A stretch of 63,478 nt of DNA, taken from IMG/VR virus record IMGVR_UViG_3300009596_000001, positions 1 through 63,478 of that record; one strand, given 5' to 3'. Positions 1-63,478 of this stretch are shown here, one piece after another (the first letter of the stretch is position 1; each line of letters opens with the position of its first letter). The position numbers were made by a program, and so were the translations under genes. The DNA is from a virus. Lineage: Duplodnaviria; Caudoviricetes. The notes under the pieces are model-generated. The model did not search any database. It was not told the DNA's origin and worked only from the letters and a program-made list of their open reading frames with translations.

Positions 1-123
1 GGAGACATAACTCCATTAAGCGAAAGGTCACTACGAGGGATAAACAGGGAAGACATGCAACCTCCGGGTAGGGGACTTCTACAAATTTGGAGGTGACCTT
101 TCTTGATTAAAATCTTCACTGCC
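1..123. repeat. Terminal direct repeat, left copy (identical to 63356-63478); most likely a circular-assembly overlap
   Basis: Exact 123-nt identity between the contig ends; the ATP-grasp ORF stop and the next ORF start read continuously across the junction. Confidence 0.95.
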
Positions 124-756
124 TTTGCTGTTGCCCTTCTCTTTTCTTGTAACAAACCGCCATTCAACCTTGATATCACTTATTCTTCTGCTATTAATGG
201 CACTTTTTACGATACTAAATCGGGTTACCTTGCAGGGTTGCTAATCGTTGACGGCAAGAAAATAGGGGAGTTTCCTATTACTTCATCCAAAGTTCGTGGC
301 GGATTTGTTTGCTTTAAAAGCGGTTATGTAGAAGCAGGTTACTTCAAAGTCATAGACAACAAACTCTACTTCTCCCGGAACCACCTTACTTACAGTCACC
401 TTCCAGAAAAAAGTCGTGGAACGGTTGTTAACGATGAATTCCTCAAACAAGTCAAGTGGGCTATAACAGGTGGGGGATTGTTTTTACTTGAAGGTGAACC
501 TGTTAAAAGGGTTGGTGCAAAAGAAAACCTATCTTCCTACATCGTCAACCACAAACGCTATTCAGCGCTATTGCTTCACAAAGACAAGAAGACAATAACT
601 GGGATTATCGTTCGTGGGATTAAACCTGAAGAGTTAGCAAAATCCCTTGTAGGTAAATATTCTGCCTTACTTCGGTTAGATGGCGGCTCATCAACAACCT
701 ACTTCAAAAACAAAAAGAAGCCATCATGGATTAACAATTGTGTCGGAGTGCGCTAA
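103..756 (+). CDS. Phosphodiester glycosidase (NAGPA/DUF2233-like) putative lipoprotein
   Basis: LDGGSST motif, AITGG and R-Y-S-A segments typical of the family; lipobox-like LLFSC after a hydrophobic N-terminus; GGAGGTG RBS before TTG start. Confidence 0.65.
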   Translation: MIKIFTAFAVALLFSCNKPPFNLDITYSSAINGTFYDTKSGYLAGLLIVDGKKIGEFPITSSKVRGGFVCFKSGYVEAGYFKVIDNKLYFSRNHLTYSHLPEKSRGTVVNDEFLKQVKWAITGGGLFLLEGEPVKRVGAKENLSSYIVNHKRYSALLLHKDKKTITGIIVRGIKPEELAKSLVGKYSALLRLDGGSSTTYFKNKKKPSWINNCVGVR

Positions 757-793
757 AATCTATAGCGATATTTGCTCAAGGAGGTGTAGTGAA

Positions 794-1582
794 ATGAAGC
801 GTATCTATGTTGCATGGTTACTATGGTTGCTGTGTTTGTCACTGCTGTCGGTGGCGTTTGTTCTTCCGTCACAAAACGAAATTGAAGAGGCTGTCCTGAA
901 ACCCTCTGTCCAAATCGCCTACTTTGAAGGCATCGGAGGGGCTACTGCAGAATGGGTTTCCGCAGGTTCAGGCGTTGTCTTCAAGACACCTAAAGGTGTC
1001 TTCATTTTGACCGCTGCCCATGTGATTGAACATGCGAGGAAGACCTACTACGATGAAGACAGCGGCGAGCAACCCAACAACAAAAGGAAAGAACAGTATG
1101 ACGATGTGATGGCGATTATGGAGCGGGTAAAGGATGGAATTGTGACGGGAGAATTACGGATTAGGTGTAAGGTCTTAAAGGTTTCTAAAGTTGATGAAGA
1201 AGGCGGAGAAGACATTGCTGTCTTGCAACCTTACGAAGACTTGTTCCCTGCTGGCGCTAAACCCCTTCCTAAAGACAGACAAGTCTATGTAGGACAATTT
1301 GTCTATCACTGCGGCTCACTGCTGGGAGAGTTAGTCAACTCTGTTACTTTCGGTGTTATTTCTTCTGTTTCCAGAATGTATCGCAACAAACCCTTCATCC
1401 AGTTATCAACAACAGCATTGCCCGGTTCCAGTGGCGGAGGAATTTTTGTTGTAGAAGATGACAAGTGCTACTATGCGGGAATGCTTACTCGTGGAACTGG
1501 CGAAACCATCAACCTTGCAATCCCGATTACCCGTATCCGCAAAGTCTTAGAGGAGTGGAAAATGGGGTTCATTCTGGAGTAA
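794..1582 (+). CDS. Trypsin-like (S1) serine protease with signal peptide
   Basis: TAAHV, DIAVL and PGSSGG catalytic-triad motifs; hydrophobic N-terminus from ATG 794 with GGAGGTG RBS. Confidence 0.9.
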   Translation: MKRIYVAWLLWLLCLSLLSVAFVLPSQNEIEEAVLKPSVQIAYFEGIGGATAEWVSAGSGVVFKTPKGVFILTAAHVIEHARKTYYDEDSGEQPNNKRKEQYDDVMAIMERVKDGIVTGELRIRCKVLKVSKVDEEGGEDIAVLQPYEDLFPAGAKPLPKDRQVYVGQFVYHCGSLLGELVNSVTFGVISSVSRMYRNKPFIQLSTTALPGSSGGGIFVVEDDKCYYAGMLTRGTGETINLAIPITRIRKVLEEWKMGFILE

Positions 1583-2539
1583 CGGTTTACTTCCCGTAGG
1601 CGGTTCATAGTTAAGCCAAACAAATTCTTCTGCATACTCGTGCCTTTCTCCCGGTGCAACAACTCTCTGTCGCTTGGCAAACAGCCCCAGACTTATTTTT
1701 TTCCAACCCCTTCTTTCCAATTCACTGTAGATTTCATTGTCGTAACCTGATAGAATTATCTTCGCTTTCATTTCAGCGATTATTTCAACCATCTCCTTGT
1801 GGTCTTCGTCCGTGAATTCCAAGAAGTAGTAATCGTCCTTGTTTCTGGTGCTATGAACATATGGCGGGTCCATGTAAATAAGTGCTTCAGGAAAATCATA
1901 ATGTTTTATGACATCCTTGTAGTCTTTACAATAAATATGTGCGTGACGAAGCCGTGAATGCATATGATACAGGACAAGAATTTTCTGGGGCGTAACTTTC
2001 TGTCTTGGAATGCGCATGATAGGGTAAACCTTACTTTGTGGAAAAGCACCCCTATCTATCGTAAGGGCGTTCCACATAAAAAAGTTTGCCGCAACTTCTA
2101 TCAACACATCTTCAGGAACTTTGTCCATTATTTCCTCGGCGGTTTTAAACGAGTATAGAAATTGGATATGGTCTTTCATCTTGGAGGCATATTCTACTAA
2201 CTTCCATTCGTGCTGCGGCACCATCCATACTGTTCGGATAAAACGATTGAAAAGGTTGGGATTTTGTAAGACAGTGTAGAAACAGTAGAGAATTCGGTAG
2301 ATGTCGTTTACAATCTCCAATAAAGAAGGTTTCTTTTGGAAGAAGACATGCCCGCCGCCAAAGAAAGGTTCAACATAAACTTCGTGCGGCGGAAACAAGG
2401 CGATAATCTTAGGGGCTTGATAGAATTTGCCACCAATATAACATATGTTGCTTCTCTGTGGCGGCTCTCCCAAAATTTCACGGTCAATTTCTATTATCGT
2501 ATCCACAACTTCTTCCCAAGTAGGCAACTGTTCTTCCAT
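1547..2539 (-). CDS. DNA adenine methyltransferase (Dam/D12 class)
   Basis: YIGGK, YVEPFFGGG (SAM binding), ND and DPPY catalytic motif. Confidence 0.93.
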   Translation of the reverse strand: MEEQLPTWEEVVDTIIEIDREILGEPPQRSNICYIGGKFYQAPKIIALFPPHEVYVEPFFGGGHVFFQKKPSLLEIVNDIYRILYCFYTVLQNPNLFNRFIRTVWMVPQHEWKLVEYASKMKDHIQFLYSFKTAEEIMDKVPEDVLIEVAANFFMWNALTIDRGAFPQSKVYPIMRIPRQKVTPQKILVLYHMHSRLRHAHIYCKDYKDVIKHYDFPEALIYMDPPYVHSTRNKDDYYFLEFTDEDHKEMVEIIAEMKAKIILSGYDNEIYSELERRGWKKISLGLFAKRQRVVAPGERHEYAEEFVWLNYEPPTGSKPLLQNEPHFPLL

Positions 2540-2566
2540 GTCTTACTTCTCCTTTTCCGCATAACA

Positions 2567-2590
2567 CCCGCCCCCAGTGATGGGGGCGGG
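2567..2590. terminator. GC-rich hairpin, possible terminator
   Basis: CCCGCCCCCA-GTGA-TGGGGGCGGG inverted repeat in an intergenic gap; no strong U-tract. Confidence 0.4.
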
Positions 2591-2637
2591 CTGGCAATCC
2601 TTCAACATTGCGGGAAATAGGCTCTTGCCTGTTCCCG

Positions 2638-3135
2638 TCAAGCAGGCAAGATGCCCTTCTTCGCCGCATTCAACTCTTCTTTGCCTTCGTCTCTGGCGGC
2701 TGGCTGGTCTTTGACACCTTCGTCTGGGGGTTGGGAATGTGTCCCTTCCCCGACCGTTCCTTCCTCTTGAAAGGCGACAACTTCTTGCTCGCAGGTGCGT
2801 CTCTGAAGGACATCTCTGTCACCTCCTCTATTTAGAATTCTGTTAACTGAATGCGCAGAGGAAAGAATAAACAGTGTCGTCGCTAATTGGTAAGCATCAT
2901 CGGTAGTCAGTAACAGGGTAACAGCAATACTTCGTTTGGCATCGCTGATAAATAGAATAACGGAATTGTCGCTCTGTCGGAATTTATCGGGGAGTTTTTC
3001 TTTCAACACATCTGGAATAGAGACAAGGTCTACATAGATGTTGTTGGAAGATGGTATCAACACGACAGACACCATCGTTGCTGTTTCGTTGTCTACCTTG
3101 TTAATCGGCAAGTCAAACACTTCTTGTGACATCAC
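2638..3135 (-). CDS. Hypothetical protein
   Basis: ORF coupled to the upstream gene by a GTGA overlap; fits the operon. Confidence 0.6.
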   Translation of the reverse strand: MMSQEVFDLPINKVDNETATMVSVVLIPSSNNIYVDLVSIPDVLKEKLPDKFRQSDNSVILFISDAKRSIAVTLLLTTDDAYQLATTLFILSSAHSVNRILNRGGDRDVLQRRTCEQEVVAFQEEGTVGEGTHSQPPDEGVKDQPAARDEGKEELNAAKKGILPA

Positions 3136-4169
3136 TTTTCACCTGCCTTGTTAACGATAATTTGTGTGACTTCTACGGCTTTCATCGGCGGGACTATATT
3201 ATGCGCTTCTAAAAGCGATTTCGCAAGGGTAGTATCTAACCTGTGTTGTATTATCCGCTTGATTTGTATTGTGCCATAGTGAGTTTCGTAAGTTCTGTCA
3301 GGTGGAAGGAGTTCAATTAGTTGTGCTCGTAGAAGTTTCTGCTGCTCTCGGTAGGGTTGAAGTTCCTGTTCAACTTCGTCTATGATATGTGTGACTTTGA
3401 TGTAGTTGTTGATGAGTTCTTCAAGTCGGCTTGCAACGGTTGGGTCGCCTGCAGTTGCGATAAGTTCATTTCTGGCGGTAGAGTTGGGGTGACAAATGTG
3501 GTAGAAGTAACAGAGTGCTGTGCCTTCTCGGGTTACGAATTTACAGGGGTAACTATCTGCTCTATAGCGTGGAAGAATTTCGTCATACCTGTCAGAATTC
3601 TGAAGTGCGTTTTTCACGGTGGTAACGAAGGGGAACACTTCTTCTTGAAGGATTTGGACAATGTCTTCGTCGGTAAAGATAACGGTGCTGTAACGGGTCG
3701 GGTTGGTTCTGTCAACATAGTAAAGGACAGCATGGGATGCTTGGACTAACGCAGCATAAATCGCAATCTGTCGCCTATGGGAAGGATAATTGGCTGTGGA
3801 AACAACAGACGGGCTGACGAATTTGAAGTCGTAAACAACTACTTTATCATCCTTCTTAGCGAGTAAGTCAATTCTGGCATCCCAAGTCACTCCAAACAGC
3901 GTTGCGGTTACGGGAACTTCAACTTGGACATCCCAGCCTTCTTCTTCAAGCAGTTTTGCAACTTTGGGAACAAAGTATTCGTGTAGCGCTTGTCCAATCT
4001 GTCCAAGCCAACCAATGTCCCGCCACGATAACGGGTTTCCATTTTCGGGTTGGGTTATGCGGAAGAAGACGCAGCGTTCACAAGTTAGTTGGCTCGGTTT
4101 CCAATTCTCCCATTTCAACGCTTCCGGTGTCGGCAGATACAGAGGCGGTGTAAGTTCGTGCCTGTCCAT
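3132..4169 (-). CDS. Cas4-like PD-(D/E)XK exonuclease
   Basis: PSQL-CERC at the N-terminus, RIDLL..VYDFK core, QIAIYA motif, C-terminal Cys cluster (PCK...CYFYHIC); adjacent to Bet. Confidence 0.85.
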   Translation of the reverse strand: MDRHELTPPLYLPTPEALKWENWKPSQLTCERCVFFRITQPENGNPLSWRDIGWLGQIGQALHEYFVPKVAKLLEEEGWDVQVEVPVTATLFGVTWDARIDLLAKKDDKVVVYDFKFVSPSVVSTANYPSHRRQIAIYAALVQASHAVLYYVDRTNPTRYSTVIFTDEDIVQILQEEVFPFVTTVKNALQNSDRYDEILPRYRADSYPCKFVTREGTALCYFYHICHPNSTARNELIATAGDPTVASRLEELINNYIKVTHIIDEVEQELQPYREQQKLLRAQLIELLPPDRTYETHYGTIQIKRIIQHRLDTTLAKSLLEAHNIVPPMKAVEVTQIIVNKAGEK

Positions 4170-4971
4170 TTATATCACCTCCCATTTCTTCTGGAATGTA
4201 TAGACCCGAAAGCAAATCGGGAAATGCTTTCCGAAAGGCATGCGCCTCTGCGACCTTCTGTATCATTGTCGCAGGCATTACCTTCCACGAAGCCTTTTCC
4301 CGATTATATTCGGACAACAACACTTTCTGCCACACCTCCGTGATTTTCCCCTCCTGCTCAAGATAAACAACGCACCAACCGCCGTAGAGCGTCCAGCCCG
4401 GAGGAACAAATGCTCCTTCAACTTCCATTATGTCAACCTCGTGCTGGGAAAGTTCGTCTTCTATTTTGTGAAGTTCAAGGAGCGCTTCCAATATCTCGGC
4501 TTTGTGTTCGGACACTTTATCAGCAATTTCTCGTAGTAACTTCTCTGTTTTTTGTAAAAATTCATGTCGTTTCTTGTCGGGATTGCGCCGAATAACGATA
4601 ACGCCGCTTTTGAAGCCACGATAACTTTCGTGGCGGGTGGCAACCCTCATAAACGCAAACCGACTGACTATAATTTGTGCGGGTTCACGCTCGTCATACT
4701 TGACAAGGTAGGCGTCAGATAGGAACGGGTTCAAGCGATAGGTCTTACACACTGCGATGAACTTGGCGATGTCTACAAGGTTTGCTTTCGGGTTGATGAA
4801 GTCACGAACGATTTTAGGCGACAGTTTGATTTCTTGTCCTGTCCAATCCTCGTAAACGACAATAGAGGCTTGCGCCTCTGTGCCCGAGATAACAGGAGTT
4901 TGCTGCTTTTCCGTCATTTCTTCTGCGACCTCCTTTGCTCTTTGGAGTTTTTCTTTCAGTCGCTCCTGCAT
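4078..4971 (-). CDS. bet: Phage single-strand annealing protein (Bet/RecT family)
   Basis: LNPF..AYLVKY, GGWC, SW..MPATMIQKVAEAHAFRKAFP..SGLY.PEEM signature. Confidence 0.9.
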   Translation of the reverse strand: MQERLKEKLQRAKEVAEEMTEKQQTPVISGTEAQASIVVYEDWTGQEIKLSPKIVRDFINPKANLVDIAKFIAVCKTYRLNPFLSDAYLVKYDEREPAQIIVSRFAFMRVATRHESYRGFKSGVIVIRRNPDKKRHEFLQKTEKLLREIADKVSEHKAEILEALLELHKIEDELSQHEVDIMEVEGAFVPPGWTLYGGWCVVYLEQEGKITEVWQKVLLSEYNREKASWKVMPATMIQKVAEAHAFRKAFPDLLSGLYIPEEMGGDINGQARTYTASVSADTGSVEMGELETEPTNL

Positions 4972-4985
4972 ACTTCATCCCTCCT

Positions 4986-5636
4986 TCAAGGCAAAACTAA
5001 TATTGCTGACAATACGCCGATATATTCTGGAGGCTTTGACACGCATAGATAGTTCATATTTGTGATGACATCGTATTTGTTGTTTGAAAAACGAAACTCA
5101 CTGACAATATCAACAGGTGAATACGAGCGGGTTACTACCGAGGTCTTCAAATAACCGCAGGGAGTTAAACCCTTTAGAGGTTGGCGCAGCGGTTCTTCGG
5201 TTTCAATTACAATGGTGCAAGTGTTTGTGTGGAAGAATTCAAGGCAAGCAGAAATCGTTCCGTCCTTTGGAATTTTCTTGAACGTGAATGCAAAGATAGA
5301 TGGCACAAGGGTAGCAACAGGAATGTCAAGTTTGATGTCATTCAGTAACTTAAAGTGGGGATATTTGGGTAGGGCAGATGTGAGTTTGATGAGGTTGATG
5401 TGGTCAATTTTGGCGGCTTTTAGCGCTGCTTCTAAGGCGAGGGTTTGGTTGTCCACATCAGTTAGCCCAATCGCTGAAACAATGACAAAATGTTTCGGGA
5501 TGAAAAGCGGAACTGACCTAACCCACTTCCCTACAATTGCTGTGGCGCAAAAAACATCGCTTGAAGTTGTGGCTTCGGCATCTTCTAACTTGGCTTCAGA
5601 CATCACTTCGTCTTTGGGCTTAGCCATCGTCATCAC
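4986..5636 (-). CDS. Pyruvoyl-dependent arginine decarboxylase-like protein
   Basis: IPKHF...ALEAALKAAKI.HINLIKLTSALP matches the PvlArgDC pattern AL..AGI...NL...(S/T)S.LP, including the self-cleavage dipeptide; C-terminal GVLSAILVL strand. Confidence 0.7.
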   Translation of the reverse strand: MMTMAKPKDEVMSEAKLEDAEATTSSDVFCATAIVGKWVRSVPLFIPKHFVIVSAIGLTDVDNQTLALEAALKAAKIDHINLIKLTSALPKYPHFKLLNDIKLDIPVATLVPSIFAFTFKKIPKDGTISACLEFFHTNTCTIVIETEEPLRQPLKGLTPCGYLKTSVVTRSYSPVDIVSEFRFSNNKYDVITNMNYLCVSKPPEYIGVLSAILVLP

Positions 5637-5725
5637 CTTCCTTCGTTAGGTTAGGGTTTCCCTAACCCTCATTGGTCTTCTTCATTGGTCTTCTTCATTA
5701 GTCTATTACCCAATTCAGGGCAACT

Positions 5726-7087
5726 TCAAACATCTAAATCCCCCTCAGTTTCAGCCTTTTTGCTGTCAGTTTCGTCGTTTTTGACAGAAGCCTGATGATA
5801 CTGCTGACTGATGGCTTCAATTTCGTCTCTATGCTTCCCAACCCAATCCATTATAGTGGAGTAAAGCAGTTCCTCAACCTGACTGATGCTGTTGACTTCC
5901 GACGAATAGTGATTGTTGTCAAGGGCGACAGTCGGAGTGGTTTCTAACAGGGCAAAGGTCATGGCAAGGGTCTTCCTAATTACCCCCTCTGAAGGGTCTT
6001 CCGAAGGCAGGACTAAGGCAACTTCGGGGTTGACAACAGCCTTCCGCCATTGTCTTAACAAATTGTCAAGCCATGCTGGCGCATCTTGGGTTATCAATTC
6101 TTTAAAGAAATCAAAGTAAAGATTTGTGTAACTGCGGGGAAGTAAGGAAACATGCATGCAAGCAAGAGCAGCACGACGCTGCTTGTTGGGGTCATTGAAC
6201 AAACGATAGCGATGCGGGAGTTTGCCACCAAAAATAATGTAAATTGCCCCATAAAAAATAAGTGCCCGTTCTACCGCATCTGCTATGGTTTCTAATTGCG
6301 CCTTCAACATACTCAAGTGCGGGGTGTATTCTTGCGTCCGCATCTTCTCTATCCATTTCTGAAATCGTTGTTGTCTCTCTTCTACTTCATTGGGCGACAG
6401 TTTTTCCTTCTGCATCACTATTTTCCGTAAATTTGCAGCAGCCCAGTTACAAAAAGGAGAAATACAAACCTGCTTGTAGTAGTCAGGACGATATTGTCGG
6501 TCTTTTGTTACGCCACGAGGATGGACAAGGGAGTTCACCCAGTCTAATTTCCATCCACCTGCCCGAGTTTTATACCACCGAATTACCCTGTTGCCACAAA
6601 TAATACACGATTTCCACGCTTCTCTGGATGGATAGTGTTGTTCACGGATAATTTCAAACAGCGTGTTAAGTTGCCGCAGGAAAAGTTCGTAGACAGAAAA
6701 ACATCGGGGAGAACAGAAGCGGACAGCGGAACGATAAGAGAAGAAAGGTTTACCGCAAGAAATACACGCTTTTGCGATTTCCGCACCAGAAAGCCTTGCA
6801 AGGTGATACAGCCGATAACAAAGATACTGAACAATCATCGGCAGAGAACGCTCGTAAGTCTCTCTACGGTGTTCAGGAATTTTCGCCAAATCTACTTCAA
6901 TCGTCTTATCCCAAAGCGCCACTGCTTGCCGCAATAAATGCCCTATTTCCCTAAATTCGGGAATAGGGTAATTGTCCAACTCCGCAAGCCACCTTTCTAA
7001 ATTTTCCGCTTCCACTTCCCGCATGTCCCGCCACACTATCCATGCATCTTGTTCACTTGCAACTATCAACCTTGCATGTGGTAGCAT
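5726..7087 (-). CDS. Hypothetical protein with two Cys4 zinc-ribbon motifs
   Basis: CISCGKPF...RFCSPRC and CIICG...CISPFC. Confidence 0.7.
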   Translation of the reverse strand: MLPHARLIVASEQDAWIVWRDMREVEAENLERWLAELDNYPIPEFREIGHLLRQAVALWDKTIEVDLAKIPEHRRETYERSLPMIVQYLCYRLYHLARLSGAEIAKACISCGKPFFSYRSAVRFCSPRCFSVYELFLRQLNTLFEIIREQHYPSREAWKSCIICGNRVIRWYKTRAGGWKLDWVNSLVHPRGVTKDRQYRPDYYKQVCISPFCNWAAANLRKIVMQKEKLSPNEVEERQQRFQKWIEKMRTQEYTPHLSMLKAQLETIADAVERALIFYGAIYIIFGGKLPHRYRLFNDPNKQRRAALACMHVSLLPRSYTNLYFDFFKELITQDAPAWLDNLLRQWRKAVVNPEVALVLPSEDPSEGVIRKTLAMTFALLETTPTVALDNNHYSSEVNSISQVEELLYSTIMDWVGKHRDEIEAISQQYHQASVKNDETDSKKAETEGDLDV

Positions 7088-7265
7088 GTTGATTTTCCCC
7101 CTTTTGATACTTTTGTTTGCATTTGGGGCATAACCACGCCCCTTTCTTGCTAATTCCGTTCTTCTGAAGGATGATAATCACATAGTCTATGTGCGCATGA
7201 CAACACCATGCATCACATTCCTGACACTTCCAAAAGGCATTGCTCCCGCACTCACACTTATTCAA
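7053..7265 (-). CDS. Small Cys/His-rich zinc-finger protein
   Basis: CEC, CQEC, CCHAH, CPKC; GGAGGTG RBS; overlaps neighbours. Confidence 0.65.
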   Translation of the reverse strand: MNKCECGSNAFWKCQECDAWCCHAHIDYVIIILQKNGISKKGAWLCPKCKQKYQKGENQHATTCKVDSCK

Positions 7266-7708
7266 CTCAAATCACCTCCAGTCAGTTCTTCTATTGCCCA
7301 TATCAAACGGTGCTTTAAGTCAACAACACACCTAACGATGTGTCTGTGATACTCAATGAAATACTCAAGATGCTCGGCGCTTTTGATGGGGAGGTTCTCT
7401 TTGAATGATGACAAGCCTTCCTTGCAAGTTAGTATATACAGTTGCTCAATTGCGTTGCGACCGTCGTCTTTTAAGATGGCGGAGATAGCGGGGTCAACCT
7501 TAACTATTTCACGAATGTTCTGTATCCATGTAAAGATGTTCTTGAATGCCACCAATGGATTGTAGAATGCCATTGTTGACCTACGGGAGCCGTAGAACAT
7601 GGAAGTTAGGATTGTTGGGACAACCATCACCTCAATATCGTCAATCCAATGTCTGAACTTCTTCACAATCTCTGCTACTTTGTTTGGATTAAACAACCCC
7701 TCTGACAT
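7262..7708 (-). CDS. Hypothetical protein
   Basis: GGAGGTG RBS; operon context. Confidence 0.7.
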   Translation of the reverse strand: MSEGLFNPNKVAEIVKKFRHWIDDIEVMVVPTILTSMFYGSRRSTMAFYNPLVAFKNIFTWIQNIREIVKVDPAISAILKDDGRNAIEQLYILTCKEGLSSFKENLPIKSAEHLEYFIEYHRHIVRCVVDLKHRLIWAIEELTGGDLS

Positions 7709-7991
7709 TGTGCTTCACCTCCTTTCCATATTGCTTATGTCGTAGGATAATTCTCCGCAGTGCTTTGTTAGCATATGAAGCACTCAACGGCTCACCTTTA
7801 AGTATGTCGCAGATTTTGTAATAGAGACATATAGCAACATGATACTCGTCAACATCTTGCCCGCCAAACTCCAACTTTATTGCTTGTTCCAACAAACCTA
7901 CATCTATTTTACCTGTCTTGAAGTCAAACCACATCTCCAACAAAACTGCAACTCCCTCCACAAATTCAGAAAAGATTGATGACGCTCGCAT
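7689..7991 (-). CDS. Hypothetical protein
   Basis: Likely start MRASS after GGAGGTGAGGAAG; overlaps the primase 3' end. Confidence 0.6.
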   Translation of the reverse strand: MRASSIFSEFVEGVAVLLEMWFDFKTGKIDVGLLEQAIKLEFGGQDVDEYHVAICLYYKICDILKGEPLSASYANKALRRIILRHKQYGKEVKHNVRGVV

Positions 7992-10683
7992 CTTCCTCAC
8001 CTCCTTCCTGCTCAAAGTCTAATTCAGTTTGAACGGCAATTGTTGTCGGTAATAAGTCTTTTTGTGCAGCCTGAAGGTCAAAAACGGCAGCACGAATAGG
8101 TTTACCAGTCTTTGTTTTGGTAACCACCGAAACATCCACAATTGCAGGGTGACCGTGATTTTTGACAGATGTCAGCGTTGTGTTGATTTCGTGCGGTTTC
8201 TGTTGTAAGAAATTGTCAGTTTTATATTTCACACGAAGTTTGTCCAAAAAAGATTTGATGTTTATCCACAAGAAGCCACGATACTGTCCCTTCGCATAGA
8301 AACCCCAATCTTCCCCTTCTTCCAACAATTCTTCCTTTTCGTCAGCCCACAGCGACAGTATTCTCGCTACCGGGTCGTGCAACGGCAAAGCAATGCCTCT
8401 AACGAAAAAATAATGCGCTATATCACCTGCCTCGGGAACGATAACCCCGATGCTTTTTGCAAATTCTTGGAACAAAATCCAGCCAAATGTGATTACAGTA
8501 AAGTTGTTCTTTTGGCGGGCGGAAAACTCAGGACCCGCCTGCCTTTCCACAATAGATAACGCCCTTTCCCACCATTCTTGCCACCTGTCTTCATTTGCCA
8601 ACAAAAATTCAACAAAACATCGTCTGTATTGCGCATGTAAATCTCGTCGCAAATGAACTTCCTTGAATGTGTCTATGTAAACCTTGTCTAATTTCTCCGT
8701 TTTGTGCTTGAAAGTAACAAGAAACACACGGTCAGTCAATGCTGCGTCTTTTGTAATGAAGTTGGAACTTTCTCCAATCGCACATAGTGGAGTATAGGAG
8801 TAAAATGGTAATTCAAGGTGGGTTGCTGAACGAGAAACTTGTTGGAACAGCATTTCGTAACAAGAGTGAAGGAACAGTTTCGCTTCACGAATGTCGTCCC
8901 CCCACCGTTCTGGAGTGAACTCATCCAGAACAAGTGGAAGGGACGACATGTTTGTATATTTTCGCATCGTAGATGCGGTCTGCCTTGAAGGCAAGTGCGG
9001 CGTCGGAGCAAAAATGTTTTGCAAAAGTTCTACAACAATAGATGTTTTGCCTGTGCCCGCTATACCGCTGACAAACAAAACAGGAAATCGGTAACTGTTC
9101 ACAAGCCTTACAAATGGAGACAGCACGGATGCATGAAACCACGCCAAAACCCCATACAAACTTTCGTCTGGATAGATGTGTAAAAGTTTTGAAACGAAAT
9201 CCCGTAATGCTTCTACATCAACAGCAACATCCAATTTAACGGAACTGTAGATGGATTGTCGGAAAATGTCTATGAATTTTCCGTCCCCGGGCAACGTTAT
9301 ATCCGGGGCAACAAACACAGTTCTATCTGCCGCCCACTCCGACAATGCTGTTGTCTCTATGTTGTAGCGCTTGTTGTCAAGATAAAGCCCGACACGGGTG
9401 AAGGTCGCTTTTGTGGGAACGAAAAGCAAAGTTATTGCATCAACGAACCTGCCGAGGATTGTGTTGACCTTCGGAGTTCCTAACAAAGTAGGGGATAGTG
9501 GATGCTTAGGATACGGAAGTGCCGACATCAAGTTTGCACGCTTCGTTATTACTTGCGAATAAGTTCCTTGTGGCGTTCTTTCAGTCGCAAGTATGTATTC
9601 GTCTTTGCCACCCTCGGGGTTGGGTAATGATATGAAAATTTGAGGTAACCACAAAAATTGTGTTATTCGTAAACATGTTAGAGGTTCGTCTTCTTTTTTA
9701 ACGAAAGCAAAATACAAACTCTCTCTCGTTGGGATTAAACCGCAATCCACTTCTCCAGCGTTTGTGTAGGTCTTCGCATACACTATGTCATTCCACAAAT
9801 TTCCATTAGCAACCAAAACCTCGGTTACATCTTTTTGTCTCCACAGTAAGTGCGTCACCACTCTATCTTCACGGCTGTTCAGTAACTCTCTGATGTAGTA
9901 TGTAGTTTTATGGATGACTTCTTCTTCATTATCAAGAGCAATGACAACCCATCGTGGTAGCAATTCTAAATCTTTCTTTTTCCAGCCCATTTCGCCCTTC
10001 GTTGTAGAAACTGCGGGAATTCCCACCGACCACAACGCCAACGCATCTAATTCCCCGCCTGCCATCCACACGAATTCCTCTGCTTGCCAGTCTAAAATGG
10101 CTGGGCTGGGATATAACTCAGGACGAGGGATATTAGGGTCTACAAGCGGATGCATGTTTGTCATCCACCGATACTTTTCTTTATTCTTTGCGGAAGAAAA
10201 AACTAATTTGTCATTAAGCCTACTAAGTAACCTGAGTTTCGCATTAACTGCCTTCCCCGCATCATCAAAGACGGGGATAACAAGGAACTCATCATTTTTG
10301 TATTGCCAATATCCCAATTTCGCTTTTCTTATAATAGCATCAGAAATTCTACGATAATGCTTCAAATAATCCAGCAAAGCAGGTTGCTTTAACAAACATG
10401 TGTGAAGATAATCTATGAATTCATCAAAACTCTTAAATGCGGGGATTTCTTCTTGCATCACGCTTAATCCCAATTTCCTTGCCAACCCCATCAGGGTCGC
10501 TTTTTCGCCTGACGGACGGCAAGCGAAACAGAACCACACACCCGTTTCAATATTGAGGAAGAATGAGGGGTGCTCGTCGTCATGGAAGGGACAATGACCC
10601 CTCAATTCATTTTCGTTGAATTGTTTCAAATTGCAGCCCCTCGCTTCTAACTCCTCAATTACTTTGCTTAGTAGTTCCTTCAT
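7966..10683 (-). CDS. Primase-helicase (CHC2 zinc finger, TOPRIM, P-loop helicase)
   Basis: CPFHDD.HPS...WFCFAC; GGELDALA and IALDNE TOPRIM motifs; GIAGTGKT Walker A and LVLDE Walker B. Confidence 0.9.
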   Translation of the reverse strand: MKELLSKVIEELEARGCNLKQFNENELRGHCPFHDDEHPSFFLNIETGVWFCFACRPSGEKATLMGLARKLGLSVMQEEIPAFKSFDEFIDYLHTCLLKQPALLDYLKHYRRISDAIIRKAKLGYWQYKNDEFLVIPVFDDAGKAVNAKLRLLSRLNDKLVFSSAKNKEKYRWMTNMHPLVDPNIPRPELYPSPAILDWQAEEFVWMAGGELDALALWSVGIPAVSTTKGEMGWKKKDLELLPRWVVIALDNEEEVIHKTTYYIRELLNSREDRVVTHLLWRQKDVTEVLVANGNLWNDIVYAKTYTNAGEVDCGLIPTRESLYFAFVKKEDEPLTCLRITQFLWLPQIFISLPNPEGGKDEYILATERTPQGTYSQVITKRANLMSALPYPKHPLSPTLLGTPKVNTILGRFVDAITLLFVPTKATFTRVGLYLDNKRYNIETTALSEWAADRTVFVAPDITLPGDGKFIDIFRQSIYSSVKLDVAVDVEALRDFVSKLLHIYPDESLYGVLAWFHASVLSPFVRLVNSYRFPVLFVSGIAGTGKTSIVVELLQNIFAPTPHLPSRQTASTMRKYTNMSSLPLVLDEFTPERWGDDIREAKLFLHSCYEMLFQQVSRSATHLELPFYSYTPLCAIGESSNFITKDAALTDRVFLVTFKHKTEKLDKVYIDTFKEVHLRRDLHAQYRRCFVEFLLANEDRWQEWWERALSIVERQAGPEFSARQKNNFTVITFGWILFQEFAKSIGVIVPEAGDIAHYFFVRGIALPLHDPVARILSLWADEKEELLEEGEDWGFYAKGQYRGFLWINIKSFLDKLRVKYKTDNFLQQKPHEINTTLTSVKNHGHPAIVDVSVVTKTKTGKPIRAAVFDLQAAQKDLLPTTIAVQTELDFEQEGGEEDASVINLF

Positions 10684-10854
10684 CTTAATCTCTCCCCTCT
10701 GGACTTCGGACTTTGGGCTTCATCGTTTCTCTCTTACCCTCGTTAGGACAATTTTAAACCCTCAAGGACTTCCAAAACCCTATCAGTTTTGACCTATTTG
10801 CCCTCATTTTTGGCGATTTTGGGACTTGGGTCTGACGATGACGACAACGGTCAT

Positions 10855-11185
10855 TCTAAGTTACATCCAAGTTACTGATTTTGAAACCAAACCCGTAACT
10901 CAAAATCGCCCATTTTTCCAGCAAAATCCAGAATTTTGAGGCAAGTTACAAAGTTACAAGGAAGGAAGGTAGAAGGAGGGATAGATAGGAAGGAAGGAAG
11001 GAAGGAAGGAAGCAAGGATATAAGGAAGAAGAAGGAAGTAACTTTGTAACTTAGTTCAAAAAAGCCCAACGCCGCTTGGATTTTTTCGGTTACATTTCGG
11101 TTACAAGACCTGTAACCCATTGAAACTTTGTAGTCAGGGCTTGTAACCTTGCTACTATCAGGGCTTGTAACCTTGCTACTCAATA
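10855..11185. other. Putative replication origin
   Basis: Non-coding region upstream of the primase with many GTTAC/GTAAC iterons, a perfect 15-bp inverted repeat (10943-10957 / 11038-11052) around a purine tract with (GGAA)6, and a 23-bp direct repeat (11134-11156, 11158-11180). Confidence 0.55.
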
Positions 11186-11263
11186 GGATGAACCCTTTGT
11201 TGTCAAGACAATCTGACGATTTAACAGTCAACCTTGAACGACTGTTTTCGGGCTTGTCAGCCC

Positions 11264-11348
11264 ATAAAGAAAACCCGCCACCAACAACGGTGGCGGGTCT
11301 AATTGTTGACGGAGGCGAGAAAATGCTGAGCCGCTAACACCGTGACAC
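11264..11348 (-). ncRNA. Putative small RNA 1 (about 85 nt) containing anti-AUG and anti-SD sequence
   Basis: Lies between a TTGCAA-17-TATAAT promoter and a 10-bp-stem U-tract terminator; contains CAGCAUUUUCUCGCCUCC. Confidence 0.6.
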
Positions 11349-11353
11349 TCATA

Positions 11354-11382
11354 ATTATAACGCACCCCTGTTCTACTTGCAA
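11354..11382 (-). promoter_or_regulatory. Sigma70-type promoter for sRNA 1
   Basis: TTGCAA-N17-TATAAT. Confidence 0.75.
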
Positions 11383-11398
11383 CAGTCTTAGAGTGTCC

Positions 11399-11461
11399 AT
11401 AAGAAGAAACCCGCCGCTGTTGTCAGCGGCGGGGAACGAGCGAGGTGAATTATTATGTTGC
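11399..11461 (-). ncRNA. Putative small RNA 2 (about 60 nt) containing anti-AUG and anti-SD sequence
   Basis: Lies between a TTACGA-17-TATAAT promoter and a CCCGCCGCTG hairpin with U-tract; contains CAUAAUAAUUCACCUC. Confidence 0.6.
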
Positions 11462-11466
11462 CGCTA

Positions 11467-11495
11467 ATTATAACACACTCTTGCTCTACTCGTAA
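11467..11495 (-). promoter_or_regulatory. Sigma70-type promoter for sRNA 2 (paralogous to the sRNA 1 promoter)
   Basis: TTACGA-N17-TATAAT, preceded by the same TAAGACTG as the first copy. Confidence 0.65.
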
Positions 11496-11506
11496 CAGTC
11501 TTATGT

Positions 11507-11818
11507 CTACTGTGTTGTTTCTTCAGATATGCCTTCCTCGCCACCTTCCCCGAACAAACTACTTAAGTCAGGTAACCCCGTGAATGGTGTCATAAATTCT
11601 GCTGGGGTGAATAACGGTGACGGTTTTTGTGTCATATCAATTACTTCCCCTAATATAGCCTCCACACTCTCTAATGTCCACCCGTCCGTTTCAACCTCCA
11701 CAGCATTCCCGTTTGCCAATATCAAGACCAACCTATCTTGCTTCTGCCCAATTAAAACGACAGCGTCACCGTTAACCAATAACGGTTTCTTGTTCACTTT
11801 GGCTTTTATCCATGCCAT
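11507..11818 (-). CDS. Hypothetical protein
   Basis: GGAGG RBS; 103-aa ORF in the operon. Confidence 0.7.
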   Translation of the reverse strand: MAWIKAKVNKKPLLVNGDAVVLIGQKQDRLVLILANGNAVEVETDGWTLESVEAILGEVIDMTQKPSPLFTPAEFMTPFTGLPDLSSLFGEGGEEGISEETTQ

Positions 11819-12386
11819 CTTTGTTCGCCTCCTCTACCAGGTGTCTAAAGAGTTTTTCATCGTCTTCTATCTTACATAATTGTAACGCAGCCCTAAACTT
11901 TCGGGTAAGGTTTGTCCAAATACCTGACTGTCCTTTATGACACGCAGCGGGGTCAACAAAATAAGCATACAGGACAGCAAGTGCTGACCATGCATCACCC
12001 TTCAATTTTACATGGGGTTCTACTATGATTTCGTAGTTTTCAATTGCTGCTTTTAATCTCGCTCTTACATCTTTGTCCTTTGCCCGTGTTGTGTGTAGTA
12101 ACACGGATTTCACATCTGGTCTTGTCAGGCAGAACATTTCTTCTACGACTGTCCACACAATTCCAACTTGTGCCGCTAACTGCAAGATTGTTGTCGGTGA
12201 CTTTCCAAATGGAACGGGAACTTCGCAGACGACAACTGCATTTTGCAATTTCCGTAAAGCAAAGTAATACAAGTCACTGAAGTTTTCAACAGTCACGACA
12301 TCGGCTTCAACAATTGCTCCGTTCTGATAGACGACATAACCTACTCTTTTAAGTCCCAAGTCAAGTCCGACCATTCTTACTTGCAT
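11772..12386 (-). CDS. RuvC-like Holliday junction resolvase
   Basis: VGLDLG...GY, VVCE, VKSVL..TRAKDKDV, DAWSALAV. Confidence 0.8.
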   Translation of the reverse strand: MQVRMVGLDLGLKRVGYVVYQNGAIVEADVVTVENFSDLYYFALRKLQNAVVVCEVPVPFGKSPTTILQLAAQVGIVWTVVEEMFCLTRPDVKSVLLHTTRAKDKDVRARLKAAIENYEIIVEPHVKLKGDAWSALAVLYAYFVDPAACHKGQSGIWTNLTRKFRAALQLCKIEDDEKLFRHLVEEANKDGMDKSQSEQETVIG

Positions 12387-12388
12387 TT

Positions 12389-13258
12389 TTATCGCCTCCT
12401 TGTGACTTCGTATTGTTTACCTTCATAGTTTGCGAATAAAACCCCGTCTTTATTGATAAATATTACTGGCGTCACACGAAATGAATTGTCGGGGAATAAA
12501 TCTATGACTGCAAATCCTTGTGCAAATATTCTTGCGTTGTCGTAATGAGGTCTTGGTAAACACAGGCACGGAATAACCCACGCACCCCTTATCGTGCCTG
12601 TGTAATCCATTTGTAAATACTGACTGAAGTGGTGATAGTGGAAGCAAAGTATGTTACGCAGGGTTCGCAAGAAGATACATCTTGCGGTGTTGACCACACT
12701 ACCTGACAACCCCATCCTTGCCCCATGCTGAATTATCAAATCCCCCGCATAAACGGTCGGTGCTGTATCGTTACCGACCGCTTGCGGGTATTCTTGATAC
12801 TCAAGGAATACCCAGTCATCCAGACCCAAAACTTTTTGTAACTCCAATTCAGGTAACGCAGCCAGTTCGGGTGCCCGAGTGTAAAGATATGTTTTCATGC
12901 GTAATTCGTGATTGCCGCACATAAAAATTTTGACTGCTTTAGGGAAACTTCTACGAATTTGCTGTAGCAACTCTTTTGCTTGCCGTATTTCTTCAGCAAG
13001 CAAAAGTCGTCGCTGCGGTGTTCGCACGAAGCGGGAAATTGCGTAGAAGTCAACAAAATCGCCGCCTGAAATAACAACATCTGGCTTAATGGTGCGGGAA
13101 ATTTGCAGCATAAGCGAGATTGCGTCGTCGTCTTGGAAGGGAACGTGGACATCGCCGAAAGCCACAACTTTTATCGGCTTTTCGGCTTTAATTACGACAG
13201 AAGTTTTCTCTGTCATGTAATCAATCGTTAGGGACTTGACTGTCATCTTAGCCATCAT
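12389..13258 (-). CDS. Calcineurin-like metallophosphoesterase
   Basis: GDVHVP, GGDFVD, GNHE, QHG, FHYHH motifs. Confidence 0.9.
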   Translation of the reverse strand: MMAKMTVKSLTIDYMTEKTSVVIKAEKPIKVVAFGDVHVPFQDDDAISLMLQISRTIKPDVVISGGDFVDFYAISRFVRTPQRRLLLAEEIRQAKELLQQIRRSFPKAVKIFMCGNHELRMKTYLYTRAPELAALPELELQKVLGLDDWVFLEYQEYPQAVGNDTAPTVYAGDLIIQHGARMGLSGSVVNTARCIFLRTLRNILCFHYHHFSQYLQMDYTGTIRGAWVIPCLCLPRPHYDNARIFAQGFAVIDLFPDNSFRVTPVIFINKDGVLFANYEGKQYEVTRRR

Positions 13259-13462
13259 TCATCACCGTTAGAGTTTTACCCTGAAGGGTCGGACTTTAAA
13301 CTTTTCAGGGTAATGAAAAACCCGTCAGTTTTGGGCTTTTTACTGGAAAAATCAGCGATTTTGTGTGACTTAAGTAAAATTGCCCTCAAATTGGCTCAGG
13401 TTGGACTTTTAGAGGACAAGGATAGTTTGTTGAGGTTTTCGGAAGGCTTGACAGGATAGGGC

Positions 13463-13969
13463 TTAGATTAGACTGTCGTTGAGGGACATTAGCACGAGGA
13501 TTGATGTAATTTGATGTATTAATTCATCAACATTAAAATACTCAAAATGATGATAAATAGAAGAGTGCGGTGAACTATAACGGAGGATATAAGTTGGGGG
13601 CACTCTATCAAAAAACCTGAATTGAATAATCATCCTATCACCTTCTCTTTCCCTATTAATGTGAATAGTTCCCCAGCCATCGCCGCTAACTCTCGCTTTA
13701 ATCCTCAACATAGTCACCATGAACGATACACATCTTTCCACCATATCATACACAGCAACACACACCGAGTTTACCGATACCTGCCAATCAAAAACTATTT
13801 GCGGGTTGCGGCATTTTATTTCTACAAGGAGCACTTCATCTGTCAGTTTTTCTATCGTGTAATTAAGTTCTAAATGCGGAAAGTATTTCTTTAGTGCCTT
13901 GACTGTTGCGTCCATAATTTCCTTTACTTTCATTGTGGTATTTAGAATAGTAGTGTGTTTATTTTTCAT
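13463..13969 (-). CDS. Hypothetical protein; possible highly diverged member of the paralog array
   Basis: 168 aa from MKNKH with GGAGGTG RBS and ATGA coupling; similar size and hydrophobic C-terminal helix, but no CxxC. Confidence 0.7.
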   Translation of the reverse strand: MKNKHTTILNTTMKVKEIMDATVKALKKYFPHLELNYTIEKLTDEVLLVEIKCRNPQIVFDWQVSVNSVCVAVYDMVERCVSFMVTMLRIKARVSGDGWGTIHINREREGDRMIIQFRFFDRVPPTYILRYSSPHSSIYHHFEYFNVDELIHQITSILVLMSLNDSLI

Positions 13970-14520
13970 ACTGAAGCACCTCCTTCTTCTGCGGCTTGAA
14001 TAACATTCATAATACCCCATACGGTTTGAATTAATTTATCAAATGGCACTTTTATTTTTCTTTCGTTGCATACGCCGTCAATTTCTGTGTAGCAAGTTAT
14101 AGTTGCTGTTACTTTTCCCCAACCCTTTACGACATCTTCCGCCAACACCGCATCCCATTCCACCCTTAATGCTTGTTTCCCGCATCGCATATAAAACCCA
14201 TTCACCTCCCATATCTCCACCCAGTGAAACCCTACTTTACTTGCCAGCCTCACCAAGAAATCAGATATGAATTTAATCAAACTATCGTGCAAATCTTCGT
14301 TTATGAATGCGAGCGTATATCCGTCCCGCTCGTGGGGTGAATTATAGTAGTGATACACCACTACCATAATTTCATCACCCCATTCTTTTGTATGGTATAC
14401 ATAATTACCCGTGTTCAGTCCATTCACGCTTTTCACCACCTCCTCCATCCATTCCAAGATAGGACAAATAACACGAACCAAACGCCTAACTTTTGGTGGA
14501 TAAAGTAACAGTTTCATCAT
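13966..14520 (-). CDS. Hypothetical protein; possible diverged member of the paralog array
   Basis: GGAGGTG RBS, coupled; similar length; LHDSLIKF resembles the array SLH...F helix. Confidence 0.7.
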   Translation of the reverse strand: MMKLLLYPPKVRRLVRVICPILEWMEEVVKSVNGLNTGNYVYHTKEWGDEIMVVVYHYYNSPHERDGYTLAFINEDLHDSLIKFISDFLVRLASKVGFHWVEIWEVNGFYMRCGKQALRVEWDAVLAEDVVKGWGKVTATITCYTEIDGVCNERKIKVPFDKLIQTVWGIMNVIQAAEEGGASV

Positions 14521-15047
14521 AAATCACCTCCTATCAATGTGTGCGCATAAAGTATTACAAATATTTCTGCAATTTTGTAGGCAATTTGTCGCAATAATTC
14601 AATATTGTTTTCGTCAATACTGCTATGTCCGGGAATTTTATCAAACACACATAACTGCGTATCGTTGCAATAAAAAACGATATTGTTGCGATTTACTTCT
14701 GCAGCAAAGAGAATGTCATCATTAAATCTAATTAAGATGTAGTGAATTGTGATGTAACAATTTAGCGTGAAGGGCACCGAGAAGCACTGTAATAAGCGCC
14801 TGACAAATGCGGAAAATGGTTTCTCGTAATATTTATTTATACCATGCGGCGTTGGTAAATAATGATAATAAACTTTATTTACTTGCGGCATACTAAACCA
14901 CACATTTTCAACATGCGACTCGGTGTCATGTTCCACCTCAACTATCCGTGCTTGCAACTCATTTACCCCTACTTTCTTTACGATATCATTAAAATACCCA
15001 ATAAACTCAAACGGCAAATTGCACAGTGCACATTTTTTTCGCTTCAT
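14517..15047 (-). CDS. Diverged paralog-array protein (CxxC...H...H)
   Basis: CALC, ESHVENV and PTPH correspond to the conserved array positions. Confidence 0.75.
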   Translation of the reverse strand: MKRKKCALCNLPFEFIGYFNDIVKKVGVNELQARIVEVEHDTESHVENVWFSMPQVNKVYYHYLPTPHGINKYYEKPFSAFVRRLLQCFSVPFTLNCYITIHYILIRFNDDILFAAEVNRNNIVFYCNDTQLCVFDKIPGHSSIDENNIELLRQIAYKIAEIFVILYAHTLIGGDL

Positions 15048-15562
15048 ACTTCGTTCACCTCCTCAATTGTTTTTAGCATTACAAAGAAATTTATCAAAAA
15101 CCCTATCGTTTCTTCAAGTCCCTCCACCCTACAAACTAATCCCCGCTGTGCTTCCACAACATTTAAAGCAATCTTATCGTGAAGAAATTCAAATTGATAA
15201 ATATGTCCAAAATTATCATATACCTTTGGAATACCATCCACAAAAAATGCATTTCGCATTTCAAATATTTCTTTCAACATCCGCCACATCCCACGCATAA
15301 AAGCCCCTACCGATGTATATCCATGAATTGTTCGCAACCACACATACCCATCACGAGAAAACAACGCCACCTCTACCAAGTGTCCTTCATCTATTTCCAT
15401 AAACACCGGAGAAATACATAAATTGCTTTTACCACACCTCCGTAGATGTAAATTTATAAACTTGATTGCCTTCCTTGCTATTTCACATGCTTCACATTCT
15501 TTCAACCCCCACGCTTCCTTTCTTTTTTGTGGTTCCTTCTTGAACACATCACAATACATCAA
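15044..15562 (-). CDS. Paralog-array protein 6
   Basis: P.KRKEAWG..ECEAC, EGHL, RTIH, VEGLEETIGFL. Confidence 0.9.
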   Translation of the reverse strand: MMYCDVFKKEPQKRKEAWGLKECEACEIARKAIKFINLHLRRCGKSNLCISPVFMEIDEGHLVEVALFSRDGYVWLRTIHGYTSVGAFMRGMWRMLKEIFEMRNAFFVDGIPKVYDNFGHIYQFEFLHDKIALNVVEAQRGLVCRVEGLEETIGFLINFFVMLKTIEEVNEV

Positions 15563-16068
15563 AAATTCACCTCCTCAATTGTTTTTAGCATCACCAGAAA
15601 ATTCACTAAAAATTCTATTGTTTCTTCAAATCCTTCTATTCTGTAAACTAATCCTTGCTGTGCCTCAACAATATCCACACCAATCTTATCTGAGTGGAAC
15701 TGAAATTGGTAGATATATCCTTGCGTTAGGTGGTATACTGAGGGAACACCGTCTGCTAAGAATGCGCTTCGTATCCCCACCGCTTCCTTGACTATCCGCC
15801 ACACATCCCGCATAAACGCTACAATTGACTGCCTATGCAGTGTTTCCAGCCACACATACCCATCGCCCACACACAACACCGCCCTTATCAAATGCCCCTC
15901 TATTACACCTACAAATGCTGGGTAGATGTATATGTTTTTCAAGCACTTGTGTAGATACAAATTTACAAATTTTATCGCTCTCCTTGCCATTTCACAATCT
16001 TCACACCCCTTTTCTCCCCACAGTTGCCTTCTCTCCGCAGGTTTTTGTTTAAGCACATCATAGAACAT
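15559..16068 (-). CDS. Paralog-array protein 5
   Basis: P.ERRQLWG..GCEDC, EGHL, ETLH, IEGFEETIEFL. Confidence 0.9.
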   Translation of the reverse strand: MFYDVLKQKPAERRQLWGEKGCEDCEMARRAIKFVNLYLHKCLKNIYIYPAFVGVIEGHLIRAVLCVGDGYVWLETLHRQSIVAFMRDVWRIVKEAVGIRSAFLADGVPSVYHLTQGYIYQFQFHSDKIGVDIVEAQQGLVYRIEGFEETIEFLVNFLVMLKTIEEVNF

Positions 16069-16576
16069 CGGAATTCACCTCCGTTTCGGATATTTCTAAC
16101 ATTGCAAATAAATTTAGTAAAAACTCAATTATTTCTTCTAATCCTTCTATTTTACAAACAAATCCTGAAGGAGAAATCACATTAACACGAAATTCATTAT
16201 CAGAAAATTCTAATCTATATTGCCACCCAAACTCACCATACACAATGGGGATATTACCAACACGTTCATTCACCTTAAACACAAATCTAAGTATTGACCA
16301 TACTCCACCGAAAAAACTTGAAAGTTTGTTGTTTTTATGCAATGACCACATCCACAATCGCTTATCCCCATACACCAACTCAACTCCCACTACATGACAC
16401 TGCACTATTTGTGTTACTGTAGGAACAAAACTTTTATTTCGCCTAAGATACTTGCGTAGATACCAGTTCACATATCCCACAACTCCCCACAACAACTCGC
16501 ATTCATAACAACCCCTCATTCCCAATGCCCCCCTCTTTTCTCCCGGTGTCATTTGTTTTAACTCAAAATACGCCAT
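16058..16576 (-). CDS. Paralog-array protein 4
   Basis: P.EKRGALG..GCYEC, QCHV, WSLH, IEGLEEIIEFL. Confidence 0.9.
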   Translation of the reverse strand: MAYFELKQMTPGEKRGALGMRGCYECELLWGVVGYVNWYLRKYLRRNKSFVPTVTQIVQCHVVGVELVYGDKRLWMWSLHKNNKLSSFFGGVWSILRFVFKVNERVGNIPIVYGEFGWQYRLEFSDNEFRVNVISPSGFVCKIEGLEEIIEFLLNLFAMLEISETEVNSDVL

Positions 16577-17091
16577 TATAATTCACCTCCTTCAATTTGT
16601 CCCAACATTGCAAACACACTCACCAAAAATTCAACTGTTTCACCAACCCCTTTAACAACAAACACATCCCCGCTTGCTGTAAAAACCTTCACACCAAATT
16701 CATTTTCAAAAAATTCAAACCTATATTTCCATCCCCGCTCGTCGTAAACCGCCGGCACATTTACGACAATAAAGGGGATAGAAATTTTGAATATAATTCC
16801 CATAATTCTCCACACACACTTCTCTAAAAATTCTTGTAAATTATCAAATTGATGCGGCGATTTAATTGCTACATATTTTGAGTGTAAAAGCACAGTTACA
16901 GACATTAAGTGCTTGCGATATATCTCCGTCTCCATCGGCACAAGTTTTAACTCTCTCCTGCCACATTTATGCAGACACTTGTTTATTTCCCGTATCACCT
17001 TTTGCAGCATCACACATTTACAACACCACCTCTTGCCCCATACTTCTCTTCTTTTTACAGGTTTCACTTGCGAGAGTTTATTATACATCAC
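16576..17091 (-). CDS. Paralog-array protein 3
   Basis: P.KRREVWG..WCCKC, RKHL, KSPH, VKGVGETVEFL. Confidence 0.9.
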   Translation of the reverse strand: MMYNKLSQVKPVKRREVWGKRWCCKCVMLQKVIREINKCLHKCGRRELKLVPMETEIYRKHLMSVTVLLHSKYVAIKSPHQFDNLQEFLEKCVWRIMGIIFKISIPFIVVNVPAVYDERGWKYRFEFFENEFGVKVFTASGDVFVVKGVGETVEFLVSVFAMLGQIEGGEL

Positions 17092-17596
17092 ATGACACCT
17101 CCTCTTGGCTGTTATAGAGCATGATGGCGAAACTTACTAAAAATTTGATTGTTTCTTCTACCCCTTTTATCTCGCACACTTCCCCTGACGGCAACCTCAC
17201 CCTTAAACCAAATTCTTCGTTTGAAAACTTTAATCTATACCACACAACATTACCCCCACACATAACCTGAATAGAACCTTCATTCAACAATCCAGCCACC
17301 CCAACAACATTTGCCACTAATCCACACACCTCTTTCATAAACCCATGCATCCCCTCAACGTGCAGCGACCACACCCGCAATCTCCCAAAACTAAATTCCA
17401 GTCCTACATCTATGACGTGCCCTTCCCTCTTGTATACCTCTACCGGAACCACACACAAATCCCCAAAACCACACTTCCGCAAATAGAAGTTCATATACCT
17501 AATCACATCAAGCATCAGCATACACACGCTACATTCCTTAATTCCCCAAACCGACTTTCTTTTTTCAGGTTTCACTTTTCTTAGGTTATAATACAT
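17081..17596 (-). CDS. Paralog-array protein 2
   Basis: P.KRKSVWG..ECSVC, EGHV, WSLH, IKGVEETIKFL. Confidence 0.9.
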   Translation of the reverse strand: MYYNLRKVKPEKRKSVWGIKECSVCMLMLDVIRYMNFYLRKCGFGDLCVVPVEVYKREGHVIDVGLEFSFGRLRVWSLHVEGMHGFMKEVCGLVANVVGVAGLLNEGSIQVMCGGNVVWYRLKFSNEEFGLRVRLPSGEVCEIKGVEETIKFLVSFAIMLYNSQEEVSCDV

Positions 17597-17597
17597 T

Positions 17598-18113
17598 CTA
17601 CTTCACCTCCTCGCTTAAGTTTGAATTGTGAAGTATGATGGCAAAATTCACTAAAAATTTGATTGTTTCTTCTAATCCTTTTACCACACATATTTCACCA
17701 GTTGATAACTTCATCCTTAATCCAAATTCATTTGCCAAAAACTCTAATTCATACTGCACAGTATCACCACCACATTCAACCGAAATAACACCTTCCTTTA
17801 ACAATTTTTCTACACCAACCACCTCGCTTATTAATCTACACACCTCTTCCAAAAACCTGTGTATACCAGAGAAATGCAATGACCACACCCAGCAATTCCA
17901 ACCGCAACATTCCATCCCTACATCTATCACGTGCCCCTCTTCCTTATATACTTCTGCGGGAAACACCCGTAAATCTCTACGACCATACCTCTTCAAATAC
18001 CGGTTCAAATGCCTAACCACCTCCAGCGTTGCCTCACACATACTACACTCTCCAATCTTCCACACAGCCTTTCTTTTACCGGGCTCTATTTTTCTAATGT
18101 TATAATACATCAT
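17598..18113 (-). CDS. Paralog-array protein 1
   Basis: P.KRKAVWK..ECSMC, EGHV, WSLH, VKGLEETIKFL. Confidence 0.9.
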   Translation of the reverse strand: MMYYNIRKIEPGKRKAVWKIGECSMCEATLEVVRHLNRYLKRYGRRDLRVFPAEVYKEEGHVIDVGMECCGWNCWVWSLHFSGIHRFLEEVCRLISEVVGVEKLLKEGVISVECGGDTVQYELEFLANEFGLRMKLSTGEICVVKGLEETIKFLVNFAIILHNSNLSEEVK

Positions 18114-18145
18114 ATTTCACCTCCTTCAGTCAACATTGATATTAA

Positions 18146-19474
18146 TCAATCAACATTGATATTAATCACTACTGCGGGCGGTGGTATATCAACTTCTTTA
18201 TCACCTACCACCACCACGATTAACCTTACATCCACATCCTCTACTCCAGCCCAATCGCACCAGCCGTCTGTCAAAACCACAACTTCGTCAAACTGACCCC
18301 ACTGCAATACCTCTTTTATCGCTGCCACCATGTCCGTTCCACCACCGCCAATAAGTTCTATTTCGTCCACACTACCTACCTCTTTGGGCTCTCCTTTCAA
18401 GCATGTGTCTGCGCACACGACAGACACACGCTTTCTTACTTCTAAAATTGCACGAACCTCGGACAGGACTGCCGCCAACTCCCTTTCCGACATTGAGCCG
18501 CTTGTGTCAATAATGACACAAGAGCGGCTCGGCGAGTGCAGCCTGTCCGTAGGTAGGATGATATTCTCGTCAATAAATGCTCTTTTCGCACGATGAAAAT
18601 CCTTGCGTAGAACTGACGGCTTACTGCGTGCACGGGTTAACTTGTCACGCAGTATTTGCCGCCAGTCTACTTTTGCGGGCTCCAACGCTCTATCCACCAC
18701 AATTTGCAGTTCCCCGGGCAAGTTACCGACGGTTTTTGCTGCGTCGGCAACTTGCCGCAAAACCTCCCGCCTGAACTCTTCGGTGATGATGCGGTCATCC
18801 TCCTCCTGTTCCCATTCAGCCTTCCGCCCTGTAACCCCACTACCCTCGTTTTGCGCTTTTTCCACCGCTTCCTTCAACTTTTCACCTGCCCCGCCGTCAT
18901 CACTTTTTCTTTGCGACGGGGCAGAGGATGATGCGGAGGATGACGACGAAGAAGATGCAGAAGAAGACGCAGAAGAAGACGAAGAAGAAGCGGGCGAGGA
19001 TGCGGACTGCATGCGGCGCATTATTTCTTCGGCATACTCCTCCGCTGTTAATCCCCAAGGCAATCCATAGTTGACGGGGAGTAACATACCGAACGCGCGC
19101 ATCTCTTTCTCCCATTTCTCTCCGCCGACCTCACGGAGAATTGAATTCACCGCAAGGTCGGCTGCTATGTTAGCCACGTTCGCAGGATACTGCTTCATTC
19201 GTTCTCCATGCTGCGCTGCAGCATGGAGAACTTCGTGGACGAAAACGATAAACTGTCGCTCACTATTCTGTTGAAGCATTTGCGGGTCCACATACAACGT
19301 CCACCTTTCATCCACCCCCATCGTGTGGAACGGCAAGTTCTGGACCCGCAGCCTCAACTGCACTGCGACGGGGTAAAGATACGGCAACTCCCGCCGCAAC
19401 CGTAGACGACACTCCTCTAACATTCCTGCCACTTGAATGATAAATTCATTCTGCTTCTGTTGCGTCATCGTCAT
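18146..19474 (-). CDS. HExxH metallopeptidase-like plus vWA domain protein (DUF2201-like)
   Basis: TMGVD, HEVLH, NIAADLAVN; poly-Ser linker; MIDAS DTSGSM, GGGGTD, LTDG. Confidence 0.9.
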   Translation of the reverse strand: MTMTQQKQNEFIIQVAGMLEECRLRLRRELPYLYPVAVQLRLRVQNLPFHTMGVDERWTLYVDPQMLQQNSERQFIVFVHEVLHAAAQHGERMKQYPANVANIAADLAVNSILREVGGEKWEKEMRAFGMLLPVNYGLPWGLTAEEYAEEIMRRMQSASSPASSSSSSASSSASSSSSSSASSSAPSQRKSDDGGAGEKLKEAVEKAQNEGSGVTGRKAEWEQEEDDRIITEEFRREVLRQVADAAKTVGNLPGELQIVVDRALEPAKVDWRQILRDKLTRARSKPSVLRKDFHRAKRAFIDENIILPTDRLHSPSRSCVIIDTSGSMSERELAAVLSEVRAILEVRKRVSVVCADTCLKGEPKEVGSVDEIELIGGGGTDMVAAIKEVLQWGQFDEVVVLTDGWCDWAGVEDVDVRLIVVVVGDKEVDIPPPAVVININVD

Positions 19475-20653
19475 TCACCTCCGTGAAATAATTTGCGTCA
19501 ACTGTATATCCAAGATGCCTGCGCGCAGCATGTATCTGCTACATGCTGCACGCAGGCGCTCGGACACGTCTGAAAGTTTCGCGCACTTATATTCATCCAA
19601 TATTAACTTAAATTTGGTTTGCACGAACGCAACGAAATCTTCAGTTTTGTATGATGACACGACGCCGATAATGCCCGACATCACCGCAAAAGCGATGTCG
19701 GGCTTAGATGGGTGCAGATATTCTTTAAGGATTGCGGGGTTTTTAATTACATCTACGGGGTTAGGCAGTCTTGTGTTTTGTATGTAGACGATAAGTTGTG
19801 CTGCTGCCGCTTGACCCACCGTTGCGCACGCTACCATGCTCCACTCCGAGGCGGTCATGTTTGTGACCGCCATCATTCGTGCGCATAAATCCCATGTTCT
19901 CCTTGACGGGAACACGGGATTTTTTCTGTCAATCGTGCTAACACGCCTGAATTGCGGGTTCGCTTTCAAGAAACCCGCAACGAGCATGTTAGCACGCATG
20001 AAATTTTCTCGTGCGGTTTCAGGGGAAATATTATTAACAGATACATTACAGGAGTTTTTGCGGGACACGAGCCACTCCAACCACTCGTCATCTCCCGCTT
20101 CGTCGGGCAGCAGCGTAAAGTGCGCTGCCCGATTGCAGAACGCGGGCGTGAGTGGTATATCGTTATAACTCACGCCCGGGGGATTTGATAACGCTATAAA
20201 ACGCACATTGGGGTTGGGTTGGAAGCGGTAAATTGCACGGGGGTTTTCAATCGCCAGCGTATCATACACGACGCCTTGCAGGGCGGCAATCACGTCCGCC
20301 CTGGCGTCGTTCAATTCCTCAAGAAGCACGATTGTTGGCTCGTCAGACGACATTGCGTCTGCGAGCCATCTGGGGGGCAGAAAATCCATTACGCCATCCT
20401 CCTCGCATTTCACGGGATATCCGCCTACATCTTCGGGCACCATTCTGGTTGCCCGAATTTCAAGTAGACGGAACCCGTTTTGCCGGGCGAATTCGTTCAC
20501 AATACTGCTTTTTCCTTCGCCCGGCAAAGACCACACGACAATTAACCGTGCCCCGAACTCGGGGTCACGGACAATAAAACGGAGCGGTTCGGACATGCTT
20601 ACGACCTTTGCGCCAATTAGCGTCTGTTCAGCACGCATTGTGAACACCTCCAT
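19475..20653 (-). CDS. MoxR-like AAA+ ATPase
   Basis: SLPGEGKS Walker A, EDVGGYP, PPRW, IVLLEEL Walker B variant, SNP, PAFCNR, FPSRRTW. Confidence 0.9.
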   Translation of the reverse strand: MEVFTMRAEQTLIGAKVVSMSEPLRFIVRDPEFGARLIVVWSLPGEGKSSIVNEFARQNGFRLLEIRATRMVPEDVGGYPVKCEEDGVMDFLPPRWLADAMSSDEPTIVLLEELNDARADVIAALQGVVYDTLAIENPRAIYRFQPNPNVRFIALSNPPGVSYNDIPLTPAFCNRAAHFTLLPDEAGDDEWLEWLVSRKNSCNVSVNNISPETARENFMRANMLVAGFLKANPQFRRVSTIDRKNPVFPSRRTWDLCARMMAVTNMTASEWSMVACATVGQAAAAQLIVYIQNTRLPNPVDVIKNPAILKEYLHPSKPDIAFAVMSGIIGVVSSYKTEDFVAFVQTKFKLILDEYKCAKLSDVSERLRAACSRYMLRAGILDIQLTQIISRR

Positions 20654-20669
20654 CTTAGTATCTTAGTAT

Positions 20670-21299
20670 TTACTTCATAAACGCAGCCTCAATCAACATT
20701 TTCTCCACATCTGTCAACGGCAACCCGCTATCGCACCACAACCACTCAACCGCCTCGGTATCCACCGCTTCAGCATATCTCTTCTCCCCACTTCTACAAT
20801 CCACCACTTCTGCGTATAACCGCAACGACCCGAATATATCTCTGAACGGGTCCGTTGCGGTGTAAAGATCCACGCCCTCACCGAAAAGGTGAGGGTCATG
20901 GTCTGTTACGACAAATGGGTAATACACATACCCGCTGCGCACATCGCCGCCGAGGTGCATACCTACGACGGCGATGACAACATTGCAGGGGGAATAAAAC
21001 TCTACTACTTTATAGTTCACGGTGGGTCCCCACCACCCGTAATTGTAGGTGTTGTCGCCATAAAAACGACAACACCTACGGGCTGCATACTCCTCCACGA
21101 AATGCGCAAAATCACAGAAGGACGATATATTTGCCCGGAGCAACCTACCGATTTGCCGCCATGACACCTTGCGATACCATGGCGGAATAAGACGACGGGG
21201 GATGTGGGTGAGGTTAACGAACATGCGATACGACATCGTAAACGGAAATTCTTCTGACTCAACAAAGAGACGCACACGGAAGATTTTCGTTCGCAACAT
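20670..21299 (-). CDS. Hypothetical early protein
   Basis: GGAGG RBS; DNTYN and HLGGDVRSGY motifs look like a conserved phage family. Confidence 0.7.
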   Translation of the reverse strand: MLRTKIFRVRLFVESEEFPFTMSYRMFVNLTHIPRRLIPPWYRKVSWRQIGRLLRANISSFCDFAHFVEEYAARRCCRFYGDNTYNYGWWGPTVNYKVVEFYSPCNVVIAVVGMHLGGDVRSGYVYYPFVVTDHDPHLFGEGVDLYTATDPFRDIFGSLRLYAEVVDCRSGEKRYAEAVDTEAVEWLWCDSGLPLTDVEKMLIEAAFMK

Positions 21300-21355
21300 C
21301 GTAATCGCCTCCTTACTTGCAGGGTTAGTTAAATCTAACCCCGCTTGGATTGTAT

Positions 21356-21391
21356 AAAAAAAATGCGGGACGGGCGTGAACCCGCCCCGCA
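21356..21391 (-). terminator. Intrinsic terminator (near-duplicate of 21815-21847)
   Basis: GCGGGGCGGG-loop-CCCGTCCCGC followed by a T-run on the - strand. Confidence 0.75.
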
Positions 21392-21418
21392 GCAGGGACG
21401 AGCAGGGGCTGTGCGGGC

Positions 21419-21766
21419 TTACATTGTTATGAACGCCCGCACGGCAATGATGCGTCCCTGCTCGTCTCTAATTGCGTCCCGACCCGTGTCCGGCGCAACG
21501 AACAGGGGTCGGGACGGTAGTAAGCCGCTCGCCGCCATTCCCATAAGGAATGGCAGCGAGACAACGACAATATCAGCGTCCGCCAACTCAGGCGGCAGTT
21601 GCGGCAACTTAAACTGCCGCCTTCGCAACGGAACGCCTGCGACTTCTCCCTGCGGCTCGTCCTCTTCAACGAGCCGCAGGACAACGCCGCTTGGAGGGAG
21701 GGTTATGCGTCCACCCTCCTCCAAAACGACATCAATTGGATGTGGTGTAGCGTTTAAAATACGCAT
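21419..21766 (-). CDS. NxTPH-family small viral protein
   Basis: NATPHPI...LPPSG...R...IVVVS...APDTG..AIRDEQGRI pattern; GGAGGTG RBS. Confidence 0.75.
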   Translation of the reverse strand: MRILNATPHPIDVVLEEGGRITLPPSGVVLRLVEEDEPQGEVAGVPLRRRQFKLPQLPPELADADIVVVSLPFLMGMAASGLLPSRPLFVAPDTGRDAIRDEQGRIIAVRAFITM

Positions 21767-21814
21767 ACGTCAACACCTCCTTAGTTTTTAGTTTAAATCC
21801 ACTACAAAAAACTT

Positions 21815-21847
21815 AAAAAATGCGGGACGGGCATAAACCCGTCCCGC
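21815..21847 (-). terminator. Intrinsic terminator
   Basis: GCGGGACGGG-loop-CCCGTCCCGC followed by T6 on the - strand. Confidence 0.75.
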
Positions 21848-21865
21848 CTAAACCCTTCTGGTGGC

Positions 21866-22294
21866 TCAATCACCCAGGCGGCGATTGAACCACCAGGGAT
21901 GTCTCTCTTTTAGCAAGCGCTTCAATTCGCCGCCCAATTGGTCCGGATACGCTTCCACCGCATCCGGACCAAAACGAGAAAGGAACGACAACAAGTCGGA
22001 CGGATACAGCAGGAATTCCTTGAATTCCTGCCGTATGCCGTCCCACTGACGGCAACGCAACCACCAGGTTTTTTCATCTAACTCCAGAAGCACTTCATTC
22101 CATGCCTCTGGAGTCTTGCGGGAAACCAGAACCTTCCACCGCCGCACCAAGGCTGCGGCGACGAAGGTGAACTGGCGTGATAACGACACGAAGTAGGTGA
22201 AGAAGGGTTTTTGCACGGGAGGGTGCTGGATAATTTCCACCACCCCTTTCTCCAACATACACACTTCTTTAATCGCCAATTCACGCCTGGTCAT
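21866..22294 (-). CDS. Hypothetical early protein
   Basis: AGGAGGGG RBS; bounded by repeat unit A and a terminator. Confidence 0.7.
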   Translation of the reverse strand: MTRRELAIKEVCMLEKGVVEIIQHPPVQKPFFTYFVSLSRQFTFVAAALVRRWKVLVSRKTPEAWNEVLLELDEKTWWLRCRQWDGIRQEFKEFLLYPSDLLSFLSRFGPDAVEAYPDQLGGELKRLLKERHPWWFNRRLGD

Positions 22295-22336
22295 CTTTCT
22301 TCCCCTCCTTTTTGTTTTTGCGCCGCCATATCGGCG

Positions 22337-22366
22337 GCGCTAAGCCCACAATGGTGCGATTGCTGC
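22337..22366 (-). repeat. CRISPR-repeat-like unit A
   Basis: GCAGC-AATCGCACCATTGTGGG-CTTAGCGC. Confidence 0.6.
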
Positions 22367-22370
22367 GATT

Positions 22371-22414
22371 AAAAAGGCACAGCACGGCTTTAATTACAAC
22401 CACCGTGCTGTGCC
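22371..22414 (-). terminator. Intrinsic terminator
   Basis: GGCACAGCACGG...CCGTGCTGTGCC stem followed by T5. Confidence 0.7.
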
Positions 22415-22420
22415 CACAAA

Positions 22421-22621
22421 CTAATCGTTGCGGAGGGGGGTAATTTCAAATTTCCACATCCAACTGATGCGCCCCTCCTCTTTATCTTTAAGGAGGGACG
22501 CCTTTTGTTTCTCTGCGCATTCGGCGCAGAGAAACACTTCTACATCAAACCCCTCTGCCCCAAGATAAACATGTGTTACCCGCACTGAGGCGGGCTCGGA
22601 ACATTTGCGACACTTTTCCAT
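22421..22621 (-). CDS. Small CxxC...CxxC zinc-binding early protein (66 aa)
   Basis: GGAGG RBS before MEKCRKC; CAEC. Confidence 0.7.
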   Translation of the reverse strand: MEKCRKCSEPASVRVTHVYLGAEGFDVEVFLCAECAEKQKASLLKDKEEGRISWMWKFEITPLRND

Positions 22622-22674
22622 CTTAATCGCCTCCTGCATCATATAATTGTAGCACGAAACGACACGGCATATCG

Positions 22675-22704
22675 CCGCCAATCCCACATTGGTGCGATTG
22701 CTGC
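22675..22704 (-). repeat. CRISPR-repeat-like unit B
   Basis: GCAGC-AATCGCACCAATGTGGG-ATTGGCGG. Confidence 0.65.
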
Positions 22705-22708
22705 AATT

Positions 22709-22744
22709 AAAAAGAAAACCCCGCCGCCGATATGGCGGCGGGGG
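22709..22744 (-). terminator. Intrinsic terminator with an ATATC loop
   Basis: CCCCGCCGCC-ATATC-GGCGGCGGGG followed by TTTTCTTTTT. Confidence 0.75.
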
Positions 22745-22850
22745 TGCGACGGGAGGGGCACGCTGGGCAGATAATTGTAACGATTATTGTAAAAATGATT
22801 GCAACGATTATTGTAAAGATGATTGTAGAACGACACGACATATCGTCGTG

Positions 22851-22880
22851 CCGTCAATCCCACAATGGTGCGATTTAAAA
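22851..22880 (-). repeat. CRISPR-repeat-like unit C
   Basis: TTTTA-AATCGCACCATTGTGGG-ATTGACGG. Confidence 0.65.
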
Positions 22881-22882
22881 TC

Positions 22883-22919
22883 AAAAAAACAAACCCCGGC
22901 GGCTTTGGTGCCGCCGGGG
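22883..22919 (-). terminator. Intrinsic terminator
   Basis: CCCCGGCGGC-loop-GCCGCCGGGG followed by TTTGTTTTTTT. Confidence 0.75.
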
Positions 22920-22935
22920 CTGCGGACTTGGCGGA

Positions 22936-23334
22936 TTACTTCAGCAAAATGTCCGCCAAGTCCTGCAACAACTGGCGGGTCCTTGACGCACTTCGGCGTC
23001 CCTCGCGGGCTACGCCGAAGTGCAAGAAACTTCCGTCTCTGCCTCTACTAACCCTGATAGGGACAGGATTACCGTTAATGGTGAATTCCACGACAAAGGG
23101 ATTGAAAGGTTGGAATTTTTTCCCTGTGGGTGCGGATAGGGCAGTGTGACCCGACCGAGGTCTGGTCACAAAGTCAAGTGACCGTTCTGCAATGACTGTA
23201 GCCACAAGAGTGACCACAGCCCTTTGAAAATCGTCTAACTTTTCTACATCAACCTCAATCCTCACACTTTGCCCTTCCGCCACCAAAATTTCACCCTGCG
23301 TCGTCCAATTGACTTGGGACTTTTTACTTGCCAT
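22936..23334 (-). CDS. First early gene, hypothetical basic protein
   Basis: GGAGG RBS before MASKK; directly downstream of a consensus promoter. Confidence 0.75.
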   Translation of the reverse strand: MASKKSQVNWTTQGEILVAEGQSVRIEVDVEKLDDFQRAVVTLVATVIAERSLDFVTRPRSGHTALSAPTGKKFQPFNPFVVEFTINGNPVPIRVSRGRDGSFLHFGVAREGRRSASRTRQLLQDLADILLK

Positions 23335-23391
23335 CTTCAATCCCTCCTTACTTGTTGAATTTCCCGCAGCCTATCGCTGCGGTCATCATCA

Positions 23392-23420
23392 ATTATAGCC
23401 GTCAAAACTTGTCCAGTCAA
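23392..23420 (-). promoter_or_regulatory. Strong sigma70-type early promoter
   Basis: TTGACT-N17-TATAAT with an AT-rich upstream element. Confidence 0.85.
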
Positions 23421-23469
23421 CACAAAAAATTCCAGAATTGCCTGACACAATCCTGTAGCCCTGTCTATT

Positions 23470-24220
23470 TCATTTTGCTTCACTTTCATCACCTTTTAAC
23501 ATTTATTCACCTTTTCAACATTTATTCACCTTCTTCACTTTGTCACCCTTGCCCCATTTTCACCAATTCAATCTCACAAACTTATTTTGAATTTTGTTGC
23601 AAAACATATAAAACCTCACAAACCTCAACAACCCATCAAACCTCACAAACCCTACAAAATCGCACAAAAAGCGACAAACTGTCAAAAATGTGACAACTTG
23701 TTCAAATTGCTTTAACCTCACAAAATTCGCAAACCTTACAAATTTCATAAACCTCACAAAATCGCAACAAATTGCCTTAATTGCATCAAGTCGTTTATGT
23801 TGTTCAAATTGCATCAAGTTACTAAACTTGACAAATTACTCAAACCTCACAAAAATGCAACAAACTTAGAATTGACCAAACCAGCGATATCATCACAAAA
23901 CCTAAAAGCGTCAAAACACTTAAAAATTGTTTGTGTCTAAATTATGTCCAAGTTTGTAAGTGTAACAGTAATTTAAACTTTGTTTCTTTCGCATTTTTGT
24001 TAAACTTTTTCTATTTTCATTTTTGCACTAACTTTTCCGATTTTACCTGTCATCGCTGCTGTTGCTTTACTTAACCCTTCCGTAAGTTTTTAAGTTTTGC
24101 AATTTTTTGCTGAAGTTTTCGCTTTGATTGATTTTTGCCTGCCACAAAACTTGACTAATTTTTACCTGCTGCAAAAACTTGACAGAGTTTTTGTTTCGTC
24201 AGTTTTCGCAAAACTTGCTA
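23470..24220. repeat. Non-coding strand-switch region with ~9-bp periodic degenerate repeats
   Basis: TTCAC-type units, then AAACCTCAC/CAAA-type units, then T-tract units; no credible ORF. Confidence 0.7.
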
Positions 24221-24324
24221 AATGCCCCCACCCCCTGTCGCCGCTTTTTTAAAGCCGTATCGCCCCAAAAATTTTGCAAGACACTGTCGTGTGTGTTAAA
24301 ATTAAAACTGGAGGTGACGGCATC

Positions 24325-24885
24325 GTGTCTGTCAAATCTACTGGGTCTATTAGGTCTATTACTTTGCGGGAAGTTTTAAAGCGGGCGAAGTCTGCCATAT
24401 CCCGCAAAATTCGTTATGGGTTGGGGTATGGTGGATTGAACCCTGATGCGCCTGGTCCTGAAAGTGCTGAGGGGTTATGTGATTGTAGTGGGTTTGTTTG
24501 TTGGTGTTTGGGGTTTAGCAGGAAGGTTGATGATGTGAAGTATGTTGAGTTTAATGGTGGGTGGGTGAATACGGATGCGATGATACAGGATGGCAAGTAT
24601 TGGGGTAGGTTATTTACGATATTGGATGAACCGAAGGTGGGTTGTTTGATTGTGTATGGAAGTGGGAAAGGTCGTCGTTATGGGCATGTAGGGATAGTTG
24701 TGTCGGTTACGAAGGGCAAGGTAGAGAAGGTTATTCATTGTTCTAAGGAGAATGAGCGTAGGTATGGGAATGCTGTGTGGGAGACTGACGATGCTGTATG
24801 GCGGGGCAAGAAGACTTATTTTCTTTGGTATAAGGGGATTGTTGGGCATAAGGGGATTGTGGGGCAGAAGGGGGGAGTGAAGTGA
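24325..24885 (+). CDS. NlpC/P60 (CHAP-like) peptidoglycan hydrolase, probable endolysin
   Basis: CDCSGFVCW, GHVGIV, VIHC; GTG start after GGAGGTG. Confidence 0.85.
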   Translation: MSVKSTGSIRSITLREVLKRAKSAISRKIRYGLGYGGLNPDAPGPESAEGLCDCSGFVCWCLGFSRKVDDVKYVEFNGGWVNTDAMIQDGKYWGRLFTILDEPKVGCLIVYGSGKGRRYGHVGIVVSVTKGKVEKVIHCSKENERRYGNAVWETDDAVWRGKKTYFLWYKGIVGHKGIVGQKGGVK

Positions 24886-25430
24886 TGGGGCGCAGAAGGC
24901 GAGAGGGATTGGACAAAGATGAAGGGAAGTTATTGCGTTGGATACTTATTGTTCGGAAGATGAAGGAGGAGGGGCTACCTGCTTCTGTTGCTTTCAAGAC
25001 TTTATGTGAGTATGGTGTGAGTTTTGATGTGGCGTTTGAAATTGTTCGTGATGAATATGGGGTTTTGTTGGACGATTTATTGCGTTGGAGTGAAGAGGAA
25101 GGCTGGATGGAGGAGGGTGGATGGTTTAGGAAGATAGAAGAAGGGATGGGGATAATAATAGAGGGTAGGTTAGTTCGTAGGGCGTTGGAGGGAAGTGTTG
25201 CTGCTCAGAAGGCGTATCTTGTGAAGTGGCGACCTGAAGAGTGGAGTGAGCGGGTTAAGGTGGAGAGTGTTGGGGAGCCTGAAACGAAGGTGATGGTAGT
25301 TTTGGGTTATGTGCCGAAGGACATGGAGCAGAAGGTTTTGCCGCCTGTTGTTGAAGTTGTGGACATTTCCAAGCAGGTTTTAGAGGCAGGTGAAGAAGGT
25401 GAAGGCGATAGAGAAGGTTCTGATGCCTGA
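24882..25430 (+). CDS. terS: Terminase small subunit (putative)
   Basis: RALEGSVAAQKAYL..WRPEEW resembles TerS C-terminal motifs; immediately upstream of TerL. Confidence 0.65.
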   Translation: MMGRRRREGLDKDEGKLLRWILIVRKMKEEGLPASVAFKTLCEYGVSFDVAFEIVRDEYGVLLDDLLRWSEEEGWMEEGGWFRKIEEGMGIIIEGRLVRRALEGSVAAQKAYLVKWRPEEWSERVKVESVGEPETKVMVVLGYVPKDMEQKVLPPVVEVVDISKQVLEAGEEGEGDREGSDA

Positions 25431-26811
25431 TGGAAGTGTGCGTGTTCAGTTCAACCTGACGCCGAAACAGCGGGAGTTTTTGAATTTACCGCATAGGTAT
25501 AGGTTATTTTTGGGTGGTGTGGGGAGTGGGAAGACGACTGCTGGATGTTTGGAAGTCATAAGGGTTTGTTTGTTTTACCCAGGTTCGCAAGTTCTTGTTA
25601 TGCGTAAGACTGCGAGGGAGTTGGAGAAGACGACTTTGCAGGTGTTGGAAGAGTTGTTGTTGCAGTTGAATGAAGAAGTTGGCGGCAAGAAGGTGAAATT
25701 TTACTTGGACAAAAGCACTGACGGGCAATATTTTCTTGTCAAAAGTTTGTATAGGGATGGAGAGATAGGGCATTCGTTTATTTACTGGACAGGTGCAGAT
25801 AAAGTGGACAAGATACAGGGGATGAACTTGAGCGGGTTTTTTGTGGATGAGGCGAGGGAAATTGAGCAAGAGTTTTTTGATGTGTTGAGGTCAAGGTTGC
25901 GAAACCCAAGAGGACCGAGAAGGGGATGGTTGGCTTCGTTGCCGCCACCTTCAGGTCATTGGCTTGACAGGTTATTCTTGCAGGGTGAGGGCGGTGAGGA
26001 GTATGGTTACATCCATGCGACGACTTTTGACAACCCCAACTTGCCGCAGGATTTTATAGAGGACATAATGCGGTATGACGAAAGGATATATCGGGAGTTG
26101 GTGTTAGGGGAGCAAATTCCAAGTGCTGTAGGTGGACCGATAATAACGAACTTTTCTAAGAAACATCATGTTTTGGCTGGAGATAGGTTGAAGGAGAAGT
26201 TGGATGAGTTGGGTAGGTTGTATGGTGAAAGGTTGCATGTGTATCGGGGCATAGATTTTGGGTATCATCACCCCGCTTGTGTTTGGGGGACATTTGACAG
26301 CAAGGGTAGGTTTATTGTGTTGCGGGAGTATATCGGGGAGAAGATGACTTTGAACGAGTTTTTGGGGAAGATAACTGCAATTGACGCCCAAGAAGGTTGG
26401 CGTGTCCTTGCCGATTTTCACGACCCACACTCTACCTACACGACCGACTTATTTACTGTGGACAGGGTTGAAATTATGAAGGAAAAAGGCTTGCATCCTG
26501 TCCCTGCAAGTTGTAGGTTTGAGGATGGGATACATATGTTGCAAAAGTTGTTTGGGACTTTGATATTTGGCGAACCTATGTTGCAGTTGTCTGAACGATG
26601 TAGGTTACTGATTTTAGGGTTTGAAGGCGAATATTGTTGGGATAGGACAGGGACGAAAGTTAGAGACAGTATTGTCGTTCACCTTGTAGATGCGTTAAGA
26701 TATATGGTAATGGGTTTGTGGGGACGGTTGAGTTCCAATATGTCCGTTACTGTCCCTAAGAAAGAGAAGAGGTGGTCGGGTTTTTCTTACAACGAAGACT
26801 TTGCGAGGTGA
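25390..26811 (+). CDS. terL: Terminase large subunit
   Basis: GGVGSGKT Walker A, FVDEA Walker B, TTFDNP.L, GIDFG nuclease motif, HLVDALRY. Confidence 0.95.
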   Translation: MKKVKAIEKVLMPDGSVRVQFNLTPKQREFLNLPHRYRLFLGGVGSGKTTAGCLEVIRVCLFYPGSQVLVMRKTARELEKTTLQVLEELLLQLNEEVGGKKVKFYLDKSTDGQYFLVKSLYRDGEIGHSFIYWTGADKVDKIQGMNLSGFFVDEAREIEQEFFDVLRSRLRNPRGPRRGWLASLPPPSGHWLDRLFLQGEGGEEYGYIHATTFDNPNLPQDFIEDIMRYDERIYRELVLGEQIPSAVGGPIITNFSKKHHVLAGDRLKEKLDELGRLYGERLHVYRGIDFGYHHPACVWGTFDSKGRFIVLREYIGEKMTLNEFLGKITAIDAQEGWRVLADFHDPHSTYTTDLFTVDRVEIMKEKGLHPVPASCRFEDGIHMLQKLFGTLIFGEPMLQLSERCRLLILGFEGEYCWDRTGTKVRDSIVVHLVDALRYMVMGLWGRLSSNMSVTVPKKEKRWSGFSYNEDFAR

Positions 26812-26817
26812 ACTTAG

Positions 26818-28848
26818 ATGGAGCAGTTATCGCAAGTTGCTGCGTTTTTGGAGCAATTGAAGAAAGAAGAGCCGAGGGTTGGCGGCGAAGTTGTGCCTCG
26901 TCCACCTTCGCCGTTTGATTACTCCCTTCTTGCTCAGATGCGCAAACAGTCTGCGGGTGAGTATGAAAAGCAATTTTGGAGCATCCTTGTAAGTGCGTTC
27001 AATGCAAGAAAGAGTGCGGTGGAAAGGTGGGACAGGGCAAGGAAAGCCTGGGCAAATGAATATGACTTTTCCTACAAAAGCCCCAACCAAGCGAAAGCCT
27101 ACATTCCCCGTCTTATGCGCAACATAGAGATAATTTCGCAGTATTTGCGCCGTGCTTTCGCCGAAAATCAGCAATCCTTCAAAGTTGAGGCTATTTCGCC
27201 GACTTTGGAGAACTTGAAGTGGGCTTCGGCTTTGGAGAAGATGTGCTTTTACATCTTGGATACGAATGATTTGATGGAGAAGTGGCAGAAATTGGTGAAG
27301 ATGGGGTTGTTGTATGGGTTGATGATTGCAAAGGTTAGCGTTAAGCCGCAAAAGGTAACACATGTTGTAGAGCAAGAGGGTAAGTGGAAGACGGTTGAAA
27401 GGAACGCTTACAAACTGACAATTGACATTGTCTCGCCTTACGACATCTTCTTAGACCCTTCAGGTCGCAACAAATTCATCATCCACAAAGTCACCGTTGA
27501 CGAGGCTTACCTTTATGACTTGGCAGATATGAAGGTGATAGACAGTTCAGCGATTGAAGAATTGAAAGAAAGGGGCAAGAAAGTGAAGGAAAAACTGTTC
27601 AGCGGAACGGTTTCGCACCCGCCGTTTAGAAAGGTTGTCCATTTGTTTGAGTATTGGGGTGATTGGTGGGATGAAGATGGGAAGTTGATGCATAGGAATA
27701 TTTGGGCGATATTCGGGTCGGTGTCGGATATTTTTGACGAAGCAGGGAATTTAGTATCTATGGAAGAAGCACCTGTTGTGTTGATGAAGGGTCCGTTGCC
27801 CAACCCTTACTGGCACCAAAAACCGCCTTTTATCGTTGCTCCGCTAATCTACACCCCTTACGAAGAAGTGTATCCGCTTTCTATGACCGACCCTCTCGTT
27901 GACATGCAGCGGGAATACACGAGGTTGTTCAATGCGATGTTGGATGGTGCGATATTTGATGCTGTGTCTGTGTTTGAGGTTAACGAAGCGTTTGTGGAAA
28001 ATGCAGAGGACATAGACACTTTGTGGGCGGGGAAGATACTGCGGAAGAAGTTAACCGAAGGACAAGTCATAACGCCCGTGCATTTGGGCAAGATGCCTAC
28101 TGCTGCTGCGTTTCTTGTGCAGTTGATGGAGCGATACTTGCTTGAAGGGTTTGGTGTAACGGAAACTGTGATGGGTTACTTAAGCACAAGGGGGCGACCG
28201 ACGGCAACTGAAGTTGTTTCGGCAAGGGCTCACGCTTTCGCTGCAATTGAAGAACTTGCAAGGGCTGCTGAAGCGGCGTTCTGGGAGCCGCTGTTGAATA
28301 CTGTTTTACAAGTAGCCTTGCAGGTTTTGCCCGATATTGCCGACGAACAACTTCTTAAAGCGCTTGGAGAGGACAAGGAAGTGTTGATGACAATTATGAA
28401 CTTGCCTGCAGAAGAAAGGGAAGCCATTGCGAGAGGCGGATATAGGTTCAAAGCAAGGGCATTAAGCCAAGCAATCGCAAAGGTTCAAGAAATTGCGAAG
28501 ATGGTGGAGTTCTTGCAGTTGGTTGCGGAAATTCCGCAGTTATCCATGCTGTTGAACTGGAACGGGATTTTGCGGAAAATGCTTGAAGGTTACGGTTGGG
28601 CGCCCGATGAGGTCACAATTGAATTGACGCCCGAGTTGGAGCAACTGATGAAGCAGGCTCAAATTGTGATGTTGGTTAGGACGATACAACAGTCGTTGAT
28701 GGGTCAACCCGTTGCTGAAGAAGAAGGCAAAACCTCAGGAACAAAATTGTCTCCAGAGGAAGTAGGTGAACCTACAGGTGCAGTTGTCGCTCCCGAGTTG
28801 GCTGAGGCTTTGCCGCCGCATCCTGCATCTGTTGAGGGAGGTGAGTAG
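26818..28848 (+). CDS. Portal protein
   Basis: 676 aa directly after TerL; SPYDIFLDP, FEYWG, GVTETVMG...TATEV typical of P22/N4-like portals. Confidence 0.9.
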   Translation: MEQLSQVAAFLEQLKKEEPRVGGEVVPRPPSPFDYSLLAQMRKQSAGEYEKQFWSILVSAFNARKSAVERWDRARKAWANEYDFSYKSPNQAKAYIPRLMRNIEIISQYLRRAFAENQQSFKVEAISPTLENLKWASALEKMCFYILDTNDLMEKWQKLVKMGLLYGLMIAKVSVKPQKVTHVVEQEGKWKTVERNAYKLTIDIVSPYDIFLDPSGRNKFIIHKVTVDEAYLYDLADMKVIDSSAIEELKERGKKVKEKLFSGTVSHPPFRKVVHLFEYWGDWWDEDGKLMHRNIWAIFGSVSDIFDEAGNLVSMEEAPVVLMKGPLPNPYWHQKPPFIVAPLIYTPYEEVYPLSMTDPLVDMQREYTRLFNAMLDGAIFDAVSVFEVNEAFVENAEDIDTLWAGKILRKKLTEGQVITPVHLGKMPTAAAFLVQLMERYLLEGFGVTETVMGYLSTRGRPTATEVVSARAHAFAAIEELARAAEAAFWEPLLNTVLQVALQVLPDIADEQLLKALGEDKEVLMTIMNLPAEEREAIARGGYRFKARALSQAIAKVQEIAKMVEFLQLVAEIPQLSMLLNWNGILRKMLEGYGWAPDEVTIELTPELEQLMKQAQIVMLVRTIQQSLMGQPVAEEEGKTSGTKLSPEEVGEPTGAVVAPELAEALPPHPASVEGGE

Positions 28849-28850
28849 TT

Positions 28851-29429
28851 GTGACAAGTAACGATGCTTTGTTGGCTAACCTGCGGCGACTTTTCAAAAT
28901 GCTTTGTTTCCTTGTGACGGGAAAATACGAATTAAAGTTGGGCAACAAGCGGATAATCCTTCGGATTAAAGAAAGCGACCTAAGATATTTTGCTGAATGC
29001 GAAAGAAACAAGAAAGAGATTGTAGTGTCCTTTACGCCGCTTGCGTTTACAAACGATTACATACTCAAGCGAACCGTTTGCCACGAATTTATCCACTGCC
29101 TTTTTAACTGTTACAGTTGGACTGATGCTGTAGAGCATTTAAAGAAGTTGGTGATTTGTGCTATTGACATGTTATCGGGCAACGACCCTTACACGAAAGA
29201 AGTAGGCGGGGAAGAATACAAGTGTTCGGAAGAGCAATATTGCTTTTTCTTGGAAACCGTGTTATCCTTGTTGTTGTATGTAGCCCCTGAGTGGGATGTA
29301 ATTCGTGAAGACGAGCATAAAATCTATGCCGAACGTGTTGGAGGTGTTTCACATGTCACAAAAATTGCCGCCCTTCAAAGCAAAGACAAGCACACAGCCC
29401 AAAAAGCGAAAGGTAAACCCGCCAATTGA
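28851..29429 (+). CDS. Zincin-like HExxH protein
   Basis: TVCHEFIHC plus downstream SEEQ. Confidence 0.6.
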   Translation: MTSNDALLANLRRLFKMLCFLVTGKYELKLGNKRIILRIKESDLRYFAECERNKKEIVVSFTPLAFTNDYILKRTVCHEFIHCLFNCYSWTDAVEHLKKLVICAIDMLSGNDPYTKEVGGEEYKCSEEQYCFFLETVLSLLLYVAPEWDVIREDEHKIYAERVGGVSHVTKIAALQSKDKHTAQKAKGKPAN

Positions 29430-29559
29430 GTTTGAGTGGGGACCGGGCTATTCTCCCGACCGCAAGATTATCCCAAACGACACCGAAAGGGCTGTGCGAC
29501 CCCTTCCCGTTAGGGAAGAGCCGTGTCCTGTAGAGAAGAAAGACGGCAAACTGAGGTGA
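29353..29559 (+). CDS. Small basic hypothetical protein
   Basis: GGAGGTG RBS before MSQKLPP. Confidence 0.55.
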   Translation: MSQKLPPFKAKTSTQPKKRKVNPPIEFEWGPGYSPDRKIIPNDTERAVRPLPVREEPCPVEKKDGKLR

Positions 29560-29566
29560 CATTAAG

Positions 29567-30601
29567 ATGAAACGTGCCAGTGTCCTTTTTGTGAGCGGTG
29601 CTCCGAAAGGGGCAACAAAAGGGCAGCAGCGTTACGAATGTTTCTGGAGGGCGCTTCAAAACTTCAGCCCTACAATTGGCGATGTCTATTTCGCTTGTCC
29701 TTTTTCCTTTCCTGCAGACACAATGCCCGATTACGCCGATGTCATCGTCTTGGGTTTTCCTGTAGCGACCGACTTCAAACTCCCGCCACATCAACTCCTT
29801 ATTTACGACATTTGTGATATTTGGTGGGTAGAGGGCTGGCATGTTAATTTGGCGGAGCAACACAAATTTTGGCTTGACAAATGCGATATTGTCACCGTCG
29901 TTTCCGACTACCTTGCTTACGAAATCGTCAAACAAACAAGCAAACCCCTTTACATCATCCCTAATGCCACATCCTTCTTCAACCCTGAAACCTTTAAAAT
30001 TCGCCCTTTGCCTTCCGACGACTTCAAAGTAGGTTACTTTTTTGTCGGCTCACATTACAACGGTCAGAATTGGTGGGCTTTGACTGAACTTGCTGCTGTT
30101 GCTCACATGAAACCTGACAATCCTTTCTACTTTTTCCTTGCGACCGATAGAATAAACCCGCTTGGCGTTATGCCTTTCCACTTACCCCCTAATGTTAAAG
30201 TTTTGGCTACAAACGAGGGGATTGATTGGAAGGATGTGTTGCAAGTGTTGGATAGTGAGCCCAATGTTTTTTGGATTGGGCTTATTCCCTACAAACCGCA
30301 CCCTATCGGTTACGCTGCTTCTCCGATTAAAGCCTACGATTACTTGGCTTTTGGTTTTCCTGTCATTGCTTGGAACAACTCAGAAGTGACAAAGATTTCG
30401 CCTTACTTAACCGAAGTCATTTGGGGTGAAGTTTTGGAGCGGCTTCCCGAATTTCACACCGCAACGATGTCTTTAATTGCCGCCGTTTGTTACGCTGCTT
30501 TAGAACAACACAAACCGAACATCCCAACTTGGGGAGACAGGGCAATTGGGGATTTATGGGGCAAAGTTATAGTTCCCAACTTGCGGAGGCGACAGTTGTG
30601 A
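29567..30601 (+). CDS. Glycosyltransferase (GT-B / GT4-like)
   Basis: YDICDIW, DIVTVVSDYL, IIPNA, SPIKAYDYLAFGFPVI. Confidence 0.8.
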   Translation: MKRASVLFVSGAPKGATKGQQRYECFWRALQNFSPTIGDVYFACPFSFPADTMPDYADVIVLGFPVATDFKLPPHQLLIYDICDIWWVEGWHVNLAEQHKFWLDKCDIVTVVSDYLAYEIVKQTSKPLYIIPNATSFFNPETFKIRPLPSDDFKVGYFFVGSHYNGQNWWALTELAAVAHMKPDNPFYFFLATDRINPLGVMPFHLPPNVKVLATNEGIDWKDVLQVLDSEPNVFWIGLIPYKPHPIGYAASPIKAYDYLAFGFPVIAWNNSEVTKISPYLTEVIWGEVLERLPEFHTATMSLIAAVCYAALEQHKPNIPTWGDRAIGDLWGKVIVPNLRRRQL

Positions 30602-31599
30602 AGTGGTTCATCGGTGTGTCTGGAACTTCAGATGATTTCACAAAGTATCCAGAATTTGAAGAAGCCGATGTCGTTTACCTTTACTTCCTTCAGGCTATTG
30701 AACACTTACAAAGCCTGAAGAAGTTTTCCCACACAGGCAAAACGCTTGTCATCTTTACCGAAAATGTGTTGGGAGAGCCAAAGATTTACGAGAGTATCTT
30801 TAGGTTGTTTGCCGAACTTAAAGAGTGGTGGAAAGGCGATGTTATCTGTCAAGGACCGTCTGATGAGGTTCAGCGATATGTAGTGGAAAAGGCGATGAAG
30901 AATGGAAACAGATACATTGCGGTTTGGGTTTCCTTGCCTCAGTCACAAATTCATTACAAACAAGGGATTACGGGTCGTTGGGGCGATTTTTACATCCTTT
31001 GGGCTTACAATGAATACAAAGGGTTAAATGAGGCTAAATTTGTGTCGGATTTTGTCCCAATTAAAATTATGGACTACTCAAATTGCAACCCAGCGACTTG
31101 GTGTGAGCAGTTGCTTGAAGCCAGAGGGGTTATGTGGGCTGCAAGGGCTGAAAGCATCGGAAAGACAATTGTTTCTGCTGGAGCGGCAGGTAAGCCGCTT
31201 ATCATGTATCGCAGCACTAATTGGGATTATGTCCCGCAGGCGTTCAATAACTACGAAATTTTTGGAAAATCAAACTTGTTTTACAAATGTGCGTTGGTGT
31301 GCTATAGTTTAGAAGAGTGGACGGCGGCTGCGCAAAGGTTGTTGAAAGATGATGAAGAGGCGCAATTGCGTGGTGAAAACCTAAAGCGGTTCTTTAAGAT
31401 TTACGAGGAATTTTGGGTGTGGGATATACTTTACGAGCGTTTTAAAGACGAAGTAGGGTTGGTTTTACCTAAAGACATGACGCCGTGCCATCACCTTCTG
31501 CCGACATTTTTTACAGCGGACATGTTTGATGACGAAAAAAACTTTCCGAGGGGCGAATGGAGCAACAATCCGTTATCCTTGAATTGGAGGTGTAGATAG
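30598..31599 (+). CDS. Second GT-B-like glycosyltransferase (putative)
   Basis: EYKGL and AESIGKTIVSAGAAGKPLI donor-binding-like motif; GTG start overlapping the previous stop. Confidence 0.6.
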   Translation: MKWFIGVSGTSDDFTKYPEFEEADVVYLYFLQAIEHLQSLKKFSHTGKTLVIFTENVLGEPKIYESIFRLFAELKEWWKGDVICQGPSDEVQRYVVEKAMKNGNRYIAVWVSLPQSQIHYKQGITGRWGDFYILWAYNEYKGLNEAKFVSDFVPIKIMDYSNCNPATWCEQLLEARGVMWAARAESIGKTIVSAGAAGKPLIMYRSTNWDYVPQAFNNYEIFGKSNLFYKCALVCYSLEEWTAAAQRLLKDDEEAQLRGENLKRFFKIYEEFWVWDILYERFKDEVGLVLPKDMTPCHHLLPTFFTADMFDDEKNFPRGEWSNNPLSLNWRCR

Positions 31600-31600
31600 A

Positions 31601-32728
31601 ATGGCAGTAGCAATTGAAGTTTTTGACGGTTTTGATTTGCCACTTTACAAACCCGGTCAGGGTAAGGCTTCTTTGGTGTCGGTTACTCCTAAGTGGACAA
31701 ATTACCGTTCCTTTAGTGCGGAAAACACAACTTCTTTCTGGGACAACTTGTGGACAAGCGGGCGATTGTCTGGCGGCAAAGCAATCCGAGCACCTTTTTC
31801 CTTGTATCGCAATTTAAGTCTTAGCGGGGTAACTGGGATAATTGTTGGGCTTGCTTTTAGGTGGGATAACACCCCAACAGTCAAAGAAGCCTTTGTTGTG
31901 AGTGCGTGGTCAACCGATTTTACAACCCATTATTGGGGTGTGATGGTAAATGCAAGCGGACAATTACAACTTGTTCACGGCGGCACTTGGAACAAGGACA
32001 GCGCAAGTTGGGGCTTAAGCGGTCACACAGTTGTTGCGACATCTCCTACTCCATTGACTGCTGGGCAGTGGTATTACATTGAAGTTCAGGCACCGCTTGG
32101 CACAAACCAAACCGTTAAGGTTTATCTTAACGAAACCCTTCTAATTCAGGGGACAATCCCCAATGTAGCATCTTCTTTTGCTTTGTGGGTTGGTTCTAAC
32201 TACTCTTACAAGGATAGCGGTGGAAACTACATTGCTGCATCCGCAATAGATGATTTCTACTGTGCCACTTACAATTCTGCTTCTGATGTTCCGCTTGGCA
32301 ATGTTTATGTTTGGACGGGGCAACCTCAAACCGCTCAAATTACCGAGTGGAATGCGACATCTAACGGTCATGTCAACTCCGTCAATGAAGGCTACATTAC
32401 CAACCTTTCTTACGACCAACAATATGTTTACACATCCCAGCGGGAAAAGTTTGAATTGTGGGGCGTTTCGTTCCCCACTGCTGACATTAACTCAGTTCTT
32501 GCACTTCAGGTTGTGGATTACGGCAAACTTGAGGGCAACTTCTCTATTGACAAGGTTAGGTTAGTCATCAGGCAAGGTTCAACTGATATGGTTGGCGTTA
32601 GTGCCAGCAATGTTGCTGCCAACAAAGAATTCTGGCAGCGCTTGCTTACGACCATCAAACCCGACGGTTCGCCTCTTACTCCTTCAGATTTGAACAACTT
32701 GTATTACGGCGTGAAAACTGTCACATAA
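31601..32728 (+). CDS. LamG/ConA-like virion fibre or receptor-binding protein
   Basis: Beta-rich, Ser/Thr/Gly-rich; GQWYYIEV, VYLN, IDDFY jelly-roll motifs. Confidence 0.7.
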   Translation: MAVAIEVFDGFDLPLYKPGQGKASLVSVTPKWTNYRSFSAENTTSFWDNLWTSGRLSGGKAIRAPFSLYRNLSLSGVTGIIVGLAFRWDNTPTVKEAFVVSAWSTDFTTHYWGVMVNASGQLQLVHGGTWNKDSASWGLSGHTVVATSPTPLTAGQWYYIEVQAPLGTNQTVKVYLNETLLIQGTIPNVASSFALWVGSNYSYKDSGGNYIAASAIDDFYCATYNSASDVPLGNVYVWTGQPQTAQITEWNATSNGHVNSVNEGYITNLSYDQQYVYTSQREKFELWGVSFPTADINSVLALQVVDYGKLEGNFSIDKVRLVIRQGSTDMVGVSASNVAANKEFWQRLLTTIKPDGSPLTPSDLNNLYYGVKTVT

Positions 32729-32746
32729 GGTAGGGGGTGGACGAAA

Positions 32747-33835
32747 ATGCCTTCCTATTCTCTGTGGGTTGTTAACGGGTTTGATTACGACGAAAACCCA
32801 TTTCATTACAACGAGAGATTGCAGCCGTTACCTTACACAAATACATCTCCCGATGGAGAAAGGTTTGGTTTCTTAGGGGGTAAAGCGTGGGTTTTAAACA
32901 AACCCTTTCGGATGTTTACCCCTAAAGACGATTACGGCAACGCTTACAAAAAATATTTGAACATTCTCTCTTTTTTTATTGACGGGTTGGTTGCTTCTTA
33001 CCGAGTATTGGGTGTGGACTTTTATCCCATCTTTACGCTGAATATTGTGTGGTCATCGGGCGAAACCGAACAAATTCAATTGGGTTGGATGCAGTATTAC
33101 GCTCATTCTTACCCTTACAATCTTGCTGTAATAAAACCGACACAGCCAAGAGAAGTTTTATGGGTGCCGCCGATGAGCGATTACCTTCAGAAATGGGTTC
33201 AAGTCATTGTGGGTTACATTCCAGAGGCTTTTTCGGGGTTTGAAGTTGAAATTGCTCTTTTAATATCTGGCTATGAGTGGGTTGGCAGTAAGAAATTTAT
33301 CTTTTCTCCCAAAGGCAGTGTTGCAGATGTTTATTTTGATTTCGGTGCTGATATTCAGGTTAGTGAATACATCCGTTCTGCTGCACCACGGTTGCCTTAT
33401 ACTTGGGTTTCTGGTTGGAGTATTGACCACTTCATTTGTGTGACCGATATTTCAAGCGAGCGCAATACAATCCCTCAGGCTTTTGGTTCGGATTTTTACG
33501 GCAGGATTGTGCTTGAAAGTTACCCATCGTCGTATGTTTATTCGGATGATTATTATTGGTCTGATGAGTTGCGTGGAGAATTAAAAGACAGAAACGAGTA
33601 TAATTACAACAGAACAGCAGTCCAACGAGGTAGTGCGGGAAGGGATGGTGGGGGATTTGTTTGTAGTGTTGCTCATCGTGATAGTTTGTATGGATACATC
33701 GGGAAAGCATTTCTGCGTGTCAGGCAATATCCTAAAGTAGTGCTGGAGTTTGGATACACACCACCTCTACCGACCAATTACCAAACCGAGAAGATTTACC
33801 CGTTAACATCGGAGCGATTTCCGATAAGGGGGTAA
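32747..33835 (+). CDS. Putative virion protein
   Basis: Aromatic/beta-rich; N-terminus (VVNGFDY) resembles the preceding gene (VFDGFDL). Confidence 0.6.
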   Translation: MPSYSLWVVNGFDYDENPFHYNERLQPLPYTNTSPDGERFGFLGGKAWVLNKPFRMFTPKDDYGNAYKKYLNILSFFIDGLVASYRVLGVDFYPIFTLNIVWSSGETEQIQLGWMQYYAHSYPYNLAVIKPTQPREVLWVPPMSDYLQKWVQVIVGYIPEAFSGFEVEIALLISGYEWVGSKKFIFSPKGSVADVYFDFGADIQVSEYIRSAAPRLPYTWVSGWSIDHFICVTDISSERNTIPQAFGSDFYGRIVLESYPSSYVYSDDYYWSDELRGELKDRNEYNYNRTAVQRGSAGRDGGGFVCSVAHRDSLYGYIGKAFLRVRQYPKVVLEFGYTPPLPTNYQTEKIYPLTSERFPIRG

Positions 33836-33841
33836 TGTGTA

Positions 33842-34876
33842 TTGCGTGGCAATCAATTTTCCAAAATTTGGCGTGGCATACACATTCCAGAGGAAAGGGA
33901 GAGTTTCTTTTCACCTGACAAGGTTAATGTTTCCACTTTAGTTGTTGAGGTTTTGGGGAAGCACAGCGAATATTTTCCGGGGCAACCGGGACACCAAGCA
34001 GATGTATCTTCTTTTTCAGTAGAAGTGTTGGGATATTATTCGCAGAGGTTGCCTACAAGTCAGGTGTTGGTTTCAGGTTTCTTGACGGAAGTGATGGGAA
34101 AGATAAAAAGGCAGGCGGAAGATTGGGTTGCTGTTCACTCTTTTTTGACAGAAGTTTTGGGCAAGAAATCTATTTACACTGTGCCGCTTGAAGCCGTAAA
34201 AGTTTCCAATTATCAGATAGAGGTTTTAGGTAAGTTTTCGCCCGATGCGCCTGCACCATCACCGGGCAATTATGCAGGCGCAAGGATTTCAAGGATAGCA
34301 ACACAACGAGTGCCGCTTGGTAGAGCCGAAGTTTACCCACCAAAAAATCAGAGGGCATTTGTTTTGGAGTGGGTCGGAAACCACAAGTTCGCATCAACAT
34401 TCGGGGATGTATACTACCTTGTTTTTCGGGTTACTGAATATCACTACTACGGAGAAATCTACTATTCAAATGAGTGGCTTGTTCCTTTCTGGAATTTTTA
34501 TGGGTCATCGGAGGTAGGCAGACAGCCTGAATGGGAAGCATATTTAGAGCCGATAGATGTTATTGTAACCACAGTTAAATTTAGGCGAAGAATAGTCCAA
34601 TCTTCAACAGGCACTAATGCAGAAGAAACTGTGATTTTTGAGGGAATTGTCCACTTGTTAGACCCTTCGGTAAAAACCCGCAGGGAAAGAAGTGGCATGT
34701 GGGCTTATCAGATGGTTGGTTATTATGACAAACTTTTCTACTACGGATTACCCGGCAATCCTAATTATGGAAGTCGGCGTGATATCCGCTTTCCTCTAAC
34801 TACCCGAAAGGTTTTATTCATCGTTCCGAAGATAGATGAATTCATTGGAGAAATTACCTTTACGATAGCGAGGTGA
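33842..34876 (+). CDS. Putative virion fibre protein with internal repeats
   Basis: Five VSxxxxEV(L/M)G repeats in the N-terminal half. Confidence 0.6.
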   Translation: MRGNQFSKIWRGIHIPEERESFFSPDKVNVSTLVVEVLGKHSEYFPGQPGHQADVSSFSVEVLGYYSQRLPTSQVLVSGFLTEVMGKIKRQAEDWVAVHSFLTEVLGKKSIYTVPLEAVKVSNYQIEVLGKFSPDAPAPSPGNYAGARISRIATQRVPLGRAEVYPPKNQRAFVLEWVGNHKFASTFGDVYYLVFRVTEYHYYGEIYYSNEWLVPFWNFYGSSEVGRQPEWEAYLEPIDVIVTTVKFRRRIVQSSTGTNAEETVIFEGIVHLLDPSVKTRRERSGMWAYQMVGYYDKLFYYGLPGNPNYGSRRDIRFPLTTRKVLFIVPKIDEFIGEITFTIAR

Positions 34877-35241
34877 TGTTTGTGTTCTTTTACGGCAGCA
34901 ATCCGCCAGAGATGTATTTCGTGTTGGGTAGAGATAACACCTATGCAATTCAAATCATGCGTGAAGATGGCGGACCGGTGAACATAAACGAAATCAGTTC
35001 CGTATCGGCTAAGATTGTCAAAATCGGTGATGCCAGCGCTTCCTATAACGGCATCGTTACTTTGTCCGTTAACGATTTAGGTGCCGTTGTAGCGCATGTT
35101 TTATTTCCCAAAGAAGCATCCTATCCTTTACTTTCGGGCGGGAATGTGTTATATTTACAGTGGGAAGTAACCTTGGTGGATGGCATTAAGTATGTCATTC
35201 CTGTGCCGCCGCAACAATTAGTTGTAGTCACTCCCGTGTAG
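34873..35241 (+). CDS. Putative virion adaptor (BppU-N-like beta sandwich)
   Basis: G.PVNI...SAKI...YLQWEVTL.DG..Y.IP pattern. Confidence 0.5.
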   Translation: MMFVFFYGSNPPEMYFVLGRDNTYAIQIMREDGGPVNINEISSVSAKIVKIGDASASYNGIVTLSVNDLGAVVAHVLFPKEASYPLLSGGNVLYLQWEVTLVDGIKYVIPVPPQQLVVVTPV

Positions 35242-35243
35242 AG

Positions 35244-35450
35244 GTGACTTGTATGGAGAAATGGAGGTTACTTACACTTATATTTGCCATTACGGTAATT
35301 GCAGCATTGGAGTTTGCTGCCATCCTTCATGGGATAGACGGTAAAACTTTGGGGTTATCCCTTGCTATTATCGCCTTGCTTGCTCCATCGCCAATTTATC
35401 AAATCAAATGGGGTAATCTTACTGTCATCAAACGGGGTGAAGATAAGTAA
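35244..35450 (+). CDS. Small two-TM membrane protein (holin candidate)
   Basis: Two hydrophobic segments separated by HGIDG. Confidence 0.5.
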   Translation: MTCMEKWRLLTLIFAITVIAALEFAAILHGIDGKTLGLSLAIIALLAPSPIYQIKWGNLTVIKRGEDK

Positions 35451-36034
35451 TGCCTTTTTATCGCACTGACCCGGTAGAGATTTCCATTTTTCCTAAGGAC
35501 AGGGCTGTTAGAGACAAGATAACTGGAATGGTGACTACTTTAGGGTTTGTGCCTTTAAGGGGTCGTGGCATTCCAGTTTCAGTCGGCATGTCTGAAAGAT
35601 ATATTCCAACACAATATGATATTCCCGATGTAGATATGTTTGTAAACGAAACTTTGGGAGAACTTCGTGAATATGCTGCACCGCAATACCTGTTTCAAGT
35701 CTTGCCATTTTCCCGTTTGCGTGTTAAGATGGTGTTTTTGGCGCCGGGGACAGTCTATAATGTGCCGTTGGATGTTAGCGTTATCGTTGCTCAGACAACC
35801 AATACCGACAATGTGATTGTAAATTTGGGTTCACCAAGGGTTATGCCGGGTAGGTGCATAATCGTTAGAAAACATTCTACTGTTTCGGGGGCTTTACCTG
35901 TTGTAGTTAAAGCAACAAAAGATAGGACACAATATTTGTTTGATGGTGGACAATCAACCCAGATTTTGGTTGATAAGTGGGCGATGTTTGTAAATAGCGA
36001 TGAACAGGGTTGGTGGTCATTTGTCGTGACATAA
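35450..36034 (+). CDS. Putative structural protein
   Basis: Coupled ORF in the late operon; beta-rich C-terminus. Confidence 0.6.
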   Translation: MPFYRTDPVEISIFPKDRAVRDKITGMVTTLGFVPLRGRGIPVSVGMSERYIPTQYDIPDVDMFVNETLGELREYAAPQYLFQVLPFSRLRVKMVFLAPGTVYNVPLDVSVIVAQTTNTDNVIVNLGSPRVMPGRCIIVRKHSTVSGALPVVVKATKDRTQYLFDGGQSTQILVDKWAMFVNSDEQGWWSFVVT

Positions 36035-36055
36035 TTCTAAGAGAGGTGGCTTGTT

Positions 36056-36307
36056 ATGCTTCGTCCAAGGCGAAAGCGCACAAAACTTCAGGAAACTGAC
36101 GCTCGTTTACGAAGCATTCATCGGGCTTTGAAAACGGCACGTGGGTCAGGTGGGCGAAGGCTCATAAGTGGGCGATTACGAGCATCTAAGGCTTCTAATC
36201 GTCGCCGAAGCACTCCTAATGTTGGGGAAATAGCAAAACGGGTGCTTGGTATTTTAGGTAGGGGTATAGGTAGAAAACTTCTTAGACAACGCAAAAAGCA
36301 GAGTTGA
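36056..36307 (+). CDS. Highly basic Arg/Lys-rich protein
   Basis: GAGGTG RBS; extreme R/K content. Confidence 0.7.
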   Translation: MLRPRRKRTKLQETDARLRSIHRALKTARGSGGRRLISGRLRASKASNRRRSTPNVGEIAKRVLGILGRGIGRKLLRQRKKQS

Positions 36308-36318
36308 GGTGACGCAGT

Positions 36319-36540
36319 ATGGGTCGTTCAAAAATTCCCAAACGCATCCGGACTGCAATTAGTGAAGAAATACGGAAACTTGTCCGTGAATTTAAACGAA
36401 CAGGTAAAATGTCTACATCACGGGCTACTTATCGTCCCAGAAACATTAAACATGCTCAAAAAATTGCTGCTGCGATTGCTTATGGAAAACACGGTGTAGG
36501 TCGTGCTGGTAAGGGACGGCGTCGGCGGAAGAAGAGGTGA
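36319..36540 (+). CDS. Highly basic protein
   Basis: GAGGTG RBS; AAAIAY motif and RRRRKKR tail. Confidence 0.75.
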   Translation: MGRSKIPKRIRTAISEEIRKLVREFKRTGKMSTSRATYRPRNIKHAQKIAAAIAYGKHGVGRAGKGRRRRKKR

Positions 36541-36752
36541 TGTATGTGAATGTGCCCTTTTGGGAGCACATAAAGTATGACGATTTAGATAAGTTTGAAG
36601 AACTTCTGGAGGCTTTACAGTATATCTTTATCGTATCAGACCCAGACCACTCGGCAGAAACTAACCGTGTCATTCGCCACATGCTTGTTGTGGTAAGGCG
36701 TCTAAAGAATATGTATGACAAAATTAGGGCAACCAAATCCGTGAGTATTTAA
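36537..36752 (+). CDS. Hypothetical protein
   Basis: Coupled ORF. Confidence 0.55.
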   Translation: MMYVNVPFWEHIKYDDLDKFEELLEALQYIFIVSDPDHSAETNRVIRHMLVVVRRLKNMYDKIRATKSVSI

Positions 36753-36755
36753 CTC

Positions 36756-36784
36756 TTGCCTTTTGCAACATTATGCGTTATAAA
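36756..36784 (+). promoter_or_regulatory. Putative promoter for scaffold and capsid genes
   Basis: TTGCCT-N17-TATAAA in an intergenic gap. Confidence 0.55.
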
Positions 36785-36807
36785 TACAATATCGGAGGTG
36801 ACTGCAG

Positions 36808-37491
36808 ATGGAAAAACTGACGGAAAGATTTGATGCTGAAGGCGCAATTGAAGGAATTGAAAGGATGCCTGTGGGTGATGATTGGTTGAAGTCCTTGTTT
36901 GGTGATATCACGCCGCAACAAGCGCAACCTGAAAAGTCCGAAGAGGTGGAGAAAAAACAGGAGACAGAATTAGAAAAGCAAGTTGCTGAGTTGCGGGCGT
37001 ATATTGCGTTGATGCAACTTAATGCGCTTGTTGAGCGTGTCAAAAACGAGTTTTACAACGATAAGCCGCACCTTAAGCCGCATGCTGATATTATAGACAA
37101 GTTGGCAGCGGCAAAGATTAGCGAAATCTTGTCGGGTGGCGCTCAAATTGATAACTTAGATAAAGTGGCTGAGTTGGTTAGAGGGGCTTTGAATGAAGTG
37201 GGGAAACAAATTGAGGAGCGGTTTGGGTTGAGTAAACGGTCGGCAGCAGCGGAGTTGGTAAACCTTCCGCCTTCTAATGTTGCTGCTTCTGGCGGCACTA
37301 CTGGTGGAGAGGAAGAATGGAGTAAGTATGGTGGGGTTGACTTACCGATAAGTAGTAATATGGTGGCACGGGTTGTTTCGGAAGAGGATTTGTGGAAGTG
37401 GCGGAAAGAGATGGCAAGGAAAATGATTGAAGAAAGGATAAAGGATATGAAAAAGAAGCAACAGTCGTGGGTTGAAGGTTATCGCCGTTAA
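36808..37491 (+). CDS. Scaffolding protein (putative)
   Basis: Helical, charged, directly upstream of the capsid gene. Confidence 0.65.
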   Translation: MEKLTERFDAEGAIEGIERMPVGDDWLKSLFGDITPQQAQPEKSEEVEKKQETELEKQVAELRAYIALMQLNALVERVKNEFYNDKPHLKPHADIIDKLAAAKISEILSGGAQIDNLDKVAELVRGALNEVGKQIEERFGLSKRSAAAELVNLPPSNVAASGGTTGGEEEWSKYGGVDLPISSNMVARVVSEEDLWKWRKEMARKMIEERIKDMKKKQQSWVEGYRR

Positions 37492-37525
37492 TTTTAATCC
37501 TGTTCCAATGGGAGGTTGAAAATTT

Positions 37526-38476
37526 ATGCCGAACAGAATGGTTCTGTTCCAACCGACACTTGGCGGTTACTTAGTGTTTCCTACTTTGTCTGAACACTTG
37601 AGGCGTGCAACCTATCCGCTGTATGAAATGCGGCAGTTTGCACGACCCGAGTTTTCCGAGGGCAAGACGGGTGAAATTCACTACTTCAACAGGATTGGTA
37701 GGGTCACAACTTTGGTGAACCCTGTTGGTGAACAAGAGCAGGGGACGCCCTTGCCAGTGCCCACCATCTCTCGTGGTTCGGTTGTTATCCAAGACTACCT
37801 TGCGTTCATGGAGTTTACCGAGCGGTTGGAGCGCTTCGCTGAGTGGGATGTCCAAGAAATCATCATTGAAGCCTTGAAGTTCAACATGGCTCACAACCTT
37901 GACTACCAAGTTGCGCAAGTCCTTAAGAGCACTCCAGTTAAGGCTGTTCCTGTATCTGCAACTGCAACCACTTTCGTTACTGCTGGCAACCCTCCGCAAG
38001 CAGGTTTTGCTGGCTTCAGAAGCGCTCACCTGAAAGACATTGCGGATTACTTCAGGCTAACGCTTCAGGTGCCTCCGTATGACGGTGTTAACTATGTCGG
38101 CATCTTGCATGGTGCTGGCATTCGCAGTTTGTATGATGAGGTTACCGATGCGTTCCTGAAGTATACCGACCCCAATGTCTTCTTCCGCTCGGAAGTTGGG
38201 AACTGGTATAATGTCCGACTTGTTCAAACCAACAACACCGACGCACTGAGGGCTGCGGTTGGCACTGGCGCCAACAAGCCGCCAGAGGGCATCTTCTTGG
38301 CAGCCGACCCTATCATTGAAGTCATCTCCGTCCCCGAGGAAATTCGGGCTGAAACTGTTGCCAACACTTTCGGTAGGATTAAGCGGATAGGTTGGTTCTT
38401 CTCTGGGGCTTGGGCATTAACTTGGAACACTGCCGGTCCCGGCGAAGCACGTGTCATTCACTTCACATCAGGTTAA
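37526..38476 (+). CDS. Major capsid protein (HK97 fold, N4-gp56-like)
   Basis: 316 aa; FRQFA-like MRQFA, YVGILH, SEVGNWYNVRLVQT, FGR...IGW; position in the head module. Confidence 0.85.
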   Translation: MPNRMVLFQPTLGGYLVFPTLSEHLRRATYPLYEMRQFARPEFSEGKTGEIHYFNRIGRVTTLVNPVGEQEQGTPLPVPTISRGSVVIQDYLAFMEFTERLERFAEWDVQEIIIEALKFNMAHNLDYQVAQVLKSTPVKAVPVSATATTFVTAGNPPQAGFAGFRSAHLKDIADYFRLTLQVPPYDGVNYVGILHGAGIRSLYDEVTDAFLKYTDPNVFFRSEVGNWYNVRLVQTNNTDALRAAVGTGANKPPEGIFLAADPIIEVISVPEEIRAETVANTFGRIKRIGWFFSGAWALTWNTAGPGEARVIHFTSG

Positions 38477-38500
38477 TCCAATTAAAGGAGGTCATGTGCG

Positions 38501-38956
38501 ATGTTGGGTCCTGAATTTGAGGCAGTGCGTCAACTCGTTATCAAGGGACAAGATGTTAATACCTCAGGTGCTTTGGTGGCAACCCTTTTGCCTGCTTATG
38601 GGTTGAACGACCAATTCAGCAACACCCCGCTCGCACCTGTTATTGTCAGCATTTCGTATGTTGTCAGAGGTGCTAACTGGGCGCAGAACGTTGTGTTGAC
38701 TTTAACCGAAAAATTGCTTTCTAACGGCAACACTGTCAAGAGCACTACCGTTACTTTACCTGCGCAAAGTGTGGGGCGAGGTGGTATGGTTATCCTACCA
38801 AACGAATTCCAACCCAGAGTAGATAGTTATGTAGAAATTACCGTGACTACTACTGCTAACGCTGCCGGTGCAGCCGCTGACCTTGCAATTAACTATGTCA
38901 TGTCGCCTGAAGTGTTGCCACTCGTCAGGCAAGCCATTAGCGACAGTCCAGTTTGA
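38501..38956 (+). CDS. Capsid decoration protein (putative)
   Basis: Small beta-rich protein co-transcribed after the capsid gene and before a terminator. Confidence 0.55.
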   Translation: MLGPEFEAVRQLVIKGQDVNTSGALVATLLPAYGLNDQFSNTPLAPVIVSISYVVRGANWAQNVVLTLTEKLLSNGNTVKSTTVTLPAQSVGRGGMVILPNEFQPRVDSYVEITVTTTANAAGAAADLAINYVMSPEVLPLVRQAISDSPV

Positions 38957-38970
38957 TGAAGTGATGTAGT

Positions 38971-39000
38971 AAGGGGCGGCGGTTTATACTGCCGCCCCTT
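38971..39000 (+). terminator. Hairpin terminator after the capsid genes
   Basis: AAGGGGCGGCGGT-TTAT-ACTGCCGCCCCTT. Confidence 0.65.
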
Positions 39001-39012
39001 CCCAGACTGGGG

Positions 39013-39291
39013 GTGATAGGGTTGCCATTCCAGCGACATGAGCCGTATAATGTTTACATGGCGCCGCATCACCCGCCGATTTATGAGCAAGGCGGACACT
39101 TCTTTTATCCCGATGGCTGTGAAATTCCTTTGGAAGTGGCTCAACGGTTGTTGGATTATGTGCCACACTTATGTAAGCAGTGGGGAATTCCTGTGAACCA
39201 ACGAAGGTTGGTAATGATGGAAGAGATTGAAGCAAATGAGGACAAGGTGTTGCGGGACAAGATGATGGGCAGATATTTTAGTAAAATCTAA
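39013..39291 (+). CDS. Hypothetical protein
   Basis: ORF in the late operon; YEQGGHFFYPDG motif. Confidence 0.6.
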   Translation: MIGLPFQRHEPYNVYMAPHHPPIYEQGGHFFYPDGCEIPLEVAQRLLDYVPHLCKQWGIPVNQRRLVMMEEIEANEDKVLRDKMMGRYFSKI

Positions 39292-39306
39292 CGGGGTGAT
39301 TGTTGT

Positions 39307-39630
39307 ATGCTTAAGAAACTCATCAAACCCATCAAACTCATCAAACTCATCAAACTTGTCAAAGTAAATTGGCTCTTGTTCAAACTTGGCGATGAAATTC
39401 GGGGTGCTATTTCCAACATCTTACAGCAAGCAAAGGTTATGGGTTTGCATGAATTTCAAAGCAGGTTGGTAAATAAGCCGCTTCCTGTGGCGGAAATCGG
39501 CGGCTTTAAGATTGTTCTGTTCATTACGCTGACACCACAAAAACCCGGCTTGTTTATGTTTCGTGTGAAGTCGGCTGAAGTTTCGGGTGTTAAAATTTAC
39601 TTTTGGGCTGGTGTCATGGATGAAGATTAA
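39307..39630 (+). CDS. Hypothetical protein with N-terminal (LIK)n repeat
   Basis: GGGGTG RBS; 9-bp tandem repeat. Confidence 0.55.
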   Translation: MLKKLIKPIKLIKLIKLVKVNWLLFKLGDEIRGAISNILQQAKVMGLHEFQSRLVNKPLPVAEIGGFKIVLFITLTPQKPGLFMFRVKSAEVSGVKIYFWAGVMDED

Positions 39631-39895
39631 TTGGCGTGAAGTAATTGGCGTTGCAGGAATATTCTTGCTTATGTTGGTCGCCTTTATGGCGGCTAACATG
39701 TGGGCATGGATTATATTCATAGGAGGTGTTATGACATGGCTCGCCGTAGTGGAACTTTGGGTATTCACAACTTACCAGAAGACATTATCGCAGATGTTCT
39801 GGGAGAAGAAGCGGGAGAACAAGGAAGTGTGGCAGATGTTGATGTTAGTGTTGACATTAGCGATGGCGTTGATGCTGCTTCATCTCTGCCGTTAA
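39620..39895 (+). CDS. Three-TM membrane protein (holin candidate)
   Basis: MKINWREV start; three hydrophobic segments. Confidence 0.55.
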   Translation: MKINWREVIGVAGIFLLMLVAFMAANMWAWIIFIGGVMTWLAVVELWVFTTYQKTLSQMFWEKKRENKEVWQMLMLVLTLAMALMLLHLCR

Positions 39896-40106
39896 GTGGC
39901 AGAGAAGTTACTCACTACGACATAATGACTACCTCTGGGATGTTGCAGTTAATTGAGTTAGAGTTACCCAGTGGCGAAAGGATTTGGGACTTCCGAATTT
40001 GGGGCACACGAATTCCTGCTTCCGTAGCGGAACAAATCATCATTGAAAACAACCTGCAGCATATCGTTCCAGAGGGGGCAAAGGAATATTTCCCTAAAAT
40101 TGAGGG

Positions 40107-40424
40107 GTGAAAAAGATGGGGAAGATGCTTCCATCGGAGCAGGTGATTGGCATTGTAGTGCCTGATACTTTATCAGAAGAGGCGGTAGAAAAACTATTGG
40201 CTTTCATTTCCGCATGGATGGAAAAGATGGGGTGGATTTGTTTTTCATGCGGAGACAAGGCAGAAGTTGGGTCTGTTTGGTTTGGGGAAAATGAAAACTT
40301 ACGAACGGTGCTGATGGTCATTGCCCCTGCTTGTGAAGTCTGTGCTAAAGAGTTAGAGGATGGAAGTGAAAGTTTGTATGACCTGTTTGTAGCAAGAAGT
40401 AAACGAATACTTGCACCGGAGTGA
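40107..40424 (+). CDS. CxxC...CxxC hypothetical protein
   Basis: CFSC and CEVC; GAGGGG RBS. Confidence 0.6.
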   Translation: MKKMGKMLPSEQVIGIVVPDTLSEEAVEKLLAFISAWMEKMGWICFSCGDKAEVGSVWFGENENLRTVLMVIAPACEVCAKELEDGSESLYDLFVARSKRILAPE

Positions 40425-41194
40425 TAGTAATGACTGTTGGGGAATTATATGAGTTGGTGAGGTCGCATTTGGCGAACTCGCAACTTGTCTCCCATGAAAA
40501 CTTCTACCGCCTGTTAATTTCCTTTCATAAAGATGCCTACAGGCGGGCTCATTTCTATTCCCTTGCCAATACAGCAATCTTAACACCTTCTTCCAAGTGG
40601 ACATTTGTGTTGCCTGCAGATTTTTCCGATGACATTTCTGCTCTTGTTGTCGCAAAAGAGCATATATTTGCTTCTCCTATCTTGCCGTTTACTTCCAAGA
40701 ACGATTACTTGATGACAGTTGGTTCACACAATTTGGGATATTTGAACTCAGTATGGTCTCCGTCAATTTCTTATGCTTACTACATTGCTAAACCTTCAAA
40801 GATTTGGAAGAACTACTCTGGCGTGATAAATGCGGGAGATGAAGATAAGTTGTCGCTGAATGTGTTTCCGCCTTTAAATACTGAAATATACGAAATTTCG
40901 CTGATGTATTATCCCACTCCGCCAGAGGGGATTGCTGATATAGTTCAGAATTACGAAACGCCGCTGATGCGAAAATACTCAGATTGGGTTCTTTACGAAA
41001 TGGTGTATCGGTGTTATATTTTATTGCGTGACTTTGAAGCGGCTACAATGTTCAAGCAGATAGCAGAAGAGAAATTTATGGAAGCAAAGATGAATGAAGT
41101 CAGGGAAGTATTAACACCCGCAAAAACTCTTCACTTGCAATACTTATCAATCAAGCGTAAGCCCATACCCGGTCCCGCAGTTCCACAAGGTTAA
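40421..41194 (+). CDS. Head-to-tail adaptor (putative)
   Basis: MTVGEL start, FVLPADF, VFPP, YY...D.VLY pattern; precedes the nozzle gene. Confidence 0.65.
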   Translation: MIVMTVGELYELVRSHLANSQLVSHENFYRLLISFHKDAYRRAHFYSLANTAILTPSSKWTFVLPADFSDDISALVVAKEHIFASPILPFTSKNDYLMTVGSHNLGYLNSVWSPSISYAYYIAKPSKIWKNYSGVINAGDEDKLSLNVFPPLNTEIYEISLMYYPTPPEGIADIVQNYETPLMRKYSDWVLYEMVYRCYILLRDFEAATMFKQIAEEKFMEAKMNEVREVLTPAKTLHLQYLSIKRKPIPGPAVPQG

Positions 41195-41210
41195 TAAGGG
41201 GTGATAAGTT

Positions 41211-42767
41211 ATGCCAGCAACACGACCGACAGACCTACAGCAGTGGCAGTTTTTGATGCCCAGAGCAGGTTGGGTTGATGTTGAAATCCCTTTAGGCGGA
41301 GAGGAAGGGGGAAGCGTCAGTTATCTTCACAATTTCCGAGTTTGCAGAGATGGACTGGAAACAACGGTGGGTTGGCATCCAGCAATGTCGGAAGTGGTCG
41401 GAAGTGCAGCAGACAACCCGGGAAGTTTTCTTGGTGTAGTTTCCGCACAAAGAACTGACGGAGTTCTTGTGCATTTCTTCTTCTTTACCCGCAAGATTAG
41501 GATGTGGGTTTTGCAACCCAACGATACATATTCCAAGTATTGGGTTACTCCAGCGGATTGGACTGGCGATGTTTTACAGACTGTTCCTGATATTACCTTT
41601 TTCCAAGATAAGTTTTACATGGCTGTTCCGCATGCGACTTATGGTGGTGTTTTTTACTTAGACCCATATTCCACTGCGCCCATTTGGACAAGGATAAATG
41701 GTGCTCCGCCAGCGGAAACAATTGGGACTTTGGGTTTTCGGTTAGTTGTCGGTAATACTAAGAATGCTACTGGAGGCGCTTATTACAGGATACAGTGGAG
41801 CGGTTTGAACAACCCGACCTCTTGGGATAGTTTACAAACTTTGGACTTACCCATCCACGATGAAATCATTCGTTTTCTTCCCTTTGGAGAACATCTACTT
41901 ATCGTGACAAAGAATAGGTTCTTCGTGTTAGCCTACACAGGAAACGCATTGACGCCGTTTGGTGTTCAATTGGCAACAACCCTGCCGTCAGCCTTGAAGG
42001 ACAAAAGACAGATTGCATCGGTTGCTTTGCATGATGTTAACATGATTGTTTATGCTTTGGACAATGGCTTGTATGCTTTTAGCGGTAACGAGAGTGTGTT
42101 GCTCAGCCAAAACATAGACAAGACATTTAAGCGGACAATGAGTGCTTGTTATTCAATGTTAGTAGGTTACAATCCAACCGATGCCGAAATCTTTTGTGTT
42201 CCGTTTGGCACCGATTTCATAGACCATGTCTTGGTGTATCAGGTTCTGTATCGGGCGTGGTATCGTCGTGATAGACCTATACTTCCAAATGGTTCACACT
42301 TTAGCATTATCAATTACTCTTGGGATGACAAACTTGCTGTTCCGATGTTTGCAGGTTACGACCCATCAACTTACACTTTGCATGTTTACAAATTCAGGAT
42401 GCCTTATGATGATGCTCAAACTCGTGGTAACCAAACCTTTAGCGGGGAGTTTCACATACCCGTTTCGGAGATAGGACCGCCGGGTGCTCAGAAGACAACT
42501 GTCAGCACTTTGTTGTGGTGGACAACTCAAGGCGACCCTAATGCAATCTTTGGAACTTGGGAAGTTTATCTTGCAGTTTCACATTCCTTACCGCAACTCA
42601 CGAACCCCAGTAAGTTCTCTTACACTTTAGTTGCGGCGTTGGATGTAAACGGTTTGGCGGAAGAAAAGGGCATTTACTACACGGGTCGTTACATACGAGG
42701 CAAGATTGTTGCTACTGGCTTGACGACACGGGTTGTATTTCACGGCTTGTTTGTATTCTGGCACTAA
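41211..42767 (+). CDS. Tail nozzle / DNA stabilisation protein (P22 gp10 or T7 gp12-like)
   Basis: Beta-propeller-like repeats, RIQWSGLNNPTSW, C-terminal GRYIR. Confidence 0.75.
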   Translation: MPATRPTDLQQWQFLMPRAGWVDVEIPLGGEEGGSVSYLHNFRVCRDGLETTVGWHPAMSEVVGSAADNPGSFLGVVSAQRTDGVLVHFFFFTRKIRMWVLQPNDTYSKYWVTPADWTGDVLQTVPDITFFQDKFYMAVPHATYGGVFYLDPYSTAPIWTRINGAPPAETIGTLGFRLVVGNTKNATGGAYYRIQWSGLNNPTSWDSLQTLDLPIHDEIIRFLPFGEHLLIVTKNRFFVLAYTGNALTPFGVQLATTLPSALKDKRQIASVALHDVNMIVYALDNGLYAFSGNESVLLSQNIDKTFKRTMSACYSMLVGYNPTDAEIFCVPFGTDFIDHVLVYQVLYRAWYRRDRPILPNGSHFSIINYSWDDKLAVPMFAGYDPSTYTLHVYKFRMPYDDAQTRGNQTFSGEFHIPVSEIGPPGAQKTTVSTLLWWTTQGDPNAIFGTWEVYLAVSHSLPQLTNPSKFSYTLVAALDVNGLAEEKGIYYTGRYIRGKIVATGLTTRVVFHGLFVFWH

Positions 42768-42781
42768 AGGGGTGACTTTTC

Positions 42782-43651
42782 ATGAAGATTGGTAAGTTTT
42801 TCAAGAGGGCGTTGGGTGGTGCTCTGAAGAAACCGCTTAAGACGCTTTTGATTGGTGGCGGGTTAGCGATGACTGGCTTGTTGGGTGCTGGGGCTAAGGC
42901 TGCTGCAACAAAACTGTTGGGTAAAGCGGGGGCTGCAAAATTGCTTAAAGGTTCGGCAAAGAAGTGGTTGCCTTGGCTCGTAGGTGCAGCGGCTCTTGGT
43001 GGATTTGAAAGGAAGAAAATTCGCCCTGAAACTTGGACACCGCAGATGCTTCAACCCTACTTAGAGCCATCATCAAACCCAATTGTAGGTGCACTGTATC
43101 AACAACTTGGTAGTTGGCTTGGTTATTCGCCTGCTTCAATTGCAGCAACTGGCGCAGCGACAACTACTGATTTAGGGCAATTTGCTGCGTTACAGGCAAC
43201 CCGACCTACTGATTGGCAAACTGTTGCAATTTCTACTGCTGAAATGATGCGACCTTTGTTTGAGCAACAACTACAGAGACAAATACAAAGTTTGCACGAA
43301 CAATTGGCTGCGGCAGCAGGAACTCCAAGTGGGGGTGCTCTTGTTGAAGGGTTAACTCGGTTTGCAGGTGAAATGGAAAGAGGCTGGATGTCACAAATTG
43401 CAGATATGGCTTTAAGGGAATTAGCACGGCAACAAGAGATGGCACAAAGATGGGCTTCTCTTGCCCCTGAATTGTTCAGAGGGGCATTAGGGATAGCAGC
43501 GGCTCCGACAGAAATGGCACTTAGGATTGCTGAACACTTGCGACCGGTGTATGGCGGCATGCCCGTGTATCCATACGAAATGCCGTCGCTTATTGAGCGG
43601 TTGGCAGACCCATTTGCAGCATGGGTTAGAGCGGGTGTAATTAAGATATAA
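42782..43651 (+). CDS. Internal virion / ejection protein (putative)
   Basis: Ala/Gly/Gln-rich with amphipathic N-terminus; follows the nozzle gene. Confidence 0.6.
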   Translation: MKIGKFFKRALGGALKKPLKTLLIGGGLAMTGLLGAGAKAAATKLLGKAGAAKLLKGSAKKWLPWLVGAAALGGFERKKIRPETWTPQMLQPYLEPSSNPIVGALYQQLGSWLGYSPASIAATGAATTTDLGQFAALQATRPTDWQTVAISTAEMMRPLFEQQLQRQIQSLHEQLAAAAGTPSGGALVEGLTRFAGEMERGWMSQIADMALRELARQQEMAQRWASLAPELFRGALGIAAAPTEMALRIAEHLRPVYGGMPVYPYEMPSLIERLADPFAAWVRAGVIKI

Positions 43652-43687
43652 TTCTCTCTTGCTATGTAGGTTGTGAGGTGATGTCTT

Positions 43688-44320
43688 ATGCCTTATATCA
43701 ACCCAATGAGTGCTTCAATGATGCAAGCAATGGCAAGGATGGGCTTAGAACCTGCTGGGGGAGGGTTTGGTGCTGCACTTGCTAATACTCTTGGGACGAT
43801 TGCAGAGGCAATAGCACAGCGTAGGGAAATGGTTACCCAGATGTTCATGACTTTGTTGAACCTGTTGTCTACAAATGAAGAAGCACAAAGATTAATAGCC
43901 ACACCCCAAGTTCAGCAATTTATCAAAACAATGTTTCCAGAGTTGGCAGGTGTGTTTGAGGATGTTGATTTGTGGAAGATGATACAGAAAAGTATTAGCA
44001 GGCAAGGTGAAACTGAAGGGGAAACTACTACTACAACAGTAGAAATTCCGAAACTGTCGGTGCCACCTTTACCTTCTGAAGTATTACGAGAAAGGTATGG
44101 TGTTCCAGCGCCGACTGAACCTACTACATACTTAAATGTGCCGCCTTTAATGCCATTTCCGATTGGTGGTGCATGGAAGTGGTTGTTTCCCGAACCAGAA
44201 TTGACACTTCCGCAGGTTGTTGCGGGACAAGAACCTTTCCCGCTGACTGAGTATCTAAGTAATGTTCCCTACAGTATCATTCCTGCGGTGTTGGGAACAA
44301 CTTCGGGTAGAAGGAGGTAG
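43688..44320 (+). CDS. Internal virion / ejection protein (putative)
   Basis: GGGFGAALANTLG helix; position. Confidence 0.55.
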   Translation: MPYINPMSASMMQAMARMGLEPAGGGFGAALANTLGTIAEAIAQRREMVTQMFMTLLNLLSTNEEAQRLIATPQVQQFIKTMFPELAGVFEDVDLWKMIQKSISRQGETEGETTTTTVEIPKLSVPPLPSEVLRERYGVPAPTEPTTYLNVPPLMPFPIGGAWKWLFPEPELTLPQVVAGQEPFPLTEYLSNVPYSIIPAVLGTTSGRRR

Positions 44321-44325
44321 GAAGG

Positions 44326-46611
44326 ATGAATGGCAACATTCAAGATTATCGCCTTCGTGTTCAGCAGGCGATAACCGACCCTTTTTCTCCCCCACCTAAT
44401 ATAAGCGAGATAATGGATATGCTTGGTGCGGGGAAAGCGCCATCTTTTGATGAAATCAGACAACAATACTTATCTTCCGCTCCTGAGTTTGCTGTTAACT
44501 TTTACCGCAACCTTAGGACGCCAGAAGGAGCCCAAAACTTTTTCCAGATGGCGTTTCGTTACCCTAAGACAGCGCAAAGGTTGCTTGGTGTTGTTCGGAT
44601 GTTTATTCCATTTGTCTTGCCTGCGGAAGAAATGCAAGCACGATTGGAATGGAATGAAAAAATTCGTGACGACACAAACGAAAAATTTGCTCGTGCACTA
44701 TCCATTCACAACACGATTATGGGATGGCGTGAGCAGAAATTGGCTGATATAGTTGATGGTTTGATTACAAGGTTTGGGGTTGCGACAGACCCAGAAACCT
44801 TTGCTCGGTTGTGGCAAGATATGAGTAGGTTTGTTGGAACTCCTTACTATGACAAGATATATCCTAATGCTGTTTTGAGTGCAACAAGGATTATGCGTTT
44901 GCGACCCGAAACGCAGTTGTGGTTTCAAAGGAATTTACCCCCAGATGTTTACAATGCTGCCATGACGATGGTTATAAACGAACGAAAGTATCAAGAATTT
45001 TTGGCGAGGATGATGGATATCTACATCACTGAAGCGGAACAATTTCTTGAAGGGTTGCGGGAGTTTGGGTTGGATGACAAAATGCTTGAGGCTGCTATAG
45101 GTGCAGCAAAAGAATTTTCGCAACTCGTTGCTACTATTCCAAGAGAAGAATTGGATGTTAAGATGGAAAATATATCCAAGCAACTTTTGTCCGCCATTAC
45201 AACCGCCAGTTATAAGGCTAAACCAACGATTGGGACAATGATAAATCAATTTACCCAACTTGTGACAGGGCTTATAAATCAGATTGGAACTGGAACAACG
45301 CAGACGGTCAACCAAGCCATGTCAGAGTTTAGCCGATTTGCCAACATTGTTGGTGGACGGGTTACAACAACCCTTGAAGTAGATAATCAAGGCAAAGTGC
45401 TGCTTACTTCTTGGGAGAAGATTTTGGATGAATTAGAAGAAAAAGTGAAGAGGATGATAGATAGGTTGGCAAAAACTGGGCTTTATCCGACAGAAACGCT
45501 GGAAATTCTTTTGTCGCATATTCAAGCCAAGAAGGGCGTAGTTCGGTTTGGTCGGCAGATGTTGACTGACCTTCAAAATGTGATGAACACTCCAGAGGTT
45601 ACGAATTTGCTGTCCAAGGCAGCGCAACAGCAGTTAACTCAAAAATTAAGGCGAGCACAATTAGATACTGCATTAACGAGATTGGCAGGTTTGCGCCAAG
45701 AATTACAAAGCAAGCAGTGGAAAAGCGAGTATGACAAATTACACCGGTTTTTCCAAGACACACGGGGTTATTTACAAACAATTTCATCTTGGTTAAAAAC
45801 ATTAACACCAAGAGATTTAACAGATAAGGATGTTACATCTGTTTTACGGTCGGCTTTGAATATGGCAAGGATTGCTGCCAACCCAGAAACGGCAAGATAC
45901 TTAGGACCGGGAGTAGACGAGCAACTTAGAAGCAGGATACTTGCCGACATAGATGCGGCGTTGGCGCAATTAAACCAAGCAGAAGGAAAACATGCAAGTC
46001 CGCAACAATTGCAGGGGCTTCTAAATCACCTTAACAATTTAGTTCCCAGATTGTTGAATATCTTAGACCAAACCTACACAGCGATGTATAATCTCTTACA
46101 AGCCCAGAACATCTTACCGACGACATCAAGTTTACCGCCAAGTGCATTGCAATATGGTGGGTTGTTGCCTTATATTGGGCAACAACAAGCGCAGCCAGAA
46201 ATCCATATCCATGTTGAAGGTGCTCAACAAGGTCAACAACCCGTTCCTATTATGCCAGCGCCTTATGGCGGGCAATACATTGGTGACCCTACTTGGGCAA
46301 CAGGTGGGGGAGTGACTGGCGAAACGAAAGGCAAGAAGCAAACTACTCAAACTCCCGTCAAACCGACTATACAACCGACTACCAAACCAATTACTAAACC
46401 GACTACCCAGCCAACTACTAAACCGACTACCCAGCCAACTACTAAACCGACTACCCAGCCAACTACTAAACCGACTGCTAAACCAACTACCAAACCAACT
46501 ACCCAAACACCAATTTCAGGCAGACGGAGAACAACAAGTAGACCTGAACAAAAAACATTCTGGCAACGATTAATGGAATTCTTAGAAAAACACCCGGGAT
46601 TTATTTACTAA
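44326..46611 (+). CDS. Internal virion protein with C-terminal PTTK/PTTQ repeats
   Basis: 761 aa, helical; mucin-like tail. Confidence 0.7.
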   Translation: MNGNIQDYRLRVQQAITDPFSPPPNISEIMDMLGAGKAPSFDEIRQQYLSSAPEFAVNFYRNLRTPEGAQNFFQMAFRYPKTAQRLLGVVRMFIPFVLPAEEMQARLEWNEKIRDDTNEKFARALSIHNTIMGWREQKLADIVDGLITRFGVATDPETFARLWQDMSRFVGTPYYDKIYPNAVLSATRIMRLRPETQLWFQRNLPPDVYNAAMTMVINERKYQEFLARMMDIYITEAEQFLEGLREFGLDDKMLEAAIGAAKEFSQLVATIPREELDVKMENISKQLLSAITTASYKAKPTIGTMINQFTQLVTGLINQIGTGTTQTVNQAMSEFSRFANIVGGRVTTTLEVDNQGKVLLTSWEKILDELEEKVKRMIDRLAKTGLYPTETLEILLSHIQAKKGVVRFGRQMLTDLQNVMNTPEVTNLLSKAAQQQLTQKLRRAQLDTALTRLAGLRQELQSKQWKSEYDKLHRFFQDTRGYLQTISSWLKTLTPRDLTDKDVTSVLRSALNMARIAANPETARYLGPGVDEQLRSRILADIDAALAQLNQAEGKHASPQQLQGLLNHLNNLVPRLLNILDQTYTAMYNLLQAQNILPTTSSLPPSALQYGGLLPYIGQQQAQPEIHIHVEGAQQGQQPVPIMPAPYGGQYIGDPTWATGGGVTGETKGKKQTTQTPVKPTIQPTTKPITKPTTQPTTKPTTQPTTKPTTQPTTKPTAKPTTKPTTQTPISGRRRTTSRPEQKTFWQRLMEFLEKHPGFIY
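46360..46510 (+). repeat. Coding tandem repeat (12/24-bp units, PTTQPTTK)
   Basis: CCGACTACCCAGCCAACTACTAAA x3 plus degenerate copies. Confidence 0.9.
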
Positions 46612-46640
46612 CCAATACTTGAATATTGGAGGTGTGAATT

Positions 46641-49600
46641 GTGAGGAAGCAAAGGACGGATGTATTTGACAAGAACTTCGTTGCGTCTATGCTCTTTGAG
46701 GAAGGGTTGCGAGCGGGTGTTCCACTGCCTTCCTTGTTCAGTTGGTTCTACATTATGAACTTGGAAGGTGGCAGCCCCTATGCTGTCACTGTAGAAGGCA
46801 ATAAAACACGCTCTTACGGTCCTTTCCAGATTAACGATGTCCATGCAGAAGAAATTCGGAAAATGGGTTTGCGGTTTCCGCAGGATATTTATGCAACAAG
46901 AGATTTGCCGCCAGAAGAAGTCAGGCGGCGCATACAGAACCACATTCGTTATGTCATTCAAAGAGACAAGCAAATTCGTGAGCGGTTGAAGGCATTGAAC
47001 CCTCAACTTTACAATGCTGTTTTTAATGTAGAGTTCGGACAAGTTAACCCTATGGCTTTACAGCATTTGATTGGATATTACATGGCTTCTTGGAATGCCC
47101 CTGCTTTTGCCGACAATGTAGCAAGGGGCGACTTTAGACCATTAGCACCGGGTGTTGCTGTCTATCGGCTTGCTGATGCAAGACGAAGGCAAGAAGCCTT
47201 CCGAGAAGCAATTCAGATGTGGCAAAACATTACGCAAAGTTATGTAAGACAACAATCGGAGAGGGTGTATGGTGAAGTTTCAAAGGCTATTTCTGCAGCA
47301 CTTGATGCCGGGCGAATTCGTGTCAGGACAGGTAGGGTGCCAGTTTCTGCTGTTTCACCTTATCAAATCCGAGATGCCATCGTTCCCAATGTGATTTCCG
47401 TTATTCCCCAAGTAAGTCAAGCCGCTAAGATGTTATCGCCAGAACATATCCGAAGATTACGACAAGAATTTCCAGAAGTAGAGAGTATGATACCCGTGAC
47501 GACCAAGACCCCTCATGAATATGTTGCTGCGTTGTCTCTTATCGGCGAACTTGCAAAACAACGAACCGAATTTGCTCAAGCGTGGAACTTGTTGCCTAAA
47601 CCTGTCAGACAACAAATCCTGTCAACTATTGTAAATTACAGCCACAAAGTTAGTGGGGCAAGGGATGAAAAAGCCAAAAAGAGAATGATTGTTGAGGCGA
47701 CGACCCAATTAGCGGCGATGCTTACCCCTCGGGGTGCTGTAGAAGAAACCAAGCGGTTTGCATCGGCGTTAGGTCAGGAAGTATGGGGCTTCATCACTGG
47801 AGTTGTAAAAGAAGCAGTATCAATTCCTGCTATATTTGTTGCAGCGGCTAAGAGTGGCGAATTAAAGAAGGTTTGGTCTTACTTGGACAAGGTTAGGTCA
47901 ACAAGAAAGGGAGTAGATAAAGTTGCTGCCGAAATTGCTTATGCCGCTGTTCATAACAATCCCGCCATTTCATTTGCTTGGGGTGGAATTGTAAAAGGGT
48001 TGGCACATATGGTTGGCTCAGTTCTTGTAGGAATTCCCGAAAAGATATTTGAGTATGTGCCCGATAAAGTGCCGGGCGCAAAGGTTATAAAGCAAAAACT
48101 ACAGGAAGCACTTCAATTTATTGATAAGTCGCTCGGTCCTATGATAGTTTCTGAAAGCATCAAACTGTCCAAAGACCCCAATTTCAGAAAGCAACACTTA
48201 GACGATGCTGTTATGTTCCTTGCTGCGTCGGGTTTAAGACATTTGTTGGATGTTCGTGCGGGTAGATATATTCCAACAGAACAAGGATGGGAACTTTATA
48301 CTGCTACACTCTTGCAAGGTAGAGTTTACGAGATTTTGAACAACGCCTTACGCACTCAGACTGGCGACCACTGGGCATTTAGGTTAATATCAGAAGCCAA
48401 CTTAACAGATTACAGGGCAACGGGTCCGCTTATCGGGATATTTGCTACTGGCGGTTTGTTAGGTGCTGCAAAACTTGCAAGAATGGCTTTAAGCGGGATA
48501 AAGGCAGCAGAAGCACCTGTTGCTGCAGCAGCGCTTGCTGAAACTGGAAACCTTGAAGCGGCGTTAATGATAGGGCGTGGGTTGGGTAACTTGACAGCAA
48601 GGCAAAGATTGGTTCACGGCGCTCTTGCAACCGCACAAGCGATTATTACCCCCGGGCATATGTTTGAACGCTTTTTCACAAGGGTTGGGTTGAATACTGC
48701 TTTGAAGCGGATGGGGATTGATGGCATTGAAGGGCTTAGGGCAATTGCTGCAACTGAAGGTTATCAAGCAGCATTAGACATTCTCCATCAAGTTGCTCCC
48801 AAAGTCTCTGGCTTTTCCAAAATTGCCAGTTCCTTTATCACAGGTGCTGCTTACACTTGGGGCGGGATGCCATCACACTTCAGTAGTCCCGGGGAAGCAA
48901 TAGGTCACTTTGTTGGCGGGACGCTCGTCAATATGCTGTTTGACTTACCTTACATCTATCACGGCAGTGTGGAATTAATCAAAGGCACAAAGAAGCCAAG
49001 GCATGAAATTCTTCGTAACCCTGCTTTTGCCCCTATCATTGCAGCGGTTTATGAGGAAGGTTTTATCCAACAAGCGCTACGAAATCCTGATATATTCAAG
49101 ATGTTTATAGACCCCCGCATTTTAACCCGCTTACATGCTGTTGCTGACCTTAACGCAATGGAGCGCACATTCACTCCCAAGAAACAAAGTCGGGCGTTGT
49201 TTGTGTTGAACATTCCCACCGAAAACGAAGTAAGGACATCAAAGCGAATTGAGGAAACATATGCAAGGGCATATGAAGCCCTGCCACCAAGCGATGTTGA
49301 ACTTGTGGGGCGCATGTTGCACGCTTATAAACTGTTTGAAGACGCAAAAGAAGCGGCGAGAAAGAAACACAAGTTACCCCAAGATGTTGAAAAGCCTGAA
49401 GATATGACTATAGAGGAGTGGCATCGTGAAATTGTAAGAATTTGGGGCGAAAAGATGTTTAAGGAGCAGGTTTGGGGCAAGAAGTTTGATATTAGGGATT
49501 TGGCGAAGGCTACAGCAGCACTTCACATTTTAACCCATGCAAGGTGGTTTGCCGACTTCTTCTATTCCGAAGACCCAGAAGCAGCACAACAAATGTTTAG

Positions 49601-52600
49601 GCAGGTTTTGTGGTATGGGCTTAACCGATTGCGCAGCGCTTTGGATGCGGTTAAAGATGTAAAGCCTCATACAGCGGTTGAGGAAGATAACTTGTATCAC
49701 AGCATTGTTGACCGGTTTATATCGGAGTTTTATGGCGGATTTCCCGTCATCGGAGAGTTGATGAAGTCATTGATGGCTCATCAACTAACGCTGTTTGGCG
49801 CTGTCAAAATTGCAGAGGGGGCGAAGATAGCAGGAAAATCCCCTGAAATGCTTGTAGAGCAAGCAGATATTGCAATAAGGGAAATGAACAGAATTTTCAT
49901 GCGTAACTTACCCGAGTATCTTATCCGATATACTCAAGGGTTAAGTGTTGAAGGTGTGCGTGAGTTGTGGGAGAAAACCGTTGAGCCAGAAATGAAGCAA
50001 CAAATTAGTTTGGTTGTTGAACCATCCACTATCGTAACCTATGCAAAGGAACTTCTTGATGAACTGACCGCTAAACTTAGGAAGGGTAGGGCTGCCGCTC
50101 AATTCGTGACACCTTGGCGGCGGATGATTAGAGCCCTTAATGCTTTGGATGCAGCAATTCGGGCAGAAAAAAGGCAACAAGAAGCAAAGAAATTTGCCGA
50201 AGAAAAGGCAATAGAAGAAGTGATGAAGGCACAACAAGCAGCAGAAGGTCAAGTTACAGGAGAAGCGCCTGTTCAAGAGCCCACAACAATTGAAGTTCCG
50301 CCCGAACAAAAACTTACCCAACAACCTACGGTTGAGCAAGTTGAAAAACCCACTACACCACACGGCGAGGGCATTATTCGGGCGGGAGTGACTTACCCTG
50401 CTGTGTCTTCGTTGCTAAAACCTGCGGAGTATGTTCCCATGCGAAGATGGACGGACATGCGTGACTGGGGCGATGACTATCTTCCCGCTCCAATGATGGA
50501 AGACAAAATAACGGTATTGCCTAACGAAATGTGGCGGAATGCTTGGATGTCCCTTCCGGAAAGACCCGCAAATATAGAAGAATACATACGGGCTCTTGAC
50601 ATTGCAACAACAAGTTTTGCTTTGTCCTTCTTTATGCATCCCGAAGTTCAACCTAAATTCTTCGGTAGCCATATACCTTCTATAGCAATTGTTTCTGCCG
50701 ACTTAGCCCGAAAGATAAAAGAAAACCCTTACTATACATCGCAATTTCACATTGTTGCTGTAGACGCCGGTCCAGTCCAAGAAAGAAGCCCTTATGAAAC
50801 CGATGAAGTGTTGTTGATAATGGGGAGTAACCAACACTGGACGCCAGAAAGTTTGCGAAGGTTTGCTCAAAGTGTTCAGACTATATTCTGGAGCCAAAAA
50901 ATACCTCACGAATTTTGGGAGTTCGTTTTGGATGCGTGGAGCAGGGTGGACAAGAAGGATATGCCTAACATCGTGCGCTTTTTGTTCGCTGCATTACCGG
51001 GGATTAATGAAACTCCCATCCTAAGGCAAAGAATGGGATTGGATAACGATGCTGTTTGGGAGAGAGTAGTAGAATTCATCAACGAAGACCCTGAATTCTT
51101 CTATGGAGATTGGCTGAAAAAGAACATAGAAGAGATTGTGAATGGCATAATCCAACGGGAACTTACTCATTTTGGTGTAAGTCCAGCCTTTAACTTACCT
51201 GAACGGGTTATTGACGGGTTGCGAGCAGCCCGAAGCATTTTCCCCTTAGAAACTCCCTATCAAGCAATAGCAAATGCGATGCTTATAATTTCTGCAACCC
51301 CAATTAGAAGCGAATATCACTCAAGAATGTTGAAATCTCCCGCTGCATATCTTGTGAAAGCGCTTGTTCCAGACACAGTAAGGGGAGATTGGCGTGAAAC
51401 AATGAGGACAATCAGGGAACAATTTTTCATTCCCTATTTGCAAGCATACTTGTTTGGTTCAAGGCGTGAGGGTAAAGTAGAAGTGGTTGAAGGCGAATGG
51501 GATATTCGGGTTGACCGAAACACCAATACAGTTGTATTTTCCATCCCGCCAGAAGAAGAAGCCTCGTTCTGGGCATATTATGCACTTGCCGTTCAAACCG
51601 CATCTGAATTTTATGATACCCGTTACTTGTTACCTTCTCGGACTTCACCTTCTCGTGCTGATTTGTTCAACTTCTCCCCACCAAGATTGTTTGAAGAGTT
51701 TATCCGGTCACGGGCACCGCAACAGGTTGTTGATAAGTTAGAGCAGGTTAGCGAAATTGCACAATTGGGTAGGATTAATGAACTTAGAGGGATTAGCCTT
51801 GAGCCCATAGATGTAGCAGTAGAGTATCAATCAATCGCAGGATTTGCTTGGGCTGTTCCAGAAGTAACGGCAAGTATAATAAGAAGCCACACTGAATATT
51901 TGCGTGACATTTTAAGGCATGATTTGAGTAGAAGTCCGGAGTTGTTGCGGGTAATAGAAAGGATTAGTGGGAAAGAGGGGTTGGATAATGTCGTTGAATG
52001 GCTTGAAAAGAACATTCAGGTGTTGTTGATTGCCCAAAGCATGGCGCCAGTCGCATTCACCTTAGGACCCGCACACGACCTGCCAATTGCAGGTGCTTTT
52101 ATCCCTCATAGTTTTTCACATCCAGCAAGACCGCTGAAGTCTTTCCTGTGGTTTAGCACACTGAGTTCATTAATATCAAAAAGCCTTCACGAAGTATTTC
52201 ACCTTATTACCCATGTAGACGAGCAACCCACTTTCAGGACATTAGTTGACGCTTTAAACAGGGCGGAACCAGAAACAAGAAGGAACGCCATCCTATTTAT
52301 TTTGAATTTGGCAGACCAATTATTATCGGCTGGAACTAAATGGGCTTCTCTATATGGAGTATCTCTCCTTTATTTGCTCAAATCCATAGACCCACAACTC
52401 GGAAAGTTAAGCAGAGCAGTTATCCCTATAAGTGGCGACTTCTATGATGGTGTGATTTCAGCACTTAACGGGTTAGAAAGTAGGGTTAGAGATTTGGCAA
52501 AACCCTTGGGAATTGATGCTGATGTTATGTTTAGACCCTTGTTTGATGTTACGGGTCGGTTGAAAGATATGCTTGAAATGTCCAAGCGGTTGGCAGCGAT

Positions 52601-55600
52601 GGTTTCTGATGGTTTGGGTGTGACATTCACCCAAACCGTTGAAACCGCAAGGGCATTCTTGGAGATGGTTGAACAAGGAACTTTTGTAGACCCGCAACTG
52701 TTTGCTCAATTTGCTCGGGCTTATCCCGAACAAGCAGCACTAATTCGGCAGGTAATAACTGAACAGGTTGTTAACGCTGACCTTAAAGCAATAAAAGATA
52801 TGGTGGATTACTACGATACTACAAACACACCTATTGATGCCGTAGAATACTTTGCAAGGCGAGAGGGAATTCCCTTAGACGAGGTTTTTCGTCACCGAGA
52901 ATATTTACTTGACCCAACTGAAATAATGTCTTATTGGGGTTATGATTTTAGCGCTATTATACAGTTTCTTGCCAGCAAATACCCCGACGAATTTGCAGCA
53001 TTTGTGGAAGTGTTGTCGCAGGTTTATCCTGCAAGCGAGCGACTTGTTAGCGATGCTTTTGTAGAGTTAGTAAGGTCGCCTATGACGGCTCAATTGTATG
53101 ACCAAGCAGTGCAGTATATTCGGCAATTAGGCTTAGATACGGTATTCAACCCTCGTGAATGCATCAAAGCAATGTTTGCCCTTTCGGCAAGGCTTGGTCA
53201 AAATATAAACTTGTTGGACATAATTACGCCGTTAATGGACAAAATCGTAGATGACACTACTGCAAGGTGGTTGTATGCAGGAATATCTCCTATTATTCCG
53301 ACGACTTTGCCGCATAGACGGTTTTATGCGAAAGGACCGTCGGCTGTTGAAGAGGCTATGAAACGATTTCCTGAATTGTTTGAACCAAAAGAAGAACCGA
53401 CAGTGGAACCAAAAGAAGAACCGAAAGTGGAAGAACCTAAACCCGAAGAAGTAACTAAGCCGCCAGAGGCTCCAGAAGAAGACAGGACAGCAGAAATTCT
53501 CCAGAAAATTATGTATAGAACAGTTCTACCGCAAGAAACCGTCCAAACCCTCATGAAATTGGCAAAAGCGCCATTGCCTCAAATTAGAAGCATATCGGAA
53601 CTTCAAAGTAGGCTAAGAGAGGCGATGGAGCGATTTGTTGTTGAAATGGAAGCGGGCGTAAAGGTTCGGTATGATGATTTTATGATGAAAACCATAGCGG
53701 AACTACCAGACGATATTTCTTACCCTCAATTCTTAGCGCAAGCGGCATTACGAAAAAGTAATGTAGACCCCGTTGCGAGATTATTGCTCACCGACGAAAG
53801 ATATGAAAGGGCTCGTGTCATTGCCTTGTCCCTAACTGCACAAGTGTTTGAAATTTTCCGAAGTATGGGCTTCTTGCATCCGTTGTCCGAAGCGGTTAAC
53901 TTTATGCAAGAAAGGACTGGCGGTTGGACTAAGCGGATGGTAAATGCAATTTCGGCAAGATTGGGTGCGTATTGGAATGTAGTAGAACAGTTCTTGACCG
54001 AAGGTGAACAGAATAGAAGGCTACAAAGAAGGATACTCGGCGAAATAGGGGTAAAGCCACTAAGCGCCAAAGAACTTGGAGTATTCTTGTTCACAAAGGC
54101 TATGGAAGATATCCAATTCATCGCCCTCAAATATGCTGACCAACTGTTGACACAAATAGAACAAACCTACACACGAAGGGTAAGGGAAGCAGTTCGTAGC
54201 GAACGACCATCACTGCGAAGGCGGTTAATCTCTTTGTTGGAGAAGAATTTGTTGCCCTATATAGACAGAAGCGACGCTGAATTAGAAGGTGTCCTTAGTA
54301 GAGCAGCAGATGCTGTCGTCAAACTCAGTAGGCAACCTTACAAAGAATATCTTCCAATTCAAGTTGATGAGGGGCAAGTATTGGCGCAAGTTGCGGAGAA
54401 ACTGAAGATAATTACCGCAACTTTGAAGCAACATCCCCCAGAAAACCGACCTGCCGTTTTGAGGCGATTGATTGGAGGAATTTTGGATAGGGCTGTCTTG
54501 GCAACATTCTCCAGAAAGTTTACCGAAAAAGAGCGGGCACACTTGCGTGGGTTGTTGGCACACGCTATTGTAAACGATATCATCAATTTCACCTACAGCG
54601 ACAGAGTGTTGAGCACTCTTACCGAAAATATTGCTGCGATGAATGCGATGTTAAGGCGCAGGTTAGTCCCCAATCCATTCTCCAGCGCAGAACAATTTGC
54701 TAAGTTTAATGGGTTACCAGCAGAGGCTGTAAATGTCGTCTTGCGGCGTGGACGAGAGAAATGGCGTGAATTTGTTGAAAACTTGTATTCCTACAGGTCA
54801 CTTGCTGATGTTTGGAAAGCAATCGGTAATTTTGTGTCAGAAGTATCGGCTATAAAAACCCATCATCAAATTGATGTAAATCCGTTCGGCGAATTCATGC
54901 TTATGTATGCAAGGGACATTGTTGTCCCCAAAGAAAGATGGGAACCGCCAGAGACAGCGTTACCGCCACTTACAACAAGGGATGAGGTCAATCGTGTAGC
55001 AGAAACTCTGCCTTTTTCCTACGCAGAATTAGCCAGAGAACCTTCCGATGTAGTGCAACTGTTTGTGGGCTTCAAGAATGTGCTGTCCGAAGTGATGGGT
55101 TGGATGTCCCGAATTCTTCAATCTGAAATGTCTTACGAACCGCCAGAAACTTTCCAACCGCCAAGGACATTCCGTAGTATTTTCTACCCTGTTTTAGAGC
55201 CAGACAAACTGTTCAAACATCCAGTAGCATTATCCAGCGACCGCATAGTGATTGTTGCATTAGTCCATGACATACTTTCTGACATTTTACATGGAAGCGA
55301 AAAAGACAGCGCTTGGGAGCGTGGCGTTTACGATGCAATACTCAGAAACCTTTCCAGTTTCCACAAAGGCGCTCTAAAGAACCCAGCAGCAGTGACAAGG
55401 CTTGAGGGTGACGAAGCGGTCTTATGGGGTTATGCCAAAGAAATACTCAAAACAGATAATACCGTAATTCAGGATTTACAGGCATTGGGCTATGGAATTG
55501 CAGATGCATACATAACCCAAATTACAATGGGAGAAGCCATTGACATATTCGCCTTCATGCAAGAAAGAATTCAGCGTGGACTTGCGGAAATAATTCAGCG

Positions 55601-58600
55601 CCACCCGAAGATTACTGACTTATTGTCCCAAATTAGGGGAAGTGACCCAGAGAAAGCCCAAAAATTCAGGGACATCCTTGAAGGCATTACTATGTCCTAT
55701 ATTGCAGAAAAATTGACTTCTGAGTTGATTAAAGAACGTAAACCCAAACACATTCACAAACCTTGGGAAGAATTGCTAACCGAAGAGGACAGACAACTCT
55801 TCAATGAGTTACGAAACACTTTCTCCATACTTAACCTTGCAGCCGTTTTTGACAGGGCTGATAGGATATCCAGAAGACTGCTTTGGACTGACCCGCAGGA
55901 TGTCCGAGCACATCAACTTTTTGAGTTCTTGGATGCCGCTTGGCACTACAAGATTATGCAGCCTATCCGCAGGTTACCTGTTTACCGATACTCACAGACA
56001 GCATCTCTTATTGAAAATGCACAATTTGTCTTGAGCGCTTTACCTTCTTTGCTTGAACGAGGGCTTATTTCAATAGCCGACAGGAACAAGGCAGAAGTGG
56101 CACTGAGGAAATTCCTTGAAGATGCTTCCCAACTGGAGAGAGACCCTCAAGGTAGGTTAATCATGCCTGTTGAAATAGCAAATAACTTGTTTAGGGCTTT
56201 GAATGAACTCGGTGCAAAAGTTTTCAGAATGCTTGCTTATAATACTGCAAGGGTAGAAATTCCCGCTAAAGACCAACACACCCTTGAATTTAGATATTTC
56301 GGAGATTTGGTGGCGTTTGCCAAAGCGAGGTCTATCCTCGGGTTTGAATACGGCAAAAGGCTTAAGGAATTCTACGAAGCATATAACCAACTATACCACC
56401 AAATTCCGCAAAGCATGCGCAGAGGAATTCCCACCCCAGAAAACCTTACCAGAGTGGCTGCTGCAGCGGCTCTGGAAAGCGTTGAATATGTTTTGAACAC
56501 ATCCAAGATAGACGAAAATGTGTTGACGCAACCGATAATTGAAGTTATCGCTGGGATGTTCCAGAAAATTTTCGCTTACTACGACAACCAATTCAAACAA
56601 CTCCGCAGCAGATTTGCAACACCGCAGACAATGGAAGAGGGTAAAAGGGTAGTAGTAAAAGGAGAAGATATGATGGTGTATGCTCATCACTTCAAAACAA
56701 CTGCGGATGAATTCATCAAAGCCATCACAGGGTTGGGCAACTTGTTTAATCTGTATCACCAAGTGTTGGACTTCTCGCAAAAAGAATATCCCAGAACCAT
56801 TGGTGTTGAGTATATGTTAGAAGACCTGATAAATGCTTGGATAACTTTTGGGGCACCACGGCGGGAAATTCGCAGAAAGCAACTTGACGACATTCGGAAG
56901 CAACTTGAAGCCGTAAATGAGTATGATTTACCTGAAGAAGAAAGCATAAAGATAGAGCACATTATAAGCAGTCTTGATGAGGAAAATATATGGGGGATGA
57001 TTATAGGCGTAGAGGATGAAGAAACTGGCGAAATCAAAAGATACGGGTTGCACCACCTTTCTGAAAAGACACTCAACCTTCCCGAGATAAGGGAAGTCGT
57101 CAATATTCTCTTGGAATACTACCGCCATAGGATGACACATTGGCTTATTGGACAGAGAATTGGTCATTTCCCAGCACCCGTCAAAGAAGCAATCATAGAA
57201 ACATTGAGGGCTATTGCTGAACAAAGACAATCAGCGAAAAGGCAGATAGAGCAAATTACACAGACGCTGGAGAGAATGGATGCTGGTAGAATACTTACCA
57301 AATTCTTGTATGCACTCAGCGCTGGCGCTACTCTGGCTACAGTAGCACCCTACATCCCTGAATTGGTCTTCAATGTATTCCCCGCAATGTTGCATGATAT
57401 CGGCAGGGGTATTTCGCAAATGGTTCACCTGTCCATGACGAACCCAATGTGGGTAACCACAATGTTAGGCGGCGCTCTTGCTTTGTTGTTCCGCTCACGA
57501 AGGCTCGGCGGAATTTCCAACATCTTGGGTGGCTTACTTGTAAGTATTTCAAGATGGATGAACACCCAGTTGCCCAACATTAGACAAGCGTTGCAGGGTG
57601 TGGGTAGTGAAATAGTGAACAAGATTACGACTTCAATGGGTAGTTATTGGGGTGCGCTTGCTGCAGCGTTAGTTAATTCCATTGAAGTTCCAAGCGTTTA
57701 TAATGACATCCTTGTGGCGCAAATGACTGCTAATACAGTCAATCAAATGACCTTCAAGGGTAGTTTTCCCGGTTCTGGAAAGCCATCACGGCAGATGGCG
57801 GAAGATATCGTAAACCATTCTTGGGCAAGTGCAGTATTACAACAAGGTTCGTTGCTTGGTGCTGCAATTCACGATTTGGCAAAGGCAACCGAAGCAAGGC
57901 TCATCATGAAGCATGGCATCCCTGAATTTTTGCAAAATCCCAACAAACAAGAAAGTTTGATTTGGGACTTGGCTGTTTTGAAGGCTTTGTCGTTACTGTC
58001 CCGTCACGGTCAAGCGGCACTGCAACAACCCTTCAAAAACTTCTACAAACGCTCCCCAATCGCTTTGGCTGCAGCGTCGGTTATAGACCCTGCAACAGGA
58101 CAAAGAGTTAGATTGGCTTTAACGACAAATGTAGCAGAAGTAACCATCCAAGGCACAAAGGTGGTGCTGGATAATGTTACTTTGGGAGATGTTATTCGGT
58201 ATGGGTTAGGAGGCGTTACTACAGCGGATGTAGATGCCCTCTTTAACGCAACAAGTCCAGCAGCATTCAAAGCGGCATTGAGGCGATTGTATTCAAACCA
58301 CCGTGCTGCTTTGCAGCATCGGATTAGAACTGGCTTATTGGCTCACATGGATGAAAAGTCCGTTCAAGCAATTCGCTTCGTTTCCGATTGGATATTGCCT
58401 ATCGCCAAAGGTTTGATGCTGCCCAAAGAAAAACCTTACTTGGCTGTTGCCCTCGCAAACAGCAGAGAGGCTCAGTTGGCGTATCTGATGAATTTGCGAT
58501 ATCTACAACTTATCATGTCTCTTCCGTTTACCCGTGACCTTCTGGCTCCGTTGGGATTTGACGCCAACAGTTTGGCAAGGGAGTTAAATGCTGTATGGAG

Positions 58601-61600
58601 TTCGTTGGCTCAAATGGGTGTTCCGAGCAACATTATTGAAGAAGCCGATAAGGCGATGTGGCAAGTTAAAGCAACCGTCAATGCAACTGTGAAAGAACTG
58701 ATGAAGCGACCAACATCACCACAAGCAGCAATGAAGCGTATCCGTGAAGTGTTAGGGCAAGCGCAAAAGGTAATCTCCAGATTGTTCAGTATGGTTGCTT
58801 ATACCCGTTACACTCCGCTGGCAAAGCAAATGAAGGGCAAACTTGCGCCTACAATGCTTGGTTCTCCGTTCCTTGCCCTTGAAGCCGATTTAAGACATAC
58901 TACCGTCCGCATGTATAACGAACCCTTTAGACAAGACTTCTTCTCTGCTGCATCTTCTACTTTCCCCGACGAAATCCTTGCGTTGCCTGAAGTTATTCAA
59001 CTGGAGAATGCACTTAACGCAGGTAAGGTTACCCCAATGCAAATGTTGGCAACTTTAGAAAGCAGAATGGATGCTTTGTTGACGGAGTTGGCGCAGGCTT
59101 CTGGCAGAAGAAAAGAAGAAATTGAAGCAGATTATAACAGGATACTTTATGCCGTCTACAAGTATGCAAGCAATACTGTTGATGATGCCCATAGGGTTCA
59201 CAGAGTGGAAGATGTTTTCGCCAAAGGTCTTGTCGCTTTGAATGCACCGGTAGTTTTAGACCCACGCAGGACAACATCGCCAGCAGTTGCACAAATAAGG
59301 ACAAAGTTGCTTAAACTTGCTGTTCCTTATGCCGTGTTGATGAACTACCTTGTAAAAATGTATGCTATGCGTGCATTTCTGGAAGATATGTATGTTGGCA
59401 TGGAGCCGTCTTTCGGCTTAACCGAAGAAAGATATGTGCCACAATGGCATGACTTGGCACTTAACCCCGGGACAGTCTTAGCGGATATGGTTCTTCAGAC
59501 TTTTGATAGATTGCCGACAAAGATGACTAAGAAACCGTTTGAGTTCAAGAGGACAGGTCTTGCGGAGATTAACGATGCCGATTTCAGAAATATCATGCGT
59601 CGTGGACTGTATGCTTTGGCTTCCAAGCATGTATTGAATAAGCATCGCCCTGTTGTTGAGGCTGTAATCGGTTTCATGCCGCCGCCGTTTAAACAAATGC
59701 TTGCGTGGCAATTAGCAAATACTCTTGCGCCTTTGCGTGTTGGAGAACAAGGTGGAATTCCATTGACTTACGAAATGGGAGAAGATATCGCCAATGCCAT
59801 CCAAGAAATGTTTAGCCTTGTCGGTCAATATTACCTGAACCAAATGCGTGCTATGGAAGGGTTGCCGCAAGATAAACTAACTGCAGTATTGTCAGCATTC
59901 CAAACTCAGTCTCTGATTTTCCAACTCAGGTCGCCATTCAGGCAAATGGGTTCATTGATTTATGCTGGAAGCGCTTTGTCCAGAGACTTTAACGACCCTG
60001 TTGCGTTCATCATGCCCATCCTGTTCTTCCCTCGTGCACTCAAGATTGTTAGCCAATACATGACAGGAAAGCAACCAAAACTTAATATCCTTGAGCGGGT
60101 TGTTCTGGAGAATTCGCCCGAATTGTTCTCCCGCAGAAGTGTAACCGAACGGGCAATATTGGAAGGTGCAAGGGAAGCAATTAACACGATAATGATGCAT
60201 CCAGAAGGTGCGAAGGCTGTAGAGATACTGTTAGACCCAACGGCAAGCAGGGCTGACAAGGATAAAGCGATGGACTTCATCCAGCAGGTGTTTATTGTTG
60301 GCGGCGAACCGACAAGGCGGAACAAGTTTAAGTCCGCTGTCAGTAAATGGGGCTTCTTCTTGTTGAGGTTAATGGATGAAGCAGCGGTTTTGGCAACAAA
60401 ATTGGCAGCAGTCCACACTTACATGGCACATCAAGATGTAACTGGAACTTATGACTTTAACACTATTCATGCAGCAATTAACTACGGTTCTGCTTTTAGC
60501 GAACGAGTTCACGCAACACCACTTGAAGGTTACAGACCAACCCTGTTCAGAGGACCGGCTGAAAGGAAACTTTCAATCAAACACCTATTCTTCATCCCGC
60601 AAGTGTTCAGTCAGTTCCTTGTCTACACATTCGCAACAGCGGACAACTTCAGGATGATGCTTGGCGATATCTACGACAATATCGTCAGGAAAGACATTCC
60701 TTTGAAGGAAAAGATTGCAAACCTTGCAACAGCAGCAACGGCAATTATGGCATTGCAGTTAGGAACTGCTATCTTCAACGGTGTCTGGGTTGGTCTAACT
60801 CAGCGTGTCCTTGAAGACCAACCCATCGGAATTTGGACGAAAGAGGAAGAAGAAAGGGATGTTTTAGGCACATTTGAAGGTATGGCTGCTGCAATGACCA
60901 AATCGGCTATGCCAAGACCCGCATCTTTCGTTATTTCCTACTTCCTTGCATTGACGCCGCTTCGGTCAATGATACTCAAGAAAACTTTGTTGGGTAACCT
61001 AACAGAACGAGACTTGCCGCCGTTAATGCGGTTGGGTTATCGGAGTTTGGGCGAGACAATAAGTATCTTAAGCAACCTTACCGCAATTTCCGATACCGCT
61101 GGGGAAGATAAAGGCATCCTGCAGAAACTTTGGGATGCTGTTACAGTGACATATCCGAGAGAGCAAATTCCAAGCACCTTGATTGACCTTGCACAATTTG
61201 CAAGCATCCTTGCCGCTCCATATGTCCCAGAGGCTGGCTTGTTGCCGTTCGGGCTTGTTTCCCCAGCAGTAAGGGCTGTTATAGGCAGCGAGGAACTTCC
61301 TGTCGCAGCGGAGATTACCGAAACATTCGCAGGGCGACCTACAGCAGCAAAGATAGTTCAATCCATGACAGGAATTCCCGCACCGTTTGGATACTCAGAG
61401 ATATGGTCGCCAGCACCGGCAGATATTGCATTCAGGTCGGCAGAAAGAAGTCCAATTAGGATGGCTTACAAATTCGTGAATGAAACTGAAAGAAGCACAG
61501 CGGCTGCTTATGTGGCAGAATTAGTTAGGGTCGCAAGAACAACAAGAATTGGACCGACCTTAAATGCTATCAGGCACTTACTCAATCCATCGTTCTATTT

Positions 61601-62054
61601 GGCTATCCAATCTCCGACAAGACTTGATGCTGTGCCCGAAGGGGTTTCCGAAAGGCATCCGTTTGTTGCAGCAGTCACAAAACTACATAAAGCGTTGCAA
61701 TCTCCAACTGAAGATGAATTTATCGCATTTGTGCGAAATAACCCATATGACTTTGCTTGGCTCAATGTTATGTGGGGCTACGATTACATAATGGACAAGT
61801 GGATTTCGGGTGCAGGTAAGCCAGAGTGGCATAAACACTACAGAAACACAAATGTCCTTGCTGCTGCGTTGGCATCACAAGGTATGAACCCGCAGGCAGT
61901 ATCGGCTTTGGTGCAAATCTTGGAGACTTCAAAGGAACACAATGTAGCGAAATTCTTGGATGCCCATATAATTAGGTTGCGTGAAAGAGAGACCCTTAGA
62001 CAAACGGTAAGAAAGCGTGCCAGACTTCAGCATCTAAAAGGAGGGGGTAGTTGA
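46641..62054 (+). CDS. Giant (5137 aa) polyvalent internal virion protein: N-terminal lytic transglycosylase-like domain, central HExxH zincin
   Basis: IMNLEGG...SYGPFQIN...ASWNA at the N-terminus; LHEVFH (52188-52202); uninterrupted 15.4-kb ORF; GGAGGTG RBS before GTG. Confidence 0.85.
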   Translation: MRKQRTDVFDKNFVASMLFEEGLRAGVPLPSLFSWFYIMNLEGGSPYAVTVEGNKTRSYGPFQINDVHAEEIRKMGLRFPQDIYATRDLPPEEVRRRIQNHIRYVIQRDKQIRERLKALNPQLYNAVFNVEFGQVNPMALQHLIGYYMASWNAPAFADNVARGDFRPLAPGVAVYRLADARRRQEAFREAIQMWQNITQSYVRQQSERVYGEVSKAISAALDAGRIRVRTGRVPVSAVSPYQIRDAIVPNVISVIPQVSQAAKMLSPEHIRRLRQEFPEVESMIPVTTKTPHEYVAALSLIGELAKQRTEFAQAWNLLPKPVRQQILSTIVNYSHKVSGARDEKAKKRMIVEATTQLAAMLTPRGAVEETKRFASALGQEVWGFITGVVKEAVSIPAIFVAAAKSGELKKVWSYLDKVRSTRKGVDKVAAEIAYAAVHNNPAISFAWGGIVKGLAHMVGSVLVGIPEKIFEYVPDKVPGAKVIKQKLQEALQFIDKSLGPMIVSESIKLSKDPNFRKQHLDDAVMFLAASGLRHLLDVRAGRYIPTEQGWELYTATLLQGRVYEILNNALRTQTGDHWAFRLISEANLTDYRATGPLIGIFATGGLLGAAKLARMALSGIKAAEAPVAAAALAETGNLEAALMIGRGLGNLTARQRLVHGALATAQAIITPGHMFERFFTRVGLNTALKRMGIDGIEGLRAIAATEGYQAALDILHQVAPKVSGFSKIASSFITGAAYTWGGMPSHFSSPGEAIGHFVGGTLVNMLFDLPYIYHGSVELIKGTKKPRHEILRNPAFAPIIAAVYEEGFIQQALRNPDIFKMFIDPRILTRLHAVADLNAMERTFTPKKQSRALFVLNIPTENEVRTSKRIEETYARAYEALPPSDVELVGRMLHAYKLFEDAKEAARKKHKLPQDVEKPEDMTIEEWHREIVRIWGEKMFKEQVWGKKFDIRDLAKATAALHILTHARWFADFFYSEDPEAAQQMFRQVLWYGLNRLRSALDAVKDVKPHTAVEEDNLYHSIVDRFISEFYGGFPVIGELMKSLMAHQLTLFGAVKIAEGAKIAGKSPEMLVEQADIAIREMNRIFMRNLPEYLIRYTQGLSVEGVRELWEKTVEPEMKQQISLVVEPSTIVTYAKELLDELTAKLRKGRAAAQFVTPWRRMIRALNALDAAIRAEKRQQEAKKFAEEKAIEEVMKAQQAAEGQVTGEAPVQEPTTIEVPPEQKLTQQPTVEQVEKPTTPHGEGIIRAGVTYPAVSSLLKPAEYVPMRRWTDMRDWGDDYLPAPMMEDKITVLPNEMWRNAWMSLPERPANIEEYIRALDIATTSFALSFFMHPEVQPKFFGSHIPSIAIVSADLARKIKENPYYTSQFHIVAVDAGPVQERSPYETDEVLLIMGSNQHWTPESLRRFAQSVQTIFWSQKIPHEFWEFVLDAWSRVDKKDMPNIVRFLFAALPGINETPILRQRMGLDNDAVWERVVEFINEDPEFFYGDWLKKNIEEIVNGIIQRELTHFGVSPAFNLPERVIDGLRAARSIFPLETPYQAIANAMLIISATPIRSEYHSRMLKSPAAYLVKALVPDTVRGDWRETMRTIREQFFIPYLQAYLFGSRREGKVEVVEGEWDIRVDRNTNTVVFSIPPEEEASFWAYYALAVQTASEFYDTRYLLPSRTSPSRADLFNFSPPRLFEEFIRSRAPQQVVDKLEQVSEIAQLGRINELRGISLEPIDVAVEYQSIAGFAWAVPEVTASIIRSHTEYLRDILRHDLSRSPELLRVIERISGKEGLDNVVEWLEKNIQVLLIAQSMAPVAFTLGPAHDLPIAGAFIPHSFSHPARPLKSFLWFSTLSSLISKSLHEVFHLITHVDEQPTFRTLVDALNRAEPETRRNAILFILNLADQLLSAGTKWASLYGVSLLYLLKSIDPQLGKLSRAVIPISGDFYDGVISALNGLESRVRDLAKPLGIDADVMFRPLFDVTGRLKDMLEMSKRLAAMVSDGLGVTFTQTVETARAFLEMVEQGTFVDPQLFAQFARAYPEQAALIRQVITEQVVNADLKAIKDMVDYYDTTNTPIDAVEYFARREGIPLDEVFRHREYLLDPTEIMSYWGYDFSAIIQFLASKYPDEFAAFVEVLSQVYPASERLVSDAFVELVRSPMTAQLYDQAVQYIRQLGLDTVFNPRECIKAMFALSARLGQNINLLDIITPLMDKIVDDTTARWLYAGISPIIPTTLPHRRFYAKGPSAVEEAMKRFPELFEPKEEPTVEPKEEPKVEEPKPEEVTKPPEAPEEDRTAEILQKIMYRTVLPQETVQTLMKLAKAPLPQIRSISELQSRLREAMERFVVEMEAGVKVRYDDFMMKTIAELPDDISYPQFLAQAALRKSNVDPVARLLLTDERYERARVIALSLTAQVFEIFRSMGFLHPLSEAVNFMQERTGGWTKRMVNAISARLGAYWNVVEQFLTEGEQNRRLQRRILGEIGVKPLSAKELGVFLFTKAMEDIQFIALKYADQLLTQIEQTYTRRVREAVRSERPSLRRRLISLLEKNLLPYIDRSDAELEGVLSRAADAVVKLSRQPYKEYLPIQVDEGQVLAQVAEKLKIITATLKQHPPENRPAVLRRLIGGILDRAVLATFSRKFTEKERAHLRGLLAHAIVNDIINFTYSDRVLSTLTENIAAMNAMLRRRLVPNPFSSAEQFAKFNGLPAEAVNVVLRRGREKWREFVENLYSYRSLADVWKAIGNFVSEVSAIKTHHQIDVNPFGEFMLMYARDIVVPKERWEPPETALPPLTTRDEVNRVAETLPFSYAELAREPSDVVQLFVGFKNVLSEVMGWMSRILQSEMSYEPPETFQPPRTFRSIFYPVLEPDKLFKHPVALSSDRIVIVALVHDILSDILHGSEKDSAWERGVYDAILRNLSSFHKGALKNPAAVTRLEGDEAVLWGYAKEILKTDNTVIQDLQALGYGIADAYITQITMGEAIDIFAFMQERIQRGLAEIIQRHPKITDLLSQIRGSDPEKAQKFRDILEGITMSYIAEKLTSELIKERKPKHIHKPWEELLTEEDRQLFNELRNTFSILNLAAVFDRADRISRRLLWTDPQDVRAHQLFEFLDAAWHYKIMQPIRRLPVYRYSQTASLIENAQFVLSALPSLLERGLISIADRNKAEVALRKFLEDASQLERDPQGRLIMPVEIANNLFRALNELGAKVFRMLAYNTARVEIPAKDQHTLEFRYFGDLVAFAKARSILGFEYGKRLKEFYEAYNQLYHQIPQSMRRGIPTPENLTRVAAAAALESVEYVLNTSKIDENVLTQPIIEVIAGMFQKIFAYYDNQFKQLRSRFATPQTMEEGKRVVVKGEDMMVYAHHFKTTADEFIKAITGLGNLFNLYHQVLDFSQKEYPRTIGVEYMLEDLINAWITFGAPRREIRRKQLDDIRKQLEAVNEYDLPEEESIKIEHIISSLDEENIWGMIIGVEDEETGEIKRYGLHHLSEKTLNLPEIREVVNILLEYYRHRMTHWLIGQRIGHFPAPVKEAIIETLRAIAEQRQSAKRQIEQITQTLERMDAGRILTKFLYALSAGATLATVAPYIPELVFNVFPAMLHDIGRGISQMVHLSMTNPMWVTTMLGGALALLFRSRRLGGISNILGGLLVSISRWMNTQLPNIRQALQGVGSEIVNKITTSMGSYWGALAAALVNSIEVPSVYNDILVAQMTANTVNQMTFKGSFPGSGKPSRQMAEDIVNHSWASAVLQQGSLLGAAIHDLAKATEARLIMKHGIPEFLQNPNKQESLIWDLAVLKALSLLSRHGQAALQQPFKNFYKRSPIALAAASVIDPATGQRVRLALTTNVAEVTIQGTKVVLDNVTLGDVIRYGLGGVTTADVDALFNATSPAAFKAALRRLYSNHRAALQHRIRTGLLAHMDEKSVQAIRFVSDWILPIAKGLMLPKEKPYLAVALANSREAQLAYLMNLRYLQLIMSLPFTRDLLAPLGFDANSLARELNAVWSSLAQMGVPSNIIEEADKAMWQVKATVNATVKELMKRPTSPQAAMKRIREVLGQAQKVISRLFSMVAYTRYTPLAKQMKGKLAPTMLGSPFLALEADLRHTTVRMYNEPFRQDFFSAASSTFPDEILALPEVIQLENALNAGKVTPMQMLATLESRMDALLTELAQASGRRKEEIEADYNRILYAVYKYASNTVDDAHRVHRVEDVFAKGLVALNAPVVLDPRRTTSPAVAQIRTKLLKLAVPYAVLMNYLVKMYAMRAFLEDMYVGMEPSFGLTEERYVPQWHDLALNPGTVLADMVLQTFDRLPTKMTKKPFEFKRTGLAEINDADFRNIMRRGLYALASKHVLNKHRPVVEAVIGFMPPPFKQMLAWQLANTLAPLRVGEQGGIPLTYEMGEDIANAIQEMFSLVGQYYLNQMRAMEGLPQDKLTAVLSAFQTQSLIFQLRSPFRQMGSLIYAGSALSRDFNDPVAFIMPILFFPRALKIVSQYMTGKQPKLNILERVVLENSPELFSRRSVTERAILEGAREAINTIMMHPEGAKAVEILLDPTASRADKDKAMDFIQQVFIVGGEPTRRNKFKSAVSKWGFFLLRLMDEAAVLATKLAAVHTYMAHQDVTGTYDFNTIHAAINYGSAFSERVHATPLEGYRPTLFRGPAERKLSIKHLFFIPQVFSQFLVYTFATADNFRMMLGDIYDNIVRKDIPLKEKIANLATAATAIMALQLGTAIFNGVWVGLTQRVLEDQPIGIWTKEEEERDVLGTFEGMAAAMTKSAMPRPASFVISYFLALTPLRSMILKKTLLGNLTERDLPPLMRLGYRSLGETISILSNLTAISDTAGEDKGILQKLWDAVTVTYPREQIPSTLIDLAQFASILAAPYVPEAGLLPFGLVSPAVRAVIGSEELPVAAEITETFAGRPTAAKIVQSMTGIPAPFGYSEIWSPAPADIAFRSAERSPIRMAYKFVNETERSTAAAYVAELVRVARTTRIGPTLNAIRHLLNPSFYLAIQSPTRLDAVPEGVSERHPFVAAVTKLHKALQSPTEDEFIAFVRNNPYDFAWLNVMWGYDYIMDKWISGAGKPEWHKHYRNTNVLAAALASQGMNPQAVSALVQILETSKEHNVAKFLDAHIIRLRERETLRQTVRKRARLQHLKGGGS

Positions 62055-63451
62055 TGCCTAAGGGTAAGTTTCTAATCTACAGCACAGAAGGTTGGGGTTG
62101 GAATATAGCGCCACTTCTGAAAGAAGCGGGGCATGAAGCCGTAGTCTATATTGCAGACGAGGAAATTAAGCATGTTGGGGATGGTTTGTGCGATAAAGTG
62201 GATGATTGGAGAGAAGTTTTGGGAACTGACAGATATAGGGAGTGGATTGTCGTTTGGGATAACATCAAGCACGGAGAAGTAGCAGATATGCTTAGAAGAG
62301 AGGGTTGGAGAGTATGGGGCGGCGGTCGGTTTGCCGATAAGTTGGAAAAAGACAGAGAGTTCGGGCGGATGTTTGCAGAAAGAGCGGGATTGAATGTTCC
62401 GCCAACCCAAACTTTTCCCAATGCAAGGGCTGCATTGGAGTTTGTTAGGGCTAATCCAGACAGATATGTCCTTAAACCCCACGACAACAAGATTGCTGTT
62501 TATGTTGCTTATGGTGTTGAAGATGCCGAAGAAATGTTGGAATATTGGGCAAACATGACAGATTTGGAAGACACTCAAGTAGATGTCCAGAAATACATTG
62601 TGGGGCGAAATGTTGATGTTGAGGTATGGTGGCACAACGGTGTGATGATAGGACCGCCCAACTACGACATTGAAACGAAGTTCTTTTACCCTGACGATAT
62701 GGGACCGATTGTTGGCTGCATGACTTCTGTGGTTTGGTGGTCTGATAAGGCATCAAGGGGATGGGATGTGCTTAAGCAGATAAAACCTTTAATGCAAAGA
62801 ATTAAGTGGACGGGTCCTATTTCAGCGAACATAATTGTGGAAGAAACTACGCACAAACTTTATGTTCTTGAGTGGACACCAAGGTTCGGTTATAATGCTT
62901 ACTACTGCTTGTGGGAATTGTATTCTGATTGGGGCGAATTGTTTATGAGGACTTTTGAAGCGACAGAAGACCTTATCTTACCCGTTAACACCCATCAGTT
63001 CGGTGTAGCAGCAGAAGTTTCAATCGCTCCTTATCCGTTTGAAAGCCCCGATAAAGAACTCATGCGGAAAGTTTATTCCACATTAGACGGAATGCCTTTG
63101 CACTTTGAAGACAACTACCCCGCAAAAGTTTACCCTTGTGATGCTCGTTTGGATGCTAACGGAAGGATTGTTTGTGCGGGTTTGAATGGAATTGTTGCAG
63201 AGGTTGTTGCTGTGGACGAAAATCCCGAGGCTGCTTGGGAAAGAGTTGTGGCAACGGTCAAGCAACTAAAAATCCCCACAAAACAAGCGAGAATAGCCGA
63301 TGGGATTAAGGATTTTCAAGAGTGGTTTACAAAGTTTAGAGATTGGAAAATTGTTGGAGACATAACTCCATTAAGCGAAAGGTCACTACGAGGGATAAAC
63401 AGGGAAGACATGCAACCTCCGGGTAGGGGACTTCTACAAATTTGGAGGTGA
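62054..63451 (+). CDS. ATP-grasp ligase, phosphoribosylamine-glycine ligase (PurD)-like
   Basis: LEKDREFG, VPPT..F, YVLKP, VQKYIVG, ETK...DMGPIVGCM (cf. PurD GPNTGGMG), LEWTPRFGY. Confidence 0.85.
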   Translation: MPKGKFLIYSTEGWGWNIAPLLKEAGHEAVVYIADEEIKHVGDGLCDKVDDWREVLGTDRYREWIVVWDNIKHGEVADMLRREGWRVWGGGRFADKLEKDREFGRMFAERAGLNVPPTQTFPNARAALEFVRANPDRYVLKPHDNKIAVYVAYGVEDAEEMLEYWANMTDLEDTQVDVQKYIVGRNVDVEVWWHNGVMIGPPNYDIETKFFYPDDMGPIVGCMTSVVWWSDKASRGWDVLKQIKPLMQRIKWTGPISANIIVEETTHKLYVLEWTPRFGYNAYYCLWELYSDWGELFMRTFEATEDLILPVNTHQFGVAAEVSIAPYPFESPDKELMRKVYSTLDGMPLHFEDNYPAKVYPCDARLDANGRIVCAGLNGIVAEVVAVDENPEAAWERVVATVKQLKIPTKQARIADGIKDFQEWFTKFRDWKIVGDITPLSERSLRGINREDMQPPGRGLLQIWR

Positions 63452-63478
63452 CCTTTCTTGATTAAAATCTTCACTGCC
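63356..63478. repeat. Terminal direct repeat, right copy
   Basis: Identical to 1-123. Confidence 0.95.

What the first reader, a model, noticed from the sequence alone, without database searches (positions are those of the whole stretch)
22337..22880. Three CRISPR-repeat-like solitary units punctuate the earliest gene cassettes, each with a rewritten 8-nt handle
Seen: on the - (early transcript) strand, the 17-mer AATCGCACCA(T/A)TGTGGG occurs three times (22345-61, 22683-99, 22859-75). Each copy sits just after an intrinsic terminator and just before a GATAT hairpin. As 30-mers they read GCAGC-core-CTTAGCGC, GCAGC-core-ATTGGCGG and TTTTA-core-ATTGACGG. Established, recalled from memory and not searched: 30-nt type I-A/I-B/III repeats such as GTTGA-AATCAGACCAAAATGGG-ATTGAAAG have the same 5+17+8 register, Cas6 cuts 8 nt from the 3' end, and phage solitary repeat units can act as RNA anti-CRISPRs (Racrs). 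Inference: the phage keeps the Cas6-recognised part but replaces the ATTGAAAN handle with the start of a stem-loop. The intervening sequences are not 35-nt spacers; one is a ~150-nt repetitive non-coding unit and the other a whole ORF. This suggests either a multi-unit Racr locus or hijacking of host Cas6 to process early mRNAs into hairpin-protected units, which I do not recognise as described.
Basis: partly seen in the sequence, partly recalled or inferred. Interest (0 to 1): 0.85.

Follow-up and report, generated by a model that had tools for sequence, protein, structure and literature searches.

The report
Phage copies of host CRISPR repeat
A hot-spring phage carries three stand-alone copies of the hairpin core of its host's CRISPR repeat at the boundaries of its first gene cassettes, most likely as bait or cutting sites for the host's CRISPR RNA-processing enzyme Cas6.

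Summary
The 17-mer occurs exactly three times (0 of 100 shuffles reach 3). Public scans found the cognate repeat, GCAGCAATCGCACCATTGTGGGATTGAAAC, in huge arrays in hot-spring MAGs and in at least 120 metagenome contigs. These arrays lie beside Cas3, Cas1b, Cas4 and Cas6. The window units match array repeats at 22, 24 and 24 of the first 25 nt.

Spacers from such arrays hit this phage twice and hit its distant relatives G006 and L164 23 and 10 times; reversed-spacer controls gave no comparable hit. Protospacers carry a 5' CCN PAM.

The phage keeps the repeat hairpin and cleavage site but never the AAA of the handle (0 of 21 solitary units against 14 of 14 array variants). Twenty-one such units in nine loci lie between co-directional small genes. 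Seventeen of 21 follow a strong hairpin and 16 of 21 precede one.

Best reading: Racr-class mimics that host Cas6 binds and probably cuts. Whether the selected effect is anti-CRISPR decoy or mRNA processing is unresolved, and no RNA or biochemical evidence exists. I class it as a new variant of a known kind.

The parts
23392..23420 (-). Sigma-70-like promoter (TTGACT, 17 nt, TATAAT; 11 of 12) at the head of the leftward gene block
   Evidence: sequence
23364..23382 (-). 5' hairpin CCGCAGC-GATAG-GCTGCGG just downstream of that promoter. It is the same kind of hairpin as those after the three units.
   Evidence: z -3.7
22936..23340 (-). First small ORF (134 aa from TTG; an ATG lies at 23334). 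No family hit.
22892..22921 (-). Terminator T1 (12-bp stem, T-run)
22851..22880 (-). Unit 1, a solitary repeat unit: TTTTA + 17-mer + ATTGACGG. It matches array repeats at 22 of the first 25 nt.
22829..22855 (-). GAUAU-loop hairpin 1 (11 bp including G-U pairs). It starts right after AUUG.
22707..22841 (-). Open 44-codon frame (hydrophobic peptide) that starts at the AUG in the GAUAU loop. Its TACAATAATCGT-like DNA repeats are its Thr-Ile-Ile codons. Coding status unknown.
22719..22743 (-). Terminator T2 (10 G-C pairs; on the + strand its loop reads GATAT)
22675..22704 (-). Unit 2: GCAGC + 17-mer (loop variant A) + ATTGGCGG. 24 of 25 and 26 of 30 nt match array repeats.
22664..22678 (-). GAUAU-loop hairpin 2
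22623..22670 (-). 15-codon frame from the loop AUG. Its stop lies 1 nt before the start codon of the next ORF.
22421..22621 (-). 66-aa Cys-rich (zinc-ribbon-like) ORF with only sub-threshold Pfam hits
22375..22415 (-). Terminator T3 (14-bp stem, then UUUUU)
22337..22366 (-). Unit 3: GCAGC + 17-mer + CTTAGCGC. 24 of 25 nt match array repeats, including all of the first 22.
22320..22340 (-). GAUAU-loop hairpin 3 (8 bp)
22291..22329 (-). 12-codon frame from the loop AUG. Its TGA overlaps the ATG of the next ORF (ATGA).
21866..22294 (-). 142-aa ORF with no family hit
62882..62917 (+). Protospacer matched 33 of 36 by a spacer of array L127 (GCAGC-variant repeat); the 5' flank reads CCA
59663..59700 (-). 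Protospacer matched 29 of 30 aligned nt (of a 38-nt spacer) by a spacer of array L136 (GCAGC variant)

Best explanation
The three units are solitary repeat units, the class to which RNA anti-CRISPRs (Racrs) belong. They are copied from the CRISPR repeat of the phage's own hot-spring host, which has a type I-B-style system with Cas6 and, in the best candidate host MAG, also a type III-A effector.

Proposed mechanism:
- The units are transcribed as part of the leftward early transcript, by read-through of the terminators.
- Each unit folds into the repeat's hairpin, (C)AAUC-G-CAC[loop]GUG-G-GAUU(G).
- Host Cas6 binds that hairpin and probably cuts after GGG, as it does in pre-crRNA.

Because the AAA of the crRNA handle is always missing, the products are not made to load an effector complex. 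The cut would leave the upstream RNA ending in a terminator-type hairpin and the downstream RNA starting 2-4 nt before a GAUAU-loop hairpin. Each event would also occupy a Cas6 molecule.

Shown: the sequence identity, the host system, the targeting of the phage by cognate arrays, and the anatomy with its recurrence. Inferred: transcription, Cas6 binding and cleavage, and the benefit to the phage (Cas6 decoy, mRNA processing, or both).
For: 1. Cognate repeat. The 17-mer plus ATTG is the core of a repeat found 3,510 times in arrays, in 22 variants (loci). Modal spacers are 36-37 nt. Unit identities are 22, 24 and 24 of the first 25 nt.

2. Cas6-type system. Cas3, Cas1b (370 bits against a 304-bit cut-off) and Cas4 lie beside one array. 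Cas1b (452 bits) is directly followed by Cas6 in the Armatimonadota MAG. Cas6 is over its cut-off in 5 of 5 array-bearing genomes. The 5' CCN PAM has C at -3 in 23 of 30 and C at -2 in 25 of 30 protospacers, on both strands.

3. Arms race. Of 3,257 unique spacers, 2 hit the window, while the best reversed-spacer control hit was 17 nt. Spacers gave 23 hits to relative G006, 5 to L082 and 1 to L096, with 0 in the reversed control, and 10 hits to relative L164. The arrays that hit the window carry the GCAGC variant kept by units 2 and 3. The arrays that hit G006 carry GTCGC, and G006 has TTCGC.

4. Selective retention. Across 21 solitary units, every substitution inside the 17-mer lies at positions 11-13, the apical loop of CCA[NNN]UGG. 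Handle positions 27-29 are AAA in 14 of 14 array variants and in 0 of 21 units.

5. Fold. The repeat RNA folds at -9.5 kcal/mol, and all three window units show terminator, repeat hairpin and GAUAU hairpin.

6. Orientation and place. All units are co-oriented with the flanking genes and lie in gaps between them. 17 of 21 follow a hairpin of -22.7 kcal/mol or stronger (control 6.8%). 16 of 21 precede one of -11 kcal/mol or stronger (control 24%).

7. Conservation. L164 shares the ATPase (49% identity) and the VWA gene (44%) in the same order, and it has a unit with the same three-hairpin layout upstream.

8. No phage Cas6 in G000 or G006.

9. Precedent. RacrIF1 is bound and processed by Cas6f, and its handle is dispensable (PMC10651486, passages and sections 9 and 12).
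Against: There is no RNA evidence at all and no biochemical test of Cas6.

Each window unit lies directly after an intrinsic terminator, with no sigma-70-like promoter between terminator and gene. Transcription of the units therefore depends on read-through, which is assumed. [quoted passage not shown]

Covariation support for the hairpin is weak. Most pairs never vary; one pair shows CG 11, UA 2, UG 2, other 5; and 35-37 of 500 shuffles reach the covariation score.

The units were found with exact-match seeds, so invariance of the core is partly built into the search. Only the loop variants and the handle columns are free of that bias.

Several short contigs (L054, L067, L135) overlap in sequence, so the 21 units are not 21 independent events.

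The phages have no integrase or resolvase and so look virulent. Titrating Cas6 would not disarm effector complexes already loaded before infection.

The host assignment rests on MAG binning and on two imperfect spacer matches.
Confidence: 0.7

Rival explanations
1. Pure Racr decoy. The units matter only because they soak up Cas6 (and perhaps other Cas proteins) and so weaken crRNA production and primed adaptation. Their place at gene boundaries is incidental, because intergenic gaps are the only free space.
For: The mechanism is tested for types I-C, I-E, I-F and V-A (PMC10651486, section 12). The phages are heavily targeted by the cognate arrays. The units lie in the early region among small orphan ORFs, as anti-defence loci usually do. 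There are three copies per transcript.
Against: In RacrIF1 the inhibitory part is the single-stranded RNA upstream of the cut, which nucleates a Cas7 filament. Here the upstream RNA is a very stable hairpin in 17 of 21 units. The phages look virulent, so a slow block of crRNA maturation helps little in a single infection. A pure decoy does not explain the hairpin right after the cut in 16 of 21 units, nor the fact that the promoter-proximal transcript begins with the same kind of hairpin.
Confidence: 0.3
2. The 17-mer is a promoter. Either a phage-encoded or virion-carried RNA polymerase, or a modified host polymerase, starts at or near GGG, giving the classic order of terminator, promoter, 5' hairpin, RBS and gene. 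Three early hairpin promoters plus a giant virion protein would recall N4-like phages.
For: The position after terminators and before a 5' hairpin and RBS fits a promoter as well as it fits a processing site. The sigma-70-like promoter at 23420-23392 is followed by a similar hairpin. The phage has a 5,137-aa ORF of unknown function. The motif is limited to three copies at the start of the early block.
Against: A promoter does not explain why the element is identical to the host's CRISPR repeat core, nor why its 5' flank follows the variant of the arrays that target each phage.

The giant ORF has no Pfam, PHROG or PDB hit and no DxDxD or motif-B-like pattern. Its only leads are weak lysozyme/SLT-like embeddings with scores below 0.8.

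G006 carries the units but gave no hit to the window's giant ORF in the tblastn at E 1e-3.

The motif stays 17 of 17 identical between phages whose proteins are 27-49% identical. That would be odd for a promoter co-evolving with its polymerase.
Confidence: 0.08
3. The units act as DNA. They could be sites for recombination with, or integration into, host CRISPR arrays; decoy targets for the Cas1-Cas2 integrase; or an operator for a DNA-binding protein. As double-stranded DNA the element is 16 of 20 palindromic.
For: Reviews list recombination and integration as proposed roles of SRUs (PMC8616872, passage; PMC10651486, section 12). The reverse strand matches the element with 4 substitutions in 21 positions.
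Against: No tyrosine or serine recombinase is present in G000, G006 or G008. Three direct copies within 540 nt would invite deletion if they recombined. All 21 units share the strand of the flanking genes, which points to an RNA or transcription-linked role. An operator model does not explain the identity to the CRISPR repeat.
Confidence: 0.08
4. The units are relics without function, for example the debris of a decayed phage-borne mini-array or of past recombination with host arrays.
For: Mini-arrays and repeat fragments do occur in viruses (PMC11656645, passages).
Against: The core is intact in all copies, while the handle and the flanks are free to vary. The same layout recurs in a relative with under 50% protein identity. 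The spacing is 176 and 338 nt, with genes in between, which is not array-like.
Confidence: 0.04

Closest known systems
Solitary repeat units / RNA anti-CRISPRs (Racrs; RacrIF1 and others, PMC10651486)
   Same: A phage-borne single copy of the host's CRISPR repeat, intergenic and without cas genes, in a host that has the cognate system. The part recognised by Cas6 is kept and the 8-nt handle is dispensable.
   Different: There are three units per early transcript. Each lies after a terminator-type hairpin, not after a promoter, and directly before a second hairpin and a gene. The RNA upstream of the cut is structured, so the Cas7-filament mechanism of RacrIF1 is unlikely. The system is type I-B/Cas6, which the main text of that paper does not mention (0 occurrences of 'I-B'). 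Its supplementary lists, which may already contain these IMG/VR contigs, could not be read.
Viral crRNA-like regulatory RNAs ('Cracr' arrays, bioRxiv 10.1101/2024.10.29.618823; passages read)
   Same: Several repeat-like elements in one phage transcription unit, aimed at the host CRISPR-Cas system.
   Different: Cracrs are repeat, then 21-24-nt pseudo-spacer, then repeat, with a working 5' handle, and they guide Cas proteins to cas or toxin promoters. Here the intervals are 159 and 321 nt and contain ORFs, and the handle is degenerate.
Host CRISPR array of the same repeat family (type I-B-style, for example L013, L024, L017, L127)
   Same: The same 22-26 nt of repeat, the same predicted hairpin and the same predicted Cas6 cut site.
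   Different: No 35-38-nt spacers, no leader, no AAA in the handle, and no cas genes nearby.
RNase III processing sites between the early genes of phage T7 (recalled from general knowledge, not checked here)
   Same: A host endoribonuclease would cut a phage early polycistronic RNA at hairpin sites between genes, leaving hairpin-capped mRNAs.
   Different: The enzyme here would be a CRISPR-associated nuclease, and the site is a copy of the host's immune-system repeat. No cleavage has been shown.
Synthetic Cas6/Csy4 'insulator' sites placed between genes in engineered operons (recalled, not checked here)
   Same: A Cas6-family site between cistrons, used to separate them into defined RNAs.
   Different: That is an engineered device. 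A natural phage use has not been described in the papers my searches found.

Membership tests
Solitary repeat unit (SRU) / Racr candidate | Sequence similarity to a CRISPR repeat of the host | tested here: met
   24, 26 and 25 of 30 nt, and 22, 24 and 24 of the first 25 nt, match array repeats. Arrays with the same variant carry spacers against the phage.
Solitary repeat unit (SRU) / Racr candidate | Solitary: no other (partial) repeat within about 100 bp and no adjacent cas genes (the SRUFinder rule) | tested here: met
   The copies start 176 and 338 nt apart. No Cas6 is present in the record, and no cas family appeared among the annotated ORFs.
Solitary repeat unit (SRU) / Racr candidate | Intergenic, on a virus or plasmid | tested here: met
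   The record is a complete viral genome with terminal repeats. The units lie between ORFs.
Solitary repeat unit (SRU) / Racr candidate | Expressed as a small RNA, usually from a promoter just upstream | tested here: inconclusive
   No promoter-like site lies between terminator and unit. The units would be transcribed only by read-through from 23420-23392. No RNA data are available.
Solitary repeat unit (SRU) / Racr candidate | Bound and/or processed by the cognate Cas protein; inhibits CRISPR immunity | not testable with these tools
   Needs Cas6 cleavage and interference assays.
CRISPR array or mini-array | Repeats separated by spacers of about 30-40 nt | tested here: not met
   The intervals between units are 159 and 321 nt and hold ORFs. 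Real arrays of this family have 35-38-nt spacers.
Cracr / crRNA-like regulatory RNA | Intact 5' handle plus a short pseudo-spacer complementary to a cas or toxin promoter | tested here: not met
   The handle is degenerate in 3 of 3 window units and lacks AAA in 21 of 21 units. Complementarity to host promoters was not tested.
Type I-B CRISPR-Cas (the host system being mimicked) | Cas1b, Cas3, Cas4, Cas6; an 8-nt AUUGAAAC tag; a 5' PAM | tested here: met
   Cas1b over the I-B cut-off in two genomes; CCN PAM; the tag, from PMC3479195. Cas8b, Cas7 and Cas5 were not looked for. One genome also has Csm1/Cas10.
N4-like hairpin early promoters | A virion RNA polymerase gene in the genome | tested here: inconclusive
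   The giant ORF has no detectable polymerase signature. The PF00940 search found nothing, but its control also rang nowhere.

The most novel reading that the evidence does not exclude
A group of virulent hot-spring phages has co-opted the host's CRISPR nuclease Cas6 as its operon-punctuation enzyme. Copies of the repeat hairpin at cassette boundaries would make Cas6 cut the early polycistronic RNA into units. Each unit would end in a terminator-type hairpin and begin with a 5'-OH and a protective hairpin, matching the 5' architecture of the promoter-proximal transcript. In the window that 5' hairpin presents an AUG in its loop, opening a short frame that ends at the start codon of the next gene. 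The immune system's own RNase would then be a host factor the phage depends on, with Cas6 sequestration as a side benefit.
Probability: 0.3. Interest if true: 0.85.

Novelty: new variant of a known kind. Interest (0 to 1): 0.68.

Why it matters
Phage-borne solitary CRISPR repeats are known as RNA anti-CRISPRs, but the tested cases are single units behind a promoter and belong to other subtypes. Here the cognate host arrays, their cas genes, their PAM and their spacers against the phages are all in hand, so the mimicry is anchored in a real arms race.

The units have a distinct and recurrent layout: a strong hairpin, then the repeat hairpin without its handle, then a second hairpin, RBS and gene, repeated at successive gene boundaries. 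That layout has stayed fixed while the phage proteins diverged below 50% identity.

Either outcome of an experiment would be informative. It could be a new Racr design for Cas6-dependent type I-B/III systems of thermophiles. Or it could be the first natural case of a phage using a Cas nuclease to mature its own mRNAs.

It also gives a simple host-prediction handle: the 5' flank of the units follows the repeat variant of the arrays that target the phage. And it gives a compact natural part (repeat hairpin plus flanking hairpins) for Cas6-based RNA processing at high temperature.

Tried and rejected
**Giant ORF as a virion RNA polymerase** (to test the promoter rival). Pfam and PHROGs gave 0 families for both halves. 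PDB phmmer gave 0 hits for one half and only E 0.3 or worse for the other. Motif scans found 0 DxDxD and 0 motif-B-like patterns. The Atlas gave only scores below 0.8 to SLT/lysozyme-like clusters. I treat these results as no support for the rival, not as disproof. The PF00940 search found nothing in the three phage records, but its control rang in no genome, so it is uninformative.

**Relatives of the phage.**
- The search for related loci with the ATPase found nothing.
- With TerL it found only 26-33% relatives.
- The real relative, L164, came in later through the loop-tolerant motif scan.
- My earlier result of 'no similarity between the window and the SRU contigs' covered only the first 5 kb of G006 and short contigs. 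One search supersedes it: G006 and L164 are distant relatives. For L054, L056, L067, L082, L096 and L135 no similarity to the window was found.

**RNA evidence.** The look-up of sequencing runs listed one DNA run, a possible source of the window, and no RNA holder.

**Covariation.** Pair counts on 21 units gave only weak support. I do not use covariation as evidence.

**Small ORFs next to the units.** There were no Pfam or PHROG families. The only exceptions were sub-threshold zinc-ribbon-like hits for the 66-aa ORF.

**Host sigma-70 promoter inside the units.** TTGACG or TTGGCG followed by TACAAT has a 24-nt spacer, and the scan lists no site there. The equal distance of TACAAT in units 1 and 2 is better explained by the two units being paralogous, and in unit 1 the motif forms codons of the 44-aa frame.

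**Chance matches.** The single 17-mer matches in L004, L006 and L007 lie in different sequence contexts without repeat-like flanks, and no spacer hits those loci. I dropped them as chance. Full-length single repeats at array edges or leaders (L045, L046, L049, L076, L084, L093, L113, L115, L133, L137, L141), the degenerate array ends (L014, L089, L043) and L021 were also left out of the count of solitary units. L110 and L134 were not resolved.

**Literature.** Searches for SRU/Racr, for Cas6 acting on phage or non-CRISPR mRNAs, and for mini-arrays found no description of repeat units punctuating phage operons. The foundational 2019 SRU survey was seen only through citing papers. The supplements of PMC10651486, which screened IMG/VR3, are closed and may already list these contigs.
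Full report
**1. The observation.**

On the - strand the 17-mer AATCGCACCAWTGTGGG occurs at 22859-22875, 22683-22699 and 22345-22361. It occurs nowhere else in the window, even with three mismatches allowed. Dinucleotide-preserving shuffles gave a mean of 0.37 matches, and 0 of 100 reached three.

The window is a complete viral record with terminal repeats, and the record holds only these three copies. The phage is podovirus-like. It has a terminase, an SU10-type portal, a primase, a MoxR-like ATPase and a VWA protein. Its two gene blocks diverge from an AT-rich region at about 23.4-24.3 kb. The units lie at the head of the leftward block, 500-1,050 nt downstream of a sigma-70-like promoter (TTGACT, 17 nt, TATAAT).

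Each unit follows a terminator-like hairpin with a T-run and precedes a hairpin with a GATAT loop. Four of the five GATAT-loop hairpins in the whole window lie in this stretch.

**2. The units are copies of a real CRISPR repeat.**

A scan of viral contigs with the 17-mer returned a contig, L005, that has three copies spaced 66-68 nt apart: a CRISPR array with the repeat GCAGCAATCGCACCATTGTGGGATTGAAAG.

Scans of genomes and metagenomes with the 17-mer plus ATTG found the following.
- Arrays in five hot-spring MAGs: two Bacteroidia, 'Ca. Thermosaccharophagus yellowstonensis', bacterium HR23 and an Armatimonadota bin.
- 120 metagenome contigs.

I counted 3,510 array repeats in 22 variants and 3,257 unique spacers, mostly 36-37 nt long. 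The commonest repeat is GCAGCAATCGCACCATTGTGGGATTGAAAC. Window units 1, 2 and 3 match array repeats at 22, 24 and 24 of the first 25 nt.

**3. The host system.**

- One Bacteroidia array is flanked by Cas3, Cas1b (370 bits against the type I-B cut-off of 304) and Cas4.
- In the Armatimonadota MAG, Cas1b (452 bits) is directly followed by Cas6.
- Cas6 is over its cut-off in 5 of 5 array-bearing genomes.
- The Armatimonadota genome also encodes a type III-A Csm1/Cas10 (596 bits).
- The closest solved relatives of its Cas6 are the Pyrococcus-type enzymes (3PKM, E 1e-22).
- Type I-B crRNAs of M. maripaludis and C. thermocellum carry the 8-nt tag AUUGAAAC, and a single repeat suffices for Cas6b cleavage (PMC3479195, passages).
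- Thirty protospacers show a 5' CCN motif, with C at -3 in 23 and C at -2 in 25, on both strands. This fits type I DNA targeting and confirms the repeat orientation.

**4. The phages are targets of these arrays.**

Two spacers hit the window: 33 of 36 nt at 62882-62917, with a CCA flank, and 29 of 30 aligned nt at about 59667-59696. The best reversed-spacer control hit was 17 nt.

Both spacers come from arrays with the GCAGC variant, which is the 5' flank kept by units 2 and 3. Among the MAGs only the Armatimonadota bin has that variant. It is therefore the best, still tentative, host candidate.

The other unit-bearing elements are hit as well.
- The complete phage G006 receives 23 spacer hits, most at 100% identity, from arrays with the GTCGC variant. 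One of its units has TTCGC.
- L082 receives 5 hits and L096 receives 1. The reversed control gives 0.
- L164 receives 10 hits.

**5. What the phage keeps and what it drops.**

The repeat RNA folds as CAAUC-G-CAC[CAUU]GUG-G-GAUUG at -9.5 kcal/mol. The expected Cas6 cut after GGG therefore lies at the 3' base of the upper stem. The ATT(G) kept after GGG is the other half of the lower stem.

In 21 solitary units from nine loci, every substitution inside the 17-mer falls at positions 11-13: UUG, AUG, CAG, UAG, GUA and UUU. These positions are the apical loop of CCA[NNN]UGG.

The first five nt vary. They also vary among array variants.

Handle positions 27-29 are AAA in 14 of 14 array variants with at least five copies, and in 0 of 21 units.

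Formal covariation is weak because most pairs never vary. The signal is a sequence-invariant stem with a free loop and a discarded handle. That is what sequence-specific recognition by Cas6, without loading into an effector complex, would predict.

Caveat: the units were found with exact seeds, so part of the core invariance is built into the search.

**6. Recurrent anatomy.**

The units lie on the coding strand in short gaps between co-directional small genes. In L067 the gaps are 110-137 nt. L056, L067 and L135 each hold three units within 2-4 kb.
- 17 of 21 units are preceded, within 55 nt, by a hairpin of -22.7 kcal/mol or stronger (control 6.8%).
- 16 of 21 are followed, within 45 nt, by one of -11 kcal/mol or stronger (control 24%).
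- A start codon with an RBS was found downstream of 19 of the 21; for 15 of these it lies 18-65 nt after the predicted cut.

L054, L067 and L135 share sequence, so these are not all independent events.

L164 is a distant relative of the window phage, with ATPase 49% and VWA protein 44% identical, in the same order. It has a unit with the same layout of terminator, repeat hairpin and second hairpin upstream of that operon. G006 shares the portal, TerL and other structural genes at 27-42% identity. So the element has stayed intact while the proteins diverged strongly.

**7. Details specific to the window.**

The second hairpin starts 2-4 nt after the predicted cut. The transcript from the sigma-70-like promoter begins with a similar hairpin, CCGCAGC-GAUAG-GCUGCGG. 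So every cassette starts with the same kind of 5' structure.

Each GAUAU loop contains an AUG.
- In unit 1 it opens a 44-codon frame for a hydrophobic peptide. Its repeated Thr-Ile-Ile codons are the 'TACAAT' repeats.
- In unit 2 it opens a 15-codon frame that stops 1 nt before the start codon of the next gene.
- In unit 3 it opens a 12-codon frame whose stop overlaps the start codon of the next gene.

I regard this as a post-hoc observation worth testing, not as evidence.

**8. Mechanism.**

I commit to the following with confidence 0.7. The units are Racr-class mimics of the host repeat that act as RNA. They are bound, and probably cut after GGG, by host Cas6.

The precedent is RacrIF1. It is bound and processed by Cas6f, and its handle is dispensable (PMC10651486).

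Two effects could be selected.
- **Decoy (about 0.3 as the sole effect).** This fits the arms race and the early position.
- **Processing (about 0.3 as the selected effect).** Several observations fit this better: the gene-boundary position, the hairpins that would cap both new ends, the structured RNA upstream of the cut (which should not support a Cas7 filament), the missing handle, and the lack of any integrase. A virulent phage gains little from slowly blocking crRNA maturation.

Neither phage record encodes its own Cas6.

**9. Rivals.**

- **Promoter.** A promoter for a phage polymerase would give the same order of terminator, element, 5' hairpin and gene. It cannot explain the identity to the CRISPR repeat or the host-variant matching, and no polymerase was detectable (one search is uninformative).
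- **DNA-level roles.** Recombination, integration or an operator role are disfavoured by the strict co-orientation with genes and by the absence of recombinases.
- **Relics.** These are disfavoured by the selective conservation.

**10. Limits.**

- There are no RNA data and no biochemistry.
- Read-through of three terminators is assumed.
- The host assignment rests on MAG binning and two imperfect spacers.
- The metagenome scan was truncated.
- The supplements of the Racr paper, which screened IMG/VR3 and may list these contigs, could not be read.

**11. Verdict.**

The class, SRU/Racr, is known. What my literature searches did not find described is the multi-copy, hairpin-flanked, cassette-punctuating layout for a Cas6-dependent type I-B/III host, together with the open possibility that Cas6 is used to mature phage mRNAs.

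Noticed in passing
window 46641-62054 (+): A single 5,137-aa ORF after the structural genes. It has no Pfam, PHROG or PDB match, and cysteine is below 1% in every 500-aa block. The only leads are weak embeddings (scores below 0.8) to SLT/lysozyme-like phage proteins. It may be a giant ejected virion protein.
   Followed up: partly
window 13463-18113 (-): Nine consecutive ORFs of similar size (169-185 aa) in tandem, upstream of the VWA/ATPase pair. L164 has weak matches to two of them. Paralogy and function were not examined.
   Followed up: no
window 23460-24270: An AT-rich, roughly 800-nt gap between the two divergent gene blocks, packed with repeated TTTGTGAGGTT-like words and other short direct repeats. 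It may be an origin or a regulatory region.
   Followed up: no
window 22841-22707, 22670-22623, 22329-22291 (-): Each GATAT hairpin loop contains an ATG. The resulting frames are 44, 15 and 12 codons long. The last two end 1 nt before, or overlap, the start codon of the next gene and run across its RBS. This may be translational coupling or chance.
   Followed up: partly
L164:46-81: A spacer from array L033 matches 35 of 37 nt across the phage's own solitary repeat unit (63-82). A crRNA made from it would itself contain the Cas6 hairpin.
   Followed up: no
L008:974-1011 and 4428-4465 (- strand; phage G006): Both units of G006 carry short tandem duplications of the TGGGATTG part. In one, the second copy runs on into GATTGAAAC, an almost intact handle. 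In the other, the third copy forms the stem of the downstream hairpin.
   Followed up: no
L161 (G006) 1-4200: Eight of the 23 spacer hits to the 50-kb phage G006 fall in its first 4.2 kb, the region that holds its two units. This may reflect preferential acquisition from, or selection for, early-region protospacers.
   Followed up: no
L110:7142 and L134:10442 (- strand): Single near-complete repeats (29 of 30 and 26 of 30 nt) inside long metagenome contigs, with no array nearby. Their context (host regulatory repeat, or another mobile element) was not resolved.
   Followed up: no
window 18146-20653 (-) and L164:935-3195: A MoxR-like AAA ATPase followed by a DUF2201 metallopeptidase-like/VWA protein is conserved in order between the window phage and L164, at 49% and 44% identity. 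The role of this pair in the phage is unknown.
   Followed up: partly
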